Under the pieces are notes generated by a model that was not told the DNA's origin, ran no database searches, and saw nothing but the letters and a program-made list of their open reading frames with translations. Shown here piece after piece: positions 1 through 64,000 of a DNA stretch of 64,000 bases (positions within the stretch are counted from its first letter, which is position 1; every line of letters starts with the position of its first letter). The translations under genes were made by a program, and so were the position numbers. The stretch is from a bacterium. Its GTDB lineage: Bacteria; Patescibacteriota; Minisyncoccia; Phycocordibacterales; UBA5272. The DNA lies in contig JAIXVU010000002.1 of assembly GCA_027482685.1 (NCBI GenBank), positions 19,352 through 83,351 on the forward strand, read 5' to 3'.

Positions 1-407
1 GAATCAAGACGCTTGACTCTAACCATATGAACATCTTTTAGTTGTATACGATTACTTTCTTTTATTTCTAATAAGGAGTCATTACCTGTTATCGTTGCTT
101 CATACAAAGGAAGGTCTCCAGCATCTTCACCACAAGCGACTTGTAGACAGGTAACGTTTTTATTATTTTGGTATCTTTTTTGTAAATAATTAAAATTAGT
201 CGGGTTAGGTTCAAAAGCCCAAATATGGACATTTTTAAATTTGAGAAAAGACTGGATTTCATCGCCGTGCCAAGCACCAACAACAAGAATATTTATCTCA
301 TCATCTTTTCCTTTAGAAAGAATAGCAGGGAAATGGTCTTCAATATCTATCTGAAATAAGTGACCTCTATAAAAAGTTTTTCCTAAAAACGTTTGCTCTG
401 TATACAT
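1..407 (-). CDS. FkbM-family SAM-dependent methyltransferase, partial (C-terminus beyond window start)
   Basis: Manual translation from the ATG at 407 runs without a stop to position 1 (not in the ORF track because it is open-ended). It contains ILVVGAWHGDE...NVHIWAFEPNPTNFNYLQ, matching the FkbM motifs (vIDvGANiG ... aFEPxPxxFxxL). Confidence 0.5.
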   Translation of the reverse strand, partial: MYTEQTFLGKTFYRGHLFQIDIEDHFPAILSKGKDDEINILVVGAWHGDEIQSFLKFKNVHIWAFEPNPTNFNYLQKRYQNNKNVTCLQVACGEDAGDLPLYEATITGNDSLLEIKESNRIQLKDVHMVRVKRLD

Positions 408-410
408 AGT

Positions 411-1382
411 TTATCTTATACCTTTTGAGTATACCATTCTTATGGTGAGAATCAGTTTGTTTTTAAATTCATTAATTTTTATGATCCAGGAAGGTATAAT
501 TTTAGGGGTCGGATACCTGTATGTCTTTTCTTTGAAAAGCTCTTTTAGGGTTATATTATCCCATATATCAAGTGGCTCAAAATATTCAATTGAGTATTTT
601 TCAAACCAAGATAGAATTTCTTTAAATCGCCAGTCATTATGAATATGATAATCTGCAACTGACTCATCAACTATTGTAAAAGATTCAACTGCTGAAAGAT
701 TTTGTGTAGCAATCCCTTGTTTATCTTTTTGTATTTCATACGTCGCGTTAATTCTTACCGCACTCCTTGCACCTTTGATATGCTCTGAACACATGTACCA
801 TATTCGTTTAACCGAAGAACGTTCCGTGTTTAAAAATTGAAAGTGAATTACTGAGCCATCTTTCCTTGTAATGACCTTACGAAAGAGTGGATCACCAGGA
901 CTTCTACTTACTCCAAGAAAAGCATATGGGAAATCACTATGGACATCGTCACAGAAAATAAAACTTTTATTGATATTTTTATAGACTCCGTCCACTCTCT
1001 CAGTATTTTTATTACGAAAGAGGGTTACCCAATCTAACCAAAGACTCTGTCCAGGCTCAAGAGTGCTTATATTTTTTATAGCAGATACGTAAAAGTTATC
1101 GGAAAATATTTCGTCAGCATCCAGGCAAATAAAATGTGTTCCACCTTCTTTTCTGCCTTCTATTAAAAGGCGCTGACGTATGCTATGTTCTGCCCAGCCT
1201 GATTCTGTTGTGTAATCTTCGCTAATTATTTTTGCACCAGCTTCTTCTAAGATTTTTCTACTTAAGTCAGTAGAATAGTCATCATACGCAATTATATGAC
1301 TAGTTACTTTTTTAATGCTCGCAATATACTCTTTTATCACCCATTCTTCATTTTTAAAAGGGAGAAGCGCTATTATCTTCAT
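411..1382 (-). CDS. glycosyltransferase family 2 (GT-A fold)
   Basis: 323 aa; N-terminal LPFKNEE...AYDDYSTD resembles the GT2 donor-binding region, with a DAD at ICLDADE. Lies in a glycan gene cluster. Confidence 0.55.
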   Translation of the reverse strand: MKIIALLPFKNEEWVIKEYIASIKKVTSHIIAYDDYSTDLSRKILEEAGAKIISEDYTTESGWAEHSIRQRLLIEGRKEGGTHFICLDADEIFSDNFYVSAIKNISTLEPGQSLWLDWVTLFRNKNTERVDGVYKNINKSFIFCDDVHSDFPYAFLGVSRSPGDPLFRKVITRKDGSVIHFQFLNTERSSVKRIWYMCSEHIKGARSAVRINATYEIQKDKQGIATQNLSAVESFTIVDESVADYHIHNDWRFKEILSWFEKYSIEYFEPLDIWDNITLKELFKEKTYRYPTPKIIPSWIIKINEFKNKLILTIRMVYSKGIR

Positions 1383-1389
1383 AGTATTC

Positions 1390-2334
1390 TTAGTTTTCTT
1401 TGTCTATCCAAGCATATAAGGTCTCCTTATCTAGTACTACAGTATACTCTGGGACAATTTCTTTTACTAAACCGAAAAGTACCTCTCGGTCATCTGGCAA
1501 GTGGTACGTTCGCAGAGCAAGTTTTGGTCTATACTTCTTAAGCGTCTCTCTTGCTCCTTTCAACAAATCTCGCTCAGCTCCCTCAATGTCCGCTTTAATA
1601 AAATCAACTTTAGTAATATTATTTTTTTTCACAAATTCATCGAGTGTTATTTGTTCTAATTGAATGGTTGTGTCACCTTCACTATGAAGTTTTGTGGAAG
1701 CACCGTTATAATTAGATTTTAGATTATAAAAGAAATCAACACTCTTATTTGTTTCTCCAAGGAGGTAATTTTCAATACGAATATTTTTACAATCATTTCG
1801 TCTACTGTTCTTTTCAAGTATAGAGCTAATTTCTTTCATTGGCTCAAAGGCTATTACTTGACCAGTTTTTCCAATTTTTTTACTTGCAACAACTGAGAAC
1901 ATTCCAATATTTGCACCAGCATCAATAACGCAGTCTCTCTCGGTTAACCTTACTCCGAAATTTTCATATTGCCCTTCTGACTGATAATATGGGTTATCAT
2001 ATACAAGAGCTTGGATACGACTATCTCTAATATCTAGCTTAGGGTAAATGATATCAAAGAAGTCACCCTCGTAGAAACAACCAGGAGGAAAGAGAAGATT
2101 AACCATAGGAGTGGTTAGAAGTAAACCATCTTTTTCCTTCTCAAGTTTGATCTCTTTGATATTGCTTGTGATTGCCCTAAAGAACGTATGTTCGCCAAAG
2201 ATCTTTTCTCGAATTGATCCGGGGATTAAGAATACAATATTGAACCCCTTATCCAAATGTTTTAGATAGTAAACACGCTGAGCTATTCCCCTTGACATTC
2301 CTCTTAATTTTTTAGTAATAGTACGTACGTTCAT
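1390..2334 (-). CDS. FkbM-family methyltransferase
   Basis: 314 aa; VIDAGANIGMFS...GQVIAFEP matches the hallmark FkbM motifs. Confidence 0.7.
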   Translation of the reverse strand: MNVRTITKKLRGMSRGIAQRVYYLKHLDKGFNIVFLIPGSIREKIFGEHTFFRAITSNIKEIKLEKEKDGLLLTTPMVNLLFPPGCFYEGDFFDIIYPKLDIRDSRIQALVYDNPYYQSEGQYENFGVRLTERDCVIDAGANIGMFSVVASKKIGKTGQVIAFEPMKEISSILEKNSRRNDCKNIRIENYLLGETNKSVDFFYNLKSNYNGASTKLHSEGDTTIQLEQITLDEFVKKNNITKVDFIKADIEGAERDLLKGARETLKKYRPKLALRTYHLPDDREVLFGLVKEIVPEYTVVLDKETLYAWIDKEN

Positions 2335-2349
2335 GATCGTATGCGGTCT

Positions 2350-3108
2350 TTATTGGTACTCAAAATTTTCACGTGCATAAACAAAAGCGTTTCCTGGAAG
2401 TCCAAAAACAGGGAAAGGGGTAAGATACCCATTACTCCCTTTGTTAAACTCATTAATTGCTTTTATAACACCTTTTTCCGGATGTCCATAAAATGACCAC
2501 ATATCATCAAATCTAAAGTATGTTCCACTTGCAAGAGAGTCTTGTAGCCAATTAAACACAGTTACTGTTGATGAATAGTAATCTGCATCCATATTTACAA
2601 TCGCAGGCACATATTTTCTATAATCATCTTTAAGTTTTTGCGTAAGAGAGTTTTCAAAGAAACCTTCTACAAGATGAACATTTTCAGGGGGGAAGCCTAC
2701 TTCTTTAATCATATCCAGAACAACTTCTTTTCCGTACACGAATGTACCTTTTTGCCAATCAGTTCGCTTGTCGGCTTCTTCGGCTTCAGGCAATCCTTGA
2801 AAACTATCAAATCCGAAAATATGATATTTTTTTATGTCGACTCCGTAATCTTTACAAAATTTTTGAAGAGCAAGGATATAAATCTTCATAGAGCCTCCAC
2901 TGGCAACGCCGAATTCATAGTAGTTATATTGAGGTGCAAAATCAGGGTTGTCGTGCTGGTATTTTAAACAGTTATAAAACCAGTTGAACATATTATCCCT
3001 CCGTTCATACTGGAACATGAAAAGACCTATAGTTTTATCAAGTATTAATTCAACAACAACGCGAAATTGATAATATTTGGAGGCTTTTAAGTTACGAAGA
3101 AATGTCAT
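2350..3108 (-). CDS. TylF/MycF-like (macrocin O-methyltransferase family) class I methyltransferase
   Basis: 252 aa; EFGVASGGS...GFDSFQGLPE...MDADYYSST resemble the TylF family GxxRGGS / DSFEGLP / D-x-D metal motifs. Confidence 0.55.
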   Translation of the reverse strand: MTFLRNLKASKYYQFRVVVELILDKTIGLFMFQYERRDNMFNWFYNCLKYQHDNPDFAPQYNYYEFGVASGGSMKIYILALQKFCKDYGVDIKKYHIFGFDSFQGLPEAEEADKRTDWQKGTFVYGKEVVLDMIKEVGFPPENVHLVEGFFENSLTQKLKDDYRKYVPAIVNMDADYYSSTVTVFNWLQDSLASGTYFRFDDMWSFYGHPEKGVIKAINEFNKGSNGYLTPFPVFGLPGNAFVYARENFEYQ

Positions 3109-3253
3109 ATCTAAACAATAGAATAGCTATATATAATTGTTTTAGTATACATGTAAGTGAGGTATTATACAACGGCAGATTACAACCAGTCATATCGAAA
3201 AAGCCTTTAGCCGGTAAGCTTTAAAAGGAATTTTTTATTAGAAACACTTTTTA

Positions 3254-4192
3254 TTACGGCACAATTTCTGCGATAATTTGATTGAGATAATTTTCATCAA
3301 GACAGTCGTCTGGATTTCGTTCATTGATTTCATTAAAGTACTTATATGAAACTCTTGTGAGACGTGTTTCTTTTCTAAGGAACATTTCATACTCCATATC
3401 GATATGACCAATGTCTATTACACGATAACCTTCTTTAAATAGGTCATAGGTCAATACTTTTGCTGCTGGACCAAGAGAAATAAGAATAAGTTTATCTTTA
3501 TCAAGTCTAAGTGCCTCTTTTTTAATCTCACTATATTTTGCATAAGCATTCTCAGGTGGACAAAGTATACGTTTGATTGATTTTACTTGAGAAAATATAT
3601 CATTACCAACACCTATTCGGCTTTTTGATCCTTCAATTAGAACAACGTCTTTGTTTTCCCAAATTTTGAAAAGCTTCTTGAAAAAATGACCATTACCCGC
3701 CTTATCCTTAAATGCAAGATATGGCCTAGATATATGAGTGTCACCATAAACGATATCTTTTTTTGTGAGAGCTTTCCATACATGACCATTTCGATAGAGG
3801 TGATGCATGTAGAACCAGTAAGCAACTGTATCAAAATCTTCAATGCCTCTCCATATACCAGGTATACAGACAAGCAAACCTTTCTCATTTGTTTGAATTA
3901 TTTCTTCAAGTCTTTTTGTAAGGTCATTTTGATTTTTTTGGAATGCAGTTGCTCCGCCGTCGAGCATATAAATTTCACCATCGCCGAAACGAACAACAGA
4001 TAGATTTTCTTTAATGATTAGATCTATTGTATCAGAGATAGATAAAACATTCGGTACGTTTTTGTTTTTTAAAACGTACTTGTTAGACATGTACAAAATA
4101 TAAGCAACTACAGGTCCAATCTTCTGTCGTAATGTCAGGGGGGTTATTGATCGTATTTTTTTGACGATAGTCTGATAGATAGTTGTTCTCAT
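3254..4192 (-). CDS. GT-D type glycosyltransferase (DUF1792 family)
   Basis: 312 aa; contains the RFGDGE signature of DUF1792/GT-D glycosyltransferases. Confidence 0.55.
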   Translation of the reverse strand: MRTTIYQTIVKKIRSITPLTLRQKIGPVVAYILYMSNKYVLKNKNVPNVLSISDTIDLIIKENLSVVRFGDGEIYMLDGGATAFQKNQNDLTKRLEEIIQTNEKGLLVCIPGIWRGIEDFDTVAYWFYMHHLYRNGHVWKALTKKDIVYGDTHISRPYLAFKDKAGNGHFFKKLFKIWENKDVVLIEGSKSRIGVGNDIFSQVKSIKRILCPPENAYAKYSEIKKEALRLDKDKLILISLGPAAKVLTYDLFKEGYRVIDIGHIDMEYEMFLRKETRLTRVSYKYFNEINERNPDDCLDENYLNQIIAEIVP

Positions 4193-4194
4193 TA

Positions 4195-5082
4195 TTAGTG
4201 TTTTCTTATACCGAGTTTAAACAGTATACGTTTGACAAAATTTTTTAAAGATATAATGTAGTTCTGTTTGAGGAAATGCCACTTCATTTTTTCTTCTGAA
4301 AGCGAGAGATTATATAAATCACTGATCCAAAGTGCAATCTTCATAGTAGATTCTTGGCGTTTTGCAACAGTTTCAAAGCCAGGGCATATATCCCAGCGCA
4401 TATTGTCGTTTCTAGTTTTCACTATTGGTTTTGCAATAAGTACAACTTTTTCCTCTTTGAACGCACTTAGTAAAATAAAAAGATGTACAGCTTGACTATC
4501 GAAGTATTTTTCTTTTTCTTTAAAATTCATCCAAATATCTCTTTTAAATATTTGCATTGATATGCCACCAAAATTCCCTACAAGATCAGTGTAATCTTTA
4601 ATTGACCTAACAAATTCCCCCAACGTATCATAAGTGACATTGTGTGTAATCTTCCTGTTAGGAGAAGACATTATTGGGTGAATAAGATCATGATCGTACC
4701 CCCAACAATTTGCTATGTAATAAGGACTTTTATGTTGCTTGAGCTCCTCAAGAAGATGGTTGATGCTATCTGGGAACAGTCCATCATCATCACCTAATGT
4801 TAAACAGTATTCGCCGGAGCTCTTGTCTACAACCTGCACCAGATTTCTGTCAAATCCAATGTTTTGAGAATTTTTATAATAATGTATGTTGGTAAAGTTA
4901 GCCTGAAATTCCTTAACTACATTTTCGGTTGCATCAATGCTTGCGTTATCTGAAATAACAATTTCAACATTGTTAAGAATAAATGGGTCTTTACACTGGG
5001 AAGTAATGGTGTTTAGACATTGCTTCAAACAGTCAGCTCTGTTATACGTTGGTATACAAATACTTAGAAGTGGTGCGTGCAT
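4195..5082 (-). CDS. glycosyltransferase family 2
   Basis: 295 aa; SICIPTYNRADCL...EIVISDNASID is a classic GT2 N-terminus with a DDD motif. Confidence 0.7.
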   Translation of the reverse strand: MHAPLLSICIPTYNRADCLKQCLNTITSQCKDPFILNNVEIVISDNASIDATENVVKEFQANFTNIHYYKNSQNIGFDRNLVQVVDKSSGEYCLTLGDDDGLFPDSINHLLEELKQHKSPYYIANCWGYDHDLIHPIMSSPNRKITHNVTYDTLGEFVRSIKDYTDLVGNFGGISMQIFKRDIWMNFKEKEKYFDSQAVHLFILLSAFKEEKVVLIAKPIVKTRNDNMRWDICPGFETVAKRQESTMKIALWISDLYNLSLSEEKMKWHFLKQNYIISLKNFVKRILFKLGIRKH

Positions 5083-5113
5083 AACAGTTTTAGATATTTA
5101 AGTATACCATAAT

Positions 5114-6418
5114 TTAGAGACCTCCTCGTATGGTGTTTAGCATGACTTTTCTTGATTTTTTAAATAAAAATAAAGCTCCAAGCGGGATAAAGTAAGATAT
5201 AAGACTGGCAAATGCTGCGCCGACCATGCCAAAAATGGGTATGAAGAAATAGTTTAAAATAATATTCGTAATCATACCTAAAAAGCTTGTTATTGAAATG
5301 ATTTTTGTCATATTTTCAGAAACTAATATCTGATGACTTAAAGAATTAAGTATTCCTCCAACATTACTCCATACGTACACTTGTAAAACGGTATACGCTC
5401 CAATAAAACTTGACCCGAATATAAGTAATATAAAGTCTTTTGAGAATAAGCTTGTAATAAGTGCTGTTCCCGCAGATATTGCAAAAACTAATAAGTATAA
5501 TTTTTTTATTCTCGCATAATATAATTGCTCTGAAACTTTTTTTGCATTAACAATTGCTGGAAATAGACTTGACGTAACTATTGCTGGAATGACATACCAG
5601 ATTTCAGAGATCGATACAGCCGAGCTATAAAGCCCAACCGAAGTGGCATCCATCATGTTTTTAATCATCACCTGATCTATTCTTGCATAAATAGTAACAA
5701 AAGCAGAAGCAAAGATTAAAGGGAATGAGTCTTTGATTATTCCGAGCGCGATTACCTTATCGAATTTCAATCGGCGGACAGTGCCATAGAATTTGGTTCG
5801 AATATACAAATATCCAAGCATGTATAGCACTGCTTCAAGTAATACGATACACGCCAGAAAGATAACACCTTTATCTAAGATAGTTGTTGTTATTTTTAAT
5901 ATATTTAAAATTATTGTAACACCAAGAACAAGCAGGTAGGGGTATTTCTGCTGAACATTTGCCTGAAATTCATAACTAATTAAATTAAAAGAGTTAAAGA
6001 CAAAACCCAAGCTTATAATAAAAATCAGAAATAAAGAAACATCTTTATCAGACAGTAGAACAGCAAAAAGCAGACAAAGCCCGATCGTTAGTAGTGAAGC
6101 TACGAAACGAAGACCAATAGCGGAACCAAGATATTCATTTCTTTTTTCTGGAAATCTAACCAAATCTCTATAGAGCACTTGGTCAATTCCAAGCGCTGCT
6201 ACGAAACTAAACAACCCAACGAAACTTATCGCATAGCTTAACTGTCCATAGTTTGTTGGACCAAGATGCCTAGCTACATAAAGCATGGTAATTAAAGAAA
6301 TTACCATGCTTGCGATTTTTGCGAAGAACATCCATCCCATGTTTTTTGTATGTTTCTTAACACCGGGATGGGATGTTTTTTCTTGTATGTAGCCGACGGT
6401 TTTTTCGAAGTAGTCCAT
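5114..6418 (-). CDS. wzx: polysaccharide flippase (Wzx-like, MOP superfamily)
   Basis: 434 aa, about 12 predicted hydrophobic helices, typical composition of oligosaccharide flippases; glycan cluster context. Confidence 0.65.
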   Translation of the reverse strand: MDYFEKTVGYIQEKTSHPGVKKHTKNMGWMFFAKIASMVISLITMLYVARHLGPTNYGQLSYAISFVGLFSFVAALGIDQVLYRDLVRFPEKRNEYLGSAIGLRFVASLLTIGLCLLFAVLLSDKDVSLFLIFIISLGFVFNSFNLISYEFQANVQQKYPYLLVLGVTIILNILKITTTILDKGVIFLACIVLLEAVLYMLGYLYIRTKFYGTVRRLKFDKVIALGIIKDSFPLIFASAFVTIYARIDQVMIKNMMDATSVGLYSSAVSISEIWYVIPAIVTSSLFPAIVNAKKVSEQLYYARIKKLYLLVFAISAGTALITSLFSKDFILLIFGSSFIGAYTVLQVYVWSNVGGILNSLSHQILVSENMTKIISITSFLGMITNIILNYFFIPIFGMVGAAFASLISYFIPLGALFLFKKSRKVMLNTIRGGL

Positions 6419-6493
6419 ATTACCAGTATACCTTATACCTTATGTGCTACATTTTATTTTATAGAAACACACTTCTGAATAATTTTGTTTAGG

Positions 6494-7720
6494 CTACTTC
6501 TCGTAGCGTAACAAAAATTCATCAATCTTACTTTTCAGGTAGTTTATCTGATCTGTATCTAATCCATGATGGCAAGCAAGCACAAATGCATTTTTCATTA
6601 TCGTGTCGGTGTTTGGGAATGCCTTACTTATTTTCCTGTTAACAATTTTTTTGAATCCTGGTTGCTTGAGAATATTGCCTGCAAATACTGGGCGTGTCTG
6701 GATATTATTATCTTCAAGGAAGGTGACAATTTCTAAGCGTGTAAAAGGTGACTTTGGTTTAATGATAATAGGAAAGGCTAACCATGCAGTTTCTGTATTT
6801 GGTGTCTGTGTTGGGAGGATAAAATATTTTTCCTTGGCTGAAATAAATTCTGTTAACATAGTAAAGTTCTTCCTTCTTTTTTCTAAAAATCCTGGAAGTC
6901 TTTTCATTTGCGTAAGAGCAAACGCTGATGAAATTTCAAGTGGAAGAAAGTTATAACCCACCTCGCTAAAAATAAATTTGTTATCGTACGGAATACCATT
7001 CAACTTAAAGTTGAAGCGATTTTTTAGAAGTTCTGAGTTTGCTTTTTCACCGTAGAGTGATGATTGGCGACCCCATCCACGGAGTACTTTTAGACGAGAC
7101 TCCCATTTTGGGTCATTTACCATAATCATTCCTCCACCACCGGCACCGTTAATGATGTGTGATCCATAGAAACTTGTTATAGAGATATCTGAGTATTTAC
7201 CGGTTGGGTTACCGTGAAATGTTCCACCTAACGTATCGCAAGAGTCTTCGATAAAACACAACTTATGTTTTTTAGCAATTTTTGCAAGAGCTTGCATATC
7301 AGGGATATTGCCCATTAGTGACGGAATCATGAGAGCTTTTGTTTTCTTTGTGATAGCTTTCTCTACTTGTTCCAGGTTAACAAGGTATGTTGTTGGGTCT
7401 ACGTCAACAAATACAGGGATAAGTCCTTTTTGCACAATAGGAGACACAACAGTTGCAAATGTAAGAGCTGGGGTTATAACCTCAGAACCTTTGGGAAGAT
7501 TAAGGAGTTCAAAGGCAAGTAGATTAGCAGATGAACCGGAGTTAACCATAACACCATATTTTTTACCAAACATTTTTGCAACCTTTGCCTCAAATTCTAT
7601 AGTTTTATCTCCAAGAGCAGTATTTCCTCTTAGCACCTCAACAACCGCGGCGATCTCTTCTTCTCCGTGGACCGAAAAACCGTACGGGACTCTTAGCTTT
7701 TCTTGCTTTGCTTTAGGCAT
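6494..7720 (-). CDS. ddhC: DegT/DnrJ/EryC1-family PMP-dependent sugar 3-dehydrase (CDP-4-keto-6-deoxyglucose 3-dehydrase, E1/RfbH-like)
   Basis: 408 aa; DegT-family fold. A His replaces the usual PLP-Lys (SFYGSHIINGAGGGG), as in E1/ColD 3-dehydrases. Lies next to ddhA/ddhB homologs. Confidence 0.6.
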   Translation of the reverse strand: MPKAKQEKLRVPYGFSVHGEEEIAAVVEVLRGNTALGDKTIEFEAKVAKMFGKKYGVMVNSGSSANLLAFELLNLPKGSEVITPALTFATVVSPIVQKGLIPVFVDVDPTTYLVNLEQVEKAITKKTKALMIPSLMGNIPDMQALAKIAKKHKLCFIEDSCDTLGGTFHGNPTGKYSDISITSFYGSHIINGAGGGGMIMVNDPKWESRLKVLRGWGRQSSLYGEKANSELLKNRFNFKLNGIPYDNKFIFSEVGYNFLPLEISSAFALTQMKRLPGFLEKRRKNFTMLTEFISAKEKYFILPTQTPNTETAWLAFPIIIKPKSPFTRLEIVTFLEDNNIQTRPVFAGNILKQPGFKKIVNRKISKAFPNTDTIMKNAFVLACHHGLDTDQINYLKSKIDEFLLRYEK

Positions 7721-8211
7721 ATGTTATTGTGGTTAATTAATTTTTCTGACTGAATCTGCTTTGATAAATGTGTCTATTAAATATATCAGATGTGGCGGCA
7801 TTTTCAAACTCGAGCTATTACTAGTGATGTAGTCTTTGAGAATCTTAGTGGAGCTTTAGTGCTGTGTAAATATAAAAGAATTTCTTGGGTTTCCTTTTTT
7901 CAACAATGAGAGGCGAGCGAGTGCGGAAACTAATAAGGATATAAAGAAAGGATTTTGACTTTTTATAATTCTACAATTCAAATAAATTAGAGACCCCCTC
8001 AAGCAATTTCTGTTTGAGGGGGTTATATTTTCATTCTATAAATTCACTGGAGTGATTATTTTAAGGAAGGAGAAAGGGTACAGAAATTAATAGAGGATAC
8101 AAGAAAATACTGTTTGACTAATTAGATTAATTGTGTTAGTGTTTTTTTAGATAGGCTGTTCTTTTAGTTGACGCCGTCAACAGAACACTTGTCGTTTAAG
8201 GAGAAATATCG

Positions 8212-8970
8212 ATGACCGCTTATGTGGTTGACCCCCTTAGCTATGCACGGGCAAGCTCGCTCGTGCTAGTGGACGCTCGTCCGAAGACCGACATTGTGTT
8301 CATTCATGGCTCACCAGCTGCGAATGATGCGATTGATGCTGAGCTTCTGAAGCTTGCTGTCGATATGGTTCGTACGCAAGAGACGGAGAAACTCGTCATC
8401 AACGGCCTCACAGATGAAGCGTGCTGGCCAAACGGACAGCGGTTGGCGTACCCCGGGTGTAATACCTGGGGGCGTACGTTGCAAGGGCTTGGATTCTCTG
8501 AGTTCTTGAAGATTCCGCCGTCTAAGCACACTGCTGCGGAGAGCGATAACCTGATCAAGCTCGCAGCCGAGATGGGCTGGAAGAAGCTCGTCATCATGAG
8601 TTACCCCCACCACATCTTGCGGTGCATGCTTCAGATGGTCTTCTGTCTCAAGCGTGCAGGGTCAGACCTCAAGGTTTACACTCGTACGCTCCCATCTGTC
8701 AACTGGCAGATGGTCGCCGAGAAGGGGGTGCTTGGGAAGGCGCCTTTCCGAGGCACACTGGTTGATGCCCACATTCGTGAGGAGTATGAACGTTTGATCA
8801 GTTACGCAGATCGCGCTTGTTTCGAAACTCCAGACGGTCGAATGGTCTCTGAGGAGGAAGCTGGGTCAAATGACAAACGAAAGTACACCCCGCACGCAAC
8901 GCTCGAAGAACTGATCGACTACTACAAGCAGCGCGACGATCAAGGTATTCCAGATCATTTCCCTGGTTGA
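8212..8970 (+). CDS. hypothetical protein, DUF218/YdcF-like; compositionally foreign (GC-rich)
   Basis: 252 aa; visibly about 55-58 % GC against about 30 % in flanks. Canonical SD AAGGAG 8 nt upstream; TGA stop; loose DUF218 pattern (DIVFIHGS...VINGL...VIMSYPHHILRCM). Followed by hairpin terminator 8994-9029. Confidence 0.35.
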   Translation: MTAYVVDPLSYARASSLVLVDARPKTDIVFIHGSPAANDAIDAELLKLAVDMVRTQETEKLVINGLTDEACWPNGQRLAYPGCNTWGRTLQGLGFSEFLKIPPSKHTAAESDNLIKLAAEMGWKKLVIMSYPHHILRCMLQMVFCLKRAGSDLKVYTRTLPSVNWQMVAEKGVLGKAPFRGTLVDAHIREEYERLISYADRACFETPDGRMVSEEEAGSNDKRKYTPHATLEELIDYYKQRDDQGIPDHFPG

Positions 8971-8993
8971 AGTCATACACCGCTACCCCATAA

Positions 8994-9029
8994 GCCCTCC
9001 AGACTCAGGCCTGGAGGGCTTTTTCTTTT
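8994..9029 (+). terminator. rho-independent terminator (gccctccag-actcagg-cctggagggc + T-run)
   Basis: Perfect 9-bp GC stem followed by tttttctttt, directly after the 8212-8970 stop. Confidence 0.6.
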
Positions 9030-9185
9030 GTGAAAAGGATAGAATATACGATTATAATTCATACTCTATGAAGATCATTTTTGGGTTGTTATTACACTAT
9101 TTTTTCTGTATAATGGTAATAATTGAAAAATCTCTGATAAAGCCATTTGTGTTGGTATGCTAAAGGTTTTTGAAAGGCTAAACGC

Positions 9186-10253
9186 ATGAAAAATTTTTAT
9201 AAAAATAAAAAAGTTCTCATTACAGGCCATACAGGCTTCAAAGGTTCATGGCTTACACAAGTGCTCCTTAATTGGGAGGCAGAAGTTGTCGGTGTATCAC
9301 TAGCTCCAAATACAGAACCTAACCTTTTTGAAATTTTAGGACTAAAAGCAAAAATAAAAAACTATTTTTCTGATATTAGAAATTTAGAAGCAATGAAGAA
9401 AATTTTTATAGACGAAAAGCCAGAGATAGTATTTCATCTCGCCGCTCAACCGATTGTGAGGTTAAGTTATGATGATCCACTCGGAACACTTTCAACCAAT
9501 ATTATGGGAACAGCCAATATTCTTGAGGTGTGTAAAGAGGCTACGTCAGTTAAATCAGTTGTCATTATCACAACTGATAAAGTATACGAAAATAAAGAGT
9601 GGCACTACGCATATCGCGAGAATGATCCGCTTGGTGGGCACGATCCATATAGTTCTAGCAAAGCTGCTGCCGATATCGTAACCAACTCATACATTCAGTC
9701 ATTCTTTAATCCAGAAGACTTCGGCACGAAACATAACGCACTCGTAGCTATTGCTCGTGCGGGGAATGTTATAGGGGGAGGCGATTGGGCGGAGTATCGT
9801 CTCATTCCGGATGTTATTAAAGCTATCTACCATACAGACACCCATGTCGAGATACGTAATCCGGAAGCAGTTCGCCCATGGCAGCATGTCCTTGAGCCGC
9901 TCTCAGGGTATCTTATGCTCGCAGAAGAGCTTTATAATAAAAAGAAAGAACTTTCAGGCGCATGGAATTTCGGACCTAATAACGATAGTTTCGTTAGTGT
10001 ACGAGTGCTCGCCGAAGGCGCAAAAGAAATTTTGGGTAAAGGGGAATACAAAATTAATCCAGATACCACCAAACATGAGGCGAATCTTCTCAAGCTCGAT
10101 ATCAATAAAGCTATAGCAGTACTTGGCTGGAAGCCGCTACTATCATTTAAAGAAACACTCGATCTTACATTTAATTGGTATAAGAATTATTATGAAAATG
10201 GTGAAGATATAGTAGAATACACCAATAAGCAGATTAATTCCTTTCTCAAATAA
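9186..10253 (+). CDS. rfbG: CDP-glucose 4,6-dehydratase
   Basis: 355 aa; VLITGHTGFKGSWL Rossmann motif and overall RfbG/DdhB-like sequence; followed by the cytidylyltransferase. Confidence 0.8.
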   Translation: MKNFYKNKKVLITGHTGFKGSWLTQVLLNWEAEVVGVSLAPNTEPNLFEILGLKAKIKNYFSDIRNLEAMKKIFIDEKPEIVFHLAAQPIVRLSYDDPLGTLSTNIMGTANILEVCKEATSVKSVVIITTDKVYENKEWHYAYRENDPLGGHDPYSSSKAAADIVTNSYIQSFFNPEDFGTKHNALVAIARAGNVIGGGDWAEYRLIPDVIKAIYHTDTHVEIRNPEAVRPWQHVLEPLSGYLMLAEELYNKKKELSGAWNFGPNNDSFVSVRVLAEGAKEILGKGEYKINPDTTKHEANLLKLDINKAIAVLGWKPLLSFKETLDLTFNWYKNYYENGEDIVEYTNKQINSFLK

Positions 10254-10256
10254 CGT

Positions 10257-11030
10257 ATGAAAGTTGTACTACTAGCGGGTGGGTTAGGAACACGATTAAA
10301 TGAAGAGACTCAGGTAAAACCGAAACCAATGGTAGAGATAGGTGGTAGGCCAATACTTTGGCATATCATGAAGATATACGCTCATCACGGTTTTACTGAA
10401 TTTGTTATTTGTCTTGGATACAAGAGTCATTATGTAAAAGAGTGGTTCAGTGATTACTTCTTGCACAATAGTGATTTTACATTAGACATGAAAGATAATA
10501 CTATTACGTATCACAAGACAGCAGAGGAGAAGTGGAAAATTACATTTGTTGATACAGGGCATCTAACTATGACAGGTGGGAGAATAAAAAGAATCCAAGA
10601 ACATATCGGAAATGAGTCATTCATGATGACATACGGGGACGGTGTTGCAGATATCGATATCAAGAAACTTGTTGATTTCCACAAAAAAGGAAAGCGAATT
10701 GCTACGATTACATCTGTACTTCCTGAAGGAAGGTTCGGAACTATTTTTTCTGATAAGGATTACTTGGTTACATCATTTAGTGAAAAGACTGATAACAAGA
10801 ACAGGGTCAACGGAGGTTTTTTTGTGTTTGAGCCGAAAGTGTTTGACTATATTCTTAATGGCGATGAGACAATTTTTGAAAAAGGCCCGCTTGAACAACT
10901 TGCAAAAGATAATCAGTTGCAAGCATACCATCATGATGGGTTCTGGAAGCCAATGGATACGTTAAATGATAAGAATAAACTAGAAGAAATGTGGAATAAA
11001 GGGGGCGCACCGTGGAAGATATGGGATTAA
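10257..11030 (+). CDS. rfbF: glucose-1-phosphate cytidylyltransferase
   Basis: 257 aa; MKVVLLAGGLGTRL...KPMVEIGGRPILWHIM is the classic RfbF/DdhA N-terminus. Confidence 0.8.
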   Translation: MKVVLLAGGLGTRLNEETQVKPKPMVEIGGRPILWHIMKIYAHHGFTEFVICLGYKSHYVKEWFSDYFLHNSDFTLDMKDNTITYHKTAEEKWKITFVDTGHLTMTGGRIKRIQEHIGNESFMMTYGDGVADIDIKKLVDFHKKGKRIATITSVLPEGRFGTIFSDKDYLVTSFSEKTDNKNRVNGGFFVFEPKVFDYILNGDETIFEKGPLEQLAKDNQLQAYHHDGFWKPMDTLNDKNKLEEMWNKGGAPWKIWD

Positions 11031-11048
11031 TCTTATTGCATCACTTGA

Positions 11049-12833
11049 ATGAAAAATACCACACAATCTAAAAAGCTATATTCAGAAGTAATTGTAGATT
11101 TTTTGGTAGAGAAAAAAATCACTCATGTATTTGATCTAACTGGTGGCATGATTGCGTTTATTGAAGATGCTATCAGCAAGACAAAAGGCATTGATTGTGT
11201 ACCTGTTCATCACGAACAAGCAGCAGGATTTGCAGCCGAAGGCTATGCAAGGAATGGGAATAATTTTGGGGTAGCAATTGCTACAAGCGGGCCAGGTGCA
11301 ATGAACTTAATGACGGCAATCGGTAGTTGTTATTTTGATTCTGTTCCAACGTTATTTATAACAGGTCAAGTACATACCGATAATATCAAGAAGAATAGTC
11401 TTGTACGCCAAGAGGGGTTCCAAGAAACTGATGTGGTAACTATCGTAAAGTCTCTCACTAAATATGCAGTACTAGTAACTGATCCTAATCAAGTTCTCTA
11501 CGAACTTGAAAAAGCACATTATATTATGAAACAAGGTCGTCCAGGACCAGTGCTTGTTGATATACCGATTAATATACAAAGAACTTTAGTAGACAGTAAG
11601 AACGCACAGCATTTCTATGGTTCAAAGGAACATAAGAAAATGGAATCAGAGAATTCTAAGCTCTATAAAGAGATTGGTAAAACAAAAATATCAGTATTTC
11701 AAAAATTATTAGAAGAGTCTAAAGCGCCTCTTGTTCTTGTGGGTAATGGTGTTAGATTATCTCAAACAACGAAAGAACTTGCGATGTTTGTGAAGAATAA
11801 TAATATACCAGTTGTAGCGTCTCTAATGGGGCTTGATACATTTTCAAATACAAAATATTTTGTCGGGTACATCGGTTCTAATGGTAACAGGCATGCCAAT
11901 ATAACGTTTGCAAATGCTGATCTTATAATTGTTCTCGGCAGCAGATTAGATATCAGGCAGACAGGGGATCCTAAATTTTTTAATCAAAGAGCAACTATTA
12001 TTCATGCAGATATTGATGCAAGTTCTATCGACTATGCAATTCCTGCAAAGATATCTTTTAATACGGATTTACCTCATTTCTTTTCTGCTACGAAACATAT
12101 AAAAACTCCAGTTAAAAAACCTTGGGTGAATTTTATCAAACAGGTAACAAATGCTTTTGCTCGACCGTTGGTATATGGTAATGAGATAAATCCAAATACA
12201 TTTTTTACCGAACTTTCAAATGCAAGTTATCCTGATTCAACTATTGTTGTTGATGTCGGCCAAAATCAACAATGGTGTGCCCAGTCGTGGACTGTAAAAA
12301 ATAATCAGAGGCTTCTATTCTCAGGTGGAATGGGCGCAATGGGGTTCGCATTACCTGCTGCAATTGGTGCATGGTACACCAATCAGAAATCTCAAGTCAT
12401 TGTCATATCTGGAGATGGGGGTATACAGATCAACATTCAAGAATTAGAAACTGTTAGTAGAAATAAAATACCAATGAAGATTTTTGTATTGAATAATAAA
12501 TCTCTTGGCATGGTTCGTGAGTTTCAAGATTTGTATTTTAATAAAAACTATCAGTCAACAGTGAAGGGGTATGGTAATCCGGATTTCAAGAAACTTGCAG
12601 GAGCATATGGGATTGATTATGCTCTCATAAAAAAGATTTCAAATAACGATTCTAATCTCAAAGATATACTTGCAAGTAGCAGGCCGGCACTTATTGAAGT
12701 TGAGATACCAATAACTGCTAAGCTAGAACCGAAAGTAGTCTACGGGCATAAGCTTGATGATCAAGCTCCATATCTTGATCAAGCGCAGCATGACTTTTTG
12801 GAACAATTAAAAGCCAGGCTGTATACTTTATAG
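11049..12833 (+). CDS. thiamine-diphosphate-dependent enzyme (acetolactate-synthase large-subunit family); candidate CDP-sugar C-branching enzyme (YerE-like)
   Basis: 594 aa; N-terminal Pyr domain, and a GDGG...NN ThDP-binding motif (ISGDGGIQINIQEL...VLNNKSLG). Sits immediately after ddhB/ddhA like yerE in Yersinia yersiniose clusters. Confidence 0.7.
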   Translation: MKNTTQSKKLYSEVIVDFLVEKKITHVFDLTGGMIAFIEDAISKTKGIDCVPVHHEQAAGFAAEGYARNGNNFGVAIATSGPGAMNLMTAIGSCYFDSVPTLFITGQVHTDNIKKNSLVRQEGFQETDVVTIVKSLTKYAVLVTDPNQVLYELEKAHYIMKQGRPGPVLVDIPINIQRTLVDSKNAQHFYGSKEHKKMESENSKLYKEIGKTKISVFQKLLEESKAPLVLVGNGVRLSQTTKELAMFVKNNNIPVVASLMGLDTFSNTKYFVGYIGSNGNRHANITFANADLIIVLGSRLDIRQTGDPKFFNQRATIIHADIDASSIDYAIPAKISFNTDLPHFFSATKHIKTPVKKPWVNFIKQVTNAFARPLVYGNEINPNTFFTELSNASYPDSTIVVDVGQNQQWCAQSWTVKNNQRLLFSGGMGAMGFALPAAIGAWYTNQKSQVIVISGDGGIQINIQELETVSRNKIPMKIFVLNNKSLGMVREFQDLYFNKNYQSTVKGYGNPDFKKLAGAYGIDYALIKKISNNDSNLKDILASSRPALIEVEIPITAKLEPKVVYGHKLDDQAPYLDQAQHDFLEQLKARLYTL

Positions 12834-12835
12834 TT

Positions 12836-13732
12836 ATGAAATCGATAGCAATTCTAGGTGCAACCGGGTATATTGGAACATCCTTGTCTCGCGAGTTTGC
12901 AATGCAAAAAGAAACAATAGATTTATACCTATTCTCTCGCTCACAAGAAAAGATTTTGAGTCTGAAGGAATCTATTAAAGAGCTAGGGGAACAGTCTAAT
13001 AATTATTTTTATTCTAAGGACGTATTCCACAATCATACCTACGATGTCATCATTAATTGTACAGGAGTGAGTGACCTTACCACACTCACTGAACAACCCG
13101 ATCAGATTATCGACATCACTGAGAGTATGGATATTATAATCCTCGAATACCTTAAGAAGAAACCAGATACAATGTATATCAACATGAGTAGTGGTGCGGT
13201 ACATAACACGCCAGGCGCTGGCTCATCCACTATGACTCCAGCAGACTTTTATACTTTCGCAAAAAAAGAAGCAGAGAAGAAGCATCGCTCACTCGGTAAT
13301 CTTTCTATCGTTGATATCCGCATCTTTTCTTTTTTTAGTCGTTATGTTAATCCGAAAAGTCACTTTTTAATGTCAGAAATAGTTGATTGTATAACTAATA
13401 ATAAAGTTTTTGAAACAAGTGGTGAAGATATTATTCGTGACTATATTTCGCCGCATGATTTATGTGCACTCATTCTTTGCATTATCAACAAAAAGAAAAT
13501 AAATGATGCTTATGATGCATATAGTAAATCTCCAGTTTCTAAATTTGAAATACTAAATTTTTTAAAAGAAAAACACGGGCTTGTTTATAGTATTAAAGAA
13601 GGAACTATAAAAAATGGGTTATCTAAAAACGATTATATTCCAAAAGATAAGAAAGCAAATACACTAGGGTACGACCCGGTGTTTAGCTCACTTGAAAGCA
13701 TTAATCATGAGATTAACGCACTTCTGAAATAA
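12836..13732 (+). CDS. NAD(P)-dependent SDR oxidoreductase (candidate 4-keto reductase, YerF-like)
   Basis: 298 aa; GATGYIG Rossmann motif, YTFAK (YxxxK) catalytic dyad; the stop-start overlaps the ThDP-enzyme gene (coupled). Confidence 0.55.
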   Translation: MKSIAILGATGYIGTSLSREFAMQKETIDLYLFSRSQEKILSLKESIKELGEQSNNYFYSKDVFHNHTYDVIINCTGVSDLTTLTEQPDQIIDITESMDIIILEYLKKKPDTMYINMSSGAVHNTPGAGSSTMTPADFYTFAKKEAEKKHRSLGNLSIVDIRIFSFFSRYVNPKSHFLMSEIVDCITNNKVFETSGEDIIRDYISPHDLCALILCIINKKKINDAYDAYSKSPVSKFEILNFLKEKHGLVYSIKEGTIKNGLSKNDYIPKDKKANTLGYDPVFSSLESINHEINALLK

Positions 13733-13739
13733 TCTGGAA

Positions 13740-14732
13740 TTATTTACCAGCTTTTGCTTTCTCTACTTGCTCCTGTACCCAGGTGTACATGATAGCCATC
13801 CCATCTTTCAGCGAGAAGTGAGGTTTCCACCCAAGTTTTTCTTCAATGAGTTTATTGTCAGAGTTTCTTCCTCTCACACCAAGGGCTCCAGGAATATGCT
13901 TTAGGGTTAATTTTTTCTCAGCAATTTCTGCAGTCATCTCTACCAGCTCATTAATCGTTACCATTTCGTCAGAACCGATATTAACAGGACCCATAAAATC
14001 AGAATCCATTAGTCGTCTGACGCCTTCTAGACATTCATCAATAAATAGAAATGATCGTGTTTGTCTACCATCACCCCAAACTTCCACCTCACCACCATCT
14101 GCTGCTTCAGCAACTTTTCTACATACTGCAGCTGGTGCCTTGTCTCGTCCACCAGTCCACGCTCCTTCTGGTCCAAAGATATTATGGAAACGTGCAATGC
14201 GCACATTCATGCCATAGTTTCTATGGTAAGAGAGATACATGCGTTCACTGAAGAGTTTTTCCCATCCATATTCACTATCTGGTGCTGCTGGATATGCTGA
14301 AGCTTCTGCACAGTTCGGGTTCTCTGGATCGAGCTGGTTGTGTTGTGGGTAGATACAAGCGGACGAAGAATAGAAAAGTTTTTTTATTTTTGCGATATTA
14401 CCGTAATGAGCAACGTTGAGATTTATTTGAGCTGAATTATGTACTACATCAGCATCATGCTCACCCGAGAAAATATATCCAGCACCACCCATATCAGCAG
14501 CAAGTTGATACACTTCATCAAATGGTTGATCAAACACAGACTCGCATATCTTCTGATCACGTAAATCTCCAATGATAAATTCATCAGCAAGGGTCTCACT
14601 ATATTCTGGTCGTTTGATATCAACAGCACGTACCCAGAATCCTTCTTTTTTCAATCTCGTAACCAGATGATTTCCAATAAACCCTCCACCTCCAAGAACT
14701 AGTGCTGTTTTCATAAAAATGTGATTATTCAA
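13740..14732 (-). CDS. gme: GDP-mannose 3,5-epimerase
   Basis: 330 aa; strong similarity to plant/bacterial GME: ADMGGAGYI, ARFHNIFGPEGAWTGGRDKAPAAVCRK, SFLFIDECLEGVRRLM, HIPGALGVRGRNSDN. The real start may be the internal MKTALVLGGGGFIG. Confidence 0.8.
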   Translation of the reverse strand: MNNHIFMKTALVLGGGGFIGNHLVTRLKKEGFWVRAVDIKRPEYSETLADEFIIGDLRDQKICESVFDQPFDEVYQLAADMGGAGYIFSGEHDADVVHNSAQINLNVAHYGNIAKIKKLFYSSSACIYPQHNQLDPENPNCAEASAYPAAPDSEYGWEKLFSERMYLSYHRNYGMNVRIARFHNIFGPEGAWTGGRDKAPAAVCRKVAEAADGGEVEVWGDGRQTRSFLFIDECLEGVRRLMDSDFMGPVNIGSDEMVTINELVEMTAEIAEKKLTLKHIPGALGVRGRNSDNKLIEEKLGWKPHFSLKDGMAIMYTWVQEQVEKAKAGK

Positions 14733-14817
14733 TTAATTATACAGAAAACACAATGTTAATCAAGTCCAAAAATAGCACCATGATACAATATAATTTATCA
14801 ACAATATAAAGTAATAT

Positions 14818-15273
14818 ATGAAAACACCACACAGACTCTCTGATGAAGATTTCGCACATATTTATAGCATGGTGCCGAGATTAAATGTGGATCTTATTGT
14901 ACGCACAGCAGATGGTGGGGTTGTACTCATTAAAAGATCAATAGAGCCACATATCGGTGCATGGCATGTCCCAGGGGGTACCGTGTATAAAGAAGAAAGA
15001 ATGTATGAGGCTGCTGTTCGCGTGGCAAAGAATGAAACTGGTTTTGATGTTGTCGTTGATAAACAACTAGGCTTTATGGAGTTTCCATTTGAAAAGCGTG
15101 GCGATTTAATGATTCATACAATAAGTATTGTAATTGAGGTAAAAGTAGTGAGTGGCGAATTAAAGCAAGACACTAATGCGAAAGAAATTAATATATTTTA
15201 TAAACTCCCAGAGGAAGATGGTATTCCAGAGCACTTTACATTTTTACAAGAGAATGGAGTTTTTGAAAAATAA
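14818..15273 (+). CDS. NUDIX hydrolase (GDP-mannose mannosyl hydrolase-like)
   Basis: 151 aa; Nudix box GGTVYKEERMYEAAVRVAKNETG. Confidence 0.6.
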   Translation: MKTPHRLSDEDFAHIYSMVPRLNVDLIVRTADGGVVLIKRSIEPHIGAWHVPGGTVYKEERMYEAAVRVAKNETGFDVVVDKQLGFMEFPFEKRGDLMIHTISIVIEVKVVSGELKQDTNAKEINIFYKLPEEDGIPEHFTFLQENGVFEK

Positions 15274-16134
15274 TTAGTAACTTTCTTTCTTAAAGAAGCG
15301 CGTTGAATCTTTTTGCATTGCATCTACAATTTGAGCGATACCCGTTTCTATACTTGTTTTTGGTTTCCAGTAGTTTAATATAAAGTCATTAGGTTCATTT
15401 CTTTTATCTTTTTGTACTTCATCTTTTGAGATTGCTGGGATTATCCTTGATCCAGGGAAATGTGAAGCGATTATGTTTGCAACATTGAGAATGTTTGTCC
15501 AATCAAAATTGGTGATATGGAGCTCTTTATCTCGAGGGATCTCGGAGTATTTTTCAGATAGTGTTACTAGCGCTTCACAGCAGTCATCAGCAAAGAGGAA
15601 CTGCCTCTCTTCTGTTCCATCGGTTAGAAGGTCAATCGTACTCGTATCATGTGCCTTTATAATAAGGTCAGTTATCACATGGGACTTATCTAGATCATGT
15701 TCCACCCCATACACATTCCAGAACTTCACGATAATACCGCCTAATATTTCGGTATATGATTCACCGACTGCTTTTAATCTGCCATAACTTGAATATGACA
15801 TGTTTGACATTTGGCTAGACGCAAAGATGAAAGGCTTTTTGTATTTGTGTAGTACATCAAACGTGTGAGTCATTAACTTCATGTTATTGCCGATGAAGTC
15901 TGGCGTTTGTTGATAGATTTTCAAATATCGTGACCCTCCAACATCAAACGCTAAAAAGAAAACAAAATCAGCTTGTGCAACGAGTGTATCTAGAAGGGGG
16001 TTGTTATAGATACGAAGGTCTTGTTCAGGGGAGTTCACAATATCAAACTCAAGCACATCATGCCCTTTTTGTTGTAAAAAGCTCGTAAGTGCTGCACCCA
16101 CTTGTCCTTCTGATCCTAATACGAGGTATTTCAT
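15274..16134 (-). CDS. NAD-dependent epimerase/dehydratase family (RmlD/Fcl-like reductase)
   Basis: 286 aa; GSEGQVG (GxxGxxG), YGRLK (YxxxK). Confidence 0.55.
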   Translation of the reverse strand: MKYLVLGSEGQVGAALTSFLQQKGHDVLEFDIVNSPEQDLRIYNNPLLDTLVAQADFVFFLAFDVGGSRYLKIYQQTPDFIGNNMKLMTHTFDVLHKYKKPFIFASSQMSNMSYSSYGRLKAVGESYTEILGGIIVKFWNVYGVEHDLDKSHVITDLIIKAHDTSTIDLLTDGTEERQFLFADDCCEALVTLSEKYSEIPRDKELHITNFDWTNILNVANIIASHFPGSRIIPAISKDEVQKDKRNEPNDFILNYWKPKTSIETGIAQIVDAMQKDSTRFFKKESY

Positions 16135-16222
16135 AATGCTATTTTATAGATAATTAGTTTAACTGTACTATTTTTTTTACTTTATTGCAAAGATTTTTAT
16201 TGAATGTTACCCTGTTAACACC

Positions 16223-16711
16223 ATGATTATTCAATACAACGATTTAGCAAAAATTCGTGATATACACAAGGATAAAAAAATAGTTTTCTGTTCAGGGAGT
16301 TTTGATTTGTTACATGCGGGGCATGTTCTTTTTTTTGAGGAATGCAAAAAATTTGGTGATATTCTAGTGGTTGCAGTTGGGGATGATTCTATTATAAAAA
16401 TAAAAGGCAGTAATCGCCCTATCTTGAATGAATACATTAGGATAAAAATGGTTGACTCATTAAAAGTAGTTGATTTTTGTTTTAAACATAAAAATGTTCC
16501 TGGTGCTTTTCTTAACCAGTTTATGCTGGAAGTGTTAGAGTTACTTCAGCCTAACACGTGGGTTATTAATGCAGATGCAAGTGAAATAGATTTTAGAAAA
16601 GAGTTGGCAAAAAAATTTAATGTAGATATACATATTTTAAATAGAGAGTGCCCACCTGAGTTTGAAGAAATTTCAACTTCAAATATTATAAAAAAAATTG
16701 CAAATATGTAA
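16223..16711 (+). CDS. cytidylyltransferase-like nucleotidyltransferase (HldE domain II / RfaE-II / TagD-like sugar-phosphate nucleotidyltransferase)
   Basis: 162 aa; GSFDLLHAGHV...FGDILVVAVGDDS...KGSNRPI matches the RfaE-II/HldC pattern. Confidence 0.6.
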   Translation: MIIQYNDLAKIRDIHKDKKIVFCSGSFDLLHAGHVLFFEECKKFGDILVVAVGDDSIIKIKGSNRPILNEYIRIKMVDSLKVVDFCFKHKNVPGAFLNQFMLEVLELLQPNTWVINADASEIDFRKELAKKFNVDIHILNRECPPEFEEISTSNIIKKIANM

Positions 16712-16807
16712 GTGTAGTCCGGAAATACTCATGATCTACAAAATAAAAAAACTGCATTCAAGTCAAAGGACATGCCTCTGGTCTTGAATGCAGTATCGAA
16801 GAGTTCT

Positions 16808-17554
16808 TCAGCTCAATGAGAGCCGGCCCAGCTTCCGGAGGGCGGCATACGTGACATCGCGCGCGCAGCTCTCGATGGCGAAACCGGGATTGTCTTCCCA
16901 CAGCTTGTCGGACTCGATGAGCGTTACCCATTCGTTGAGTGGGAAGAGTATCATGGCGAGATGTTCCGTACTGTCGAACTTCGTCGGCCCCTTGATCATG
17001 GTTTTCTTCATGATGCCGAGGTATGGAAAGCATTGCACGTGGGAGTTGCGCACAGTGCTCCACACTCCGTTTGAGGAGGAGAGTGGAATCAAGTTTTCAA
17101 GCTCGGTTCCGGTCTCTTCCTTCCACTCGCGGAGGCCGGTGGCATGCATTGTTTCTGCCATGCTGTTGAGGGCAATTTCGGCCTTGTTGGGGACGCCGCA
17201 GATCGGCACGATCGTGATGCGATCGTTGCCATGCTTCCATTCGGCGGTGACTGGTACGTACTCGTTGCCGTCTTCGTCTTTGATTAGTGCGAAGACGCAG
17301 GCGTACGGCTTGAAGTGCGTTGTGAATCCGTCGAAGGTTTTGCCGTCATAGGGGTTCTGGTGCTTGATCGCGTAGGTCTTGGGAGCGAAGCGGTCGTAGT
17401 CAGCACGCTCACTTGGCGTCGCCGTCTCAAGGAACGTGGTGAGGGGGATTGCCTCTGCCAACTTCGACCAAGGCTTGATGTCCAGGGAACGGATGCTTTC
17501 GAAGCACGTATTCGCCGAGAGTACAGGCCAACCAAGGTATTGTTTCGAGTGCAT
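16808..17554 (-). CDS. NUDIX-fold hydrolase, compositionally foreign (GC-rich)
   Basis: 248 aa; high GC; Nudix box E-x7-REWKEETG (ETMHATGLREWKEETGT). SD GGAGG 6 nt upstream; TGA stop. Several overlapping GC-artefact ORFs on both strands. Confidence 0.4.
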   Translation of the reverse strand: MHSKQYLGWPVLSANTCFESIRSLDIKPWSKLAEAIPLTTFLETATPSERADYDRFAPKTYAIKHQNPYDGKTFDGFTTHFKPYACVFALIKDEDGNEYVPVTAEWKHGNDRITIVPICGVPNKAEIALNSMAETMHATGLREWKEETGTELENLIPLSSSNGVWSTVRNSHVQCFPYLGIMKKTMIKGPTKFDSTEHLAMILFPLNEWVTLIESDKLWEDNPGFAIESCARDVTYAALRKLGRLSLS

Positions 17555-17789
17555 AGATATCCTCCAGTTTTTCCGTAGTGGGACTTGGTTTATTGCAGAA
17601 ACTCTTGCAATATGAGGGTCAAAATAGCAATCTTTAATATATTAGCATTTTTTTTATTAAAAGTCAATACTTCATATTTTAACCCTTGCACTCACTGTGT
17701 ATTTTTAGTAGAGTTTTTGGTGGATACTATAATAAGCAAAAGCATCTCGCTTAAGCGTTGTAGTAGTTCTTCAATATGGAGGATTTGTC

Positions 17790-18266
17790 ATGAATGGTCC
17801 AACAAGATCAGTGATTCCTTGCGACAAGATTCCTACGCCTCCCTTGGGCTACAGTATTCGGCTCGTCGACCAGTTGATCAATTCCTTCAGAGGGAGTAGC
17901 TTCGTCTGGAATAAGTTGACTCAAGAAGACATGCTTGGTATTCATCCAAGGCAGATGTCAGGCGAGTATGTTGCAGGAGCTGTCCTTTGCGAAGAATTCC
18001 ACAAAGCTTCGTTCTACAAGGATCACCAACTTCTTCCAGTAAATGTACTGTTGTGGCTCTTGGATAATGTCGATCAGATTCCATCAGGCTATGAAGGGAA
18101 AATCATTCCATTCTGGGGCACTGTCTTTAAGCAAAATGATATCCCTGTGATTGTCGTGCCATGTCTTGATTGCCGGCAGGGCAAGTCACGGATGGCAATG
18201 CTTCCCACTGGCGGACTTTTTGGCCCTGAAAGTCCAGCTGCTTTCACTAAGGTACTAAGAGTGTAG
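17790..18266 (+). CDS. hypothetical protein (moderately GC-rich, with SD)
   Basis: 158 aa; GGAGG 7 nt upstream of the ATG; no recognisable motif. Confidence 0.3.
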   Translation: MNGPTRSVIPCDKIPTPPLGYSIRLVDQLINSFRGSSFVWNKLTQEDMLGIHPRQMSGEYVAGAVLCEEFHKASFYKDHQLLPVNVLLWLLDNVDQIPSGYEGKIIPFWGTVFKQNDIPVIVVPCLDCRQGKSRMAMLPTGGLFGPESPAAFTKVLRV

Positions 18267-18311
18267 CCTCTCTTACAATCAAATACCCAGCGCGCAAGCG
18301 CTGGGTATTGT

Positions 18312-19079
18312 TCATTTCAATAGTAATCGTACATATCTTACAAGTATATATACTAAAAAAGTAGGATGGGAGAGGAGGTTTTTTCCTGCACCTTCATAAG
18401 AGAGCTTGGCGATAGATTCAAATCGTTCACCGCGTGTTCGCTTTCGGAAGTTAAGCCCAGATGATTGATTATACCCATCAGAGATTGTACTGTTATGATC
18501 ATGATAGTACATCTTTTCATGTATTCCTATCTGATAAAAGTAAATCCACTCCTCACCTTGTTTAACCGTTTTTGAAAATGTGGCACTTGTTGCAAGTTTG
18601 GTTTCGATACAGTGTGTTGCATCTCCTTTGCCACGTCTTAAAAGTAAATAATCACGAGCATATGAATAGGAGGTATCAGGTTTAGGAAATTTAGTTATAG
18701 GGGTACCATCTTTATAGGCACGATTAGTCAGTATCCATCGTTTGTTAGGATTAGTAAGAATAAGATCATGTAATGTCTGTAATGTATCTGGTGCAAAGTA
18801 ATCATCATCATCTAAAAAGATAACCCATTTAGAATCCGCAGAAACACTCTGCAAACCTTTGTTCCTACTGTAATTAACTCCACGATTCAGATCGTTTGTC
18901 TTATAGATAATACGTGAGTCATTAATTGAAGAGACAAACGGCACGTAGGAAATATCACCTGGAGAGTCATTAATGATTATTATCTCCCAGTTTTTATATG
19001 TTTGTCCAATGAGGGAATCAACCGCACGGACGAGTGTATCGGCACGCCTATAAGTTGGAGTAATAATACTGAAACGCAT
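18312..19079 (-). CDS. glycosyltransferase family 2
   Basis: 255 aa; MRFSIITPTYRRADTL...IIIINDSP; DDDD motif at VIFLDDDDYF. Confidence 0.7.
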   Translation of the reverse strand: MRFSIITPTYRRADTLVRAVDSLIGQTYKNWEIIIINDSPGDISYVPFVSSINDSRIIYKTNDLNRGVNYSRNKGLQSVSADSKWVIFLDDDDYFAPDTLQTLHDLILTNPNKRWILTNRAYKDGTPITKFPKPDTSYSYARDYLLLRRGKGDATHCIETKLATSATFSKTVKQGEEWIYFYQIGIHEKMYYHDHNSTISDGYNQSSGLNFRKRTRGERFESIAKLSYEGAGKNLLSHPTFLVYILVRYVRLLLK

Positions 19080-19118
19080 AATTGTAGAATAGCATGTGCC
19101 CAGGCTGTACTATATAGT

Positions 19119-19817
19119 TTATACAAAGCCGAACATTTTTTTGAGTACTATTTTTATACCGAGCTTTTCTGTTATTTTCTTGCCCAGTTTGTAAATCCCT
19201 ATTTTTTTAAATAGTTTATTTAGTGGAGAACCCCACGAGTAATGCCAGAGATGAATACCGATAACATCAGGTCCCATAGGTTGCCCACGGTATTCTTGTA
19301 TATGTTCGCTATCAAATGGGTAGAAGGTTTTTGGTGGGTATACCGTTATACGCTCTTTATTTGTGTATGTCGCAAAGATATCAGTGAGCACTCTTGGAAT
19401 AGTAATAAGCTCACGTGGATTATCATCATAAAACTTTTTACAGTCATAGATAAACGGATGATGCTTCTCCGCTCCTATCATGCCAGCACTTATGACTCCA
19501 ACAGACTCTTCACCTAGCGCGCAATCACTTGCTGTAAGAGGTTCAAGTGACTGCACAAGGAGCATGTCAGTGTCTAAGTAGAAGCCTCCATGATCATAGA
19601 GAATCTGTAGTCGTGCGTAGTCAGAGACGAATGCCCATTTTTTTTCGTTATACATCTTGCTTGCAAATGGATATTTCTCAACAGGGAAGTTGAGTTCATT
19701 CCACTCAATAATCTCAAACTCTGGGCAGAGAGTCTTCCAGCTTTCAATACAGTCTAAGATATCATCATTCTTTTTAGTTTCTCCAAACCAGCAATAATGT
19801 ATAGTTTTAGGAATCAT
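19119..19817 (-). CDS. glycosyltransferase with DXD sugar-binding motif (GT32 / Och1-like)
   Basis: 232 aa; IPKTIHYCWFG N-terminus and YLDTDML DXD motif typical of GT32-like transferases. Confidence 0.5.
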   Translation of the reverse strand: MIPKTIHYCWFGETKKNDDILDCIESWKTLCPEFEIIEWNELNFPVEKYPFASKMYNEKKWAFVSDYARLQILYDHGGFYLDTDMLLVQSLEPLTASDCALGEESVGVISAGMIGAEKHHPFIYDCKKFYDDNPRELITIPRVLTDIFATYTNKERITVYPPKTFYPFDSEHIQEYRGQPMGPDVIGIHLWHYSWGSPLNKLFKKIGIYKLGKKITEKLGIKIVLKKMFGFV

Positions 19818-19877
19818 ATGAAATGTATATAGAGTATACCATCATGCTATACTGACTCCATTATTTTACTAAGCGCT

Positions 19878-20624
19878 ATGTATAATTTTTTACGTTTTGT
19901 AAAGAGGTCATTATCTAAAGTTAAATTCACTCTGACATTTCCTCTGATCCTAAAGAGCTACCTATCTTTTAGGAAGATGGATAAAAAGAAGCGGTTTTCT
20001 ATTCCATTTGGTTCTGTGATGCCGGTTCTATTTGAAAATATCCCATTTACTAGATTTGATACTCATTATATCTATCACACCGCATGGGCAGCACGAAAGG
20101 TAAAGGAGATTGGAGCTACAGAGCATGTTGATATTTCATCGAGTCTGTACTTTTCTTCGATTGTGTCAGCATTTGTTCCTGTAAAATTTTATGATTTCAG
20201 GCCAGCAAAACTTAATTTATCTAACCTAGACTCTGCTTCGGCTAATTTGTCTAAGTTACACTTTGAAAATAATTCTATTACGTCTCTTTCATGTATGCAT
20301 ACCGTTGAACATGTTGGACTTGGTCGTTATGGAGATCCTATTGATCCAGAAGGGGATGTGCAAGCAGCGCATGAGTTACAAAGAGTTGTAGCGCGTGGTG
20401 GGTCGTTACTGTTTGTTGTCCCAATAGGTAAGCCTCGTATACAATTTAATGCGCATAGGATTTACTCATATCAAATGATAATGGAAATGTTCCCAGAGCT
20501 CACACTCAAGGAGTTTTCGCTTATTCCTGATAACGCTCTTCAACATGGAATGATATATAACGCAACAGAAGCGCAGTCTGACGCTCAAGTATACGGCTGT
20601 GGCTGTTTCTGGTTCGTAAAATAA
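19878..20624 (+). CDS. class I SAM-dependent methyltransferase, DUF268-like
   Basis: 248 aa; SCMHTVEHVGLGRYGDPIDPEGD resembles the DUF268 LEHxGLGRYGD signature. The real start may be the internal MDKKKRF. Confidence 0.45.
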   Translation: MYNFLRFVKRSLSKVKFTLTFPLILKSYLSFRKMDKKKRFSIPFGSVMPVLFENIPFTRFDTHYIYHTAWAARKVKEIGATEHVDISSSLYFSSIVSAFVPVKFYDFRPAKLNLSNLDSASANLSKLHFENNSITSLSCMHTVEHVGLGRYGDPIDPEGDVQAAHELQRVVARGGSLLFVVPIGKPRIQFNAHRIYSYQMIMEMFPELTLKEFSLIPDNALQHGMIYNATEAQSDAQVYGCGCFWFVK

Positions 20625-20637
20625 GTAACAAGTACAT

Positions 20638-21519
20638 ATGATAGTTATTAAAATTCAAGGAGGTTTAGGTAATCAATTATTACAATACAGTATAGGACAG
20701 GTATTGGCGACTAATTATCATAAAGAAGTTGCCTACGACCTTAGTTTTTTTGATGCAGACACTAAGTACACTAAACGACCTTATTTACTAGATCTTTTTA
20801 ACTTCACTGTCCGTAAAGCAACGCAAGAAGAAATAAAAAAAGCAAAATATCCATATGGAATAATATCAAAAGTTTTCGTTATGATAAAAAAAATACTTAA
20901 CAAGTATTTTTTTAAAAAATATTATATTGGATATGATAAAAATTTTTTACCGCGTGTAATAAAAGCTGATTATTTATATTTAGAAGGTTTTTGGCAAGGG
21001 TATAAGTACTACGAAAAAAATCTTAAACAGCTTAATGAGCTCATTAAGCTCAAAGACATGACACAGGTAGAAGCTTTTAAGCATCAGATAATTTTCAATG
21101 AAGAGTCTTCGGTCTCAGTTCATATTAGACGTGGAGATTTTCTTAAGAAAAACGCAGGGACAAAAGCTGTGCCCAAAGAATATTATATGCGTGCGGTTCC
21201 ATTGTTAGAAAAGAAAATTCTAAACCCTACATATTATGTTTTCTCTGATGATATTGAGTGGGTTAAGCAAGAGATGAAGACTCTTTTTAGAGAAGGGGTT
21301 AATGCCGTTTTTGTATCTTCGTACAATCTCCCAGACTATCAAGAGTTCATGCTTATAAATAACTGCAGGCATGCTATTTTATCAAACTCTACGTTTTGCT
21401 GGTACTCAACGCTTTTGACAGACTCAGAAGAAAAGGTTGTTATATTCCCAAATAATTGGGAAAACGAATATCTAAATAAAGATCCCAATATTTGCCCACC
21501 ACATTGGATCGGCGCATAG
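20638..21519 (+). CDS. glycosyltransferase family 11 (alpha-1,2-fucosyltransferase-like)
   Basis: 293 aa; IKIQGGLGNQLLQYS and HIRRGDF are the GT11 motifs I and II. Confidence 0.7.
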   Translation: MIVIKIQGGLGNQLLQYSIGQVLATNYHKEVAYDLSFFDADTKYTKRPYLLDLFNFTVRKATQEEIKKAKYPYGIISKVFVMIKKILNKYFFKKYYIGYDKNFLPRVIKADYLYLEGFWQGYKYYEKNLKQLNELIKLKDMTQVEAFKHQIIFNEESSVSVHIRRGDFLKKNAGTKAVPKEYYMRAVPLLEKKILNPTYYVFSDDIEWVKQEMKTLFREGVNAVFVSSYNLPDYQEFMLINNCRHAILSNSTFCWYSTLLTDSEEKVVIFPNNWENEYLNKDPNICPPHWIGA

Positions 21520-21585
21520 CTATCAGATTAGGAAAACTATGCTACACTAGCGATATTATTATAAAAACAGTTTTAGCTAAAACGT

Positions 21586-23826
21586 ATGCAAAGCATTATT
21601 AAAAAAATTGTGTGGGTATGTCTTGGTATCATTCCTTTTACCGCTCTCTATGTTGCGAGTGGACAAGGGTTAGACATCTTTAGTCTTGGTCAATCAGGAA
21701 TGTATTTCCCTTTTATCTCAGGTAAGAACTTCATGTTCCGCATCTTAGTTGAGATTGCACTTGCGGGATGGATTCTTCTTGCGCTTCGTGACGCGTCATA
21801 CAGAATCAATATCAAGAAATCTCCGCTTATCATTGCATACGGATTATTTATTACTGTACTCTTCTTTGCAAATATTTTCGGTGTAGATGTACAAAAGAGT
21901 ATGTGGAGTAACTTTGAACGCATGGAAGGATTCGTGGGGCACGCTCATCTCTTTATATACTTTATTGTTCTTTCTGGAATGCTTGCAAGTGTTCGTGATT
22001 GGACAAGAATGTTTAAGATATTCGTTGCTTCTAATATTCTCATCACTCTCTATGCTGCTGGGCAACTATTTGGATCGCCTGCGTACGCTTTTTCTAAATT
22101 CTTTCCGACGGCAGGGGCGTGGTTTGCAGCTAATTTCCCTATTAGTGTTGGTGCGACTCGACTTGATGCGACACTTGGTAACTCAGCATACTATGCTATT
22201 TATGCGATGATGTTTGTGTTTATCTGTGCATTGCTTTGGGTCCAGTCTGGAAATCTTAAGAGATCTTGGGGCTACCCACTTCTAGCTCTTGTTAACATTA
22301 TAGGACTTTTCTACAGTGGTACACGCGGGACAATGATTGGTGTTTTGGTTGGAGGTTTTGTAACGCTAGGAATTATTGCAATTAAAGAGAAAGGAAAAGT
22401 TCGTACGTATGTTGCAGGCACCCTTATTGCACTTGTAATTGCTGTTGCCTCTATTTTCGCTTTCAAAAATACTGCTTTCATTCAGAACTCACCAACGCTT
22501 TCTCGTCTAGCAAGTATTTCTCCAAACGATATAACAGGTGCAAGTCGTATCTCAATGTGGCAGATAAGCTACGATGCATGGCTAGAACGTCCAGTACTTG
22601 GTTATGGACAAGAAAACTTTAGTTATATTTTTGCTCGTAAATTCATTCCAGAAAAAATGTCTAATCTTGAGCCATGGTATGACAGATCACACAACGTGTT
22701 CTTCGACTGGCTAACAGCTGCAGGGGCACTTGGTCTTCTTACATATCTCTCGCTCTACGTTTTAGCTTTCTGGATGATGTGGAGGAAGAAGAACGATCTA
22801 ACTCTTCGTGAGAAAGCTATCCTCTCTGGACTTATAGTTGGATATTTCATCCATAACATATTTGTGTTCGATAATCTTATTAGTTATGTACTATTTGCTC
22901 TTATCCTTGCATATATCGGTATTCGTACAAGCATCACCCACTCACACTCAGTTACACGAGGGACGCTTGTTTCAGATGAGAATCTCAAGCTTCTCTATGC
23001 GCCAGTTGTTGTCATACTTCTAGTTGTTACGCAGTACTATGTTAACTATCAACCACTTCTAGTAAACAAACTTATCCTTCAAGCAATGGATGCTAATCGC
23101 CTCGCCGAGAAGATGCCTATTCCAGAAGTTATTAAAACCCAAAATTCACTCTTTAACCAAGCTCTAGAGCTTAACACTCTGGGTAGTTTAGAAGCTAGAG
23201 AGCAGTATCTTCAGACAGTGCTTCGAATGTCTCAGTTATCGATCCCGCCAACAGTTAGCGCAGAAGAAAAGAAAGCATTAACAGATGCATTAAACGCTAT
23301 GATTGAGTCTGCTCGTACTAATATTACGGCTACCTACGATACCTACAAAGACGATGTTCGCATGCTCTCAATTTACGGGCTCTTCTATAGCGGTATAGGA
23401 GACCCAGTATCTGCAGAAAAGGTTCTGCTTGATGCAAACAAGCTTGCACCTAAGAAGCAGTTGATCACCTTTGATCTAATCCGTTCTTACTTACTTCAAC
23501 AAAAGTTAGCAGAGGCATATGCTCTAGGTAAAGAAACATTTGAGATTGCTCCTAACTATGCACCAGCTACAAAATGGTATCTTTTAACCGCTTTGTATGT
23601 TGGTGAGTACAAGGCCGCAAGTGAAAATGTGGCAGCAAAGACAGGGTCTATTCCTTTTGATGAGGACGTGTTAAACGCAGCAGTCGGACTTGGACAAACT
23701 CAAGTTGCGGTTGCGATGTTAAATGATCTTAAGAAATCACGCCCAGAGCTTGCTGCTCAAGTTGATGCATTCATCAAACAAATAGTTGCCAACCCTCGTC
23801 CAGTAGTTGCAGTACCTAAGAAATAG
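21586..23826 (+). CDS. O-antigen ligase/polymerase-like (Wzy_C) polytopic membrane protein with C-terminal TPR-like soluble domain
   Basis: 746 aa; about 12 TM helices; YSGTRGTMIGVLVG and SRISMWQISYDAWLERPVLGYGQENF match the O-antigen ligase family; alpha-helical repeat tail. Confidence 0.6.
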   Translation: MQSIIKKIVWVCLGIIPFTALYVASGQGLDIFSLGQSGMYFPFISGKNFMFRILVEIALAGWILLALRDASYRINIKKSPLIIAYGLFITVLFFANIFGVDVQKSMWSNFERMEGFVGHAHLFIYFIVLSGMLASVRDWTRMFKIFVASNILITLYAAGQLFGSPAYAFSKFFPTAGAWFAANFPISVGATRLDATLGNSAYYAIYAMMFVFICALLWVQSGNLKRSWGYPLLALVNIIGLFYSGTRGTMIGVLVGGFVTLGIIAIKEKGKVRTYVAGTLIALVIAVASIFAFKNTAFIQNSPTLSRLASISPNDITGASRISMWQISYDAWLERPVLGYGQENFSYIFARKFIPEKMSNLEPWYDRSHNVFFDWLTAAGALGLLTYLSLYVLAFWMMWRKKNDLTLREKAILSGLIVGYFIHNIFVFDNLISYVLFALILAYIGIRTSITHSHSVTRGTLVSDENLKLLYAPVVVILLVVTQYYVNYQPLLVNKLILQAMDANRLAEKMPIPEVIKTQNSLFNQALELNTLGSLEAREQYLQTVLRMSQLSIPPTVSAEEKKALTDALNAMIESARTNITATYDTYKDDVRMLSIYGLFYSGIGDPVSAEKVLLDANKLAPKKQLITFDLIRSYLLQQKLAEAYALGKETFEIAPNYAPATKWYLLTALYVGEYKAASENVAAKTGSIPFDEDVLNAAVGLGQTQVAVAMLNDLKKSRPELAAQVDAFIKQIVANPRPVVAVPKK

Positions 23827-24090
23827 CTTTATACTAGTCTAGTGAGTGCCTATTGGCATGTTCACAAGATAGATGAATGCCTGCGCAAAGAGTCACCTCA
23901 CGGTGGCTCTTTACGTTTTTGGATATTTTGCATTTGATAAGCAAAAGTTGTACACTTATAAACGTCGGTAGAACACTTGCAAGTAATTGCGGTGAGCGAC
24001 CGCGCTCACATAAGGCATTTATCTTGGAGCATGCCACGCTCACCACAATTGTGTGTGAAGTGGTGCGTATCGCGATACATGGTGAGAACT

Positions 24091-24117
24091 AAAAGCGACG
24101 CCGTAGGCGTCGCTTTT
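24091..24117. terminator. bidirectional GC hairpin terminator (aaaagcgacgcc-gtag-ggcgtcgctttt)
   Basis: Perfect stem lying between convergent genes (ligase-like + / tsaD -). Confidence 0.55.
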
Positions 24118-24154
24118 AGTATTCTACATCGACACTAGTCTTATTTATACACCT

Positions 24155-25336
24155 CTAACTCTCCTCAATTGACCATGATCCACGAGCTGCTAACTTAGCT
24201 CTCGGTTCTTCTCCTACATCTAAATGCATAAGCCCAGTGGAAGCAATCATAAGAGCATTATCTGTCGAAAGTTTCCTGTCAGGAATGTACAGTGTGAAGC
24301 CTTCAGCGGTAGCTAGCTCTTGTAAAGCAAATCTAATATGTGTATTAGCGCTTACTCCACCACCTACAATGAGACTTTTTGCACGTGTCTCGTACATTGC
24401 CTGCTTTACTTTTGCCACAATCACATCAGTGATAGCATTCTCAAATTCAAGTGCGAGCATTCTTCTGGTTATGTCATCAAGCGGTTTGTTCTTCTGTATG
24501 CGTGTAAGTACTGCAGTTTTGAGTCCACTGCATGAGAAGTTAAGGTCACCACTGTGTAGCATCGGGCGAGGGAGTCGCAAGTCATCACGAACAACCAGCC
24601 CTTCTTTACGTGCATATTCAGCAAGTCTAGATATCTCAGGTCCTCCAGGGTAAGGGAGATCCATCATGCGCGCAGCTTTATCAAATGCTTCACCAACTGC
24701 ATCATCTCTAGTTTTACCTATAACAGTGTATGAACGTAATTTAGCTATTCGAACTATCTCAGTATGTCCGCCAGAGATAAGTAACGCACAAGCTGGAAAC
24801 TCTATATCTTGTAGTTCATAGAGACCATCTTTTTCCTGTAAGATACTTGCCATCACATGGCCTTCCATATGATTGATTGGGTAGATAGGAATATCCCACG
24901 CGGTACGTAGTGCTTGTGCAGCTGTAATACCTATCCACAACGCTGGTTCGAGTCCTGGGCCTTCTGTTACAGCTATTGCATCAACAAGAGGCTTTTGTAT
25001 GCCCTCAAAGAGCGTATTCATTGCTTGTAGCATCTCTGGCTCACGCTCAAGTAAGGTCTCTAATTTTTTACGTTTTGCATGAGGAAGATGAAATGTATTA
25101 GTTCGTTCAACAAGAAGTTCAGCTTCGCCAAGAGCTTCTGCTATGAGTTGAGTAATGGCCTTTGCATGTTCGCGCTTAGCTAGCATTGGGAATACTCCAC
25201 CATACTGTGCATGGAGATCAATCTGTGAGAGCACTTTGTGAGAAAGCACCTCAAAGCGTACTTGCTTACCTCGAGCTCTTTTGATTATAGATATAGCTGT
25301 TTCATCACAGCTGGTTTCAATTGCAAGTAGTATCAT
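24155..25336 (-). CDS. tsaD: tRNA N6-adenosine threonylcarbamoyltransferase
   Basis: 393 aa; MILLAIETSCDETAISI, LISGGHTE, GGGVSAN motifs of the Kae1/TsaD family; contains an insertion relative to E. coli. Confidence 0.8.
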   Translation of the reverse strand: MILLAIETSCDETAISIIKRARGKQVRFEVLSHKVLSQIDLHAQYGGVFPMLAKREHAKAITQLIAEALGEAELLVERTNTFHLPHAKRKKLETLLEREPEMLQAMNTLFEGIQKPLVDAIAVTEGPGLEPALWIGITAAQALRTAWDIPIYPINHMEGHVMASILQEKDGLYELQDIEFPACALLISGGHTEIVRIAKLRSYTVIGKTRDDAVGEAFDKAARMMDLPYPGGPEISRLAEYARKEGLVVRDDLRLPRPMLHSGDLNFSCSGLKTAVLTRIQKNKPLDDITRRMLALEFENAITDVIVAKVKQAMYETRAKSLIVGGGVSANTHIRFALQELATAEGFTLYIPDRKLSTDNALMIASTGLMHLDVGEEPRAKLAARGSWSIEES

Positions 25337-25382
25337 GAAATAAAGTATACCAAAAAAAGCTTATAATGTAAGGCTAAATTAC

Positions 25383-26423
25383 TTAGCGTTTCGGTAAAAT
25401 ATTATTAATATTTTGCACGAGTCCTTGTGTCTCATAATTTCCAACCGAAAGCCATGTAGGTAGTCCAAGTACACAAAGTCCAGATGTATCCTTTGCGAGA
25501 GCTATACCTCCTGAGTTACCGTTGTCTATTTTTGCAGAGACGAAGTAGTTACCATCACCAGCTTGAGATGTATCATATCCTGAGATGATACCATTTGTTA
25601 CTGTTCTATAGACAACATTAAATGTACCAAGTCCTTCTATGGTTATTTTACTATCACGTTTAGCATATGCTGGGAATCCTATAATAACAATTGGCGTACC
25701 AACAGGCATGAGAGATATACATTTTTTAATTTTCGGTATGCTGTAGTTATAGTTTGCAACGGGTAATGTATCAGATGTAAGTGATGAACCGATACTAAGC
25801 ACAGCAGAATCTGTTAATTGATTGTAACTATATACTGACCCCCGAATAGAGAATAATCCTATCGTTTTATTAGAATCATTAGTGATAGATGTTATACAGG
25901 TAGCACCGTCTTTTACAACATGGCGATTAGTTAAGATAGCATATGGGACATCAGGAAAATTATACAGCGCACCACTTCCGCTTGATATACTACCATCAGT
26001 ATTTTTACAAATAACCTGAACAATACCCGTTGTATATGGAGTAAGATCAGTTGATGAAATAACTATCTCTTTAGGTTTATTGGTTTCTTCTGTTATTTTT
26101 TGGCTTAAGACTTGAACATCTTTACTTGTTTTTGCAGCGAGGTCCGCTTGTAGAGCAGCATTACTTTTTGCTTGAGCTAGTTCGGTTTGTGCACGCATAA
26201 GAGCATCTTGTTGTTCGCGAAGTAGTTCTGCGGTTTTCTTTTCTTGAAGTTCTTTTTCACGAGCTTGGGCTTCTACTAATTGCTTCTGCAGTTCTTCAGT
26301 ATTAGATATTTTTGTATATAAGGTAAAAGAAACTGCTCCAAGTAATACGAGCAAGATAAGAATAACCCCAAACGCAACAAGGATGAATCTCCATGTAAAT
26401 GAAAGGGTGATACGTGTACGCAT
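25383..26423 (-). CDS. membrane-anchored trypsin-like serine protease (S1 family)
   Basis: Catalytic triad context TNRHVV (His), DSAVL (Asp), DNGNSGG (Ser); N-terminal TM helix. Start taken at the internal Met (MRTRITL) because the longer ORF overlaps the upstream rlmH. Confidence 0.55.
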   Translation of the reverse strand: MRTRITLSFTWRFILVAFGVILILLVLLGAVSFTLYTKISNTEELQKQLVEAQAREKELQEKKTAELLREQQDALMRAQTELAQAKSNAALQADLAAKTSKDVQVLSQKITEETNKPKEIVISSTDLTPYTTGIVQVICKNTDGSISSGSGALYNFPDVPYAILTNRHVVKDGATCITSITNDSNKTIGLFSIRGSVYSYNQLTDSAVLSIGSSLTSDTLPVANYNYSIPKIKKCISLMPVGTPIVIIGFPAYAKRDSKITIEGLGTFNVVYRTVTNGIISGYDTSQAGDGNYFVSAKIDNGNSGGIALAKDTSGLCVLGLPTWLSVGNYETQGLVQNINNILPKR

Positions 26424-26462
26424 AGTTGCTAAATACGGCTTTATATCGTACAGTGTATCATA

Positions 26463-26909
26463 ATGAAAATCATTATTATGACTGTTGGAAAAGACCGAGA
26501 TGATGTAACTGAGGATGCTGTGAAGCATTTTGCTATTCGTCTGATGAGATATCTTCCGCTTGAATGGGTCTACATTGAGCATAGTCAAACAAAAGAGAAA
26601 GAAGGGGAGAAAATACTCTCGTCAATAAAAAAAGAAGACTATGTTGTATTACTTGATGAAAGGGGCCAAGATATGAAAAGTGAGCAACTCGCTGAGCTTG
26701 TAGAAAATCGTATGGTGGACTCTGTGAAGCGTATGGTGTTTGTAGTCGGAGGCGCCTACGGCGCCTCCGACTCCGTCCACCTCCGTGCTAACTACACATG
26801 GAAGCTCTCATCACTAGTATTCCCACATATGCTTGTACGAGTTATCCTGGTTGAACAGCTCTATCGTGCCATGACGATATTGAAAGGCGAGAAGTATCAC
26901 CACGAGTAA
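26463..26909 (+). CDS. rlmH: 23S rRNA (pseudouridine1915-N3)-methyltransferase
   Basis: 148 aa; SPOUT RlmH pattern ...VVLLDERG...FVVGGAYG...FPHMLVRVILVEQLYRA. Confidence 0.8.
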   Translation: MKIIIMTVGKDRDDVTEDAVKHFAIRLMRYLPLEWVYIEHSQTKEKEGEKILSSIKKEDYVVLLDERGQDMKSEQLAELVENRMVDSVKRMVFVVGGAYGASDSVHLRANYTWKLSSLVFPHMLVRVILVEQLYRAMTILKGEKYHHE

Positions 26910-26944
26910 CTTTAGCGCCTATCTGCTTAGAAGGTAGCATGTTC

Positions 26945-27457
26945 TTAATTATTCATCATGATATAGAAGCCAAGAACACTTGCGATACAGAGCCAAATGA
27001 TGAGAGTGCTGAATGTGAGCGTGATAGATCTGCTAGATGTAAGTGTCTTTATGAATGGTTGCTCTTTTGTGTCTAGTTTGTATGCATAGTACATACTCGC
27101 AATTGTAAGAAGTAACATCGAAAATGTTGGCCAGAAGAACATAGCAGGAATGCCAGTACCAAATGAGAGCCATTGGAATACTGCGTAGTTGATCCATGAA
27201 ATAATCTGGAGACGTATGAGCATGGTACGAGCATGTGATACAGGCGAGTTGAGTGTCCAGATATTCCCGATGAGTACAAGAATATTGTTGATGGTCCACG
27301 CAACACCGAATACCCATGTAGCAGGTGCCCATGATGGGAGGTTGAGTATGCTATACACCGCCTTGATATCTACAAAGAGGGTAATACCATATCCTGCGAT
27401 GAGGTTGATGAGTATATAGAAGATAATCGCTTGCCAGTAATGATAGTGTTTGTGCAT
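26945..27457 (-). CDS. tspO: TspO/MBR family tryptophan-rich membrane protein
   Basis: 170 aa, 5 TM; LNLPSWAPATWVFGVAWTINN matches the TspO signature kPsWxPPxWvFgpvWt. Confidence 0.6.
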   Translation of the reverse strand: MHKHYHYWQAIIFYILINLIAGYGITLFVDIKAVYSILNLPSWAPATWVFGVAWTINNILVLIGNIWTLNSPVSHARTMLIRLQIISWINYAVFQWLSFGTGIPAMFFWPTFSMLLLTIASMYYAYKLDTKEQPFIKTLTSSRSITLTFSTLIIWLCIASVLGFYIMMNN

Positions 27458-27494
27458 AGGTACAGTGTAGCACTGTAACTGAGAGTATCCTCAT

Positions 27495-27644
27495 TTATTT
27501 TCGCTTCTTTGGTGTGGCCAGTTTTCTACATTTACTACTACAGAATTTTATAGTTTCCCAGTCCTCACGTTCTTGGAAACTTTTTATCGTGTTTAGATTG
27601 ATTCTGCAGATGGTGCATTTCTTATCGGCTTTTTGGGTGGACAT
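27495..27644 (-). CDS. small zinc-ribbon protein, DUF2256-like (missed by ORF track, 49 aa)
   Basis: MSTQKADKKCTICRINLNTIKSFQEREDWETIKFCSSKCRKLATPKKRK; CxxC...CxxxC arrangement and KKC..C......W..W....CS..CR pattern as in DUF2256. Confidence 0.4.
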   Translation of the reverse strand: MSTQKADKKCTICRINLNTIKSFQEREDWETIKFCSSKCRKLATPKKRK

Positions 27645-27812
27645 AGGGGAATAATTAATTAAGGTTAGTATAACATTTTATGTAAGAGAGTATGACCCCT
27701 ACGGGTCGCTACGTTTTACTACGCTCCTTGAGAACCCACGGTTCTCAACGTTCGTTGGTACACTCACTGCTCTCCTCTACGGAAAACTCTCGTTTTCCGA
27801 CCCTTTCCAATT

Positions 27813-27877
27813 CCGTGGGGTCATGAAATTAAAAGCACCATCATAATGATGGTGCTTTTAATTTCATGACCCCACGG
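27813..27877. repeat. perfect about 32-bp palindrome overlapping the tRNA-Glu 3' acceptor end (trailer hairpin / terminator)
   Basis: ccgtggggtcatgaaattaaaagcaccatcat / atgatggtgcttttaatttcatgaccccacgg; the right arm is the tRNA 3' strand. Confidence 0.7.
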
Positions 27878-27938
27878 AGAGTCGAACTCCGCTTACCGGC
27901 ATGAAAAGCCGGTGTCCTAACCGATAGACGATGGGGCC
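27867..27938 (-). tRNA. tRNA-Glu (anticodon TTC)
   Basis: Reverse complement GGCCCCATCGTCTATCGGTTAGGACACCGGCTTTTCATGCCGGTAAGCGGAGTTCGACTCTCCGTGGGGTCA folds as a cloverleaf (7-bp acceptor, anticodon loop TTTTCAT, T-loop TTCGACT); no encoded CCA. Confidence 0.8.
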
Positions 27939-28207
27939 CTATAATTCGCTTTGCGAATTCGGGCGACTATTTGCAATTAGCCCAAGCAAATAGTTTAGCA
28001 GTCCGTTGCTACTTTATAGACTAAAGTGCAGATACAATACTACCACATATTTTGTTATTTTGGAAGAGGTTTAGCGTTGCCTTTGTCTCTACTCTCATGT
28101 ATTATGTGTCAGGTGGTTCTTTTGTTTCTTAATACAATAACTAGATACGGTATAAGGTAATTCTTATCTATCTAGTAACATGGTCGCCTGTAAAATGTCG
28201 ACCAGAA

Positions 28208-28283
28208 GGGCGGTTAGCTCAGTTGGTAGAGCGCCACATTGACGTTGTGGATGTCAGAGGTTCGACTCCTCTATCGCCCACCA
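28208..28283 (+). tRNA. tRNA-Val (anticodon GAC), CCA encoded
   Basis: GGGCGGTTAGCTCAGTTGGTAGAGCGCCACATTGACGTTGTGGATGTCAGAGGTTCGACTCCTCTATCGCCCACCA; canonical cloverleaf, anticodon loop TTGACGT. Confidence 0.85.
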
Positions 28284-28339
28284 AAATTAAAATCTCACAT
28301 ATCGTACGGTATGTGAGATTTTAATTTTGGTGGGCGATA
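28272..28339. repeat. about 30-bp near-perfect palindrome that includes the tRNA-Val 3' end (tatcgcccacca...tggtgggcgata)
   Basis: tatcgcccaccaaaattaaaatctcacata / tatgtgagattttaattttggtgggcgata. Confidence 0.7.
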
Positions 28340-28376
28340 AGAAAGACGCTTGGGCGTCTTTCGTGAGGAGTCGAAC
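28327..28376 (+). repeat. direct repeat copy 1 (about 50 nt) flanking a GC-rich insert downstream of tRNA-Val
   Basis: TTGGtGGGCGATAAgAAAGACGCTTgGGCGTCTTTcgTGAGgAGTcGAA versus copy 2 at 29258-29307 (TTGGcGGGCGATAAaAAAGACGCTTaGGCGTCTTTttTGAGtAGTtGAA), about 85 % identity. Confidence 0.6.
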
Positions 28377-28596
28377 GAAAAAGCGGTCTACGAAAGTGAA
28401 CTGCAAAAATTGGATACAGTATTTTTGCGGTTCATTTTTGTCGCTTTTTATCGGGGTCGCGACTAGGAGATTTTGTTTGAGTCCAATGGAAGAAAAAGAA
28501 AATCCCTAGTGGTGACCGACTCCGCCTCAATTGCCTCGTTTCCGTGAAGGAGTCAGCTTTACTTTATACAAGATGATTGATATATAAGGTTTTAAA

Positions 28597-28640
28597 TTGA
28601 CATTGACAAAATATGAATTTAGTGTACACTATATATGTTA
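28597..28640 (+). promoter_or_regulatory. sigma70-like promoter candidate (tandem TTGACA ... TATATAT)
   Basis: ttgacattgacaaaatatgaatttagtgtacactatatat upstream of the GC-rich ORF at 28681. Confidence 0.3.
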
Positions 28641-28680
28641 GCTCATGATGAACCAGTTGCAGTTCTTTTGAAAGGTCTTT

Positions 28681-29041
28681 ATGACTCGCAGCAGCTTCGA
28701 TGATGTGCACCTTGAAACAGATGCACATTTCAACGATCTTGGGCCACAAGGAGAAAAGGCTCTCGGTTTGGTGGTAGGGTTGATGCCTCACTTCGGTGCC
28801 GGCCACCCTGACCTTCTCCGCAAGAGAATGCTCTTTCGAACTCTTGGTGCTCAGTCTGGCCACTCAAGATCCCTTGAGGGGTGTTCTGACAAGCCATGAC
28901 CCGAAGTCACTTCCTTCGAAGGCGCTCTACTTCCTCGGCCTTTATAAGAGGGCTGTGGAATCGAATGTCGATGACATCGGAGTGCTGTGCGAAATAGTGA
29001 CCAAGGACGACGATAGGCTTCGCACTTATTTGTTTCGCTAG
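28681..29041 (+). pseudogene. GC-rich frameshifted ORF pair (foreign gene remnant)
   Basis: Two overlapping + ORFs in different frames (28681-28899, 28796-29041) within a high-GC segment; no recognisable domain; competing antisense ORFs (GC artefacts). Confidence 0.3.
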
Positions 29042-29186
29042 GCAACAAGTTGGTGCTTCATTGAGCAGTGCTTTACGGGCAGGTCGAAAGACCTGCTCGT
29101 TTTCTATTTCAAAACCTTCCCCCCTTTTCAACTACTCGCTAAACTTAATAATATACTCTAAAAATATATTTAATTTCTCATAATCT

Positions 29187-29216
29187 GGTTCGATGTGTAT
29201 CCTCGATTCCCCACCA
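29187..29216 (+). repeat. degenerate partial copy of the tRNA-Val 3' half (T-arm/acceptor)
   Basis: GGTTCGAtgtgtatCCTCgaTtCCCCACCA compared with tRNA-Val GGTTCGACTCCTCTATCGCCCACCA. Precedes direct repeat copy 2. Confidence 0.45.
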
Positions 29217-29257
29217 GATACAAAATGGCGAAGTCGTATGACTTCGAATTTTTTTAT

Positions 29258-29307
29258 TTGGCGGGCGATAAAAAAGACGCTTAGGCGTCTTTTTTGAGTA
29301 GTTGAAT
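29258..29307 (+). repeat. direct repeat copy 2 (see 28327-28376) including a terminator hairpin aaaagacgcttaggcgtctttttt
   Basis: See copy 1. Confidence 0.6.
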
Positions 29308-29350
29308 AAGAGACTCCTTTGTTATTAATTACAAGTGATATAATTAACAT

Positions 29351-30049
29351 ATGACCCAAAAAATCCCCGCACACGATAGATACCTCGCATCTCACTCGTG
29401 GCTCTCTACATACCATCTCTTTTCATTTGCTGATTATTTCGATCCAGATAATATGAACTTCGGAGCACTCCGAGTGTTCAATGATGATACGATAGATGGA
29501 CGAAGTGGATTCGGTCAGCATGGGCACAGAGATATGGAGATAGTGACTATCGTTTTAAGTGGTGAGTTAACTCATACAGACAGTATGGGTAACAGCGGGG
29601 TGATAAAGGCAGGAGAGGTACAGTATATGAGTGCAGGGATAGGCGTGATGCATAGTGAAGTAAATAATGGTGATGAACAGGTACACCTCTACCAAATATG
29701 GATAATGCCGAAAAGCAAAAATCTACAACCAAGTTATGGACAGAAAGATTTTACAGGCATTAAAGAGAAGAATATTCTTGTACCGGTTGTGTCAGATAAA
29801 CAGATTGGTCAGGCGATACAGATACAAGCGGATGCGACTATCTATCTAAGTGAGTTAGAGGCCAGTAAAAAGATTGCTTATGAGTTACAGAGTGGAAGAG
29901 GGTTGTTCGTATATGTTACAGAAGGAGCGATAATTATTAACGCAGCAGAGTTTGCAGCTGGTGACCAAGCGAGAATAGTTGATGAAAAAGAGATACAGAT
30001 GATAGGGAAGATGGATGCAAAGTTCGTTGCGATAGATGTCGTTGTATAG
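29351..30049 (+). CDS. pirin-family cupin protein
   Basis: 232 aa; GFGQHGHRDMEIVTIVLSGELTHTDSMGN...VQYMSAGIGVMHSE matches the pirin N-terminal cupin motifs. Confidence 0.8.
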   Translation: MTQKIPAHDRYLASHSWLSTYHLFSFADYFDPDNMNFGALRVFNDDTIDGRSGFGQHGHRDMEIVTIVLSGELTHTDSMGNSGVIKAGEVQYMSAGIGVMHSEVNNGDEQVHLYQIWIMPKSKNLQPSYGQKDFTGIKEKNILVPVVSDKQIGQAIQIQADATIYLSELEASKKIAYELQSGRGLFVYVTEGAIIINAAEFAAGDQARIVDEKEIQMIGKMDAKFVAIDVVV

Positions 30050-30093
30050 TAGAACGTGGTAGGTAGAAAGTAAACAGGGAATATGGATAATTA

Positions 30094-30120
30094 ACACGCG
30101 ACCCCGAAGGGGTCGCGTGT
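30094..30120. terminator. bidirectional GC hairpin (acacgcgaccc-cgaa-gggtcgcgtgt)
   Basis: Perfect 11-bp stem between convergent genes. Confidence 0.55.
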
Positions 30121-30151
30121 TCGCTTGTAACTATATACAATTTCAACCCTT

Positions 30152-30436
30152 CTACTTTCCACCGAGAATCTTCTTTCGTTTCTTGGTGTAGAAAAACCAC
30201 GGGGTAGGTGGTGCACCATTCATAAAATCTACCACCGCCATGAAGGTGTCTAATAGACATGGGTCATGACGAGTATTTGTTATACGACAGAGCTCGCTAT
30301 AAAGCTCAAATGGGTCACGACGGGAGAGTTCCTGCGGGTCTGTTATACCGAGAGTGGCGAAGTTTTTTGCAACTGCCTTTCCAACGTTTGGAATATCAGT
30401 AAACTTCTTGACCTCACTTACGTGCATGGCCTTCAT
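30152..30436 (-). CDS. helix-hairpin-helix DNA-binding domain protein
   Basis: 94 aa; FTDIPNVGKAVAKNFATLGITDPQEL is an HhH motif. Confidence 0.4.
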   Translation of the reverse strand: MKAMHVSEVKKFTDIPNVGKAVAKNFATLGITDPQELSRRDPFELYSELCRITNTRHDPCLLDTFMAVVDFMNGAPPTPWFFYTKKRKKILGGK

Positions 30437-30452
30437 GAGTTAAGTGTAGCAT

Positions 30453-31967
30453 TTACACTCCTCGTAGCACAGTAATCTTCGCACCGATACTGTTGAGACG
30501 TTCTGCAATATCAGCATATCCACGTTTGATAGAGTAGACATTGTGTAGCATGCTCGTACCTTCTGCTCCTAACATCGCAATTAATATAATAGCAGTTGGC
30601 CTAAGTGCTGGAGGGGATACAATCTGTGAGCCACGTAACTTAGATACACCTGTAACGAGCGCACGATGCGGATCAAGGAGTTTGATATCTGCTCCGAGAC
30701 GATTCAGTTCTGTGAAATATATTGCGCGGTTCTCCCATGTCCAATCGTGAATAAGAGTCTGACCCTCTGCAAAACATGCAATAGGAACGAAGAAGGGGAG
30801 ATTGTCGTTATTGATCCCTGGGAATGGCTGGGTATGTATCTTATCTGTTGGTGCTACAAGTTTAGACGGACTCACTGTTATATCCACGAGTTCTGTACGG
30901 CCATTCTTAGCGAAGTATTTCTTGGATAATTTATATTTGAGTCCCATGCGTTTTAGCTTCTCTAGCTCAAGTGTGAGGAACATAATAGGACATCTCATGA
31001 TAGTGAGTTTGGATTTTGTAACTATTGCAGCGGATAAGAAGAACATGCTCTCTATTGGGTCTTCACTATTATAGTGTTCAACATTTACATCAATATCTTT
31101 CTTGCCATGAACGGTAAGCGTAGTAGTTCCGATACCATCGATTCGCACCCCAAACCGTTCAAGTAAGAAACATACATCTTGTACTTGGTAGTTAGGCGGT
31201 GCAAACATGATAGTAGTTATACCTTCTATACGAGATGCTGCAATAATAGCCGTAATAGCGCCAGTATCTGATGACTCATAGAGAGGGATGGTACCAGCGT
31301 GTAACTTCTTGTGTGAAATAACGTAGTGGTCGGACTTGGTAACGATATTCACTCCTAGATATTCCAGAGCGTACTTGTGTGATGAGACAGTTCTCTCGCC
31401 CATCTTGCACCCGCCAGAGTGTGGGAGGTGGAATGTGTCAGTATTGTGAATGAATGCACCAACGAATGTAAAAGAGCGAATCTTCTCTGCAACAGCTTTA
31501 TTCATTTTTGAAAAAGCTAGTTTCTTCGGGGGTTTGATCTCAAGAGAAGTATCGTCGTTAATCCATTTTATCTTAACGCCTAGACTCTCAAGGAGTTCCT
31601 TGTATCTATAGACCTCTTCGATATGTGGAATGTCATGGAGAATAGTGGTGCCAGAGTTCACAAGTGCGGCTACCATCATGTTAATCGCTCCATTTTTGGA
31701 GGTGTTGGTTGTGATACTGCCTGATAACTTACGTCCACCTTCAACTTTGAAGTCAATAGTATCCTGGAGACTGATGATGTTATGTTTGAGAACATCACTC
31801 ATCTTGAGTAGTTGCTCAACTGTTACATTTTGGTTGCCAGACTCTACACGAGCGACAGCTGATTGTGAGGTCTTGAGTGAACGAGCAAAGTCTTCTTGGG
31901 TCATGCCACGTTCTTCACGGAGCTTTTTAATAAAAATACCTATTTTCTCTTGGTCATTTGGTGGCAT
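30453..31967 (-). CDS. murA: UDP-N-acetylglucosamine 1-carboxyvinyltransferase with N-terminal XRE-family HTH domain (HTH-MurA fusion)
   Basis: 504 aa; residues about 1-75 are an XRE HTH (MTQEDFARSLKTSQSAVARVESGNQNVTVEQLLKMSDVL). The remainder aligns to MurA (FKVEGGRKLSGSITTNTSKNGAINMMVAAL; LPHSGGCKMGERTVSSH with the catalytic Cys; C-terminal RGYADIAERLNSIGAKITVL). Confidence 0.75.
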   Translation of the reverse strand: MPPNDQEKIGIFIKKLREERGMTQEDFARSLKTSQSAVARVESGNQNVTVEQLLKMSDVLKHNIISLQDTIDFKVEGGRKLSGSITTNTSKNGAINMMVAALVNSGTTILHDIPHIEEVYRYKELLESLGVKIKWINDDTSLEIKPPKKLAFSKMNKAVAEKIRSFTFVGAFIHNTDTFHLPHSGGCKMGERTVSSHKYALEYLGVNIVTKSDHYVISHKKLHAGTIPLYESSDTGAITAIIAASRIEGITTIMFAPPNYQVQDVCFLLERFGVRIDGIGTTTLTVHGKKDIDVNVEHYNSEDPIESMFFLSAAIVTKSKLTIMRCPIMFLTLELEKLKRMGLKYKLSKKYFAKNGRTELVDITVSPSKLVAPTDKIHTQPFPGINNDNLPFFVPIACFAEGQTLIHDWTWENRAIYFTELNRLGADIKLLDPHRALVTGVSKLRGSQIVSPPALRPTAIILIAMLGAEGTSMLHNVYSIKRGYADIAERLNSIGAKITVLRGV

Positions 31968-32032
31968 GGAATGTCTCTATATTATAACTTGGTATGTATA
32001 TGGTGAGTATATCATATATGGTATATGTGAAA

Positions 32033-32123
32033 GTAATTAGTTATTAGTTTAGAAATACACAGACCGAAATTCCCAAAGGGGATTTCGGTCTGTACTAATT
32101 ACAAATTACTAATAACTAATTAC
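32033..32123. repeat. intergenic palindromic element: GC hairpin terminator (32060-32092) flanked by 16-bp perfect inverted A/T stop-rich arms (gtaattagttattagt ... actaataactaattac)
   Basis: Read directly; inner stem cagaccgaaat-tcccaaagggga-atttcggtctg. Confidence 0.6.
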
Positions 32124-33382
32124 AGTAATGAGTAGAAAAAGTAAACTGTAAGCGCTGACATGATGACAGTAATTGTTATACCAAACATATTACCTAGCTT
32201 GCCATTAACATTGTTACCCAGAATTTTTTTGTTATTAGCTATAAGTAGGATGAGTATCATAAGAGGAGGAGCGAGCAATCCGTTTAAGATAGCAGAATAG
32301 TAGAGCATGGCAATCGGGTTAACTCCAAATAAGTTAACAATTAACCCCACCACCATAGAGAGAATGATAATAACGTAAAAGCCACGAGCTTGAGAAAATG
32401 TTTTACTCAGTCCTTCTTTCCAACCAAAGGCTTCTGACACGGCATATGCCGCAGATCCTGCAAGAACAGGGACTGCTAGTAACCCTGTGCCAATAATTCC
32501 AAATGCAAAGAGTAAGAAAGCAAAGTCACCCGCAAGTGGACGGAGTGACTCGGCTACTTGTGCAGCGGAAGTGATTGAGGTAAGACCAGATGATCCAAGA
32601 GTACTTGCCGCTGTAATAATAATGAAGAATGTTACAAGGTTAGAAACGAACATGCCGATAGTTGTATCGATACGCATCTGTGATATATCGCTTATAGCAA
32701 CTTTGGGTGAGTTTGTATTGAAGTCTTGTACTTTTTTGTTAACTATTTCCTCCTCTACTTCTTCTCCGGTTTGCCAGAAGAAAAGATATGGAGATATCGT
32801 TGTACCAAGCATTGCAGTAATGTTCAATATAAATGCTGTATTCCATTCTATATGAGGCACTATCGCTGCATAGAGTATCTGTGTCCAGTTTTGGTTAATG
32901 GTAAATGCGGTGATGATATACGCAACTATAGTAAGTGCAAGATATTTGAGTATTGACACATATGTCTTGTAGGGGATATATACCACTGCAAGTATCGTAA
33001 AAAAAGTAAGCACACATACACATATAATGAACGAAACAGGAACAAGTAATTGAATCGCAGATGCCATTGCGCCTAAGTCTGCACCTATATTGATAGTGTT
33101 TGCAAAAACAAGTAGTGAGACAGCACCATAGAGAATAGGCTTGGCGTAGTTCTCTTGTATAAGTGTTGTTAACCCTTTACCTGTTATTGTGCCTATTCGA
33201 CCACACATTTCTTGTATTGCGAACATGAAAGGAAATGTGAACAGAGCAAGCCATAATTGCCCTAAACCAAATACAGCTCCAGTTTGTGCATATGTTGCGA
33301 TACCTGCTGGGTCATCATCTGCGACACCGGTGATAACACCAGGGCCGGCAGATTTTTTGATACGTTTGAGAAATGCGAACAT
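32120..33382 (-). CDS. mntH: NRAMP-family divalent metal (Mn2+/Fe2+) transporter
   Basis: 420 aa; GPGVITGVADDDPAGIATYAQTGAVFGLGQLW is the Nramp N-terminal consensus; about 11 TM helices. Confidence 0.8.
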   Translation of the reverse strand: MFAFLKRIKKSAGPGVITGVADDDPAGIATYAQTGAVFGLGQLWLALFTFPFMFAIQEMCGRIGTITGKGLTTLIQENYAKPILYGAVSLLVFANTINIGADLGAMASAIQLLVPVSFIICVCVLTFFTILAVVYIPYKTYVSILKYLALTIVAYIITAFTINQNWTQILYAAIVPHIEWNTAFILNITAMLGTTISPYLFFWQTGEEVEEEIVNKKVQDFNTNSPKVAISDISQMRIDTTIGMFVSNLVTFFIIITAASTLGSSGLTSITSAAQVAESLRPLAGDFAFLLFAFGIIGTGLLAVPVLAGSAAYAVSEAFGWKEGLSKTFSQARGFYVIIILSMVVGLIVNLFGVNPIAMLYYSAILNGLLAPPLMILILLIANNKKILGNNVNGKLGNMFGITITVIMSALTVYFFYSLL

Positions 33383-33455
33383 GATGTGAATAAGTATATC
33401 AAGTAATAGTTATTAGTAATTAGGTATTAGTAATTAGCAGGGGATACTATATTAT

Positions 33456-35207
33456 CTATATTTGATGAGCGACAAGATTTTGATATACAGAGTTTGACTG
33501 CATGAGTTCATCGTGAGTGCCTTCACCAACTACATGACCTTTATCCATCACGATAATTTTATCAGCATCACGTACTGTTGATAGGCGGTGGGCTATGATG
33601 ATAGTGGTCTTACCCTTTGATACATCACGGATGGCGTCCATTACACGAGCTTCATTTTCACTATCAAGCGAAGAGGTCGCCTCGTCAAAGATGAGTATTT
33701 CTGGATTTTTAATAATTGCTCTTGCTATACCAACACGTTGACGTTCACCGCCTGATAACTTAACCCCTCGTTCACCAACAAAAGTATCAAACCTCTTCTC
33801 TCCTAACCTATGATAAAACTTATCAATACGAGCAAGATGTGCAACTTCTTCTAATCTCTCGAGTGCGTGGGCACGGTCTCTGTCTTTTACTGCTATCATA
33901 ATATTCTCTCGAATAGTGTCATCCAGAAGATCTACATGTTGTTCTACATAGCCTATGTGTTCGCGTAGATACCCTGCATCAATAGTTCTTAACTCTACAT
34001 CACCAATTGTTATTGAGCCATCCTGATAATCATATGCACGAAGTAGTAGTTTAACTATTGTACTTTTACCTGAGCCAGAAGAGCCAACGAGTGCAGTTGT
34101 TTTGTTTTCGGGGATGGTAAATGAAAGGTTTGTAAATACAGGCGAGCCAGCTTTTTCATAGCTAAATGTTACATCAGAAAATACAATTGCATCTTTGAAT
34201 GGTATATTTTTTGTACCACTTTCATCAAAAGAGGGAGTCTTGTCGATTATAGAAAAATATCTCTCAGCATCTGCGTATGACTGAGGTATCTGTCTCATAA
34301 CTGATGAAAGCGCTCCAATATTCCAGTAGAGTCTATTGATAAGACTAAGAACAAGGTACACTGTTCCAATTGTATACGCATTTTCGAGATACAAGTATGA
34401 AGCAATTGCAAATGTTGCAACTACTGACATTTCTGTGAATAGATGTCGCCTTGAAGAATGCTTTGCGGATCTTCCTAGGGTTACAAGGTGATGATTAACA
34501 GCGCTTAAGCGCTTTCTGAGATATTCTTTTAGAAAATAGTCTTCACGATGAAGCAGTTTAACTGTCTGTAGATGTGTAAATGCTTCAGTCCTTTGTCTAC
34601 TTTGTTCATTCCAGTTGTCACGATTTTTTGTTACATAAACATGGTGGCTCTTTTGAAACAAAAATGACCAAACACTAATAGTTATAATGATACACGTACT
34701 GACTACCGCTAAGATAAAACTTTGAAGATACAGTGTCGCTACTGTAATAATCGCGAGTGTGATAGTTGGTAAAACTGTTGTAATTATTTTATTAATTATA
34801 TCTTGTATTGCTTGTTCTCCTTTTGCAACAACTGTTAATTTGAGCGCAGAATGGTCTTCGATATGTTGTGCTGGAGTGAGAGATAGAATTTTTTTATATG
34901 AAAATTCTTGTATATGCTGGAAAAGAGTTTGGTCTAGATTATTTTGAGTATTTCGTACCGCAATATAATCAATAAGCACATCAATTGCATATATGATTGC
35001 ATATGCTGTAAAAGCGTAGATAAGTAGCTCCACATTTTTTTCAACAAGAAAATTGAGTATTTTACTCTGACCATAAGCAATTGCTACGACGAAACCCTGA
35101 GCGAGGATGATCAATCCTAGTTGTAGATAGAAATATTTGTGAAAGGGTTTGAGGATATTCCAGAGACGCAAAACATTTTTTATATGGATAGACATGAAAT
35201 CTATCAT
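33456..35207 (-). CDS. ABC transporter, fused permease/ATP-binding (type I exporter, MsbA-like)
   Basis: 583 aa; 6 TM N-domain; Walker A GSSGSGKST, signature LSGGERQRVGIARA, Walker B ILIFDEATSSLD. Confidence 0.8.
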   Translation of the reverse strand: MIDFMSIHIKNVLRLWNILKPFHKYFYLQLGLIILAQGFVVAIAYGQSKILNFLVEKNVELLIYAFTAYAIIYAIDVLIDYIAVRNTQNNLDQTLFQHIQEFSYKKILSLTPAQHIEDHSALKLTVVAKGEQAIQDIINKIITTVLPTITLAIITVATLYLQSFILAVVSTCIIITISVWSFLFQKSHHVYVTKNRDNWNEQSRQRTEAFTHLQTVKLLHREDYFLKEYLRKRLSAVNHHLVTLGRSAKHSSRRHLFTEMSVVATFAIASYLYLENAYTIGTVYLVLSLINRLYWNIGALSSVMRQIPQSYADAERYFSIIDKTPSFDESGTKNIPFKDAIVFSDVTFSYEKAGSPVFTNLSFTIPENKTTALVGSSGSGKSTIVKLLLRAYDYQDGSITIGDVELRTIDAGYLREHIGYVEQHVDLLDDTIRENIMIAVKDRDRAHALERLEEVAHLARIDKFYHRLGEKRFDTFVGERGVKLSGGERQRVGIARAIIKNPEILIFDEATSSLDSENEARVMDAIRDVSKGKTTIIIAHRLSTVRDADKIIVMDKGHVVGEGTHDELMQSNSVYQNLVAHQI

Positions 35208-35280
35208 AACAGACCTTTACAATTTTTGTAAGTCTTGTTTTATGAGTGGTGGGTATGATACAATGTATACAAGAAAAAGA

Positions 35281-35315
35281 AAGAACGGCGCCATAGGCGC
35301 CGTTCTTTCTTTTTT
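35281..35315. terminator. GC hairpin terminator (aagaacggcgcc-atag-gcgccgttctt) with T-runs on both sides
   Basis: Perfect stem downstream of trxB. Confidence 0.55.
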
Positions 35316-35318
35316 ATA

Positions 35319-36239
35319 TTACGCGTGCAAATGCAAATAGATATCTTCAAGGGCCCGCACAGCGTCTCCCGCTGCGATGTTGTTCTGATGATAGAGTACA
35401 TCAGTACAGTCACCTGCTGACCAGATGCCTTTTACGGATGTCTCTTGGGTACGAGGATCAATCTTTATATTCTTACTCTCAGTCATATCAACTACTCCTT
35501 CTACGAAATGTGTAGCAGGGACTTGGCCAATCTCAACAAAGACAGCAGAAACAGGGAGCGTTACGTCTTCATTAGTATCAGTTTTGGTATACGTGATTGA
35601 ATCTACGAAAACACTACCTTTGATTTCTTTCGGCACAGCATTAGTTACGAGAGTAAAATGCTCTTTTTGTTTGAGCTTCTCTACCGTGATTGCATCTGCT
35701 CGTGGTTCGCTACGAGAAAGAAGGGTGACTGACTTACAATATGCGAGTAGTTGTGCAGCTGATTCGAATCCTGCATTTCCTCCACCAACGACTACAACAT
35801 CCATGCCAGAAAATAGTGGTCCGTCACATGATGCGCAATAGGTGATACCTTTGTTCTCGTAGACATCCGCTCCTGGGATATCTAATTTACGACGAGATGA
35901 TCCAGTTGAGATGAGGACAGTCTTACTAGAGTGAGTATCTCCGTTTTCAAGCGTGACAGTGAAGCTGCCATCAGAGCCTTCAACTTTGTTTACAAATAAT
36001 CCTTCGCTTATAGAGAGTATCTCACCTTTGTATTCTTCAACATGCGTCTTGAGAGATTTTGCGAGATTTGCACCGGATATATGTGGTGTACCTATCCAGT
36101 TCTGAATATCATCAGATACGGTAGATTGCCCGCCCCATTCTTTCACGATAAGTAATGTCTTTAGTTGTTTACGCGCGGCATACACTGCGGCTGATGTGCC
36201 TGCTGGTCCGCCTCCGATGATGATGAGATCGTAGTTCAT
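35319..36239 (-). CDS. trxB: thioredoxin-disulfide reductase
   Basis: 306 aa; IIIGGGPAGTSAAVYAAR FAD motif, redox CASCDG, second GGGNAG NADPH motif. Confidence 0.85.
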   Translation of the reverse strand: MNYDLIIIGGGPAGTSAAVYAARKQLKTLLIVKEWGGQSTVSDDIQNWIGTPHISGANLAKSLKTHVEEYKGEILSISEGLFVNKVEGSDGSFTVTLENGDTHSSKTVLISTGSSRRKLDIPGADVYENKGITYCASCDGPLFSGMDVVVVGGGNAGFESAAQLLAYCKSVTLLSRSEPRADAITVEKLKQKEHFTLVTNAVPKEIKGSVFVDSITYTKTDTNEDVTLPVSAVFVEIGQVPATHFVEGVVDMTESKNIKIDPRTQETSVKGIWSAGDCTDVLYHQNNIAAGDAVRALEDIYLHLHA

Positions 36240-36545
36240 GGTTAATAGTTAATGGTTAATAGTGAAGATATTGATGAGTATAGCATGCATGATAAAGTAC
36301 TAAGAAATATATATACAGTAAACGTTTGTTGATAAAATAAAAATAGAGGAGGTGGCATGGACTGATTGGAGAAGGAAAAAATAATTAAAAGCCGCATTGT
36401 TTGATGCGGCTTTTAATTATAAATATTTAGAAAATTATTTTAGATACGAGGCGAAACAAATTTTTATGAGGAGTTGTACTTAGATGTACAGTGACGAAAT
36501 AAAAATTTGTTTTAACGAAGTAGATGAAGTAATTTTATATTTTTT

Positions 36546-37790
36546 TTATTTTTTCCTTCTAAGGAATGGTGGCAACGCCTCCCAATCATCTTCTTCATCG
36601 CCGTCATCAGTAAACTTAAACCCGGTTTTCTTTACTTGTTCTTTATCAGCTTTTTTTACTGCATCAACGTCTATTTGGTTCATCTCTAGGTCAATACGCT
36701 TCTCTTCTTTTACAACTTGCATGATAGTCTCCTCTTTATCAATCTTAGGAGTTGTTAGAGGGGCTTCATCTCGACGTACTTCACTACGAGCTTCGCTAAT
36801 AGTAGACGGTGTTCCGTTAACGCGAGTAGAAAATCCAGTAGGGAATCCTGTGGCAATAACAGTTACCTTCACCTCATCTTTCTTGAGGGTGCTATCAGAT
36901 GCGATACCGAAGATTATCTTTGCATCCTTATCAACTGATTCGGTGATAATCTTTGCAGCTTCTTGGACTTCAAGCATCCCAAGATCTTCTGATCCGTAGA
37001 TTGCAAAGAGTACACCTTTAGCGCCGTGAATAGAGACATCAAGGAGAGGGGAATTGATTGCAGCTGATGCTGCTTCGCGTGCACGGTTCTCTCCCATGCC
37101 ACGGCCTACACCCATAAGAGCCGTTCCTGAGTCCTTGAGAATCCGTTTGATATCAGAAAAGTCTAAGTTGATGATACCTGGGTTACGAATGATATCTGAT
37201 ATGCCTTCTACGGCTTGCTTAAGTACTTCATCACAGAGTTCAAACGCTTGCTTTACTGAAGTGTTCTTATCGATAACAGAGAGTAGACGGTCGTTAGGGA
37301 TAACAATGAGCGCATCAACTTCCTTCTCTAGCTCCTCAAGACCTCTCTCTGCGAGTTTCATACGTGATGCTCCTTCGAAGAAAAATGGCTTAGTAACTAC
37401 AGCAACAGTCAAGATGCCTTCGTTCTTTGCAATAGATGCTACAACTGGGGCTGCGCCAGTACATGTTCCTCCACCCATTCCTCCTGCGATGAATACCATA
37501 TCAGCGCCTTTGATGACATCTTGGACTTCTTCGCGAGTTTCTTCAGCACTACGCTTGCCTACTTCTGGATCCATTCCCGCACCAAGACCTTTGGTAAGAT
37601 TTTTACCAATATGAATCTTCTTCTCAGCGAGTGAATGGTGAAGGTCTTGTGTATCTGTATTCATTGCAATAAACTCTACTCCTTGAAGTTTAGAATTGAT
37701 CATATGATTAAGTGCGCCTTTTCCTGATCCACCAATACCGATGACCTTAATGCGAGCGAAGCTTTCTATCTCTGGGTTTACTTTTGCCAT
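36546..37790 (-). CDS. ftsZ: cell division GTPase FtsZ
   Basis: 414 aa; GIGGSGKGALNHM and the tubulin signature AGGMGGGTCTGAAPVVA; long acidic/basic C-terminal tail. Confidence 0.9.
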   Translation of the reverse strand: MAKVNPEIESFARIKVIGIGGSGKGALNHMINSKLQGVEFIAMNTDTQDLHHSLAEKKIHIGKNLTKGLGAGMDPEVGKRSAEETREEVQDVIKGADMVFIAGGMGGGTCTGAAPVVASIAKNEGILTVAVVTKPFFFEGASRMKLAERGLEELEKEVDALIVIPNDRLLSVIDKNTSVKQAFELCDEVLKQAVEGISDIIRNPGIINLDFSDIKRILKDSGTALMGVGRGMGENRAREAASAAINSPLLDVSIHGAKGVLFAIYGSEDLGMLEVQEAAKIITESVDKDAKIIFGIASDSTLKKDEVKVTVIATGFPTGFSTRVNGTPSTISEARSEVRRDEAPLTTPKIDKEETIMQVVKEEKRIDLEMNQIDVDAVKKADKEQVKKTGFKFTDDGDEEDDWEALPPFLRRKK

Positions 37791-37889
37791 GAATAATATG
37801 AGTTACTGATATATAGTAACTATATCAACTATGAGAACATTTTGCAAAGAGACTTTTTTTAGTATAAATATACAAAAAACTCTTATAGA

Positions 37890-39059
37890 TTAAGGCAAAA
37901 ACTGGTGTATGAACTTCTTGACACGGGTGAAAAATGATGTCAGTACCTCACGAAGAACATCGTTTTCTGTATCAAGAGGTGCTAAGAATGTAAGACCAAA
38001 TGTTCGTGCCCATGCACCATCACGAAGTGTGTCATTTGAAAGCCTAACGAGTTCATTTGTGATAATTTTTATCGGTAGTTTTAGTTCACTTCTAAAAACA
38101 AATTCAAGATGTGGAAGATGAGATGAACCACCACAAACAACAACACCAGCAGGAAGTAATTCTTGACGACTCACACGAGCAAGTTCCTTGTTAATTTTTG
38201 CACAGAGGTCTTCAAATCGAGCAGTGATTATCTCTTCCACACGACGCTTAGAGTACATATGGGTGCCACGACCGACTTTTATTTCTTCTGCGTCTTCTAG
38301 TGTAACTTTTAGACCAAGGGCAATATCTTTGGTAAAATCATCACCACCAGCTGGGATAGTAGAAACAAGAAGTGGAATGTTATTCTCATATACAAGAATT
38401 GATGTTACCTGAGAGCCAATATTGATAAGTGCTACGCCGGCAACTTTTTGTTTCTTGGTAAGTAACGGAATACTCTCAGCAATCGGTCCAGCAACTATAT
38501 CTGTTACACGAACCTCTGCATCTTCGAGACATTTTTTGAGCGTAGTCATGCCCTTTAGAGGGTAAGTAACAAAGAGCGTCTTTACTTCTAGCTTGTTACC
38601 ACGAACACCAGTAACATCACCTTGGACATCTTGACCGTCTAGTCGGTATTTCATCGGGATGGTATGAACTACAGATTTGTTACGGATATCTGGAACTCCT
38701 TTTGAGCCATCCTTTACCGCATTATCAATATCAAGATCAGTAACTGATGCATCTCCTCTTGAAACTTGAGCGTAGCCATTTGCGTGATGCGATGAGAGAC
38801 CGATACCACCAAGAGAGATAAGTGTGTGAAGGGTGTTGCGGCCTGTTTCGTCTTCAAGAGTATTTAGAGCATTAATGATGGCTTTTGTCACTTCTTCACT
38901 ATCTTGGATATTTCCACGACTAATACCGTCAATATTCTTTTTGTATGTTCCTAAAATATGTGGAAGCTTAGAGCCTTCCTCGTATACGCATGCTAAAGCT
39001 CGCAAGCTTGTGCTTCCGATATCTATCCCCACAATCATGTCGCTTAGTTTACGTGCCAC
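37890..39059 (-). CDS. ftsA: cell division protein FtsA
   Basis: 389 aa; actin-like ATPase N-terminus IVGIDIGSTSLRA and FtsA-like overall organisation; directly upstream of ftsZ. Confidence 0.8.
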   Translation of the reverse strand: MARKLSDMIVGIDIGSTSLRALACVYEEGSKLPHILGTYKKNIDGISRGNIQDSEEVTKAIINALNTLEDETGRNTLHTLISLGGIGLSSHHANGYAQVSRGDASVTDLDIDNAVKDGSKGVPDIRNKSVVHTIPMKYRLDGQDVQGDVTGVRGNKLEVKTLFVTYPLKGMTTLKKCLEDAEVRVTDIVAGPIAESIPLLTKKQKVAGVALINIGSQVTSILVYENNIPLLVSTIPAGGDDFTKDIALGLKVTLEDAEEIKVGRGTHMYSKRRVEEIITARFEDLCAKINKELARVSRQELLPAGVVVCGGSSHLPHLEFVFRSELKLPIKIITNELVRLSNDTLRDGAWARTFGLTFLAPLDTENDVLREVLTSFFTRVKKFIHQFLP

Positions 39060-39444
39060 GGAAAAATACGCCTAGATGTTTAGCTTCTAGTTCTTCCATT
39101 GTACTACCATGTAGATGTCCTTTCAAATGAAGAACTCCATGAATAACAAGAAGATGAAGAAATTTTGTGTATGACATGTCGAATTTTTTTGCATCACGTC
39201 TGGCTATTGAGAGGCAAATGTAGATTTCACCCTCGGTCTCTGAGAGAGGGAATGAAAGGATGTTGGTCGGATAATCCTTATCTCTATATGTTTTGTTTCT
39301 TTCCTTTGATTCTGTTGGAGTACAGAAAATTATTGTGAGATTGTAGCTTTTACCGAGAATCTTTTCTTTGATTGCTAAAAATGGTATCTCAGGAATGATT
39401 CCATTTTTTCTAATTATAGTGAGGTTTTTGAGTTCAGATATCAT
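39049..39444 (-). CDS. ybeY: rRNA maturation endoribonuclease YbeY
   Basis: 131 aa; HGVLHLKGHLHG zinc-binding motif. Confidence 0.8.
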   Translation of the reverse strand: MISELKNLTIIRKNGIIPEIPFLAIKEKILGKSYNLTIIFCTPTESKERNKTYRDKDYPTNILSFPLSETEGEIYICLSIARRDAKKFDMSYTKFLHLLVIHGVLHLKGHLHGSTMEELEAKHLGVFFRGT

Positions 39445-39523
39445 GAGTACATTTTATAGGTAAAAGTAAAAAGTTGAAAGCAAGTAAAGGTGTAATTAGT
39501 TGTTGGTAATTAGTAATTAGTGA

Positions 39524-39556
39524 AATACGAGGGGCGCCGTAGGCGCCCCTCGTATT
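39524..39556. terminator. GC hairpin terminator (aatacgaggggcgcc-gtag-gcgcccctcgtatt)
   Basis: Perfect 14-bp stem. Confidence 0.55.
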
Positions 39557-39596
39557 TACTTGTAACTTTATACTTGAAACTTTTGACTTGATTATC

Positions 39597-39845
39597 TTAT
39601 CTTCGTCCTTTCTTTCGTTCGATTACTTTACCCATTCTCTTTGCTAGTTCGTATTTTGCAAGGTTATTAAGCTTCTTTAGTTTTGCGCGCTTGGTCTTGA
39701 GTACTGAAAGTGGGCGGTCGCTGTAGCGGAGTGAGCGGACACGTGGTAATACACCAGATTCTTGAACACGCTTCTGGAAGCGACGAATGAGCGAAAGTGA
39801 ATTTTCGTTTGAGTTCTTTTTTACTTCTACGTTTACGTTTGACAT
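39597..39845 (-). CDS. rpsU: 30S ribosomal protein S21
   Basis: Internal-Met start MSNVNVEVKK...; IRRFQKRVQESGVLPRVRSLRYSDRPLSVLKTKRAKLKK matches S21. The longer ORF in the track has a hydrophobic artefactual N-extension. Confidence 0.65.
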   Translation of the reverse strand: MSNVNVEVKKNSNENSLSLIRRFQKRVQESGVLPRVRSLRYSDRPLSVLKTKRAKLKKLNNLAKYELAKRMGKVIERKKGRR

Positions 39846-40338
39846 ATGTGGGGATAATTCTAACATAAAAATAAACAATGAGCAAACCCGCTCTATACTT
39901 GTTTTCATAGGGAATTGGGTGGTTCGATACGTAAGGTATTTTGTTAATTTTTTATAAGAGTTTTTCTTTTTTAACCCTACCGTTTACAAAGACGTGTCAT
40001 TTGTATGCTTACAAATGCACTCTGTCTCGGCTACCCGCCTCCGACGCGCTTTCTAAACGGTGGGGTTGGGTGTGTTAAGACGCATGAATACAACCCAACT
40101 AATACGGGATAATTATCGTGAAAAAGAAGTATTTGTATTCTATAACCCTCAACTTTTCCCATGAGAAGCAACTCACCGCAGGACGACGGTCCGAGGTGGA
40201 AGAAAATTTTCAGCAGGAAATTATTCTGTTTGCTTCGATGGGAAAGTTGAAAAAGAAAATGCAAAGAAAAAGATATAGCGAAATAGTAGCCGTTTCGAAC
40301 AACGTAGTCTAATTAAAAAGTTGAGTTGACAGCAAAAG

Positions 40339-41652
40339 CTATTTCAAATGCTTGATGTAATCAGATAGTGCATCTATCTTCACCGTGTCTTGAGAGTGGA
40401 CTGACATATTACGGACGATAACGGTGTTATCCATCGCTTCTTTTTGTCCAAAGATAAGACAGTAAGGAATCTCCATCTTCTCAGCAATGGCTAGTTGTGC
40501 AGAAAGAGAGTCTTTAGATAGTGATTGGTGTAGAGGAATACGAGCTTTACGTAAGATCTCCATCACACACAGACTCTTAAGCTTCGCTTCGAATCCAAGT
40601 TGGATGAAATAGACCTTCGGAGGCTTCATGATACGAGGGGCTAGAGTCTTACACTCAGGGAACATCATGATGCGTTCCATGCTTAACCCGCTTCCAACTG
40701 AAGGGACGTCTTTCTTACTCCCCATCATTTTTGCTAGATTGTCATAGCGACCACCACCTGTTATTGTTATCTCTTTTTCTGTGCCATCCTCACTAACGTC
40801 TACTTTTATCACCTCAAACACAGTTCGCGTGTAGTAACTCTGTCCGCGGACAAGTGAGTTATTAACGCGATAAGGAATACCCATTTCCTCGAGGTATTGG
40901 AGCACTTCCTTGAAGTGACTACGAGCGTCCGTTGATAAGAATGAAAGGGAAGATGGAGCATTCTCCTTAAATGGTTGGCACTGCGGTTGCTTACAATCTA
41001 ATAATCTAAGAGGATTAGTCTTGATACGTTCATGGCAGTCCTTACAGAGACCATCTAAGTGTTTCTTGTAATAATTGGTTAGTTCTTTTACAAACGCTGG
41101 TCGAGTCTCCTTGTCTCCCATGGAGTTAATATCAATAATAAGATCTTTGAAGCCGTATTCCTCAAGTATCGTCATAAGGGTGCGAATGATGAGTGCGTCT
41201 GCGATAGATTTACTCGTTCCTAATATCTCTAAGTTGAACTGTCTGAATTGGCGCCAACGTCCACGCTGAGGTTTGTCATGACGAAATGTTGGGCCGTATG
41301 AGTAGAAGAGTAGTGGCTGAGGAAGTGTTTGCATGCCGTGTTCTAGATATGCACGCATTACCGATGCTGTATATTCTGGACGAAGTGCAAGACGGTCACC
41401 ACCTTTTGTCTTAAACGTATACATTTCTTTATCGATGATGTCTGTTCCTTCGCCGATAGCGGACACGAAGACTTCCTCTTTCTCAAGTACTGGAGTTTCT
41501 ATCGGTTTGAATCCATAGTACACAGCAATCTCTTGTGCCTTTTCAAAAAGTCCTTGAAAAGCGTAGTACTGCTCACCTATAACATCATCCATTCCTTTGA
41601 GAGACATTGGAGGTTCTTTCTGAGTTGTTGGTTTTTTTGTTTCTTCGTTCAT
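40339..41652 (-). CDS. hisS: histidine--tRNA ligase
   Basis: 437 aa; class II motifs and the HisRS-specific GGGRYDNL motif. Confidence 0.8.
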   Translation of the reverse strand: MNEETKKPTTQKEPPMSLKGMDDVIGEQYYAFQGLFEKAQEIAVYYGFKPIETPVLEKEEVFVSAIGEGTDIIDKEMYTFKTKGGDRLALRPEYTASVMRAYLEHGMQTLPQPLLFYSYGPTFRHDKPQRGRWRQFRQFNLEILGTSKSIADALIIRTLMTILEEYGFKDLIIDINSMGDKETRPAFVKELTNYYKKHLDGLCKDCHERIKTNPLRLLDCKQPQCQPFKENAPSSLSFLSTDARSHFKEVLQYLEEMGIPYRVNNSLVRGQSYYTRTVFEVIKVDVSEDGTEKEITITGGGRYDNLAKMMGSKKDVPSVGSGLSMERIMMFPECKTLAPRIMKPPKVYFIQLGFEAKLKSLCVMEILRKARIPLHQSLSKDSLSAQLAIAEKMEIPYCLIFGQKEAMDNTVIVRNMSVHSQDTVKIDALSDYIKHLK

Positions 41653-41688
41653 ATATCTTCTAGGTGTTAGGTATTATGTGTAAGTCTG

Positions 41689-42468
41689 TTATTTTGTATA
41701 GATATACTGCCCTGGTTCGTAACTAAATGTAGAAAATGGATAGATGCGGAGGAGAACTTGTCCTTTGATATTTTTTTCATCAAGTGGTCCCCAGTCACGG
41801 CTATCATAACTCTGTGAACGGTTATCTCCCATTACAAAGTAATGGTTCTCATCAAGAGTTAGATCAACATTTTTACGAGTTTCTTTGTAAGTAACATATG
41901 GCTCTTCAAGTGTGAATCCATTTGGCTCATCTTTGTTATAAATTGTCGTTACGCCATCTCGTACGACAACTCTTTCACCAGGAAGGCCGATAACACGTTT
42001 GATAAGATGCTTACCCGTGTACGGGTTACTACCACCTTCATAGAGCTTAAATATCATGACATCTCCGCGAGCTGGGGTCTCTACTAAGTATGAGAACTTA
42101 TCTACTAAAAGGAATTCTTTGTTGTGATATGTTGGAAGCATTGACCCACCATCTACAATAAAAGGTTGAATAATGAACCCTTGTACAAGCTTCACAATAA
42201 GAATCAATCCAATTATCCAAAAAAGAAGTGATGATGGACGCTCATCCTCTTCGAGTATCTTTATTGTCACTAATCCATTTCTCCATGAAGGTAAAAATGT
42301 TGCAAAGATAAGTGCAATAACTAAAAGTGTAAGGAAACTAAAAATAACAATTGAAACAGGGTTCTGTGTTACATCACTTAATGATTCGAGTACTGCGGTT
42401 GTAACAGAAGTAAATAAGGAGGACAACATTATGATGCGTAGTATATAGATTAGATTATCATTGTGCAA
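41689..42468 (-). CDS. lepB: signal peptidase I
   Basis: 259 aa; DGGSMLPTY (Ser box), GDNRSQSYDSRDWG (box E). Confidence 0.8.
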   Translation of the reverse strand: MHNDNLIYILRIIMLSSLFTSVTTAVLESLSDVTQNPVSIVIFSFLTLLVIALIFATFLPSWRNGLVTIKILEEDERPSSLLFWIIGLILIVKLVQGFIIQPFIVDGGSMLPTYHNKEFLLVDKFSYLVETPARGDVMIFKLYEGGSNPYTGKHLIKRVIGLPGERVVVRDGVTTIYNKDEPNGFTLEEPYVTYKETRKNVDLTLDENHYFVMGDNRSQSYDSRDWGPLDEKNIKGQVLLRIYPFSTFSYEPGQYIYTK

Positions 42469-42480
42469 GAAAAATTTAGT

Positions 42481-42588
42481 TAATGGTTAATAGTTAATGG
42501 TGGATACATACATGCGAACACGCGAGGCGCCGAAGGCGCCTAGCATGTATCTAACTATTGACCATTAACGATTAACCATTGACCAATG
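42481..42588. repeat. imperfect long palindrome with central GC hairpin (gcgaggcgcc-gaa-ggcgcctagc) flanked by inverted ggttaatagttaatgg / ccattaacgattaacc stop-rich motifs
   Basis: Located in the divergent lepB/pth promoter region; the same motif family also occurs at 36240-36265 and 53371-53400. Confidence 0.5.
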
Positions 42589-42653
42589 AATCTATATTTT
42601 TTTCTCACATCAATTCTGGTACACTTACATCATCTCGATAATTTTAATTAACA

Positions 42654-43184
42654 ATGATCCACACTCTTGTCCCACTTGGAAATCCCGGTAACAAATATGC
42701 AAACACGAGACATAATGCAGCACGTGTGCTTCTCCATACTATCTATCAAGATGTTATTGCTCTTTCATCTGTTGAAGTGTTCGTACCGGAGACGTTCATG
42801 AATGAAAGTGGCAAGGCGGTGAGTGATTACATGCGGTATCACGAAGGGCGAGAGCTTGTGGTTATGTATGATGATAAAGATCTGGCATATGGAACATTTC
42901 GCATCTCATATGATAGGGGAGATGGGGGTCATAATGGAGTGAAGAGTATTATCGAATCACTTGGTACGAAGGATTTTATTCGTATGCGTATTGGTATAGG
43001 GCCAAAAGGGATGTTAGAAGGCGCTGCAAAAGCGCCACATGGTGAAGAAGTGCAAGACTATGTGATGGGGCACATACACGCGGACGAGGAAGAAGAGTTA
43101 CGAGTGATTGCTCCTAAGGTGCTAGCAGCGCTAAAAACAATAGCCGAACGTGGTTATCAAAAAGCAATGGAGGTGTATAATTAG
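42654..43184 (+). CDS. pth: peptidyl-tRNA hydrolase
   Basis: 176 aa; LVPLGNPGNKYANTRHNAA N-terminal signature. Confidence 0.85.
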   Translation: MIHTLVPLGNPGNKYANTRHNAARVLLHTIYQDVIALSSVEVFVPETFMNESGKAVSDYMRYHEGRELVVMYDDKDLAYGTFRISYDRGDGGHNGVKSIIESLGTKDFIRMRIGIGPKGMLEGAAKAPHGEEVQDYVMGHIHADEEEELRVIAPKVLAALKTIAERGYQKAMEVYN

Positions 43185-43192
43185 AAAAATAT

Positions 43193-44227
43193 ATGGAACA
43201 ACCTAATCAAGAAAATTTTGAAACTGGGGTAACAACATTTAATCCTGAATATTTAAGAAGTAATTTTGAGAAGAGTCGCATCCCCCTCGATCTGTCATTT
43301 GCTTCGCTATATTCTTCATTCGAAAATGATGTCAGTAGAGTAGAAAATCTTAAGGAGAGATTTGCTCAACAAGAAAGTAACGATGAAACGGGGATGATTG
43401 GAGAATCTCTCGTCTTTGCCCGCATTCAAGAAGGTGTTCTTGGTACAGGTATAACCGCTAGAGCAACAAGTCTTTATGATGATTTCTTTCACGGGGCGGA
43501 TATCGTGATTGAAAGTAAAGCCAAACAGCAACGTGATCCAATCATATCTTCAATTGATGTGACAATTAGCCAACAAGCTTTTGGGGTTAATCAGCGTTCT
43601 AAATTTGAGTCAGAAGGAGTTGTGAATGAGGTCGGGTTAGAAAAAAAATTACAAAGAGTAGTAAAGCACATAAAAACTATTGCTAACTTCTCACCAGAAA
43701 AAGCCATTGAATTATCTGCATGGCTACAGAGTGGAGGACTTGCTCAACCAAGGACTTCAAATAATCAAAAATATTTTGATGATGCGGAGCGTCTTATGCT
43801 TCTTAAATACTACAAAAATCCAGAAACATCTGATGAGCCGGATAAACCACATTTTGTTATGAGTGGCCCGCAAGTAGTCTTAAGTATTGATAGGGCCTTT
43901 GTCAATAAAGCGATTACCGCAGAGCAGTCTGAAAAAGCTCTCAAAGATATAGACACTCTTATACAAGTAGAAGTGCCTTATGCTGTAGCTGTTATCGCGC
44001 GACATGTTGATGAGCTTGCCCGTAAGATGGCTAAGGAGAGAGTGCCTTCTAATTTGTTTTTTGATATGATGCGTGCATCTTGTAGAGCATGGGAATTAAC
44101 TTTTGCAGGGGACCAGAATCAATTTAGATTACAAAAAGCAATTCAAGTATGCCAGAAAGATCCTGAGCTTAAAAAGCAATTACAGTATTACCAAGTCACT
44201 CTTAACAGTTTGCTAGCAGTAAAGTAG
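43193..44227 (+). CDS. hypothetical protein
   Basis: 344 aa ORF, no recognisable motif; codon composition like neighbours. Confidence 0.4.
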   Translation: MEQPNQENFETGVTTFNPEYLRSNFEKSRIPLDLSFASLYSSFENDVSRVENLKERFAQQESNDETGMIGESLVFARIQEGVLGTGITARATSLYDDFFHGADIVIESKAKQQRDPIISSIDVTISQQAFGVNQRSKFESEGVVNEVGLEKKLQRVVKHIKTIANFSPEKAIELSAWLQSGGLAQPRTSNNQKYFDDAERLMLLKYYKNPETSDEPDKPHFVMSGPQVVLSIDRAFVNKAITAEQSEKALKDIDTLIQVEVPYAVAVIARHVDELARKMAKERVPSNLFFDMMRASCRAWELTFAGDQNQFRLQKAIQVCQKDPELKKQLQYYQVTLNSLLAVK

Positions 44228-44247
44228 TTTCTATTTTTGAAAAAGCT

Positions 44248-44276
44248 AAAGAGCGACGCCGTAGGCGTCGCTCTTT
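44248..44276. terminator. GC hairpin terminator (aaagagcgacgcc-gtag-ggcgtcgctcttt)
   Basis: Perfect stem between convergent genes. Confidence 0.55.
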
Positions 44277-44320
44277 AGTATTTTCTAGACCCTAATTCCT
44301 AAACTCTAACCTTCTAGTTC

Positions 44321-45388
44321 TTACTTCTTCCCGTACGCAAGAGTCATACGTTCCTCATTTGCATCAAAAAGAGTGATTGAGAACTTGTAAATCTTCCCAA
44401 GCGATAGCGCCTCGCGGAGCTTAGCCTCATCACCGAAGTCAGATACATGCACAAGTCCTGCAACACCTTCCTCAATAGATACGAGTGCGCCATGCTTGTT
44501 GAACTTAATCACAACACCGTCGACGTCGTCACCTTTCTTGTATTTCTTCGCAGCTTCTTTCCAAGGGTTCTCTTTAAGAGCCTTGAGTGAAAGTGAGATC
44601 TTACCATCCTTAACCTCAATGATCTTTGCTTTTACTTTATCTCCTACCTTTGCGTGAGCTTTTGTATCTTCAACGAGCCCCCAGTCAATCTCACTCTTGT
44701 GAACGAGACCTTCAACACCGTCTGATAGTTTGATGAAGATACCGAACTCTACAACACCTGTAACAGTTCCTTCTACTTCATCACCTACGAGGTGATTACC
44801 TGCAACTATTTCTTTTGCTTCTTTGGTTGTTCCGCCATCTTTTTCTGAGAAGATTAGTTTACCTTCCTTTGGAATTGCTGAAATGATAGATACTGATACA
44901 CGCTTGCCGATAAGCTTCTTGAGTTCGCGGAGGATCTTATCCTTATCGCCATCCTCGATACGTGGGTAGTTCTCTTCCTTAAGTTGGGAAGCAGGAAGAA
45001 ATCCTGCCATACCTTGCCATTCGATGATTAGTCCACCTTTGTTAGCATCCTTAACAACGAGGTCCATAACACGCTTATCTTTGATAGCTTGTTCTGCATC
45101 ATTCCACATGAGAGCTTGACGAGCTTCCTTGAGTGAAAGTTCTACATATCCGTCGTTGTTCTCACGAAGGACAATTTTTGCTGAGATTGTATCTCCAATA
45201 TTGATACGCTTGATAACATCACGAGCATTCATGAACTCGATACCATAGATGATACCTGTTCCTGCCTGACCGAGGTCAACATAGAGCGCAGCTTTTTCTA
45301 TAGCTACGACCACTCCTTCGATAATGTCTTCTTCCTTAAAGATAACTGCTCCTTCTGCAAACGGAGCTACTTGTTGTAATGTTGTCAT
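44321..45388 (-). CDS. rpsA: S1-domain RNA-binding protein (ribosomal protein S1-like, 4 S1 repeats)
   Basis: Repeated S1 motifs (GxxVxGxV...G..GF/L.H.S); start taken at the internal MTTLQQV because the N-extension is implausible. Confidence 0.65.
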   Translation of the reverse strand: MTTLQQVAPFAEGAVIFKEEDIIEGVVVAIEKAALYVDLGQAGTGIIYGIEFMNARDVIKRINIGDTISAKIVLRENNDGYVELSLKEARQALMWNDAEQAIKDKRVMDLVVKDANKGGLIIEWQGMAGFLPASQLKEENYPRIEDGDKDKILRELKKLIGKRVSVSIISAIPKEGKLIFSEKDGGTTKEAKEIVAGNHLVGDEVEGTVTGVVEFGIFIKLSDGVEGLVHKSEIDWGLVEDTKAHAKVGDKVKAKIIEVKDGKISLSLKALKENPWKEAAKKYKKGDDVDGVVIKFNKHGALVSIEEGVAGLVHVSDFGDEAKLREALSLGKIYKFSITLFDANEERMTLAYGKK

Positions 45389-45465
45389 AAATATAAATTG
45401 TGTGCGGTACAAAAGAAAATGGTCCACACGAGGTGGACAAAGTCGCTGTGCCTCGTATCGGGGTC

Positions 45466-45507
45466 CCATCCACAGTTTAGAAAATACATTTTCTAAACTG
45501 TGGATGG
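45466..45507. promoter_or_regulatory. 20-bp perfect palindrome (ccatccacagtttagaaaat|ac|attttctaaactgtggatgg) in divergent region upstream of rpsA
   Basis: Read directly; about 78 nt upstream of the rpsA start. Possible leader structure or operator. Confidence 0.35.
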
Positions 45508-45698
45508 GGATTAAGTCCGAAACGTTTCTTGTTAATAAAGAATAGTATTTATACTACAGTACAAGAGCGAAAAAAGCAATCAAAATACTTCTTCATGAGA
45601 CATTGACAAAGCCAAGGTATTTCTGTAGTGTTTTGGTACAAGTACTTATTAAACGTGTACCTAGTCTTACGAAAGAGTGTTACTATATCTATAATATT

Positions 45699-47453
45699 AT
45701 GAAAAAAGGAATTATTAGTCTGATGGTAGTAGGAGTTAGTCTTTTTGGCGTAACTCTTTATGCAGCACCAGCATTTACGTCAATGACATACTACCCTGAA
45801 GGGATAGGTTCATATGATGAATGGAATGTAGTTGGTGGTGATAAGATTAGTGCGGTAGATAACAACGACGGGGATACAACTTTTCTTACAGTCAATACAC
45901 AAGGAAAAGCACAGACATTTACTTTTTCTACCCCAGCTATTCCAGTAAACGCGATTATTGATACAGTAAGTCTCTATGTTTTTGCAAAAAAAGTTGATGC
46001 AGGGTATGAAGATGTGCCAATTTCAGAAGAGAACAACCCACGATTCAAGTTCCGTGTTGAAAACGCTACAGATGTAAGTGATGGTGATGAAAAGATTATT
46101 TCAAACACAGATGGGTACATACTTTACGATAGACACATGGGAGAGAATCCTTTTACAGGGCTGACATGGACTGTTGCTGATCTTACAGCAGCTCAAACAC
46201 GCTTCGGAATCGTGCGTACCAATGAAGGGTCTGAGACTGGTATTGAACCACGAGTTACTAAGTTTTGGGTAGATGTTCTCTACTCTGTGCCAGGAGATGT
46301 CGAAGGAGAGGGAGAGACTGGTGGAACCGGTGGAGGTAGTGGAACTTCTACAATTCCAGTTAGTACTGCAACATTTGCAACAACTACACCTGAACTTACG
46401 CTTGTTACATTTACCGCAAGTAGTAGTAATGCAACCAGTACATTTAGTCTCTCAACATCGAGCCCATCCGGTGCGGTAGTTGATCCAGTAACTGGAGTAT
46501 TCACATGGACCCCAACAGAGGCACAAGGACCTGGTGTATATACGTTTGATATCATCGCATCAAGCACTAGCGGTGTTGTAACAACAACGGTAACGATAAC
46601 AGTTACAGAACTAAACGCTACACCAACTGCAAGTGATGTTCTTAGTTCCACTCTTGTTAACATTCCCGTAACCGTCTCATTACTAGGAGCAGATGCAGAT
46701 GTGCCTGTACAGACACTTCTCTATACAATTATTACAGCACCTACAAATGGTACAACAACAGCAAGTGGAACATCTGTGCTGTATACACCAAATAGTGGTT
46801 TCATTGGAATAGATACATTCACCTATGTTGTATCTGATGGTATAGCAACAAGTAGTATTGCTACGACTACGATTAGTGTAATGGCAGGAGGTGGTAGTGG
46901 AGGTGGAGGAGGTAGCGGTAGTGAAGGCGGTACAACATTTTCAGGTGGAGGATCATCAGGTGGCGGTAGTGGATTCTTTGTAGGAAGCGGACCTGCTGGG
47001 CAAGTACTCGGTGCAAGCACTGGTGGAAGCGGAGCACGTACTGGGCAAGTGCTTGGAGCGTCAACATGTGGACTATATCTCGATAAATATTTACGATACG
47101 GATACAACAACGATGTTGAAAGTGTTAAGAAGTTGCAGAGATTTTTAAATGAAAATCTTGGTACATCTATTCCTGTTACAGGCTATTATGGACCACTCAC
47201 TGAGACTGCTGTGCGCACTCTACAGAAGAAGTATAAAGCTATGATGCTCACACCTTGGAAGTTAGATGAGTCAACTGGTATTGTGTATCTCACAACAGTT
47301 ACCGCTATTAACAACATTGTATGTCCAGAGCTTAATCTTCCTGTTCCGACTAACCTTGTGCCATTTAGTCTTCATCCAGATGTTCCTACTCGTTTATCAT
47401 TTATGTCAAAAGTTTTAGGCGTAAGTATGAGTACGGAGCCGTTTGCAAGATAA
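45699..47453 (+). CDS. secreted/cell-surface protein with tandem Ig-like (putative Ig / cadherin-like) repeats, Gly/Ser-rich linker and C-terminal peptidoglycan-binding (PG_binding_1-like) domain
   Basis: Signal peptide MKKGIISLMVVGVSLFGVTLYAAPA (start at the internal Met); repeats VVDPVTGVFTWTPTEAQGPGVYTFDIIAS; GGGSGGGGGSGSEGG linker; C-terminal YGYNNDVESVKKLQRFLNENLGTSIPVTGYYGPLTETAVRTLQKKY. Confidence 0.55.
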   Translation: MKKGIISLMVVGVSLFGVTLYAAPAFTSMTYYPEGIGSYDEWNVVGGDKISAVDNNDGDTTFLTVNTQGKAQTFTFSTPAIPVNAIIDTVSLYVFAKKVDAGYEDVPISEENNPRFKFRVENATDVSDGDEKIISNTDGYILYDRHMGENPFTGLTWTVADLTAAQTRFGIVRTNEGSETGIEPRVTKFWVDVLYSVPGDVEGEGETGGTGGGSGTSTIPVSTATFATTTPELTLVTFTASSSNATSTFSLSTSSPSGAVVDPVTGVFTWTPTEAQGPGVYTFDIIASSTSGVVTTTVTITVTELNATPTASDVLSSTLVNIPVTVSLLGADADVPVQTLLYTIITAPTNGTTTASGTSVLYTPNSGFIGIDTFTYVVSDGIATSSIATTTISVMAGGGSGGGGGSGSEGGTTFSGGGSSGGGSGFFVGSGPAGQVLGASTGGSGARTGQVLGASTCGLYLDKYLRYGYNNDVESVKKLQRFLNENLGTSIPVTGYYGPLTETAVRTLQKKYKAMMLTPWKLDESTGIVYLTTVTAINNIVCPELNLPVPTNLVPFSLHPDVPTRLSFMSKVLGVSMSTEPFAR

Positions 47454-47472
47454 GCAAAAGTAACATAAGTAA

Positions 47473-47538
47473 GGGCGGAGAAATGGAACGTAAAAAAGTC
47501 GGCATACGCCGACTTTTTTACGTTCCATTTCTCCGCCC
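47473..47538. terminator. 31-bp perfect palindrome terminator (gggcggagaaatggaacgtaaaaaagtcggc-atac-gccgacttttttacgttccatttctccgccc)
   Basis: Verified arm by arm; contains internal T/A runs. Confidence 0.65.
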
Positions 47539-47575
47539 ACTTCTTACCTAGTTAATTCACGCTATACTATATCGT

Positions 47576-48733
47576 ATGAGAAAAGTTTTAAGAAAAATCC
47601 TGCGCTTCCTCCATCATTTTTTCATCCCACACAAGCATAACGAATACCGCCCACATATTTTTCGTGAGGCGTCCATTGCAAGTATCTTACTTGTATCACT
47701 TATCACATTTGCAATCTCTATAACATCAGCGCTCATCATCACATCACCATCTGGAGCATCAATTGTTACTCGCGTGCTTGTAGATTTGACGAATGATCAT
47801 CGAATTAGTAATGGCCTTAATCCACTGTTTCATAACGAGACACTAGATAACGCTGCGCTACTTAAGGCAAAGGATATGGCGATGTGGGGCTACTTTGCTC
47901 ATTATAGTCCTACAGGGGTTACGCCGTGGAGTTTCTTTGATAAGGTGGGGTATGTGTTTCTCTTCGCAGGAGAAAATCTCGCGATTAATTTTACCGATTC
48001 ACGTGATATACAAGAAGCGTGGATGGCTTCTCCAACACATAGGAAAAATATTTTAGATCCTCGATTCAAGGAGATTGGTCTAGCAACACAGGAGGGGGTA
48101 TACGATGGCTATCCAACAATATATGTTGTGCAGTTCTTCGGTTCGCCTGCGCTTCGCTCTACAACTGTCGTTGCAACTACATCAACAAGTACGTCACAAA
48201 CGACTGGTAAGAAAAATAAAGCTATAACGTCTGTTACAAAAGCAACTTCAAGACCTTCTAACGAGTTTGCCGCAAACACTCGTGTAAAAGGAGCAGAGAC
48301 TACGCTTTCTGCAAATGATGTCATACCAGATGACGAACGCATAGCAGGCGGTCTAGTGTCTGCTACTCAAACGGAAGTTACAATACCTGAGTATAGCGAG
48401 CAGGCGTTTATAACTATTCTCGCAGGAGATACATCGTTTGCGTATAATACAGATCCAGAACTTCTAGCTACAAATACTACTTCTATGCAGATGGTTGTCT
48501 ATTCCACATGGTATGAGCGTAGCATGATGGCATTTCCACGTAACATACAGATAGTGTATACCATCGTACTCATCATTCTTTTACTAGCATCACTTTCATT
48601 TATTTGTATAGAAATTAGACGCGAACATCATAAACATATTATCTACACAGTTCTCATCGTTATAATTCTTCTTATCTTAATGTATCTCAATAAAGCCTAC
48701 ATCATCTCTCAAGTGCCATTTATAAAATTCTAG
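47576..48733 (+). CDS. CAP/SCP/PR-1 domain protein, membrane-anchored with Ser/Thr-rich linker
   Basis: 385 aa; CAP signatures NDHRISNGLNPL, HYSPTGV, GENLAINF, W..SPTHRKNIL, YVVQFF; N- and C-terminal TM segments. Confidence 0.65.
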   Translation: MRKVLRKILRFLHHFFIPHKHNEYRPHIFREASIASILLVSLITFAISITSALIITSPSGASIVTRVLVDLTNDHRISNGLNPLFHNETLDNAALLKAKDMAMWGYFAHYSPTGVTPWSFFDKVGYVFLFAGENLAINFTDSRDIQEAWMASPTHRKNILDPRFKEIGLATQEGVYDGYPTIYVVQFFGSPALRSTTVVATTSTSTSQTTGKKNKAITSVTKATSRPSNEFAANTRVKGAETTLSANDVIPDDERIAGGLVSATQTEVTIPEYSEQAFITILAGDTSFAYNTDPELLATNTTSMQMVVYSTWYERSMMAFPRNIQIVYTIVLIILLLASLSFICIEIRREHHKHIIYTVLIVIILLILMYLNKAYIISQVPFIKF

Positions 48734-48923
48734 GAATAGAAAAAGCCGGACATCTCGCGATGCCGGCCTTCGACAGATAGCTTTTGTGTAGCTTTCGGAG
48801 CTCTGTCACACAGCCAGTGATGGGCCGCTTGCTATCCTGCTTTACTCCGTGCTGGGTTGCATGCCCAGCATGACCTTCAACATCGACTCATATTGGTCTC
48901 CTTGGTTGTGGCGTCGCTGGTGA

Positions 48924-49154
48924 TCAGCTGGTGAGTGCCGTTTTCCGACGGAACTTCACGAGCTTCTTGGGCTTCCGGCCGTAGTTGCGCGGCGAGGAGT
49001 GGCCCACCTTCAGGTAGTCGCGGAAGATTTTCTCCCGTTCACCAGAAGTGACGGGCATCTTGCCTGTGGTTTCGTTGACCACCTCCTTGGGCGTCGGGTC
49101 GCCATAGCACCACGCAGCCCTGATGAAGGTATTACCGATGAGGATCACGCACAT
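48924..49154 (-). CDS. small hypothetical protein in GC-rich island (76 aa from MCVILIG...)
   Basis: Strong SD AAGGAG 7 nt upstream of the internal ATG; GC-rich unlike the genome; no recognisable domain. Confidence 0.3.
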   Translation of the reverse strand: MCVILIGNTFIRAAWCYGDPTPKEVVNETTGKMPVTSGEREKIFRDYLKVGHSSPRNYGRKPKKLVKFRRKTALTS

Positions 49155-49310
49155 GGATTTTCTCCTTGTTGGTGCGGTTGGGAACTGGATACAACGAACT
49201 TTAACTGACATATATTATACACTATTATAAACTTTTGTCAAGTACAATTAGGCTTATACATCAAGGGTATTTTGACACATATTCTGTATTTGTTATGTAT
49301 TTACTACCTC

Positions 49311-49407
49311 TTAACCCCACCCTTTCGAAGCCTTGTGAAGCGCGACGGCGCGGAACAGAGACAATTTCTAGCAAGAAATTGTCGTGCTTTGAAAGGGTGG
49401 GGTTAAA
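49311..49407 (+). ncRNA. candidate structured RNA / regulatory element: 21-bp closing stem (ttaaccccaccctttcGaagc / gcttTgaaagggtggggttaa) enclosing two internal hairpins
   Basis: Read directly; internal stems cgcg-acgg-cgcg and gacaatttc-tagcaa-gaaattgtc. Lies upstream of the MBL-fold gene, non-coding in all frames. Confidence 0.3.
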
Positions 49408-49489
49408 AAGAAAAGAAAATGAAATTAGAAAACGAAATGTGTTACGTATCGAACCACGGCAATAGTAAAGCCCATTTTTCAGAAAGCTA

Positions 49490-50146
49490 TTGTATGTTAG
49501 AATACATCCCATGATAATCACTCACTACGGCAAAGAACATTTCAAATTACAAGTTGGAGATTTAACTGTTGCAATTAACCCAGTATCAAAAGATGGCTCT
49601 GGAAAGGTGGCAAAGTATGGAGCTGATATTACACTTATCACTGTCAACCACCCAGACTATAATGGAGCAGAGCAGACAGAACACGGAGAGAAGACACCTT
49701 TTGTTGTTCGTGGTGGGGGAGAATATGAGGTGCATGACGTTTTCATCAAAGGATTCAATACTGTAACAAAGTTAAAAGATGAAAAGAAAGATAAAGACTA
49801 TCAGAATACAAGCTATGTGTTCACATTAGACGGGATACGAGTGACGTTCTTAGGAGCAATCTCTGTAATGCTACAACCTGAGCACAAGTCTGTGATAGAT
49901 GAGACAGATGTACTATTCGTTCCCGTTGGACGAGATGATTTCCTGCTTAATCCATACGATGCGCAGAAGCTTGCGGTATCGCTTGAATCCAAGCTTGTTA
50001 TTCCGATGGATTACGACGAGCAGTCATTACCAATATTTCTAAAAGAAGCAGGAGCAGAAAAGATAGAGCCAGTTGAGAAGTTAACAATTAAGAGGAAGGA
50101 TATCGAGAGCAAATTAGGTGAAGTGGTCCTGTTCCACGAGATGTAA
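49490..50146 (+). CDS. metallo-beta-lactamase-fold protein lacking the canonical HxHxDH motif
   Basis: 218 aa; UPF0173-like overall pattern (ITHYGKEHF...DITLITVNHPDYNG...FLGAISVM...VIPMDY), but the His cluster is replaced (NHPDYN). Confidence 0.45.
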   Translation: MYVRIHPMIITHYGKEHFKLQVGDLTVAINPVSKDGSGKVAKYGADITLITVNHPDYNGAEQTEHGEKTPFVVRGGGEYEVHDVFIKGFNTVTKLKDEKKDKDYQNTSYVFTLDGIRVTFLGAISVMLQPEHKSVIDETDVLFVPVGRDDFLLNPYDAQKLAVSLESKLVIPMDYDEQSLPIFLKEAGAEKIEPVEKLTIKRKDIESKLGEVVLFHEM

Positions 50147-50268
50147 TCTAAAAAATAATACTATCTACTTTATCGATCAGATATTTTTTAAGGTTGCTGC
50201 ACTTTATTCTCTTACTACTTTTTACTAACTACCTACTACTTTCATTTGTTGTATACTAGTTTCTAAGA

Positions 50269-50622
50269 ATGAAAAACTATATCAAGTATATTCGTAGACA
50301 ATCTAAACATATCCAGCATATTCATGCGGCGATTTTTTCTGGAGCCTTAACGACGTTAATTGCAGTTGTTGTTCTGTATGCCGATTACGGATTTTGGCAA
50401 GAAAAGTATGTACGAAATGACACTCTCACAACTGATGAATTAACACTAACCGCTAAGAAAGAAGAACCTAAGATTGACTCACCGGTTGAGACACTTGGTA
50501 AGTTTTTTGAAGAAGCAAAGGTGAGAATAAGTGGAGTGCAGTTATCTAGTGTGCAACTTCTGGAAGGCAAAGAAGTATACATAAAAGACGAGGGTGAGGC
50601 GTCAACGACTAATCAAAACTAA
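50269..50622 (+). CDS. hypothetical small membrane protein
   Basis: 117 aa, one TM helix (AAIFSGALTTLIAVVVLYADYGFW). Confidence 0.3.
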   Translation: MKNYIKYIRRQSKHIQHIHAAIFSGALTTLIAVVVLYADYGFWQEKYVRNDTLTTDELTLTAKKEEPKIDSPVETLGKFFEEAKVRISGVQLSSVQLLEGKEVYIKDEGEASTTNQN

Positions 50623-50721
50623 CCCAACAACCTGTAGCGAAGATACCCTATTTATGCTAGAATAATGTTATACAAACACCGACTAAAATTCGGAAAATAA
50701 CACTTATTTCTCTTATCTTGT

Positions 50722-53196
50722 ATGGCTAAAAAGACTACACCACCAGAAGTTCCAAACGAGGTTCCGAAAACAGGGAATGCGCTTAGTCCGGTAAACATCG
50801 TAAGTGAAATGCGCACTGCGTATCTTGACTATGCGATGAGTGTTATTACAGCGCGTGCACTACCGGATGCGCGTGATGGACTCAAGCCAGTGCATCGTCG
50901 TATCTTGTACTCCATGAATAACATGGGTCTTACTCCTGGGGCGAAGTTCCGAAAGTCCGCAACTATTGTTGGAGATGTGCTCGGTAACTATCACCCACAT
51001 GGTGACGCGTCTGTATACGATGCGATGGTGAAGTCTGCGCAGGATTTTTCATATCGTTATCCTTTGGTGTTGGGTCAAGGTAACTTCGGATCAATTGATG
51101 GTGACGGTGCCGCGGCATACCGTTATACAGAAGCGAAGATGTCTAAAGTTTCCATGGAAATGATGCGTGATATTGAAAAGGATACAGTGCTTATGGTGGC
51201 AAACTACGATGGTACAAAAAAAGAACCTCATGTTCTTCCTACTGCAGTTCCTAACCTACTCCTTAATGGAACGCTTGGTATTGCTGTTGGTATGGCAACA
51301 AACATCCCACCACATAACTTAACAGAAGTAGTAGATGCTACAACGCATCTTATTGATAATCCTCACGCTACGACTGAAGAGCTTTGTGAGTACATTAAAG
51401 GACCAGATTTCCCGATGGGAGGTATTGCATTTGGTCAGTCAGATATCCGTGCTGCATACGCGACAGGTCGCGGTGGTGTCGTTGTGCGCGGAGAAGCAGA
51501 GATAGTAGAGACTAAAAGTGGGGCTTTCCAGATTATAATTACGTCTATTCCATTTCGTGTTCTTAAAAGTAACCTGATTGAAAACATTGCAGATCTCGTA
51601 CGTGATAAAAAGATAGACGGCATCAAAGGACTGCGTGATGAATCTACAAAAGATATTCGTGTAGTGATAGATCTAAAGTCTGGTGCGCAACCACAGAAGG
51701 TACTTAACTATTTATATAAGCATACTGAACTAGAAAGCACATTCCACTATAACGTGGTAGCTCTTGTTGATGGTGTGCCACAGACACTCGCGCTTAAAGG
51801 TGCTCTTGAAGCATTTGTTGGGCATCGTAAGGAAGTAGTTCGTCGTCGTACGGAGTTTGATCTCAAGCGCGCTTTAGAAAAAGAACATATCCTCTTGGGA
51901 CTCAAGAAAGCTCTTGATCATATTGATGAAATCATCAAGACTATTCGTGCTGCAAAAGATACACCGGACGCTCACGCGCAACTCATGAAGAAGTGGAGGT
52001 TTTCAGAGATTCAAGCAACAGCAATCCTTGAGATGAAGCTACAGCGTTTAGCTGGACTTGAGCGTAAGAAAATAGAAGATGAGCTAAAGGCAGTCCAAGC
52101 ACTCATTGCAGAACTAGAGGCTATCCTTAAATCCGAGAAAAAGATGCTTTCTATAATCAAGGGTGAGCTTGCTGAGATAAAAGAAAAGTACGGCGATGAG
52201 AGGCGTACTAAGATAGTGAAGCACAAGGCAAAAGAGTTCAATCCAGAAGATTTAATTCCAGATAAAGAAGAAGTATTGGTCTATACATCCGGTGGGTATG
52301 TTAAACGTACTGACCCAAGTGAGTTCCGTACACAGAAACGCGGCGGAGTAGGGGTGGTTGATATGAATACAAAAGAAGAGGATTTCGTCACGATGTCTCT
52401 CACGACGTCGTCACACAGCGATCTACTATTCTTTACTGACAAGGGTAAGGCGTATCAGATCAAGATGTATGATCTTCCAGAAGGTAAGCGTGCAACACGT
52501 GGTAAGAGTATTATGAACTTCCTCCAGTTATCAGACGGTGAAAAGGTAACAAGTATATTACCGATGCCTAAAGACATGAAAGAAATGAAAGGGGTATCGC
52601 TTATGATGATAACGAAAGATGGTACAGTGAAGAAATCCGCTGCTGAGAGCTTCAAGGATGTACGTCGTAATGGACTAATTGCCATTAAGCTAGATGGTAG
52701 TGATGAACTACTTGCTACAATGTTTGTTCAGAATGAGGACTCAGTTATCTTAACAACACAAAATGGTCAGTCTATACGATTTGCTCACACCGATGTCCGT
52801 GAGATGGGTCGTACCGCAGCTGGTGTTATTGGTATGAAATTAGACAAGGGTGATGTGATAGTGGCAGCAGATAAGATACTAGGCGGAGCAAAAGGTAACG
52901 AGCTCCTAATCATGACAGCTAATGGGTATGGCAAGAAGACTAAGATATCTGAATACAAAATACAAAAGCGTGGTGGTAGCGGTATCAAAACTGTTAAGGT
53001 AACAGAAAAGACTGGCAAGTTGATGGTGGCGCGCATCGTAACAGGTGAACAGGAGGAATTACTTGCGGTATCTAAGGACTCACAGGTTATTCGTACAGAA
53101 GTATCGTCAATTCCAACTCTTGGGCGTGATACGCAAGGTGTGCGTATTATGAAACTTCGTGACGGGGATTCTGTCGCTTCCTTTAACCTCCTATAA
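50722..53196 (+). CDS. gyrA: DNA gyrase subunit A
   Basis: 824 aa; [26 protein letters not shown] with the active-site Tyr region, QRD-like region and C-terminal beta-pinwheel repeats. Confidence 0.9.
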
Positions 53197-53402
53197 AGAA
53201 CGTCATAAATTGCGAGACTATTTTGTCGCATAGATTTTTTTCAGTCACTGTACGTTTAAGCACATCTCCTTCAAAAAATATCAAAGACTTCGCGTGTTCT
53301 CATCAATTTTTGACGTTCATACTACTGCAAACCCAAGCATAGTGCTTTGAAATTACTTCTTTTCCACTATTAACTATCAACTATTAACTATATACTAGTT
53401 CT

Positions 53403-53927
53403 ATGTCATTCCTCACGCCACGTCAGCTTGTACAAGAACTATACATCAAACCAGGTGACAGAGTCGCTGATCTTGGCTGTGGTACCGGAGTCTATACTAT
53501 AGAACTTGCTCATGCTGTAGCTGAGATCGGGCAAGTTTTTGCAGTTGATGTACATCGTGAGGCACTTCATACCCTAGCAGGTACTCTTGATAAACAGTCC
53601 ATCCAAAATGTTGAAATGATATGGGCGGATCTAGAGAAGGCTATACCGATTGATGCCTACAGCCTGGATGCGGTAGTGGTGTCTAATATACTTTTTCAAC
53701 TACATGATATTGATGCAATGCTCTCTCATGTTGCAAAGTTATTAAAGCCAGAAGGGCAGATGCTTGTAGTTGAATGGAGTCATTCTCACGGTGGTATTGG
53801 TCCACATGCTGATCATGTGGTAAGTGAGCAAAAAGCTGAAGCGCTTGTCCAAAAGCATGGCTTCAGGCTCCTCAAACGTCTGCCTGCTGGGGATTATCAT
53901 TATGCATTTATCGCACTTTCCTTATAA
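53403..53927 (+). CDS. class I SAM-dependent methyltransferase
   Basis: 174 aa; motif I VADLGCGTGVYT. Confidence 0.6.
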   Translation: MSFLTPRQLVQELYIKPGDRVADLGCGTGVYTIELAHAVAEIGQVFAVDVHREALHTLAGTLDKQSIQNVEMIWADLEKAIPIDAYSLDAVVVSNILFQLHDIDAMLSHVAKLLKPEGQMLVVEWSHSHGGIGPHADHVVSEQKAEALVQKHGFRLLKRLPAGDYHYAFIALSL

Positions 53928-53936
53928 AATATAACT

Positions 53937-55241
53937 ATGTTACGTAACATTATCCTTGGTGTTGGAGTCTTTGCAGCATTATTCTCTATTCTAATCTTTT
54001 CTGGAAGAGTTCCTTTTGGAGGTGGGGATAAAGCCAACGTACCAAAAGGAGATGTAAACGTCTGGGGAACACTACCATCAGCTGTGATGGCTCCAATTAT
54101 TCAAGTCTTTAACCCTCAAGCAAAGACATACAAAGTTGTGTATCGTGAAGTCCCGGAAGAGATGTTTGCTTCCTATCTTCTTGAGGCTTTAGCCAACGGC
54201 ACTGGGCCAGATGTTATCATGGGTCCGCATGAGCTCATACTATCTCAATCAGCGCGTATCTATCCTTTTCCGCTAAGCTCGATGCCAGAGGCTACGTTTA
54301 GACAGAGTTATGTTGACGGGGCGCAAGTATTCCTTACTCCAAGTGGTGCTATTGCATTACCTGTTGCTATTGACCCTATGGTGCTTTTTTATAATAGACG
54401 TATTTTTTCTAAGGAAGGTGTAGTGAATCCTCCAGTATATTGGGATGAAGTAACATCACTTGTTCCTAAACTTACAAAAATTGACGATAGCGGAGCTTTT
54501 ATTCAGTCGGGGATAGGTCTTGGTGCAGCGACTACACCGTACTCAAAAGATATTCTTATGGCAATCGTTGGTCAGTTAGGGCAAGTGCCTCTTCTTAGAC
54601 AATACGCTGCAGATACAAGTACTTATGTAACGGTAACAGCAAATACCCCAGTACAAAAAGATGGTAATGTGAAGCCTCTTTCTGATGCGCTTCGTTATTT
54701 TACACAATTTGCTGATACCGCTAAGACAACGTATACATGGAATGATTTTGCAGGCCGTGCGGACGATCAGTTCGTCGCAGAAAAGCTCGCTATGTACCTT
54801 GGTTATGCTGGTGAGTATGATGTACTTCGTGCACGTAATCCAAAAGGAGATTATGGAATGGCAACATTTCCACAAACACGAGACTATAACACATTTGTTA
54901 CTGGAGGAAAGCTCTACGGTATAGCAACGCTTAAGAACACACGTAATCTTCTAGCTTCGCTTACTGTCCAGTCACAGTTTGGAGGGCCAGCCGTTGCGCA
55001 AGCGTTAGCTACAGGTTTTGGAGGAGTACCTGCGCTACGAGCGTATGCAACAACTCCTGGAATAGATCCAGTTATCGCAAAGAGCATGCTCGTGACTAGT
55101 CCATGGTACGATATCTACAAAGACCGTTCTAGTCAGTTAGTAATGACGATGATAGCAGATGTTGTAAATGGTCGTGCGGGGCCGACAGATGCTGCGTCAG
55201 CATTTGTAGCTCGATTGCAAGATCTCTATACTACCAAGTAA
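53937..55241 (+). CDS. membrane-anchored extracellular solute-binding-protein-like protein
   Basis: 434 aa; N-terminal TM anchor then periplasmic-binding-protein-like composition; no adjacent permease genes. Confidence 0.4.
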   Translation: MLRNIILGVGVFAALFSILIFSGRVPFGGGDKANVPKGDVNVWGTLPSAVMAPIIQVFNPQAKTYKVVYREVPEEMFASYLLEALANGTGPDVIMGPHELILSQSARIYPFPLSSMPEATFRQSYVDGAQVFLTPSGAIALPVAIDPMVLFYNRRIFSKEGVVNPPVYWDEVTSLVPKLTKIDDSGAFIQSGIGLGAATTPYSKDILMAIVGQLGQVPLLRQYAADTSTYVTVTANTPVQKDGNVKPLSDALRYFTQFADTAKTTYTWNDFAGRADDQFVAEKLAMYLGYAGEYDVLRARNPKGDYGMATFPQTRDYNTFVTGGKLYGIATLKNTRNLLASLTVQSQFGGPAVAQALATGFGGVPALRAYATTPGIDPVIAKSMLVTSPWYDIYKDRSSQLVMTMIADVVNGRAGPTDAASAFVARLQDLYTTK

Positions 55242-55250
55242 CACAATACC

Positions 55251-56114
55251 ATGAACTATTTTTTGAAATTACTCGGTGTAAGTTTCTGTATAAGTTTTAT
55301 TATTCTTGGTAGTTTTGCTATAGGTACTCCTACTCGTGTCTATGCTCAGAGTGGCCCGTCGCTTTCAGGAGATGATGTGTGTGGGAGTTCATCTTCTACA
55401 AAATGTACTTTAGATGACGGGAAGAGAATAATTCGCGCTTTTGTTACTAACCTTGTTATCCCTATTGGTCTTACCCTTCTTACTGTGTTTATTATTTTAC
55501 GTATTCTCATGGCACAGAAAGCTCTTATGGAAGGAAATGCTAATGCGTACAAAGAAGCAAGCAAGAAGATTGCAAACGCTATCGTCAGTTTCGTTGTTAT
55601 TGTTGCGGTTATTGGTGGGTTAGCACTTGCAATCCTAAGGTTCTTAGGAGTAGAAGATACATTCACGTTCCTTTTATCGTATGAGACTACACCATATTCT
55701 CAAGTTTTTGTTAATGCTTTTGTTTCAACGGCATACGCCCAAGAACCAACCTGTGGCCCTGGTGCAGGTAGTACATGCCTTAACAATCCTGTAGGTATAA
55801 CTAGTCTGTATGATTTTATTTTAACTGTGGTTAGGCTTTTTATAAGATGGTTCGTTTTTCCAGCGATTATCTTCATGTGGGTATTTACTGGCTTTAAGTT
55901 CGTAGCTGCACAAGGTAGACCAGACGAGATAGTGAAAGCAAAGAAATGGTTGCTCTGGGGTATTATTGCAACCGTAGTCGTTGCTCTTACTGAAGGGTTC
56001 TTGTTTGCAATTCGTGGAACAGTGAATGCAATTCTACCAGGAGCAGCAGTTAATATCATAGACTACGGTACTATACTTGCGACAGTGATTTCAACTATTA
56101 CTAGGTATTTATAA
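55251..56114 (+). CDS. tandem-duplicated two-TM pilin-like protein (two TrbC/VirB2-like modules)
   Basis: 287 aa; module 1 has a signal peptide ending VYAQ, a CxxxxxxC pair, TM1, a KE-rich loop and TM2. Module 2 repeats the same plan (AYAQ, CxxxxxxxC, TM1, loop, TM2). Confidence 0.4.
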   Translation: MNYFLKLLGVSFCISFIILGSFAIGTPTRVYAQSGPSLSGDDVCGSSSSTKCTLDDGKRIIRAFVTNLVIPIGLTLLTVFIILRILMAQKALMEGNANAYKEASKKIANAIVSFVVIVAVIGGLALAILRFLGVEDTFTFLLSYETTPYSQVFVNAFVSTAYAQEPTCGPGAGSTCLNNPVGITSLYDFILTVVRLFIRWFVFPAIIFMWVFTGFKFVAAQGRPDEIVKAKKWLLWGIIATVVVALTEGFLFAIRGTVNAILPGAAVNIIDYGTILATVISTITRYL

Positions 56115-56191
56115 TGTACTATGATTATTTTCATAGCTGAACATAGTAATTATAGGTAGGCTCTGATACACTTTGTGATGTAATTATATAT

Positions 56192-56923
56192 ATGATAAAA
56201 AAATATCTACAAAATAAACGTGCACTATCTATCGGTATAGTCTTTGCTTTAGCTTTACCTACACTCCTTCATGCACAAGGGGCTGCTCAAACACAAGCAA
56301 CGGGAGCATTCGGGTCACTTGCTGCAGTGGTAGATAATTTTACTAACACGGTGGTTGCGGCTCTTGGCTCGCTCTTTGTTGCGGCGGGTACAGTAGCGTT
56401 CTTTTATGGAATGGTGCAGTATATATGGGGAGTACGCCAAGGAGATGCGGGTAAGGCAAAGGTTGGTAATAGTTTCATGGTGTGGGGGCTAGTTGGTGTG
56501 TTTGTCATGGTCTCTGTGTGGGGAATAGTGTATTGGTTCCAGAGTATATTCGGTATCCAAAATCAGAATAACATTGTTATCCCGCGTATTCAGATTGGAG
56601 GAGCTCCGCAAGCTAATAGAGGTGCCACCCCAGCCCAGCCTCTAGGATCTCCAGGAGCTACAGCACCGAGTAACGCTGGAGCAACACCAACGAGCTGTGC
56701 AGGTCTTCAGCCGGGGTCAGCGTGTAGATTACGAGATGGTTCTACAGGTTTTTGTACCGCTTCAGGGTGTATGTCTTCTCCCCCGACCGGTTCGGCAGCA
56801 AACGATCCGAATGCTATATGTCGAACGTGGGGCCCTGGAACTGGGTGTACACTAAATGGACAGCGAGCAGTGTGTACGGCAAACAATATCTGTGCCTTTG
56901 AGGACCAACTAATGGGTCCATAA
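56192..56923 (+). CDS. two-TM pilin-like protein with Pro/Gly-rich linker and C-terminal 8-Cys domain
   Basis: 243 aa; signal peptide ending LHAQ; TM1 AAGTVAFFYGMVQYIWG; loop GDAGKAKVGN; TM2 FMVWGLVGVFVMVSVWGIV; the C-terminus has 8 Cys. Confidence 0.4.
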   Translation: MIKKYLQNKRALSIGIVFALALPTLLHAQGAAQTQATGAFGSLAAVVDNFTNTVVAALGSLFVAAGTVAFFYGMVQYIWGVRQGDAGKAKVGNSFMVWGLVGVFVMVSVWGIVYWFQSIFGIQNQNNIVIPRIQIGGAPQANRGATPAQPLGSPGATAPSNAGATPTSCAGLQPGSACRLRDGSTGFCTASGCMSSPPTGSAANDPNAICRTWGPGTGCTLNGQRAVCTANNICAFEDQLMGP

Positions 56924-57015
56924 TTTTTTTATATGGCAATTGTCCACAGGGAATCCCTTAATTACTTGCAATAGGTCTGAAAGGGGATATACTTATAATT
57001 ATACACAATAAATAT

Positions 57016-57438
57016 ATGAAAAAAGCTTTAATCACATTATCACTTCCACTTGTTACCGTAGGAGCTGCACTCGCGCAGATTCAAGGAGCAATCACTAATC
57101 AGACAGGAACAGGTTCTGTTGCAGGACAGGGTCTAATCAACCTTATCAATACAGCACAAACAATTCTTAGTCTTCTTGTTCCACTTTTTATTGGTGTTGC
57201 GGTTATTGTATTCTTCTACTTCCTTGTTAAGTTTATTACCCAAGGAGCAGAGTCTGGAGATAAAAGATCAGAAGCTATTAAAGGAATGGCGTTTTCGGTT
57301 CTTGCGCTTTTCGTAATGGTATCTATCTGGGGTCTTGTCGGACTGCTCGGGTCATTCGTCGGTGTTAATCAAGGAGGTAATGTCCCTGCACCTGGTATCC
57401 CTGTACCATGTGGTGGCGCAACAGGACGTCCTTGCTAA
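57016..57438 (+). CDS. two-TM pilin-like protein (TrbC/VirB2-like architecture)
   Basis: 140 aa; signal peptide ending ALAQ; TM1 LLVPLFIGVAVIVFFYFLVKFI; loop GAESGDKRSEAIKG; TM2 MAFSVLALFVMVSIWGLVGLLG; C-terminal PCGGATGRPC. Confidence 0.4.
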   Translation: MKKALITLSLPLVTVGAALAQIQGAITNQTGTGSVAGQGLINLINTAQTILSLLVPLFIGVAVIVFFYFLVKFITQGAESGDKRSEAIKGMAFSVLALFVMVSIWGLVGLLGSFVGVNQGGNVPAPGIPVPCGGATGRPC

Positions 57439-57459
57439 GTATATTTTCTAAAGATTAAA

Positions 57460-57500
57460 GCAAACAAAACTCTCTGTCTAGAGAGTTTTGTTTTTGTGAG
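57460..57500 (+). terminator. hairpin terminator (caaaactctct-gtctag-agagagttttg + T-run)
   Basis: Read directly after the 57016-57438 stop. Confidence 0.5.
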
Positions 57501-57512
57501 AATATAACTGTC

Positions 57513-57908
57513 ATGTATACTTGTTATTATAATCACACGTGCAACATCGCCATGACATCACTATCTTCTAGAATAAAAGAAAGCATCAGCTTCATTTGTC
57601 TCTATCTCACAACAGTAACTCTTTCATTTGCGCAAAATCTAAATAGTATTGTTATCGACGGAGAAACACTTTTTGAACGTGTTGTTAATGAGATACTTAA
57701 CCCAATCTATCAGTTCATGGTTGCTATTGCAGCATTGTATTTTCTTTATGGTGTTGCGAAGTTTATCTATGATCTTAATGACCCAGAGAAGAAAAATTTT
57801 GGGAAGAGTCACCTTCTCTATGGGATGATAGGAATGTTCATTATACTTTCAGTCGGTGGAATACTTCCATGGTTAAACGGCATCATTGGTGGAATGTTCC
57901 AGTATTAG
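57513..57908 (+). CDS. two-TM pilin-like protein (paralog of the three preceding genes)
   Basis: Leader ending SFAQ; TM1 IYQFMVAIAALYFLYGVAKFIY; loop DLNDPEKKNFGKSH; TM2 LLYGMIGMFIILSVGGIL. The start is probably an internal Met (MTSLSS...). Confidence 0.35.
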   Translation: MYTCYYNHTCNIAMTSLSSRIKESISFICLYLTTVTLSFAQNLNSIVIDGETLFERVVNEILNPIYQFMVAIAALYFLYGVAKFIYDLNDPEKKNFGKSHLLYGMIGMFIILSVGGILPWLNGIIGGMFQY

Positions 57909-57914
57909 AGTACG

Positions 57915-58014
57915 GGCTAGAGAGTTAGGGTTTAGAGGATAGAGAAAAGCTGAAGCCAAAGGCTTCAGCTTTTCTAGTTTACTAACCCCTAGCCCCTAAA
58001 CACTAACCCCTAGG
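57915..58014. repeat. intergenic palindromic element: perfect 13-bp hairpin (agaaaagctgaagcc-aaa-ggcttcagcttttct) flanked by inverted ctag/ttaggg stop-rich arms
   Basis: Read directly between the pilin-like cluster and glyQS. Confidence 0.5.
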
Positions 58015-58034
58015 TGTGTTAGAATAAACAAACT

Positions 58035-59429
58035 ATGCCAGAAAACATACCAACATCTAAGAATGCATCACGCATGGAAGCTATCGTCTCACTCTGTAAG
58101 CGTCGAGGGTTCATTTTTCAAGGGTCTGAGATATATGGCGGACTCGCGGGAACTTTTGATTATGGCCCATATGGTGTGCTACTTAAGCGTGCAATAGAGA
58201 ATGCATGGTGGGATTTCTTTGTTACTCGTCGTGATGATATGTATGGACTAGATGCAAGCATCATCTCAAGTGAGAAGATATGGGAGGCAAGTGGTCACCT
58301 TACCGGCTTTACCGATCCTCTTGTAGAAGATACAAAGACCAAGAAAAATTACCGCGCAGACCATATTATAGAAGATGCTGGGCATGTTGCAGTGGGATTA
58401 ACTCCAGAGCAAATGTCAGCGCTTATTCGTGAGAAAGGTATCAAGAGTCCAGATGGTAATGAGCTAGGAGAGGCGAAGACATTTAACCTCCTCTATCCAG
58501 TACAGATGGGGGCATCTTCGGGGACAGCGTCTACCGCATATCTTCGTGGCGAGCTTGCGCAAGGGATGTTCACCAATTACAAGAATGTAATGGATAGTGT
58601 TCATCCTAAGCTTCCTTTTGGACTTGCTCAAGTAGGTAAGGCATTTCGTAACGAGATAGCACCGAGAGATTATACTTTTCGTACACGTGAGTTTAACTTG
58701 ATGGAGTTTGAATATTTCTTTGACCCACGTCTCGGCAATTGGCAAGAGTTGTTTGAAATGTGGCGTACAGAAATGTATACATGGATGGATCATGTTGGTA
58801 TCAAGAAAGACATGACACACGAGATAGAGAAGCAGGGACCAGATCTCGCGCACTACAGTAAGCGTACTATTGATATTGAGTTTGATTTTCCTTTCGGGCA
58901 GAAAGAGTTGTATGGTCTTGCATATCGTACTGACTATGATCTTACACAACATCAGGCTCATAGCGGTATTTCACATGCATATGTTGATGATACAACAGGT
59001 GAGAAGTTCATTCCACATGTACTTGAGCCGACGTTTGGTATTGATAGAACAATTCTTGCGGTACTCACAAGCGCGTATAATGAGGAAGTTGTAGGGGAGG
59101 GAGATACACGTACAGTGTTACGCTTCCAACCACGTATCGCGCCAGTTCAGATTGCAGTGCTTCCTCTTTCAAAAAAAGAAGAACTTACCAAACCTGCACA
59201 AGAGATAGTTGCCATACTCCGTAAACTATTCCGTACATCATATGATGAGACACAGTCAATCGGTAAGCGTTATCGTAGACAGGATGAGATAGGGACACCA
59301 TACTGTGTGACGGTTGATTTTGATACACTTACTGATAACGCAGTTACTGTGCGAGACCGCGATACCATGGAGCAGGTGCGTATCCCAGTTGCGGAGCTTG
59401 CGACATACTTTACTTCTAAAATTTTGTAG
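58035..59429 (+). CDS. glyQS: glycine--tRNA ligase (alpha2 dimeric type)
   Basis: 464 aa; RRGFIFQGSEIYGGLAGTFDYGPYGVLLKRAIENAWW and class II motifs; size and sequence typical of the archaeal/eukaryal-like GlyRS found in many bacteria. Confidence 0.85.
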   Translation: MPENIPTSKNASRMEAIVSLCKRRGFIFQGSEIYGGLAGTFDYGPYGVLLKRAIENAWWDFFVTRRDDMYGLDASIISSEKIWEASGHLTGFTDPLVEDTKTKKNYRADHIIEDAGHVAVGLTPEQMSALIREKGIKSPDGNELGEAKTFNLLYPVQMGASSGTASTAYLRGELAQGMFTNYKNVMDSVHPKLPFGLAQVGKAFRNEIAPRDYTFRTREFNLMEFEYFFDPRLGNWQELFEMWRTEMYTWMDHVGIKKDMTHEIEKQGPDLAHYSKRTIDIEFDFPFGQKELYGLAYRTDYDLTQHQAHSGISHAYVDDTTGEKFIPHVLEPTFGIDRTILAVLTSAYNEEVVGEGDTRTVLRFQPRIAPVQIAVLPLSKKEELTKPAQEIVAILRKLFRTSYDETQSIGKRYRRQDEIGTPYCVTVDFDTLTDNAVTVRDRDTMEQVRIPVAELATYFTSKIL

Positions 59430-59444
59430 TATACTTCTAGGTAT

Positions 59445-60242
59445 ATGGAGCGATTCGCATCAGAACAAGTAGGTAATGAGGTACATCATCCTCCAAAGAA
59501 TCTTGAGATAGGAGAAAATACATTAGAACGTAACAAAGGTCGTGAAGGAAAAGTCCTTCGTTCAAGTTTTGCTGGTATAAAAGCTCTTGCTGACAAAAAA
59601 GCTCGAGCGCTTGCAGCTGCTGCACTTGTTGGTCTTGGTGGGGCTGGGCTTGCAAACAATGTCGAAGCACAGACACCCGTATGGAATGGGCAATACCAAG
59701 GACAACAGGGTTTTGTAAATCCAAATGGATCTCAAGGTGGTTGGGGGCAGGGTGGTAGAATTGTTGGAACCGCAGAGAATGTTGCTAGAGGAATAGGGGC
59801 AAGTATTATTAATCAAGTGATTGCTCCAACAGATGTACAGGTAGTCGGCTTACAAAATGGCAAACCTATATTCTCGTTTAATCCACAAGTTTTAATGCAA
59901 AAAGCCCCTCAGGGGTATGAGTGGGGTATTCAAAATGAAGCACGCGAACTAATGTCCCAAATGGGGCTGACACCTTCACGTCCAGGAGAAGTGTTTTCTA
60001 TATTAAATACACGTAATCCAAACGATAGAATAGACGGAACAACTTTACAACTAGGTCAAGGTACTCGCAAAGTTGTTGTAGAGGTTGCAAGAGATAACAT
60101 TGGGCTTATGCTGAAAGTGCTTTCAGAGGTTACTGATCCTACTACAGGTGGAAGGTATCGGTTAGCACAAGAAATGCCCTTTACTGTTGGGGCAGATGGT
60201 CGTATTCAGACAGGCTCAGTGTCTAGCCAGAGATTACCTTAG
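59445..60242 (+). CDS. hypothetical secreted Gly/Gln-rich protein
   Basis: 265 aa; hydrophobic segment ALAAAALVGLGGAGLANNVEAQ; no known motif. Confidence 0.3.
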   Translation: MERFASEQVGNEVHHPPKNLEIGENTLERNKGREGKVLRSSFAGIKALADKKARALAAAALVGLGGAGLANNVEAQTPVWNGQYQGQQGFVNPNGSQGGWGQGGRIVGTAENVARGIGASIINQVIAPTDVQVVGLQNGKPIFSFNPQVLMQKAPQGYEWGIQNEARELMSQMGLTPSRPGEVFSILNTRNPNDRIDGTTLQLGQGTRKVVVEVARDNIGLMLKVLSEVTDPTTGGRYRLAQEMPFTVGADGRIQTGSVSSQRLP

Positions 60243-60328
60243 CTAGCTAGGCGGGCTGACGACTGCATAAAGAAAGACTCTGATAGATTCTTGAGAAAAA
60301 TAAGACTATATGATATAATCCAATAATC

Positions 60329-60490
60329 ATGTCAAAATCTCAAGATCATCTCATACAGATAAAAAACAAAGAAACAGGCGAAGTCTATTGGACGAGCAAG
60401 AATAAGAAGAAAGTAACTCGTAAAATAGAGCTCAAGAAGTATTCTAAGAAACTCCGTAAGCACGTAATGTTCAAGGAAACAAAGAAGTAA
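60329..60490 (+). CDS. rpmG: 50S ribosomal protein L33 (53 aa; below the ORF-track size cut-off)
   Basis: MSKSQDHLIQIKNKETGEVYWTSKNKKKVTRKIELKKYSKKLRKHVMFKETKK matches the L33 pattern Y.T.KNK....KLEL.KY....RKH....E.K; followed by two hairpin terminators. Confidence 0.7.
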   Translation: MSKSQDHLIQIKNKETGEVYWTSKNKKKVTRKIELKKYSKKLRKHVMFKETKK

Positions 60491-60546
60491 AACATACTAA
60501 AAATTATCGCCCGCGCGATAATTTTTAGTTAGAGATGGTTAAAGAC

Positions 60547-60588
60547 GGGCGGCCACCTTTGCATTCTGTGGCCGCCTGTTTTTTCCGT
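60547..60588 (+). terminator. rho-independent terminator (ggcggccac-ctttgcattct-gtggccgcc + TGTTTTTT)
   Basis: Read directly downstream of rpmG. Confidence 0.6.
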
Positions 60589-60618
60589 ATGCTACACTTT
60601 CTGTATTCTTGTAGTCTT

Positions 60619-61452
60619 ATGTCAGATATTTTTCCACCAAAAGACTTTGTGCATTTGTATCAAGATAGAGACTTCCTGCGAGCCTTATTTCCAAATGACT
60701 TGTATACAATTGTAGGTGATGATGGTGCAATTGGTCGGGCGTATACATTCGGACCTTTACAGATTGAGTACTACACAACTGATAGAGAGCCGAACATTTT
60801 GCCATTTCGTGGCATGCGTATTATCTTCTGGAACTCTATCACTCATACAATACCACCATATGGATGGAACGTTCTTCCTTTTAAGAATATTCTTGCTTCA
60901 TATGCATATATAGATATATCAGACAGTAACTATTGGCAGAGATGGAGCGAGACATTTAGAAGACAGAGAAGACTATGGGATACACAAAAAGAATATGAGA
61001 TACACATGTTAGATGAAGCTACCTATACTTCACTCTATCAACAATATGGAATATCTTCGTATTGTATATATATGACAACAAAGGTGTTACGAAAAGCGCT
61101 AGCGCTAGATACAAGTAATGTACGTATGTATGGGCTAGCAAGAAAAAGTGATGGGGTGATTGTTACAGGTGTTGCAACTATTAACAGTATGACCTCAGAA
61201 CAATCATACTACCTATCCTCTTTTACTAGAAAAGATATTGCTCCTTCTGCTTCTGGGTTGTGGCTGTTATCGAGCTGGATGGAGGAGATAAGGCAATGTG
61301 GATTACGATATGCTAATTTAGGAGTGATGTGGTCAGAAGGGATGTCTACAAGCTGGAAAGGATTTAGTGCTTTTAAGGCGAAGTTCAAACCATCTATACT
61401 TACTTTTCCAAAGCAATTCTACAAGATTACCTTTTCATTACGAAAAAAGTAA
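60619..61452 (+). CDS. hypothetical protein, possible FemAB/BioF2-like GNAT-fold (Acetyltransf_6) transferase
   Basis: Start at the internal MSDIFPP; C-terminal region VIVTGVATIN...QSYYLSSFTRKDIAPSASGLWLLSSWMEEIRQCGLRYANLG fits the a..Y..gGs....a...Lqw.ai..a...G...fdfGG pattern loosely. Confidence 0.3.
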   Translation: MSDIFPPKDFVHLYQDRDFLRALFPNDLYTIVGDDGAIGRAYTFGPLQIEYYTTDREPNILPFRGMRIIFWNSITHTIPPYGWNVLPFKNILASYAYIDISDSNYWQRWSETFRRQRRLWDTQKEYEIHMLDEATYTSLYQQYGISSYCIYMTTKVLRKALALDTSNVRMYGLARKSDGVIVTGVATINSMTSEQSYYLSSFTRKDIAPSASGLWLLSSWMEEIRQCGLRYANLGVMWSEGMSTSWKGFSAFKAKFKPSILTFPKQFYKITFSLRKK

Positions 61453-61494
61453 TCTTCAGTGAAGTACTATTCTGTGCTAGAATACGAAACACTT

Positions 61495-61565
61495 GGGCCT
61501 ATAGTTTAGTGGCAGAACAACAGTCTCCAAAACTGTTGGTCGAGGTTCGATTCCTCGTGGGCCCG
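61495..61565 (+). tRNA. tRNA-Trp (anticodon CCA)
   Basis: GGGCCTATAGTTTAGTGGCAGAACAACAGTCTCCAAAACTGTTGGTCGAGGTTCGATTCCTCGTGGGCCCG; anticodon loop CTCCAAA; 7-bp acceptor stem including a T-G pair. Confidence 0.8.
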
Positions 61566-61620
61566 CAAAAAAGTAAAAGCAGTATCATTTGATACTGCTT
61601 TTACTTTTTTGCGGGCCCAC
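61557..61620. repeat. 31-bp perfect palindrome that includes the tRNA-Trp 3' end (gtgggcccgcaaaaaagtaaaagcagtatca / tgatactgcttttacttttttgcgggcccac)
   Basis: Verified arm by arm. Confidence 0.7.
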
Positions 61621-61908
61621 AGAAAGTGAACTGCTTCACTTTCGTGAGGAATCGAATAGGGGTCGCGAAATTGCTTCGAGCGAAGCGAGGCAGATTTGTG
61701 ACCGATTTCTCGTTTATTTCATTCTCGGTGACCGAACTTCCTCGGGGGGGGTTAGCTATGTTTTTCTAGCAAGAAAAACGAGCGAGCCGTGGCCTGCGAG
61801 TTTCTTGAGCGACGGCGAAAGAAAACTTGTAGGAGATTCCTCGTGAACTTCTGTTATCATTAGTTATCAACACGGCGCTTTTCTCATACACCTATATACT
61901 ACTACTAT

Positions 61909-62967
61909 ATGGATAAAAAAATTCGCGTCGGTATTAATGGATTCGGTCGTATAGGAAGAGCGTTCTTTAAGGTTGCGTATGCTCATCCTGATATAGAAAT
62001 AGTTGCAGTGAATGATCTCGGAGATGTACATAATCTTGCGTACCTCCTTCAGTACGATACTGTGTATCGCGTTGCACACTTTGACGTGCATGCAGAAGTT
62101 CACGAGGCAGAGAATGAGCAGTACCTAGTTGTAGAAGGTGATGTTGATATGCGTGTAAAAGTTATACAAGAAAAAGACCCTGCTGTTATCCCGTGGGGTG
62201 CACTTGATGTTGATGTAGTGGTGGAGTCAACAGGGCTATTCACCGCATACGATAAGGCCAGCGCTCACTTAACAGGAGGGGCTAAGCATGTAGTAATATC
62301 AGCGCCTGCGAAAGATTCCGCAGAAGGTGGTATCCACGGTGAGACTATACTCATGGGGGTTAATGAAGAAAAGTTCGGCTCAACACCAGTTACTTCTAAT
62401 GCATCGTGTACTACTAATGCATCATCACCAGTAATTGCTATCTTAGATGAGACTGTTGGTATAGAAAAGGCGATACTTAACACTGTTCACTCATACACCG
62501 CATCACAGGGAATAGTTGATGGACCGAATAAGAAAGACTTTCGTGAAGGTCGTGCCGCTGCACAGAATATCGTACCATCATCTACTGGTGCCGCTATCGC
62601 TGTCACCAAAGCATTCACGTCACTCACGGGGCTCTTTGATGGAATATCAGTCAGAGTACCGACACCTGCGGGGTCAATAGCTGATATTACCTTTATCTCT
62701 AAGCGACCAACAACAGTAGAAGAAATAAATAAGGCCCTTACAGATGCATCTATGACAGAAAGGTGGTCAGATATATTCGCGGTAACAGAAGAAGAACTGG
62801 TATCAAGTGATATTCTTGGACTACCATATGCATCAATTGCAGATCTTAAGATGACGCGAGTGGTAGGGGGAAATCTAGTTAAGATAATGGCATGGTATGA
62901 CAATGAGATGGGGTATACACACACCCTTGTTAACCACGTCCTCAAAGCAGGAAAAGCAATAAAATAG
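61909..62967 (+). CDS. gap: glyceraldehyde-3-phosphate dehydrogenase (type I)
   Basis: 352 aa; RVGINGFGRIGR NAD motif, active-site SNASCTTNA. Confidence 0.85.
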   Translation: MDKKIRVGINGFGRIGRAFFKVAYAHPDIEIVAVNDLGDVHNLAYLLQYDTVYRVAHFDVHAEVHEAENEQYLVVEGDVDMRVKVIQEKDPAVIPWGALDVDVVVESTGLFTAYDKASAHLTGGAKHVVISAPAKDSAEGGIHGETILMGVNEEKFGSTPVTSNASCTTNASSPVIAILDETVGIEKAILNTVHSYTASQGIVDGPNKKDFREGRAAAQNIVPSSTGAAIAVTKAFTSLTGLFDGISVRVPTPAGSIADITFISKRPTTVEEINKALTDASMTERWSDIFAVTEEELVSSDILGLPYASIADLKMTRVVGGNLVKIMAWYDNEMGYTHTLVNHVLKAGKAIK

Positions 62968-63126
62968 CGATCTTCTTTGTTACGGAGCCTCGCGTACAGC
63001 GTCACCGTACTAGTAAGTACGCCTCCTTGTACGCACTCCGTGCCTCGAAGCTCATCTACTTTATTGCTTTTCTACAACATCTATTATTTTCAAAAATACT
63101 AAATTTAATAATGATATACTGAACTC

Positions 63127-63585
63127 ATGAAAATATATTTAGCAACAGATCACGCGGGGTATGAATTAAAAGAACAGATTAAGGTATACCTCGAAGAAGA
63201 GGGGCATGAGGTGTATGACTGCGGAGCTCTGACGCTCGAGCAAGGTGATGGTTATCCAGAATACATGGCACGAGCTGCCGAGAAGGTACAGGAGGATGCG
63301 TTCCATGCTCCATCTATGGCTGTTATCTTCGGCGGGTCAGGTGTTGGAGAGGCGATTGTTGCTAACCGCTTCGCTCATGTGCGTGCTGTAGTGTATGCCG
63401 GCGGTCCGCTTGATGTTATCAAAGTCTCACGAGAACATAATGATACGAACGTGCTATCGATAGGAGCGAGATTCGTAACAGTGAACGAAGCAAAGCAAGC
63501 AGTTGACTTGTTCCTACTAACTCCATTTTCACACGCCGAGCGTCATGTTGATAGAATTGTAGAAATTGAAGAACTAACAAAATAG
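63127..63585 (+). CDS. rpiB: ribose-5-phosphate isomerase B
   Basis: 152 aa; MKIYLATDHAGYELK...GGSGVGEAIVANRF...REHNDTNVLSIGARF matches the RpiB/LacAB pattern. Confidence 0.8.
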   Translation: MKIYLATDHAGYELKEQIKVYLEEEGHEVYDCGALTLEQGDGYPEYMARAAEKVQEDAFHAPSMAVIFGGSGVGEAIVANRFAHVRAVVYAGGPLDVIKVSREHNDTNVLSIGARFVTVNEAKQAVDLFLLTPFSHAERHVDRIVEIEELTK

Positions 63586-63615
63586 TGACCGTATTGAAAC
63601 TAGCCCCTAATCACT

Positions 63616-64000
63616 ATGCAAATCACCCCAGCTGTCTTACCACATACTTTTAATGAAATCCCAGATAAACTCGCGCGAGTTGATGGGCTCGCTACTCGGG
63701 TACAGATAGATATTTGTGACGGAGTATTTGGTCGTGAGAAGACATGGCAACCAACAGGCACAGAAACTCTACCATCAGGATTCTCTTATGAATTTGATAT
63801 TATGGTAAATAATTGGAAGGAGGTTCTCGGTAATTGCCTCTTACTTAACCCATCATATATTGTTATGCATGTTGACCAGTTACAAGCTGACGAACTGACT
63901 GAACTTGTGGAGATGGTAAGACCTCTTGCTATACCACTTGGTATCGCAGTATCAAATGATAAGAACATAGACTTTCTAGCTGATGCTGTACGGTATGTCC
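63616..64000 (+). CDS. rpe: ribulose-phosphate 3-epimerase-like TIM-barrel protein, partial (runs off window end)
   Basis: ITPAVLPHTFNEIPDKLARV...VQIDICDGVFG...FDIMVNN resembles the Rpe N-terminus (IAPSILSADF...HFDVMDGHFVPN...HLMV). Confidence 0.4.
   Translation, partial: MQITPAVLPHTFNEIPDKLARVDGLATRVQIDICDGVFGREKTWQPTGTETLPSGFSYEFDIMVNNWKEVLGNCLLLNPSYIVMHVDQLQADELTELVEMVRPLAIPLGIAVSNDKNIDFLADAVRYV

Follow-up and report, generated by a model that had tools for sequence, protein, structure and literature searches.

A predicted CDP-linked route to a branched 3,6-dideoxyhexose in a candidate phyla radiation bacterium, with an E1-like dehydratase that lacks the iron–sulfur loop cysteines

Analysis of a 64-kb stretch of DNA (the window) from a candidate phyla radiation (CPR) bacterium points to a locus that, with a probability of roughly 0.6, encodes a CDP-linked route to a 3,6-dideoxyhexose with a two-carbon branch at C-4 (a yersiniose-like octose) for a Wzx/Wzy surface glycan. 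All five core ORFs were recovered at exactly the limits given by the original prediction (Table 1), and its proposal of a candidate yersiniose-like pathway gains support from the placement of the ThDP enzyme among YerE-like proteins and from the homology of the adjoining SDR to the Yersinia yerF-position gene. Its assignment of the host to the CPR is borne out by GyrA, which is 88–89% identical to proteins of Candidatus Pacebacteria/Parcubacteria MAGs.

Table 1. Features of the glycan locus, with positions counted from the first nucleotide of the window.
Feature	Position	Strand	Basis
GT-D/SP_1767-family glycosyltransferase	3254–4192	minus	profile match
Minus-strand operon, genes downstream of the DegT enzyme	3254–6418	minus	profile matches
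GT2 glycosyltransferase	4195–5082	minus	profile match
Wzx-type flippase	5114–6418	minus	profile match
His-type DegT-family putative NDP-hexose 3-dehydratase	6494–7720	minus	PF01041, E = 2e-82
Loop residues 216–236, WGRQSSLYGEKANSELLKNRF, no Cys; counterpart of the E1 [2Fe-2S] loop WGRDCYCAPGCDNTCKKRF	7013–7075	minus	
His188 codon, position of the aminotransferase PLP-binding Lys	7157–7159	minus	alignments
Unrelated high-GC ORF within the inter-operon spacer	8212–8970		
Two sigma-70-like promoter matches upstream of ddhB	9030–9114	plus	consensus matches only; function not implied
ddhB, CDP-glucose 4,6-dehydratase	9186–10253	plus	TIGR02622 equivalog
ddhA, glucose-1-phosphate cytidylyltransferase	10257–11030	plus	TIGR02623 equivalog
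yerE-like ThDP-dependent carboligase (predicted), 594 aa	11049–12833	plus	profile, PDB, tree, residues
yerF-like extended SDR reductase (predicted), 298 aa	12836–13732	plus	homology to Yersinia yerF-position gene
Wzy_C-domain protein, 746 aa, polymerase or ligase candidate	21586–23826	plus	domain; same place in L088

The glycan locus spans about positions 411–23826 and is closed by the Wzy_C-domain protein. The DegT enzyme is encoded by the first gene of a minus-strand operon that continues with wzx and the glycosyltransferase genes, the products of which are likely the users of the activated sugar. A gene order ddhABC-yerE-yerF had been proposed, but the ddhC-like gene runs on the minus strand, away from the plus-strand set ddhB-ddhA-yerE-yerF, and the two operons are split by a 1.46-kb spacer that, with its high-GC ORF, had gone unmentioned. 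The sigma-70-like matches are located just 3' of the terminator of this inserted ORF. Identification of the two CDP-glucose genes was correct: ddhB scores 480.7 bits against TIGR02622 (cut-off 278.45) and ddhA 387.1 bits against TIGR02623 (cut-off 300.25), which places both above the equivalog cut-offs.

Judged by sequence family, the ThDP enzyme is YerE-like and not an acetolactate synthase (ALS). It matches all three TPP domains (PF02776, PF00205 and PF02775), the central one of FAD type, and both catalytic Glu56 (11214–11216) and the previously noted GDGG...NN motif could be located, the latter as GDG-X24-NN with GDGG at residues 455–458 (12411–12422) and NN at 482–483 (12492–12497). The place of the conserved ALS Trp (the 'QWQ' segment) is occupied by Phe492 (12522–12524); Phe is present here in 23/23 YerE-like sequences, whereas 69/76 ALS-like sequences have Trp. 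The top names among the NCBIfam matches are ALS large subunits, yet the enzyme falls under every NCBIfam ALS cut-off, with 441 bits against TIGR00118 (cut-off 538), a model to which eight sampled ALS-side proteins score 613–837 bits.

The top PDB match is 5AHK (384.6 bits, 37% identity over 570 aa; plant AHAS, 275 bits), which we take to be the structure of PpYerE from Pseudomonas protegens, reportedly described by Hampel et al. in 2018. This identity is supported by Val at native position 479 of 5AHK, which matches the published V479 variants. With PpYerE the window enzyme has in common the three-domain ThDP fold, GDG-X24-NN, the catalytic Glu, Val in 'GMV' and Phe where ALS has Trp, but it is just 37–38% identical to YerE-type proteins that are characterised or come from Yersinia, and its carboligase activity is predicted. 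5AHK itself shares 68% identity with the product of the Yersinia vastinensis gene in the yerE position, after ddhDABC. JanthE (8RPH), which the literature also terms YerE-like, matches the window enzyme with 221 bits, under plant AHAS, so 'YerE-like' does not describe one tight clade.

A tree of 99 sequences, inferred by neighbour joining only and without YpYerE, ErwE and MMAR_2332, united the 23 ThDP genes of a sugar set in one clade (bootstrap 200/200), a set of which seven loci (the window, L002, L004 and L006–L009) were checked for deoxysugar neighbours and to which 5AHK and 15 metagenome homologues were assigned a priori. This clade contains 5AHK and the Yersinia yerE-position gene, all 76 ALS-like genes fall outside it, and the window enzyme belongs to a distinct CPR sub-clade within it (bootstrap 200/200). 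The phylogeny that had been suggested as a check therefore groups the enzyme with 5AHK and the Yersinia gene rather than with IlvB/AlsS.

The gene downstream of the ThDP gene encodes an SDR and not a small regulatory subunit, and neither an ALS small-subunit gene nor a branched-chain amino acid (ilv) gene was found in the window. The SDR ATG at 12836 is separated by 2 nt from the ThDP stop codon (TAG, 12831–12833), in agreement with the translational coupling described earlier. The protein features the SDR motifs GATGYIG (residues 8–14), Ser118/119 and Tyr139-x3-Lys143, and aligns across 305 aa at 33% identity (E = 1e-48) with the product of the post-yerE gene of Y. vastinensis, our reference in place of the biochemically studied YerF; GATGYIG, SSG and YxxxK correspond in the two. 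Identity to the same-position gene of the CPR locus L088 is 44%.

The DegT-family enzyme is E1-like by sequence and, on its residues, ColD-like in predicted cofactor make-up. As originally read, His replaces the PLP-binding Lys: on realignment His188, within SFYGSHIING (residues 183–192), aligns with E1 His220 and ColD His188, and the corresponding PDB segments are SFYPAHH in the E1 dehydrase 3BCX and SFYPAKH in its H220K variant 3BB8. SFYGSH is kept in 120/120 of the closest homologues, and 148/150 representatives at 50% identity have His at the catalytic position. Neither a PLP-binding Lys in this protein nor an IlvB/AlsS grouping of the ThDP enzyme, the two outcomes named beforehand as counting against the original prediction, was found. 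The ddhC-like label given to the gene stands with respect to the His and the likeness to E1 but requires qualification, because the enzyme is a non-canonical E1 without the [2Fe-2S] cysteines. The E1 motif C-X57-C-X1-C-X7-C is broken by a loop that reads SSLYGEKANSELL where E1 has C-Y-C-...-C, such that of the four cluster cysteines only the upstream Cys161 is retained and the other three are missing. A loop Cys was found in 0/120 of the closest homologues and is absent from all of the best 24 representatives at 50% identity, while conservation of the Cys-free loop (0.93) is above the protein average (0.83). These homologues form a tight clade with a Cys-free loop (72–100% identity, 120 protein clusters) and with Cys161 as the sole invariant Cys, and the ColD chain in the PDB alignment also has Cys at this position. 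In the RfbH model NF011936 the enzyme reaches 361.7 bits, under the cut-off of 423, compared with 744.5 bits for Yersinia DdhC.

A tblastn search with Yersinia DdhD gave a best match of only E = 0.1 in the 64-kb window, which agrees with the earlier remark that no E3 (ddhD) is visible there; the same query revealed none in the CPR loci, and no real ORF of the window contains a ferredoxin-type Cys motif. E3 is probably missing because the dehydratase has no [2Fe-2S] cysteines. Taken alone, its absence nearby is weak evidence, since CPR loci that retain an Fe-S-type E1 also have no neighbouring E3, as is the case for Aliarcobacter. According to a review, E1 and SpnQ depend on a reductase in addition to a [2Fe-2S] cluster, while ColD has no cluster and relies on hydrolysis and glutamate (PMC8987622). 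As far as sequence and the 64-kb window can tell, the enzyme carries the ColD-type hallmarks of a catalytic His, no Fe-S cluster and no reductase partner, although its gene context is the CDP-glucose pair ddhA and ddhB and not the GDP-4-keto-6-deoxymannose/colitose setting of ColD. We infer that it performs a ColD-type, reductase-independent 3-dehydration.

A pathway is proposed in which DdhA would form CDP-D-glucose and DdhB would convert it into CDP-4-keto-6-deoxy-D-glucose, both steps resting on equivalog-level HMM assignments. The DegT enzyme would then take off the 3-OH via a PMP Schiff base, His188 acting as the base. With no [2Fe-2S] site and no E3, the glucoseen intermediate would probably be freed by hydrolysis, and glutamate or another amino donor would restore PMP, as in the ColD route, to give CDP-4-keto-3,6-dideoxy-D-glucose. 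We know of no demonstrated case of this amino-donor chemistry among CDP-sugar enzymes. The YerE-like enzyme is predicted to decarboxylate pyruvate and add the acetyl-anion equivalent to C-4, and the coupled SDR, for which homology to the yerF-position gene of Yersinia was observed, could turn the acetyl branch into a 1-hydroxyethyl group, with reaction and stereochemistry presumed. Genetic linkage suggests that the glycosyltransferases and flippase of the divergent operon would use the product.

Other readings of the two central enzymes were weighed against this pathway. The NCBIfam names and the labels of JGI homologues would suit an ordinary acetolactate/acetohydroxyacid synthase of branched-chain amino acid or acetoin metabolism that lies near sugar genes by chance, but the cut-offs, the 200/200 split from ALS in the neighbour-joining tree, Phe492, the lack of a small-subunit or ilv gene in the window and a linkage to ddhA/ddhB that is kept in six further loci and in Yersinia effectively refute this very improbable reading. 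The YerE-like enzyme might instead take a longer or functionalised 2-oxo acid and so yield a longer-branched, erwiniose- or caryophyllose-like sugar. ErwE and MMAR_2332 use such acids, donor preference varies widely among characterised relatives (PMC12247030, PMC9306805), and at just 37% identity to 5AHK homology does not reveal the donor specificity; the ErwE, MMAR_2332 and MyGE clusters, however, encode a donor-making aldolase, and since no aldolase or acetaldehyde dehydrogenase gene was found at positions 1–24000 of the window we consider a longer donor unlikely.

It is similarly doubtful that the DegT enzyme serves another sugar while YerE and YerF act on CDP-4-keto-6-deoxyglucose to form a branched 6-deoxyhexose that retains the 3-OH. 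A separate role would fit its place in the opposite operon, beyond 1.46 kb and a foreign ORF, and in L002 and L088 the dehydratase together with an RmlC-like epimerase and an SDR could yield a plain 3,6-dideoxyhexose. Against this, a His-type dehydratase accompanies the yerE-like gene in nine loci (the window, L002, L004, L007, L008, L009, L088, L089 and L090), all characterised YerE-type sugar pathways use a 3-deoxygenated acceptor, and the window holds no other NDP-4-keto-6-deoxyhexose source for the enzyme. The dehydratase could also work in an E1- or SpnQ-like manner through an unlinked reductase or ferredoxin, with other cluster ligands or direct reduction, given that SpnQ runs on general ferredoxin or flavodoxin reductases (PMC8987622), that Fe-S-type E1 genes in other CPR and Aliarcobacter loci have no adjoining E3 gene, and that within a genome view of 64 kb an E3 or general reductase could lie elsewhere. 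We regard this as quite improbable, because the three loop cysteines are absent from 120/120 homologues, the one invariant Cys is shared with ColD, and the window offers no ferredoxin-type motif in a real ORF.

The proposed CDP-linked branched-sugar pathway most closely resembles that of yersiniose A, the genes of which run ddhD-ddhA-ddhB-ddhC-yerE-yerF in Y. pseudotuberculosis O:6/O:12; the Y. vastinensis locus L009 served as its representative for comparison. Both share the same five-enzyme set with the SDR directly after the ThDP carboligase (53% identity for the cytidylyltransferase, 46% for the 4,6-dehydratase, 36% for the 3-dehydratase, 38% for the ThDP enzyme and 33% for the SDR), and wzx lies nearby in the window as it does in Yersinia (PMC5399914). 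Unlike Yersinia, the window has no ddhD, its 3-dehydratase lacks the [2Fe-2S] cysteines, ddhB precedes ddhA and the ddhC-like gene is divergent. E1 (AscC/DdhC/RfbH) is the closest solved sequence to the dehydratase (3BCX, 267 bits; ColD, 180 bits), and the two have the CDP-glucose context, the His, Tyr and Asp active-site positions and the loop length in common, the ColD loop being shorter; the differences from the E1 plus E3 system are the three cluster cysteines, E3 and the RfbH cut-off. ColD (PDB 2GMS/3B8X) also has His for Lys, no iron–sulfur cluster and no dedicated reductase, but its substrate is a GDP-sugar and its pathways lead to colitose. To our knowledge CPR bacteria lack lipopolysaccharide, and a classical O-antigen is therefore excluded as the acceptor glycan.

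A more tentative proposition, to which we give somewhat less than even odds, is that a whole Parcubacteria/Paceibacteria lineage bears on its cell surface a C-4 hydroxyethyl-branched 3,6-dideoxy octose, made with neither an iron–sulfur protein nor E3 by an E1-lineage enzyme in which a conserved Cys-free loop has taken over from the [2Fe-2S] loop and which applies ColD-type chemistry to a CDP-hexose. If true, CDP-3,6-dideoxyhexose synthesis independent of E3 would be on record for the first time, and the CPR would gain its first assigned branched-chain sugar. The surface glycans of CPR episymbionts are, as far as we know, essentially uncharacterised and likely mediate attachment to the host, and here a pathway that is conserved and can be read from its genes leads to the prediction of one particular rare sugar, which could be sought by GC-MS or NMR. 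The Cys-free E1-like clade provides a test of whether C-3 deoxygenation of CDP-hexoses can proceed without the E1/E3 radical machinery, and the CPR YerE-like clade would add distant members to the small set of ketone-accepting ThDP enzymes. JGI labels the ThDP homologues acetolactate synthase, a name that can mislead metabolic reconstructions of the CPR into assuming synthesis of branched-chain amino acids.

Rather than being confined to this genome, the pathway is conserved and widespread within the CPR lineage concerned, with many Paceibacteria/Parcubacteria metagenome contigs carrying the module within a Wzx/Wzy glycan locus. A branched sugar in Patescibacteria had been called unexpected, which holds for the literature but not for these sequence data. 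The set ddhB-ddhA-yerE-yerF with a divergent Cys-less dehydratase and wzx recurs in the CPR loci L002 and L088, and variants of the module are found in L004, L089 and the Aliarcobacter locus L090. Operon linkage of yerE-like, ddhA and ddhB genes extends to L006 in addition to these five loci, and to Yersinia, while a yerE-like gene beside NDP-4-keto-deoxyhexose genes and followed by a reductase gene is seen in the window, L002, L004, L088, L089, L090 and L009. L002 and L088 share the flippase and glycosyltransferase arrangement of the window; in these two relatives an RmlC-like epimerase and an SDR follow the dehydratase, and in L088 the Wzy_C-domain gene is kept at the same place.

The window carries a Wzx/Wzy-type glycan locus whose minus-strand part comprises GT2, FkbM and TylF-like methyltransferases, GT-D, a further GT2, Wzx and then a DegT-family 3-dehydratase, and whose plus strand carries a ddhB-ddhA-yerE-yerF-like operon with intergenic gaps of 3, 18 and 2 nt. 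All five ORFs of this putative branched-sugar module were found exactly where the original prediction had placed them; the Yersinia-like gene order it proposed does not hold, as the dehydratase-like gene is divergent from the operon and parted from it by a 1.46-kb spacer containing an ORF that the prediction had passed over. Beyond the operon lie two GDP-fucose-synthase-like SDRs, a NUDIX protein, a cytidylyl/adenylyltransferase-like protein and a GT2, and farther on a DXD glycosyltransferase, DUF268, GT11 and a 746-aa Wzy_C protein. GyrA shares 88-89% identity with Candidatus Pacebacteria and Parcubacteria MAG proteins, in support of a CPR origin, and the locus architecture is near-identical in the CPR loci L002 and L088.

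Features of the glycan locus and other elements of the window
Feature	Position	Strand	Remarks
Wzx/Wzy-type glycan locus	~411-23826		
3-Dehydratase, DegT/DnrJ/EryC1 family	6494-7720	minus	408 aa; PF01041, E 2e-82
Spacer between divergent operons	7721-9185		
Orphan ORF, 252 aa	8212-8970	plus	GC 0.52-0.57, flanks 0.31-0.40
Hairpins beside orphan ORF	7992-8024 and 8992-9021		include a terminator-like one of its own
CDP-glucose 4,6-dehydratase (ddhB)	9186-10253	plus	TIGR02622, 480.7 bits (cut-off 278)
Glucose-1-phosphate cytidylyltransferase (ddhA)	10257-11030	plus	TIGR02623, 387.1 bits (cut-off 300)
Three-domain ThDP enzyme (yerE-like)	11049-12833	plus	
Extended SDR (yerF-like)	12836-13732	plus	
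Second sugar branch	13740-16711 and 20638-21519		
HTH_3/enolpyruvyl transferase fusion, 504 aa	30453-31967	minus	

By sequence, the ThDP enzyme is YerE-like. Its best PDB match is 5AHK (384.6 bits, compared with at most 275 for plant, yeast and E. coli AHAS), which we take to be PpYerE; this is supported by its 68% identity to the gene directly after ddhD-ddhA-ddhB-ddhC in Yersinia vastinensis (L009) and by the Val at its native position 479, V479 being the site changed in the PpYerE variants that have been published. Among the 80 loci listed by a genome scan with the YerE-like alignment, most are true ALS genes, which served as the ALS outgroup, and only L006-L009 are YerE-like; the scan also supplied the Yersinia reference. 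That the window enzyme is itself an acetolactate synthase is effectively ruled out by scores, tree, active-site residue and neighbourhood. The window protein falls under every NCBIfam ALS cut-off (TIGR00118, 441 vs 538 bits), whereas eight proteins sampled on the tree's ALS side reach 613-837 bits. In a neighbor-joining tree of 99 sequences, built without YpYerE, ErwE and MMAR_2332, the window gene, its CPR homologues, L006-L009 and 5AHK form a clade of 23 separated from 76 ALS-like sequences with a bootstrap of 200/200; the CPR sub-clade is likewise recovered in 200/200 replicates. Phe492, one of four columns that separate the groups, is Phe in 23/23 YerE-like and Trp in 69/76 ALS-like sequences, and in AHAS the Trp at this column sets acceptor preference. 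No small subunit or ilv gene was found in the 64-kb window, and across the 80 loci listed and the other loci compared, deoxysugar neighbours occur only beside ThDP genes whose score against the window protein is 336 bits or higher. AHAS is closer to the window protein than JanthE, which has also been termed YerE-like. For the window protein, 93 homologue clusters reach at least 50% identity, and the named ones are mostly Patescibacteria. CPR YerE-like proteins carry the JGI label 'acetolactate synthase-1/2/3 large subunit', a misannotation that could lead to branched-chain amino acid biosynthesis being overstated for CPR genomes.

Because the glycan locus, unlike the ErwE and MMAR_2332 clusters, has no aldolase gene, pyruvate would most likely be the donor of the YerE-like enzyme. 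The SDR that follows is YerF-like on alignment: it matches the gene after yerE in Yersinia over its full length (33% identity, E 1e-48) with conserved GxxGxxG, Ser and YxxxK positions. Among CPR relatives, the post-yerE gene is of the YerF type in L088 (44% identity to the window SDR) and of another, unrelated SDR family in L004 (11776-12669) and L089 (11752-12621), as it is in Aliarcobacter (L090, 11755-12678). The YerF type co-occurs with a Cys-free dehydratase in CPR (the window and L088) and with Fe-S-type DdhC in Yersinia; the other type co-occurs with an Fe-S-type E1 in other Patescibacteria and Aliarcobacter butzleri.

The reading of the DegT protein as having His in place of the PLP-binding Lys was right, as His188 aligns to His220 of the AscC/DdhC/RfbH dehydrase E1 (PDB 3BCX) and to the catalytic His of ColD. 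The E1 cluster loop WGRD-C-Y-C-APG-C-DNT-C has the counterpart WGRQSSLYGEKANSELL in the window dehydratase, which lacks three of the four [2Fe-2S] ligands. This is no single-genome accident: the 120 closest protein clusters (72-100% identity, ~407 aa) all combine SFYGSH with a Cys-free loop; the loop is also more conserved (0.93) than the remainder of the protein (0.83). Of 150 representatives at 50% identity, the catalytic His occurs in 148 and the Cys triad in about a third, the 24 best-scoring all being Cys-free. The Fe-S-type proteins do not split off cleanly in a neighbor-joining tree, although 41 of 53 share one clade. Some Cys-free members (P0242, P0243, P0248, P0250 and P0258) are fused at either protein end to a 4,6-dehydratase/epimerase-type SDR or an RmlC-like domain, in line with a function in deoxysugar pathways.

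A 2022 review distinguishes three routes, in which E1 uses a cluster plus its reductase E3, SpnQ a cluster plus general reductases, and ColD hydrolysis with no cluster and with PMP regenerated from glutamate (PMC8987622). Because three of the E1 cluster ligands are absent, we infer for the window enzyme a ColD-type mechanism that would act on a CDP-sugar, and the absence of E3 would then be unsurprising. The original prediction had seen no E3 in the window; tblastn with Yersinia DdhD confirmed this and gave no match in the CPR loci either, and no real ORF of the 64-kb window contains a ferredoxin-type motif. As a caveat, the E1 genes of Fe-S type found in other CPR loci and in Aliarcobacter also lack a neighbouring E3, and none lies within 10 kb in any compared locus except Yersinia.

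[quoted passage not shown] Judged by title and abstract, none of the 25 best-ranked of 62 papers mentioning yersiniose deals with CPR. New here are the host lineage, the pairing of a Cys-free E1-lineage dehydratase with YerE/YerF, and the absence of E3 from the 64-kb window. The identities shared with reference enzymes are modest (33-38%), and every chemical step of the pathway is inferred. At least 17 pairs of ThDP and dehydratase homologues share the same size of longest source sequence, which points indirectly to their co-location.

No Pfam, NCBIfam or PDB entry matches the orphan ORF in the spacer, and we do not count this ORF as part of the pathway. An exact-sequence look-up placed it only in the sister samples SRR16126876 and SRR16126879, where it again lies upstream of that dehydratase gene. 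The ORF resembles a recent foreign insertion. The spacer is not conserved in relatives, holding a 185-aa ORF in L088 (7295-8113) and a methyltransferase, a GFO/IDH/MocA oxidoreductase and a NUDIX gene in L002 (5129-8147), and acts like a variable hot spot for insertions. Within ddhB, GC rises locally to 0.44-0.50 (9600-9999) against 0.33-0.37 in the rest of the gene, a possible recombination mosaic.

Between the Cys-free dehydratase and wzx, L002 (2359-3793) and L088 (4612-6043) carry an RmlC-like epimerase and an SDR that might convert the same intermediate into a plain 3,6-dideoxyhexose; the window (6419-6493) lacks both, so only the branched-sugar arm is kept. A second sugar branch adjoins the operon, with the two GDP-fucose-synthase-like SDRs, the NUDIX protein (GDP-mannose-mannosyl-hydrolase-like), an RfaE-domain-II-like nucleotidyltransferase and GT11 (fucosyltransferase family); its NUDIX and SDR pair is conserved in the same place in L088. 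Elsewhere in the window, one protein is an unusual fusion, with HTH_3 as its N-terminal DNA-binding domain and an enolpyruvyl transferase domain of the EPSP-synthase/MurA type.

Follow-up and report, generated by a model that had tools for sequence, protein, structure and literature searches.

A tRNA-Val gene of a Patescibacteria genome followed by structured tRNA-tail modules and an orphan gene: a possible stack of module layers

Genomic islands and prophages mobilised by tyrosine integrases reportedly occupy tRNA genes at three sublocations, the T loop, the anticodon loop and the 3' end. Streptococcal cis-mobilisable elements, which derive from ICEs and have no recombinase of their own, are flanked by att sites and accrete in tandem at a tRNA-type site, and the region downstream of tyrT in Escherichia coli contains 178-bp units, each with the last ~19 nt of tRNA-Tyr. 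Folded single strands act as recombination sites in integron attC and in attP of the CTX phage, whereas snap-back synthesis at palindromes leaves a flank in a direct-inverted-direct arrangement, and tRNA-like processing signals are exemplified by mascRNA at the 3' end of MALAT1. Here we describe the DNA between a tRNA-Val gene and a pirin gene in a 64-kb window (the whole stretch analysed) and compare it with these systems.

The tRNA-Val(GAC) gene (28208-28283, on the forward strand like all features below unless stated otherwise), with an encoded CCA, was called by ARAGORN and by Rfam (tRNA, 67.7 bits) and is identical in sequence to tRNA-Val of a related contig, L001. A preliminary description had reported downstream direct repeats of ~85% identity (28327-28376 and 29258-29307), the second preceded by a degenerate partial tRNA-Val duplicate, and both observations held: 42 of the 50 positions agree (84%), and a gapless alignment extends over 57 nt (28319-28375 vs 29250-29306, 82% identity). 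Its local alignment score of 68 compares with 18.5 ± 2.5 (maximum 30) in 500 dinucleotide shuffles, a z of ~20, so the similarity stands in the statistical alignment named as its possible refutation; the next-best tile of the window against the repeat scored 31 and belongs to the tail of tRNA-Trp. The partial tRNA 3' end (28267-28283 vs 29200-29216) is identical at 14 of 17 positions, with GGTTCGA sitting 6 nt farther upstream in copy 2. Taken singly, this match is of modest significance (9 of 1,000 shuffles reached it); since this match and the main repeat are collinear, with copy-to-copy spacings of 933 and 931 nt, the two form one unit of ~125-135 nt (28257-28376 vs 29185-29307). The direct repeats thus include the 3' part of tRNA-Val, with the intact tRNA at one end, and the geometry, a tRNA 3' end displaced from the T loop onwards, is the one left by elements inserted at tRNA genes, as had been recognised. 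Two independent assemblies, each from another run (L081, SRR16126875; L178, SRR16126876) are 100% identical across 27849-29414, so neither the arrangement nor the frameshift described below is a single-assembly artefact. In short-read assemblies of this population, contig ends coincide exactly with the centres of palindromes (27849 is the start of L081 and of L178, 29274 that of L083).

Copy 1 opens with the last 21 nt of tRNA-Val, from the T-loop CGA to CCA (28263-28283). Repeat search and folding (z = -15 for the whole tail) revealed a loopless palindrome of 34+34 nt, hp1 (28272-28339, no strand assigned; 97% complementary), whose left arm starts within the tRNA (acceptor 3' strand and CCA), whose inner part is terminator-like (stem TCTCACATA, then TTTTAATTTT) and whose right arm ends in TGGTGGGCGATA (28328-28339), complementary to the acceptor 3' strand. 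A side hairpin of 25 nt read from the sequence, hp2 (AGAAAGACGC-TTGG-GCGTCTTTCGT, 28340-28364), sits exactly between this acceptor complement and that of the T stem; the latter, T' (GAGGAGTCGAAC, 28365-28376, from repeat search), is the exact reverse complement, at 12/12 positions, of the T loop and T stem 3' strand (28260-28271). The module is then split, between TCGAA and its core, by an extra 76-nt hairpin (28377-28452; sequence and folding) that is locus-specific, being absent from the relative L123 introduced below and from 43 aligned modules, and that contains GAAAGTGAACTGC, shared with hp2 of the tRNA-Trp tail. The core (28453-28519, placed by family alignment) comprises GGGGTCGCGA, a variable hairpin (hp3) and TGGTGACCGA. 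Behind it we read a displaced, partly decayed direct copy of the tRNA-Val 3' end (28517-28535; CGACTCCgccTCaATtGCC vs CGACTCCTCTATCGCC), which agrees in position and type with the third copy of the 43 modules. A covariance model matched the left part of the copy 1 module (28327-28448) with 25.6 bits (E 2e-4). The adjoining TCGTTTCCGT GAAGGAG TCAGC (28536-28557) is a putative remnant of an older module: it appears to resemble the end of hp2 (CTTTCGT) followed by T' and TCGAA, and a repeat search found its motif, as TTTCCGTAGAGGAG, in the tRNA-Glu tail.

The DNA that follows had been described as a GC-rich insert with frameshifted ORFs. The composition was confirmed, 28681-29041 having 52.1% G+C against 39.9 ± 4.8% for the window, a value attained by 2.3% of same-sized windows. 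The frameshift is also real, but the two ORFs (28681-28899 and 28796-29041) belong to one gene and are not the decayed cargo of a large element. A single extra C at 28837 (ATG CTC TTT C GAA CTC) constitutes the +1 frameshift, and the repaired 119-aa product of this gene (28681-29041) matches an intact homologue of 124 aa from end to end (62% identity). Only two homologues (P0001 and P0122) were found among ~15 billion proteins, and their genes, neither of which adjoins a tRNA, lie in ordinary chromosomal contexts. The pN/pS ratio is 0.23 before the frameshift and 0.36 after it. Pfam, PHROGs and PADLOC returned no match for the orphan protein or its homologue, no relative was found in viral contigs, and the AlphaFold2 model, built from a two-sequence alignment, is all-helical with a pLDDT of 54, too poor for a fold search. 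As judged from sequence motifs, the gene has its own promoter-like site (TTGACA-16-TACACT, 28603-28630, 10/12 matches), a GAAAGG 7 nt ahead of the ATG, and an intrinsic-terminator-like hairpin (11 pairs, 7 of them G-C) with a T run (29075-29110) that closes the cassette. The promoter-like region is homologous to a promoter region in L084 (77.5% over 40 nt, E 0.023).

Module-like sequence resumes after the cassette. Piece A (TTCAACTACTC, 29127-29137) is probably a decayed direct copy of the T loop and T stem 3' strand; as it exactly complements T' of copy 2 (29296-29306), two substitutions are matched on both sides. Piece B (GGTTCGA tgtgta TCCTC GATTCCCCACCA, 29187-29216), recovered by repeat search, is the degenerate tRNA-Val 3' end, T loop to CCA, noted in the preliminary description. 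Terminator and repeat searches placed hp1 of copy 2 (CGAAGTCGTATGACTTCG, 29229-29246, no strand assigned) between A and T runs. Either strand of this hairpin is terminator-like, and its stem has no sequence relationship to the hp1 stem of copy 1. The right arm of copy 2 (29258-29308, repeat search) consists of the acceptor complement TTTGGCGGGCGATA, hp2 (AAAAAGACGC-TTAG-GCGTCTTTTTT), T' (GAGTAGTTGAA) and TA. Instead of the GGGGTCGCGA..GTGAC core it reads TA-AGA-GACTCC, and the covariance-model match at 29258-29331 is weak (16.2 bits, E 0.055). The last 39 nt before the pirin start (29312-29350), comprising GACTCCTTTGTTATT, possibly the oldest displaced remnant, and the pirin upstream region, are homologous on comparison by eye to the sequence ahead of pirin in L123 (GACTCCTTCTTATTATC...ATG). 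The pirin gene itself (29351-30049; Pfam PF02678, 1.9e-35; synteny) is the conserved right flank.

Tails of one design were found at all three tRNAs of the window (Val, Glu and Trp), and apart from weak palindrome matches these tails were the only covariance-model matches in it. On the reverse strand, tRNA-Glu(TTC) (27867-27938, ARAGORN) and its tail (together 27796-27938; 24.5 bits) display a perfect palindrome of 33+33 nt (27812-27878), the acceptor 3' strand being part of it. Beyond a bulge lies GGGTCGGA (27803-27796), for which G.U pairs make pairing to the T loop possible; the GGGGTCGCGA core is lacking. In contrast, tRNA-Trp(CCA) (61495-61566) is followed by a complete module (61495-61751 with the tRNA; 101.6 bits) in the order palindrome, acceptor complement, hp2 (AGAAAGTGAACTGCTTCACTTTCGT), T' (GAGGAATCGAA) and core (61652-61705), with two successive decayed direct copies downstream, each after a GTGACCGA.

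Metagenomes were scanned with a 25-base core pattern, TCGAATAGGGGTCGCGA N20-50 GTGACCGA, and 45 loci matched, where by our own estimate fewer than one would be expected by chance. A same-strand tRNA lies within 400 nt upstream of 30 of the 49 core instances, and 27 of these 30 tRNAs end 61-111 nt before the motif; they are tRNAs for at least 11 amino acids (Glu, Trp, Cys, Val, Lys, Arg, Ile, Thr, Ser, Pro and Gln). The architecture is constant across the family. A module of ~190-260 nt begins with the tRNA 3' end, from the T-loop CGA to the discriminator or CCA, and continues with an A/T-flanked palindromic terminator-like hairpin (hp1), a stretch complementary to the acceptor 3' strand, the 25-nt hp2, the complement of the T stem and T loop, the core TCGAATA-GGGGTCGCGA-hp3-TTGTGAC, and a displaced second direct copy of the tRNA 3' end, again from CGA. 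This direct copy is perfect in L137, L141, L143 and L156, near-perfect in L146 and L128, and runs on into the spacer in L170. In module contigs, 44 of 68 tRNAs are followed within 130 nt by an inverted T arm, compared to 2 of 27 elsewhere. Modules are stacked in tandem, free of cargo, at L131, L135, L138, L144, L165, L166 and the tRNA-Trp of the window. Within the family alignment all nine stem pairs of hp2 covary, with 97% of cells paired, helix T is 92% paired and the base of hp3 98% paired; the covariation score of 0.49 was reached by none of 500 shuffles (0.21) and compares with 0.10-0.16 in slid controls.

Both copies behind tRNA-Val share much of this layout. Copy 1 lies directly 3' of a same-strand tRNA and its opening palindrome contains the acceptor 3' strand, copy 2 follows the degenerate tRNA 3' end and has a hairpin of its own, and the order acceptor complement, 25-nt side hairpin, T-arm complement, TCGAA is present in both, with an hp2 loop of TTGG (copy 1) or TTAG (copy 2) vs CTGC in the family. 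The core, TCGAATA-GGGGTCGCGA-hairpin-TTGTGACCGA and then the T stem 3' strand repeated in direct orientation, stands 76 nt from TCGAA in copy 1; copy 2 is coreless. A search of the window and four clean modules against Rfam 15 at permissive E-values gave only tRNAs above threshold and otherwise spurious weak palindrome matches, and we found no description of the tail family in the literature on tRNA-linked repeats and structured RNAs in Patescibacteria. An 18-base core pattern matched viral contigs 38 times, about the chance number by our estimate. Within 3.5 kb of the 49 modules, no recombinase, transposase or reverse transcriptase recurred, and only syntenic housekeeping genes were found. 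Among the sampled loci, a search for a second gene-holding tail returned only distant direct copies of tRNA 3' ends that are other tRNA genes or short tandem layers.

The comparison with an empty site that had been suggested could be made in the closest relative found with the same synteny, L123 (pirin 74%, MurA-like protein 91% identical), where the tRNA-Val tail is one module followed by pirin, devoid of the orphan cassette and of the second repeat copy. Since L123 has one repeat unit before pirin, ~0.8-0.9 kb is extra at tRNA-Val here. The L123 hp1 arm matches copy 1, and its contig, too, begins at a palindrome centre. Three further relatives (L125, L126 and L176; pirin identity 61-65%) have tRNA-Val, ~60 nt and then pirin, that is, naive sites, and L001 is naive at both tRNA-Val and tRNA-Glu. 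Presence at the same site is therefore variable among relatives, albeit distant ones (61-74% pirin identity).

We favour, with a probability of about one half, the reading that tRNA-tail modules have been stacked one after another between tRNA-Val and pirin and that a small gene cassette of foreign origin became caught between these layers. Each module would act as a small insertion, non-autonomous and directed at the T loop or 3' end of a tRNA gene, that restores the gene and shifts the previous 3' end downstream, which would leave an att-like direct repeat of ~20 nt or more; repeated insertion at one tRNA would produce tandem layers that then decay. At this locus, copy 1 (28263-28535) would be the youngest layer, the older ones being represented by the remnant at 28536-28557, piece A, piece B with copy 2 (29187-29308) and the last remnant beside pirin, and the orphan-gene cassette (~28560-29126) would lie between them, brought in either by one of the module generations or through recombination, foreign DNA with homologous tails being the partner. 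The modules would insert rather than arise in place, presumably served by an enzyme in trans. Because no recombinase, transposase or reverse transcriptase is found near any module, we infer this mobility solely from the pattern of occurrence. The copies are mosaic and the layer order is not clean, since copy 1 shares hp1 with L123 and hp2 with copy 2; in L138, likewise, the tRNA-proximal module is not obviously the younger. The cargo is a single case, as no other sampled locus holds a gene between layers of one tRNA tail.

Like cis-mobilisable elements, the modules are small and recombinase-free, have att-like repeats and build up in tandem at a tRNA site, but those elements can be traced to identifiable ICEs, of which they are remnants, and need a known integrase, whereas the module repeat is structured and we know of no parent element or enzyme for it. 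The tyrT repeats likewise form tandem units behind a tRNA gene, each with a direct copy of its 3' end; unlike the modules, they occupy a single locus and have neither an inverted copy nor a core shared with other tRNAs. Three further points count against accretion: its naive sites come from relatives with 61-65% pirin identity and not from near-identical genomes, simple insertion does not explain a tRNA-specific inverted copy at tRNAs of different identity, and tails at about two thirds of the tRNAs, together with selection on the hairpins, fit a host function equally well.

A host function, although unlikely, is the most serious alternative. The tails would be part of tRNA transcription units, providing a terminator plus, for processing, read-through control or stability, either a structured trailer at the 3' end or a small RNA that mimics tRNA; local duplication, by template switching at palindromes or unequal recombination, would have given the two Val copies, and the orphan cassette would have entered independently. 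Tails at 3/3 window tRNAs and 44/68 tRNAs in related contigs are in keeping with this, as is the upkeep of hp2, helix T and hp3 by compensatory change. Among the non-Watson-Crick pairs of hp3, G.U outnumbers A.C by 54 to 8, and one G.U of the core helix is invariant, together indicating folding of the tRNA-sense strand, with the caveat that subfamilies have inherited many of these pairs and that the search pattern fixes the core; a similar count for the T arm in the helix of tRNA and inverted copy was discarded, being dominated by one fixed core position. With its A tract, G+C stem and T tract, hp1 has the make-up of bidirectional intrinsic terminators. A minihelix of acceptor/T type with one side arm could moreover be formed by the acceptor complement, hp2, helix T and the direct copy, and such a predicted fold within a longer transcript, beside a processing site, recalls mascRNA. 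Unlike tRNA-like processing signals, however, the module has no Rfam match and no ARAGORN call, and its acceptor-like helix is poorly preserved: pairing between the acceptor complement and the downstream direct copy is kept at just 53%, and that between the acceptor complement and the tRNA has no G.U preference (18 G.U vs 21 A.C). Furthermore, hp1 would be expected to stop most transcripts ahead of the module, close relatives (L001, L125, L126 and L176) live without the tail, and core subfamilies recur behind different tRNA species from contig to contig, for which spread between loci is required. The direct-inverted-direct order recalls snap-back synthesis at palindromes; a mutational accident such as template switching or tandem inversion duplication would not repeat the hp2 position and the core at dozens of tRNAs.

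The preliminary description had interpreted the repeats as attL and attR of an island whose integrase and cargo were lost. We regard a conventional integrase-mediated island or prophage in the tRNA-Val 3' end, reduced by deletions to 0.9 kb, as improbable. One part of that interpretation survived: the repeats do bracket a segment absent from L123, and from the more distant relatives, with a frameshifted gene and a G+C content above that of the surroundings. As in tRNA-gene islands, the direct repeat of a module is the 3' part of the tRNA from the T loop, a known integration sublocation, the tRNA remains intact with the old 3' end left downstream, presence varies among relatives and reuse of the tRNA leads to tandem layers. 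The repeats of tRNA-gene islands are reported at 15-221 bp (10.1101/2020.11.02.365908). The islands of that survey, however, measure 3.5 kb or more (10.1101/2020.11.02.365908), against ~0.2 kb for a module (0.9 kb with the orphan gene). The two repeats are, moreover, copies of a module family that stands behind 3/3 tRNAs of the window and most tRNAs of related contigs and makes the same type of repeat at many of them without cargo, which argues against scars of a particular island. The repeated unit, with its inverted target copy, palindromic terminator and covarying hairpins, is unlike att sites of known islands, and modules occur at most tRNA genes of a genome, behind many tRNA species, with one shared core. 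As for a lost integrase, no integrase, excisionase or fragment of either was found in the interval, nor any integrase or fragment in its neighbours or the window: Pfam gave no match and no recombinase for any ORF in 28327-29131, PHROG and PADLOC gave none for the interval ORFs, a crude motif screen of the 64-kb window found no tyrosine recombinase, and the neighbouring genes (RlmH, TspO, DUF2256, pirin, Cdd1, HTH-MurA, Nramp and ABC) are housekeeping. BLAST of 28284-29350 against phage and plasmid collections returned no match, viral contigs hold no relative, and the interior, which has 52% G+C (vs 40%), opens with ~180 nt of further module parts (28377-28557) rather than island DNA, while the homologues of the orphan gene lie in ordinary chromosomal contexts. 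An integrase-bearing island cannot be shown.

That the repeats reflect chance similarity or an assembly artefact of palindromic DNA, as the contig breaks at palindrome centres might suggest, can practically be dismissed given the alignment z of ~20, two further assemblies identical across the whole interval and the same architecture at 45 loci in many unrelated assemblies.

Four other identities were considered and set aside. A retroelement-like primer-binding site for mature tRNA does not account for the inverted copy, since at tRNAs without encoded CCA the complement runs on into the spacer and not into TGG; neither does a minus-strand tRNA, or half of one, in convergent orientation, as there is no 5' strand of a T stem, no other tRNA part and no ARAGORN call. 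A MITE or insertion sequence is at odds with inverted segments that are tRNA-specific and with a direct repeat that varies from ~20 to >45 nt. The module does resemble attC and attP: one arm of its imperfect palindrome has a bulged element, folding of the strand would rebuild a duplex target, and a short gene followed by such a site resembles an attC cassette, a likeness that we take as a lead only. An integron cassette was nevertheless rejected: the arms GTTCGAC ... GTCGAAC are in the opposite order to RYYYAAC ... GTTRRRY, with one mismatch each (the T-loop GTTCGAC does not fit the core GTTRRRY), and no integrase was found.

We tentatively propose, at a little short of even odds, that the tails are a new class of tRNA-gene appendage in a clade of Patescibacteria (CPR): structured, present on most tRNA genes and arranged as direct, inverted and direct copies of the tRNA 3' end around a conserved core. 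They would be either a mobile element that targets the T loop and regenerates its target, possibly via a folded single strand mimicking the tRNA gene, or a tRNA-mimicking trailer RNA, and this locus would be the first seen with a gene between layers. In either case, assemblies from short reads break exactly at tRNA genes owing to the near-perfect palindromes, and the att-like repeats will lead island-finding tools and human readers to call false decayed islands at the tRNAs of these genomes. If the modules are mobile, they would represent a compact system that recognises the T loop, which no other part of tRNA genes exceeds in conservation, and that mends the target it enters; with no recombinase in sight, this raises the questions of their mover and of the origin of the tRNA-specific inverted copy. 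If, instead, the modules have a function, a large uncultured group with reduced genomes would make use of an unannotated structured trailer in the expression or maturation of its tRNAs.

ARAGORN predicted three tRNA genes in the window, tRNA-Glu (27867-27938, - strand), tRNA-Val (28208-28283, + strand) and tRNA-Trp (61495-61566, + strand). The preliminary description had reported direct repeats of about 85% identity bracketing a segment 3' of tRNA-Val, and the two 50-nt copies (copy 1, 28327-28376; copy 2, 29258-29307) were indeed 84% identical, with a local alignment score of 68 compared to 18.5 ± 2.5 for dinucleotide shuffles. A repeat finder returned two matches, 28319-28375 with 29250-29306 (82% identity over 57 nt) and 28267-28293 with 29200-29226 (74% over 27 nt), whose spacings of 931 and 933 nt indicate that they are collinear parts of one repeated unit. 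The partial tRNA-Val 3' half described before copy 2 was recovered as a degenerate stretch from T loop to CCA, collinear with the main repeat; its tRNA-like 17-mer, taken alone, is of modest significance (equalled by 9 of 1,000 shuffles). The ORFs inside the interval are GC-rich and frameshifted, as described (52% G+C versus 40% in the window), and 27849-29414 is identical in two other assemblies of the same population. Within the window, the repeat aligns next best to the tRNA-Trp tail. The observation was thus confirmed; its interpretation, a decayed element integrated at tRNA-Val whose integrase and cargo had been lost, is partly supported.

The tail of tRNA-Val begins with a 34 + 34 nt palindrome (hp1) that starts with the last 12 nt of the tRNA; its right arm closes with TGGTGGGCGATA, which is complementary to the acceptor 3' strand and CCA. 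Directly after it come a 25-nt side hairpin (hp2, 28340-28364) and then GAGGAGTCGAAC, which complements the T loop and the 3' strand of the T stem without a mismatch. The tRNA-Trp tail follows the same design and has GGGGTCGCGA ... GTGACCGA in common with the Val tail, and a perfect 33 + 33 palindrome including the acceptor 3' strand (27812-27878, 1-nt centre) lies directly 3' of tRNA-Glu. Copy 2 is the whole Val unit again, the degenerate tRNA end being followed by hairpin, acceptor complement, side hairpin and T-arm complement; its inner hairpin differs in sequence from that of copy 1 and the GGGGTCGCGA..GTGAC core is absent. The centre of the tRNA-Glu palindrome (27849) coincides exactly with the ends of two Logan contigs, L081 and L178. 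The module covariance model also hit a short palindrome at 47481-47530 on each strand (20.5 and 17.2 bits), which is probably a terminator hairpin unrelated to the modules.

A 25-base pattern built from three clean cores (window Trp and the relatives L123 and L124) retrieved 45 loci from a metagenome collection. ARAGORN found a same-strand upstream tRNA in 30 of 49 instances, ending 61-111 nt before the motif in 27 of these 30, and 11 amino-acid specificities were covered. The loci inspected presented one architecture: the tRNA; a palindrome formed by a hairpin with an A-rich spacer before it and a T-rich one after it; the complement of the tRNA's own acceptor; a 25-nt hairpin with a CTGC loop; the complement of its own T stem; TCGAATAGGGGTCGCGA; a hairpin whose sequences fall into three or four classes; TTGTGAC; and, at the far end, CGA plus a direct copy of the T stem 3' strand and acceptor strand of the same tRNA. 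This direct copy is perfect in L137, L141, L143 and L156, near-perfect in L146 and L128, and extends into the spacer and hairpin in L170. On an alignment of 43 modules, the named structure was 84% paired, versus 68% in shuffles and ~40% in slid controls, hp2 reaching 97% (nine of nine pairs covary), the base of the core hairpin hp3 98% and the helix between T-stem complement and downstream direct copy 92%; the one between acceptor complement and downstream acceptor copy was only 53% paired. The hairpins and T-type helix are therefore maintained, while the distal part of the direct copy decays as neutral DNA would. The non-Watson-Crick pairs of hp3 (54 G.U versus 8 A.C), together with a core helix with a fixed G.U, favour the tRNA-sense strand as the folding strand, although many of these pairs are common by descent and the core was fixed by the search pattern. 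Beyond the pattern-selected copies, an inverted T arm was present within 130 nt of 44 of the 68 tRNAs in module contigs versus 2 of 27 tRNAs at other loci, and Leu, Gly and His tails carry other cores. Apart from tRNA, no Rfam 15 family matched the window or the clean modules, and no description of the family was found in the literature on tRNA-linked repeats and structured RNAs in Patescibacteria.

Many tails (L135, L144, L165, L166, window Trp) contain two to four successive direct T loop/T stem copies within 450 nt. L131 harbours two full cores 140 nt apart, and in L138 a tRNA-Lys is followed by a partial module, a perfect second 3'-end copy and then a full module. Just upstream of the functional tRNA-Glu of L124, a decayed second tRNA-Glu copy (5497-5680), part of which ARAGORN miscalls as a tmRNA, has its T loop interrupted by sequence resembling a module (a side hairpin, GGTCGCGA ... 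TTGTGACCG and GCTCTCCGTG, in that order). In L154 (1736-1900), and likewise in L148, the inverted arms of a module upstream of the GAPDH orthologue fit a Ser/Leu-like acceptor, yet the direct copy after it (TTCCTCGTGG) and the T-arm complement that comes next are both of the Trp type; ARAGORN detected no tRNA upstream. This module looks like a chimera produced by recombination between cores of different tRNA tails.

The host genome belongs to the Patescibacteria (CPR), and the best species-level match of the window pirin is a Candidatus Nomurabacteria MAG (61% identity). The window, L001 and L123-L126 have in common the gene order Wzy_C - TsaD - trypsin-like - RlmH - [variable] - tRNA-Glu/tRNA-Val - pirin - HTH-MurA-like - Nramp. 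The closest relative found was L123 (pirin 74%, MurA-like 91% identity), whose contig begins at a palindrome centre, 155 nt from the pirin ATG, and reads: right arm of the window's hp1, acceptor complement, side hairpin (different in stem sequence yet self-complementary), GAGGAGTCGAA, TA, GGGGTCGCGA-hairpin-TGTGACCGA, CTCCTTCTTATTATC..., pirin ATG. L123 therefore contains one module and lacks the second copy and the small orphan gene lying between the window repeats (28681-29041); the last 40 nt before its pirin are homologous to window 29312-29350. Elsewhere, tRNA-Val is followed by ~60 nt of plain sequence and pirin (L125, L126, L176), tRNA-Glu lies 38 nt before pirin (L001), or other genes precede pirin (L173, L174). 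The window thus carries ~0.8-0.9 kb absent from its nearest relative, in partial agreement with the check proposed in the preliminary description. The divergent tRNA pair is flipped relative to pirin among relatives (window 27867-28283, L001 5695-5963, L124 4844-5755, L125 5713-5940): L001 and L124 read Val(-) Glu(+) pirin, the window, L125 and L126 Glu(-) Val(+) pirin. Inverted-orientation tail modules on both sides could have mediated this inversion. The HTH-MurA-like protein (30453-31967, - strand, 504 aa), which joins a helix-turn-helix domain to an EPSP-synthase/MurA-like enzyme, shows 77-91% identity in all relatives examined, far above the neighbouring pirin. The longest ORF of the trypsin-like gene (25383-26588, - strand) overlaps the start of RlmH (26463-26909, + strand) by 126 nt; since the alignment with relatives begins only at about residue 45-59, the true start of the trypsin-like gene is probably further downstream. 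Between pirin and a Cdd1-like gene, the inverted pair GGGGTCGCGT / ACGCGACCCC (30096-30118), which matches the module core motif in 9 of 10 bases, is probably a terminator.

Reparsed layer by layer, and partly by inference, the interval between tRNA-Val and pirin would comprise a complete module whose core is preceded by an inserted 76-nt hairpin private to this locus and which ends in a partly decayed direct copy (CGACTCCgccTCaATtGCC; 28263-28535); what appears by resemblance to be the end of an older hp2 and T-arm complement (28536-28557); the orphan cassette (28603-29110); a decayed T loop/T stem copy (piece A, 29127-29137); the partial tRNA plus copy 2 (29187-29308); and a last remnant adjoining the pirin promoter region (29312-29326). 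Piece A and the T-arm complement of copy 2 are exactly complementary, so that each of two substitutions has its counterpart on the other side. Copy 1 has hp1 in common with L123 but hp2 in common with copy 2; the copies are thus mosaic, and the order of events therefore cannot be fixed confidently.

The orphan gene is preceded by a promoter-like site (10/12 matches) and a GAAAGG ribosome-binding site, and is accompanied by an 11-pair terminator. An extra C at 28837 splits it; once repaired, its product shares 62% identity with P0001. Among 5.8 billion clusters searched by word index, P0001 was the sole homologue, and when 1.84 billion representatives were scanned in full with HMMER, the only matches were P0122 and the truncated ORF of the window itself. 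The 951-nt contig that carries the P0001 gene has no tRNA, and the P0122 gene lies downstream of a ribosomal-protein gene, putatively rplO from its sequence. The two loci with the intact homologues, L084 (300-366, 760-890) and L177 (575-640, 1040-1160), have in common conserved untranslated stretches, CGGATyCCGGCcAAATAGGrATTTCTTT on the 5' side and GTAAGTGGCCArygAGCCGCTTGA ... CCTGTTGATGA ... CCAGGG on the 3' side, which may be regulatory RNA elements and are missing from the window gene. With synonymous sites saturated, pN/pS was 0.23 before and 0.36 after the frameshift, indicating that the latter is recent or bypassed. The site (CUC UUU C GAA, 28828-28843) is identical in two further assemblies; speculatively, a programmed +1 shift could occur here if tRNA-Phe re-paired from UUU to UUC ahead of the CGA codon. 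Pfam, PHROGs, PADLOC and the predicted structure gave no family, defence, phage or structural assignment for the protein.

The explanation we prefer, with a probability of about 0.5, is that modules enter at the T loop/3' end of tRNA genes in an att-type manner, each entry rebuilding the tRNA and displacing its former 3' end, so that successive modules would with time accumulate at a given tRNA. In the case of tRNA-Val, the orphan cassette would have arrived with one module generation or through recombination of that generation with foreign DNA bearing homologous tails. The tRNA-specific inverted copy might arise by snap-back synthesis at the hp1 palindrome, by a staggered cut between T loop and tRNA end followed by fill-in, or from a folded single strand mimicking a duplex target, as in attC and CTX attP. 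Such entry would resemble tRNA-gene integration. Islands in tRNA genes are reported to be flanked by repeats of 15-221 bp, often starting in the T loop (10.1101/2020.11.02.365908), and the tRNA-Val locus is alike in its T-loop-start repeat of the tRNA 3' end; it is set apart from integrase islands because no recombinase was found in the tRNA-Val neighbourhood, in the 3.5 kb around 49 modules or in a crude motif screen of the 64-kb window.

The main rival, which we consider rather unlikely, holds that the tails belong functionally to tRNA transcription units and are duplicated locally. A classical decayed island at tRNA-Val is less probable still: the att-type geometry of the preliminary description stood, but no recombinase accompanied it and the repeats belong to a module family that yields such repeats without cargo at many tRNAs. 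The stacked tails indicate that direct repeats of tRNA 3' ends arise routinely, without cargo, in these genomes, and the module family itself is the more interesting result.

Follow-up and report, generated by a model that had tools for sequence, protein, structure and literature searches.

Hairpin-rich units with sense and antisense copies of the tRNA 3' end behind tRNA and tmRNA genes of Patescibacteria

Units downstream of three tRNA genes

The window, that is, the whole 64,000-nucleotide stretch of DNA analysed here, contains genes for tRNA-Glu, tRNA-Val and tRNA-Trp, and all three carry one common layout downstream; a fourth, fossil unit lies behind the Val copy. Each tRNA is followed by a perfect terminator-like hairpin and then by an inverted copy of its own 3' part, which is split at the acceptor-stem/T-stem junction by a further hairpin, hpA (AGAAAG..CTTTCGT). 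More hairpins follow, in which GGGGTCGCGA pairs with GTGACC, and the layout ends with degenerate direct copies of the tRNA 3' part. In the list below, anti-acceptor and anti-T are the two pieces of the inverted copy, DR1 and DR2 are the first and second direct copies, and R1 is a covariance model.

28208-28283, + strand: tRNA-Val(GAC) (ARAGORN; Rfam tRNA, 67.7 bits)
28260-28283, + strand: DR1 of Val, the tRNA-Val 3' part GTTCGACTCCTCTATCGCCCACCA
28284-28327, + strand: perfect AT-rich hairpin with A- and T-tracts and the shape of a bidirectional terminator, its stem running on into the tRNA 3' end (sequence, MFE fold)
28328-28339, + strand: anti-acceptor TGGTGGGCGATA, exact reverse complement of tRNA-Val 28272-28283 (0/1000 shuffles)
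28340-28364, + strand: hpA, AGAAAG-ACGC-TTGG-GCGT-CTTTCGT, its foot conserved and its top covarying in the family (R1, 66.3 bits)
28365-28376, + strand: anti-T GAGGAGTCGAAC, reverse complement of 28260-28271, which holds the T loop and the T stem's 3' strand (sequence)
28377-28452, + strand: hpB, an extra nested hairpin of the Val copy only, holding GAAAGTGAACTGC, the top of the Trp hpA (sequence, fold)
28453-28519, + strand: hpC, foot GGTCGC(G) with (T)GGTGACC via a G.U pair, variable top CTAGGAG..CCCTAG (sequence, fold)
28517-28538, + strand: degenerate direct copy of the tRNA-Val 3' part, CGACTCCGCCTCAATTGCCTCG (sequence; 7 nt exact, alone not significant)
28603-29110, + strand: small gene between two units, with promoter-like sequence 28603-28630, frameshifted ORF 28681-29041 and terminator-like sequence 29075-29100
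29187-29308, + strand: fossil unit (blastn, 71.6% over 109 nt to 28267-28375, E=1e-12; R1, 51.4 bits)
29187-29216, + strand: tRNA 3' fragment of the fossil unit, GGTTCGAT..CGATTCCCCACCA
29229-29246, + strand: terminator hairpin of the fossil unit
29259-29308, + strand: TGGCGGGCGATA, decayed hpA and GAGTAGTTGAA of the fossil unit
61495-61566, + strand: tRNA-Trp(CCA) without encoded CCA, DR1 GTTCGATTCCTCGTGGGCCCGC (ARAGORN, Rfam)
61567-61610, + strand: perfect AT-rich terminator-like hairpin of Trp (sequence, fold)
61611-61656, + strand: anti-acceptor GCGGGCCCAC, hpA (61621-61645) and anti-T GAGGAATCGAA (61646-61656) of Trp (R1, 64.5 bits)
61659-61705, + strand: hpC of Trp, GGTCGCGAA with TTTGTGACC via two G.U pairs (sequence, fold)
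61703-61751, + strand: CGATTTCTCG and GGTGACCGAACTTCCTCGGGGGGGG, each a degenerate direct copy of the T part of tRNA-Trp (sequence)
61752-61845, + strand: second, decayed Trp unit with hairpins resembling hpD (TATGTTTTT..AAAAACGAGCGAGCC) and hpC, and with GATTCCTCGTG at 61835-61845, a direct copy exact over 11 nt (alignment)
27867-27938, - strand: tRNA-Glu(TTC) without encoded CCA (ARAGORN, Rfam)
27691-27866, - strand: divergent Glu unit (inverted run of 12 nt, 0/1000 shuffles), with perfect hairpin 27824-27866, anti-acceptor 27813-27823, hpA-like hairpin 27781-27798, one further hairpin and direct copy 27691-27706

The strongest feature is the antisense copy of the tRNA 3' part, which had gone unmentioned in an earlier note on this DNA, as had the tandem-array structure described below. 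It lies just past the perfect hairpin in every case and amounts to 12+12 nt in Val (28328-28339 and 28365-28376), 10+11 nt in Trp (61611-61620 and 61646-61656) and 11 nt in Glu (27813-27823). Compared with 1000 dinucleotide shuffles of the 300 nt downstream, the longest exact inverted run is 12 nt for Val and for Glu (0/1000 each) and 11 nt for Trp (2/1000). The direct copies in the window are weaker: by exact run only that of Trp (GATTCCTCGTG, 61835-61845; 11 nt, 2/1000) is significant, and the longest exact direct runs of Val and Glu, 7 nt each, are not (128/1000 and 140/1000). The Glu copy is found where the note had placed it, as ATGACCCCTACGGGTC at 27691-27706, which differs from the tRNA-Glu 3' end CCGTGGGGTCAT by a single inserted base, and the Val stretch at 28517-28538 is taken as a copy because younger family members hold exact repeats at the same position. 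Since their DR2 copies have decayed, the Val, Trp and Glu copies of the window are old ones; the Glu unit is too diverged to be recovered in the scan with R1.

The earlier note had started from four short blocks recurring behind tRNA-Val and tRNA-Trp. All four are indeed present on the tRNA strand, and they have exact matches nowhere else in the 64-kb window: GGGGTCGCGA at 28453 and 61659, GAAAGTGAACTGC at 28392 and 61622, GGTGACCGA at 28511 and 61727, and CTTTCGTGAGGARTCGAA at 28358-28375 and 61639-61656. Only these two matches to CTTTCGTGAGGARTCGAA occur at up to three mismatches, with 0.06 expected and 0/100 shuffles reaching two, so that the block matches exceed chance in the shuffled-sequence test whose failure the note had named beforehand as refuting. 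One coordinate needs amending: 28358 is the start of CTTT, not of CGTGAGGA, which begins at 28362. The blocks coincide with conserved hairpin feet (GGGGTCGCGA with GTGACC; AGAAAG with CTTTC), a point absent from the note. The Val region is also GC-richer, as claimed (0.475 at 28200-28399 against a window mean of 0.40). A GC-rich stretch at 28640-29110 was considered as a non-coding RNA and ruled out; it is a frameshifted small protein gene, and its homolog P0004 (124 aa) spans both reading frames of the ORF 28681-29041.

By sequence and folds, the first hairpin of each window unit is a stable hairpin with a T-tract directly after the gene, as expected of an intrinsic terminator. A simple terminator scan omitted these hairpins because it needs at least three G-C pairs. 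Terminator identity of the first hairpin leaves hpA, hpC and the repeats unaccounted for. Logan contigs break within the Trp hairpin at 61567-61610.

A family of units in Patescibacteria

Further copies, whose absence would have spoken against a family, turned up both in the window (29259-29308) and, through hpA patterns, at 31 more loci. The strict pattern, AGAAAG-N10-14-CTTTCGTGAGGARTCGAA, gave 14 loci in a scan of 185,579 species genomes (GTDB), all 14 in Patescibacteria; the same-strand upstream gene is a tRNA in 11 of them and a tmRNA in one. A near-identical pattern, with one base more left free, gave 17 metagenome loci, of which 14 lie directly behind a tRNA, while the match in a fifteenth (L073) sits in an array behind tRNA-Glu. 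Strong copies found with R1 are likewise confined to the 3' side of tRNA or tmRNA genes or to arrays there. The hosts are tRNAs for Gly, Val, Trp, Ala, Leu, Arg, Met and Glu as well as tmRNA, and the anti-acceptor sequence follows each host tRNA's own. The family thus consists of 130-250-nt, non-coding, hairpin-rich units directly behind tRNA or tmRNA genes, found in these scans in Patescibacteria only.

Exact direct repeats of 14-27 nt are present in L011, L012, L013, L015, L016, L019, L020, L022 and L073 (11 nt in the Trp unit of the window). They begin between G53 and G57 of the T loop, at -1 to +3 from T54 in 14/14 loci measured, and stop anywhere from 7 nt inside to 5 nt past the tRNA 3' end. 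A 23-nt repeat occurs in three identical copies in L013; in L011 and L020 CCA is kept in the last copy and absent from the first. Perfect tandem arrays are formed by three 136-nt units in L069 and by two 176-nt units in L061, and an assembly gap or contig end lies right behind DR2 in L012 and L068. Relatives also have empty sites: the same tRNA-Trp in L004 and the orthologous tRNA-Glu in L064 have an encoded CCA and a plain terminator. At a few sites there is more than a unit, namely larger islands in L013, L062 and L072, a related island end in L017, and single genes between units in the window (28681-29041) and in L073 (a 195-aa ORF). Units without terminator are found inside tRNA operons, between two tRNA-Arg genes in L015/L071 and between tRNA-Leu and tRNA-Lys in L022.

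The units are strongly conserved. In hpA, 95% of cells are paired and 36 double-change cells are observed against 12 in shuffles (0/500). In one related lineage the Val and Trp copies are 92% alike, compared with 61% for those of the window. This lineage is represented by L014 and L018, which are separate MAGs, and by their near-identical copies L064 and L063 in a single metagenome assembly; L014 and L018 also share the top of the window's Trp hpC, TTGCTTCG..CGAGGCAG. The core of the Trp element is 91% identical to that of a relative, where the tRNA is 94%, GAPDH 79% and the flanks 40-53% identical. A core as conserved as the tRNA between such diverged flanks suggests either a function kept by the host or a very recent spread.

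Rfam 15 scans returned nothing but tRNA and tmRNA at or above the gathering threshold, and in the E-value scans the matches, to families of hairpin shape such as miRNA precursors, were all weak. Inspection by eye for the core motifs of hammerhead, twister, pistol, hatchet, group II domain V and C/D or H/ACA guide RNAs revealed none. Manual reading found no 5' acceptor or T-stem partner, which ruled out a tRNA encoded on the opposite strand in split or intron-containing form. A primer-binding site of retroviral type was also rejected: the complement fits the gene including the spacer rather than the mature CCA end (Trp, Glu), and it is interrupted by hpA. The hpA pattern has no match in IMG/VR, and the 38 matches of an hpC pattern there are chance matches in GC-rich sequence with no hairpin or tRNA context, so a viral link was dropped. 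Our full-text literature search yielded no description of these units.

Comparison with known systems

Islands and prophages inserted by tyrosine integrases leave an intact tRNA gene together with a displaced 3' fragment; their crossover subsites are the anticodon loop, the T loop and the T/acceptor junction, tmRNA is a favoured target, and attP measures about 250 bp (Hudson, Lau and Williams 2015, PMC4383910). The units resemble such islands closely. Here, too, the tRNA or tmRNA gene is intact and a displaced piece of its 3' part lies downstream in the same orientation (degenerate in the window). The identity block runs from one of these subsites, the T loop, as far as the tRNA end, and the units share with islands the targeting of tmRNA, the tandem arrays, a new tRNA 3' end supplied by the element and approximately the size of attP. 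Unlike islands, which exceed 2 kb, the units measure 130-250 nt, cannot encode an integrase at that length and usually hold no gene at all; they have an antisense copy of the target and conserved covarying hairpins, and were found here only in Patescibacteria.

A second likeness is to recombination sites that act as folded single strands, such as the attP(+) hairpin of CTX phage used by XerCD and the attC of integrons. From what is generally known of these sites, the units share with them an imperfect palindrome whose outer boxes (TTCGATTCCTC / GAGGAATCGAA) are conserved and whose inner boxes (acceptor and anti-acceptor) and central loop vary, an extra element on one side only (hpA), which makes the strands unequal, and a hairpin that reproduces the duplex target; the single ORFs between units in a few loci recall integron cassettes. 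The boxes GTTCGAT...ATCGAAC, in contrast, stand in the reverse order of the RYYYAAC...GTTRRRY of attC, with C56 departing from GTTRRRY, and the arrays start at the tRNA gene without attI, with no IntI or phage genes nearby among the families listed. The inverted target copy of the units is predicted to form a hairpin; their target is a tRNA gene, not dif, at which XerCD elements such as phage CTX integrate.

MITEs and REPINs are also small, non-coding, hairpin-rich and multi-copy, need an enzyme in trans and can act as terminators. The units differ from them in being strictly tied to tRNA and tmRNA 3' ends rather than dispersed, in having target-derived repeats of 14-27 nt rather than short target-site duplications of fixed length, and in an inverted repeat that is the host tRNA's own sequence. 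The order of T arm, acceptor 3' strand, loop and acceptor 5'-like strand is that of circularly permuted (two-piece) tmRNA, which accounts for weak cmscan hits to tmRNA_permuted (15.2, 12.9 and 9.6 bits). All three stay far short of the gathering score, which is 47 bits; a tag reading frame was not noticed by eye, and the acceptor identity follows the host tRNA.

Proposed nature of the units

The earlier note had read the sequences as a family of insertion scars aimed at tRNA 3' ends or as a tRNA-linked non-coding RNA in at least two and likely three copies, and the data uphold this either/or. We tentatively favour a mobile reading, with a confidence that stays a little below even: the units may be miniature, attP-sized, integrase-less integrative elements aimed at the T loop of tRNA genes. 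On the tRNA strand a complete unit begins with DR1, which stretches from the T loop of the tRNA through the discriminator to one further C, and with a hairpin that is in most cases a terminator. There follow the antisense copy of DR1, split by hpA exactly at the T-stem/acceptor-stem junction, one or two more hairpins (hpD and hpC, or another pair in some lineages) and finally DR2. Such a unit would recombine site-specifically in the T-loop region, supplying a replacement tRNA 3' end with a terminator and displacing the old 3' end downstream, which would lead to direct repeats, tandem arrays and fossil copies. By analogy with CTX attP and integron attC, the antisense copy could let the single-stranded element fold into a duplex mimic of its target site. 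The anatomy, target specificity, repeats, arrays, empty sites, covariation, taxonomic restriction and strong conservation are observed; site-specific mobility, T-loop crossover, single-strand folding and an enzyme acting in trans are inferred. That recombinase is hypothetical, since no integrase, transposase or reverse transcriptase is prominent among 103 neighbouring ORFs and 57 window ORFs (25 top Pfam families listed for each), nor is there a tyrosine recombinase near the arrays among the 25 families listed for the neighbouring ORFs.

Two insertion points may be considered. The exact repeats favour a crossover in the T loop, as do the switch points at TTCGATT between different units in L012 and L065. 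The arrays of L069 and L061 favour insertion after ...CAC; the terminal copies of their units match one another and not the host tRNA, so that insertion after ...CAC or unequal crossing-over fits better than repeated T-loop integration. Against integrative elements it can be held that ordinary double-stranded integrase chemistry leaves the antisense copy and the covarying hairpins without a role, that viral contigs hold no real match of either pattern, and that strand asymmetry across the family is weak.

The serious rival, which we think possible but rather unlikely, is a structured RNA that serves the host: made as part of the tRNA transcript, in its 3' trailer or in an operon spacer, it would act in tRNA 3'-end formation or control, or as a tRNA-like minihelix in which anti-acceptor and anti-T pair with DR2 and hpA replaces the D and anticodon domain. 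The conservation of the Trp core beyond that of GAPDH and the flanks and the compensatory changes in hpA and the hairpin tops speak for it, and the units without terminator inside tRNA operons must be transcribed. By sequence, hpA stands exactly at the point where, in a real tRNA, positions 8-48 branch off from the stack of acceptor and T stems, and the full read-through transcript is predicted to fold as a tRNA with a large T-loop insertion. Folding in the window favours the tRNA-sense strand by about 25 kcal/mol, with many G.U pairs. This asymmetry is weak family-wide (15/20; 61 G.U pairs sense against 58 antisense) and could reflect mutational skew, and was dropped as proof of an RNA. A functional RNA also sits uneasily with the canonical-looking terminator that separates the tRNA from the other modules in most units, with the missing Rfam family match, and with perfect tandem arrays and fossil copies, which are typical of selfish repeats. 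The unit is absent from many tRNAs of the same loci and from orthologous tRNAs of relatives, and is therefore not a general requirement; the minihelix is not maintained in Saccharibacteria copies because DR2 decays there.

A broader proposal, which we regard as speculative and decidedly unlikely, is a Patescibacteria-wide integrase-less mobile element or integron-like cassette system that finds its target by base pairing instead of protein contacts, or else a novel class of RNAs that mimic tRNA ends, each paired to its own tRNA. In the mobile version the antisense and sense copies would fold as a mimic of the tRNA-gene duplex, and hpA would mark the T/acceptor junction and set the choice of strand. 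The unit, as single-stranded DNA of the sort that these bacteria take up, could then be inserted by a host recombinase in the T loop of the matching tRNA or tmRNA gene, at times with a single gene carried along.

Ordinary scars, in the sense of inactive attL/attR arm remnants of conventional large islands or prophages that integrated in tRNA genes and were later deleted, appear quite improbable to us. They would account for the direct tRNA-fragment signature, the attP-like size, the larger islands at the same sites (L013, L062, L072), the island end of L017 and the single genes between units (28681-29041; the 195-aa ORF of L073). Independent decay should not yield one ordered, covarying hairpin set at tmRNA and at eight kinds of tRNA in several CPR lineages, nor are cores 91-92% identical or perfect multi-copy arrays of the small unit alone to be expected from it.

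On a purely local origin, template switching would have lengthened the terminator palindromes until they reached into the tRNA 3' end, and slippage would then have duplicated them in tandem, with neither insertion nor function. This would suit native terminators that already complement the tRNA end (GCACCA/TGGTGC at tRNA-Leu in L019; TCCACCA/TGGTGGA in the last copy of L020), and template-switch correction within near-palindromes, an established mechanism, might keep the arms perfectly complementary. A local origin is nevertheless highly improbable, as it leaves unexplained the same non-tRNA sequences (hpA foot, hpD, hpC) behind unrelated tRNAs and tmRNA in distant lineages, and the 92% identity between Val and Trp loci points to common descent of the hpA, hpD and hpC sequences.

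Significance

Patescibacteria (CPR) form a very large group of bacteria that have tiny genomes and are poorly understood. A structured element, conserved and unannotated, that accompanies many of their tRNA and tmRNA genes would add a new feature to the biology of these genomes. The units fall below the 2-kb size cut-off of the Islander island finder, and in practice they break short-read assemblies at tRNA loci and create false partial-tRNA signals. Carriage of the target in both orientations points to recognition by folding or base pairing. If mobile, the units would be the smallest known integrative elements targeting tRNA genes; if RNAs, they would form a new tRNA-linked class.

Anatomy of the repeated unit

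The copies in the window are a local instance of an unannotated family found, in the scans reported here, only in Patescibacteria; its unit is a 130-250-nt, hairpin-rich, non-coding insert directly 3' of a tRNA or tmRNA gene. Four sequence blocks that an earlier note had described as shared by the regions behind tRNA-Val and tRNA-Trp all lie where it placed them, on the tRNA strand, and have no other exact occurrence in the window. GGGGTCGCGA, GAAAGTGAACTGC and GGTGACCGA each occur twice as exact copies, one at each locus, and CTTTCGTGAGGARTCGAA has two matches even with up to three mismatches allowed, against 0.06 expected; the repetition is real and no artefact.

tRNA genes and decayed units in the window

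27867-27938, minus strand: tRNA-Glu
28208-28283, plus strand: tRNA-Val
29187-29308: fossil (fourth) unit, found by blastn and a covariance model
61495-61566, plus strand: tRNA-Trp
61752-61845: second decayed unit at the Trp locus

Read in the orientation of the tRNA, the sequence downstream of the Glu, Val and Trp genes has one common layout. Immediately 3' of the tRNA is a perfect AT-rich hairpin with A- and T-tracts that looks like a bidirectional terminator, past which the acceptor 3' strand recurs as an exact inverted copy, the anti-acceptor (TGGTGGGCGATA for Val, GCGGGCCCAC for Trp and TGACCCCACGG for Glu). Then come a 25-nt hairpin (hpA, AGAAAG-N12-CTTTCGT, in the Val and Trp units) and an inverted copy of the T loop and T-stem 3' strand (anti-T, GAGGARTCGAA). 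Because hpA stands between anti-acceptor and anti-T, the split in the antisense copy falls exactly where T stem meets acceptor stem. The next hairpin, hpC, has a foot of GGGGTCGCGA paired with GTGACC, includes G.U pairs and is variable at its top; the Val unit carries an additional nested hairpin, hpB, which includes the top of the Trp hpA. The layout closes with the T arm and acceptor part of the tRNA in degenerate direct copies. The fossil unit retains a tRNA 3' fragment, a terminator, TGGCGGGCGATA, a decayed hpA and GAGTAGTTGAA.

Against 1000 dinucleotide shuffles, the inverted copies were matched in none for Val (12 nt) and Glu (12 nt) and in two for Trp (11 nt). The direct copies in the window are significant by exact run only for Trp (11-nt GATTCCTCGTG, 61835-61845). 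The unit regions fold far more stably than shuffles (z = -14, -12.5 and -9.9), with a strand asymmetry that is strong in the window and weak family-wide. GC content of the window is 40%.

Two other palindromes were seen in the window. The terminator hairpin at 36379-36418 (AATTAAAAGCCGCATTG..GCGGCTTTTAATT) resembles the AT-rich hairpins that follow tRNA-Trp and tRNA-Glu (77-81% similarity), which suggests a common terminator style or a common small palindromic element. The palindrome at 30096-30118 (ACGCGACCCC...GGGGTCGCGT) lies between the convergent pirin gene and the gene that follows; it has GGGGTCGCG in common with the foot of hpC and is probably a terminator unrelated to it.

Distribution and host tRNAs

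The proposal that the blocks belong to a family is borne out by further copies, in the window as the fossil unit and elsewhere at 14 and 17 loci from two scans. The pattern AGAAAG-N10-14-CTTTCGTGAGGARTCGAA, searched in one genome per species across 185,579 species, matched 14 loci, all of them in Patescibacteria (Saccharibacteria, Kaiser-, Nomura-, Taylor- and Campbellbacteria, Minisyncoccia and unclassified bins). Eleven of these matches lie 23-100 nt 3' of a same-strand tRNA and one lies behind the tmRNA gene adjoining smpB in a Saccharibacteria genome (L010, 7468-7955); in the remaining two (L013 and L017) an island separates the tRNA-like end from the unit. A near-identical pattern with one additional base free gave 17 loci in JGI metagenomes, 14 of them directly behind a tRNA and a fifteenth, L073, within an array behind tRNA-Glu. 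The host tRNAs are Gly(TCC), Val, Trp, Ala, Leu (three anticodons), Arg (two anticodons), Met and Glu. The pattern search found no copy in viral contigs, and no Rfam family matches the element.

Repeats and arrays at other loci

Many units close with an exact direct repeat of 14-27 nt of the host tRNA 3' part, which starts at G53-G57 of the T loop and has an end point ranging from 7 nt short of the tRNA 3' end to 5 nt past it; L013 has a 23-nt repeat in three identical copies. In L011 and L020 CCA is on the intact last copy and not on the first, which would follow from the last copy being the tRNA's original end. The anti-acceptor varies between loci, tracking the host tRNA, while GAGGAATCGAA and the hpA foot are constant. 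The four pairs of the hpA top covary freely: 95% of cells are paired, against 38-54% in slid controls, and both-side changes number 36 cells, against 12 in shuffles (0/500 shuffles as high). The right-hand part has at least two versions, one with hpD (GGAGCCATGTTTT..AAAACAGRCGAGCC) and hpC, the other with a long hairpin and, behind it, a small one, GAAnn-TGTAA-nnTTC, into which the T-loop TTC is incorporated.

Two loci hold perfect head-to-tail arrays, of three 136-nt units (L069, 200-521) and two 176-nt units (L061, 283-508), in which the terminal tRNA-like copies are mutually identical and unlike the host tRNA. A different, simpler tRNA-end duplication is seen in L019 (6061-6300), where, ~50 nt past tRNA-Leu(CAA), a 44-nt stretch of that gene (variable arm, T arm, acceptor strand and CCA) recurs exactly; the complement of GCACCA also forms part of this tRNA's native terminator palindrome.

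De Bruijn assemblies break up at these units. Logan short-read contigs of the window's organism (L001-L003, L005-L008) break at 61586, inside the Trp palindrome, and again near the G8 run at 61757. In L012 and L068 an assembly gap or contig end lies immediately past DR2, the second direct copy of the tRNA 3' part at the far end of the unit.

Neighboring genes and islands

The Pfam families listed (the top 25 per scan) for 103 ORFs lying within 3 kb of units, and for 57 ORFs of the window, are those of housekeeping genes and include no recurrent recombinase, transposase or reverse transcriptase. Single genes occasionally sit between two units, as in the window and L073. The window gene (28603-29110, between the Val and fossil units) has its own promoter-like site and terminator and is split over two frames (28681-28899 and 28796-29041) that together match P0004, a 124-aa protein of unknown function known only from Logan assemblies (73% identity); 28681-29041 is a frameshifted pseudogene or a sequencing error. 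In L073 (4092-5200), two units behind tRNA-Glu flank a 195-aa ORF with two HxT motifs, a putative 2H phosphoesterase or LigT-like RNA ligase; the ORF begins 7 nt past a direct repeat, a placement resembling that of a gene cassette.

L013 (1-5750) contains a 5.6-kb island between the tRNA-like end and a small unit, with a frameshifted large serine recombinase, a restriction-modification methylase fragment and XRE regulator genes duplicated within 502-nt inverted repeats. Islands occur at the same junction in L062 and L072, and their ends, like that of L013, have a conserved GC-rich stretch with a T-loop-like motif (..GGTTCGAGCAAAGG..CTGCAC); the L017 end is a related variant (..GGTTCGCGCAAAG..CAGCAC).

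Possible origin and function

The family is closest to tRNA-gene-targeting integrative elements, whose signature is a displaced 3' fragment beside a tRNA or tmRNA gene that is itself intact, with a repeat starting in the T loop; the units have both features and also share tmRNA targets, tandem arrays, fossil copies and a size near that of an attP site (PMC4383910). Unlike tRNA-integrated islands, they are too small for any coding, and they carry two extra features, the target segment in antisense and hairpins that are conserved and covary. They depart from integrative elements in their lack of an integrase and in their size.

We propose that the unit may be a miniature integrative element mobilised in trans. 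In single-stranded form, its sense and antisense copies would fold together to imitate the duplex target, while hpA would mark the T/acceptor junction and break the equivalence of the two strands. Folded single-strand recombination sites are known in the attP of phage CTX and in integron attC sites, which the proposed folding resembles. Single-strand exchange in the T-loop region would give tRNA 5' part, DR1 (the tRNA 3' part from the T loop), loop, antisense copy, body and DR2, exactly the observed order of parts. Repeated T-loop integration accounts less well for the arrays in L069 and L061 than does insertion after ...CAC or unequal crossing-over.

A strong rival is a co-transcribed functional RNA, either a tRNA with a giant T-loop insertion, as which the transcript is predicted to fold, or the source of a minihelix mimic. 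It remains strong because of conservation at a tRNA-like level and because terminator-less units lie inside tRNA operons (L015/L071 and L022).

Empty sites are found at related loci. In L004, where a neighboring protein is 42% identical, the same tRNA-Trp has CCA and a plain terminator. L014, which encodes a homolog of the window's RlmH (73% identical) ~2 kb from tRNA-Val, is the same locus as L064, where the Val unit is present but tRNA-Glu carries CCA, with a plain terminator behind it. Of the bystander tRNAs in the loci examined, most are without a unit.

The unit core is strongly conserved. Compared with L018, where GAPDH is 79% identical, the window has an identity of 94% in tRNA-Trp, 91% in the 101-nt Trp core from anti-acceptor to hpC, 65% in the terminator loop, 53% upstream of the tRNA and 40% after DR2, and hpA has two compensatory pair changes. 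Val and Trp units resemble each other more closely in one related lineage (L014 and L018, separate MAGs), at 92%, than in the window, at 61%. This likeness, together with the conservation of the core, implies that the family is spreading or homogenising, or under selection, or both.
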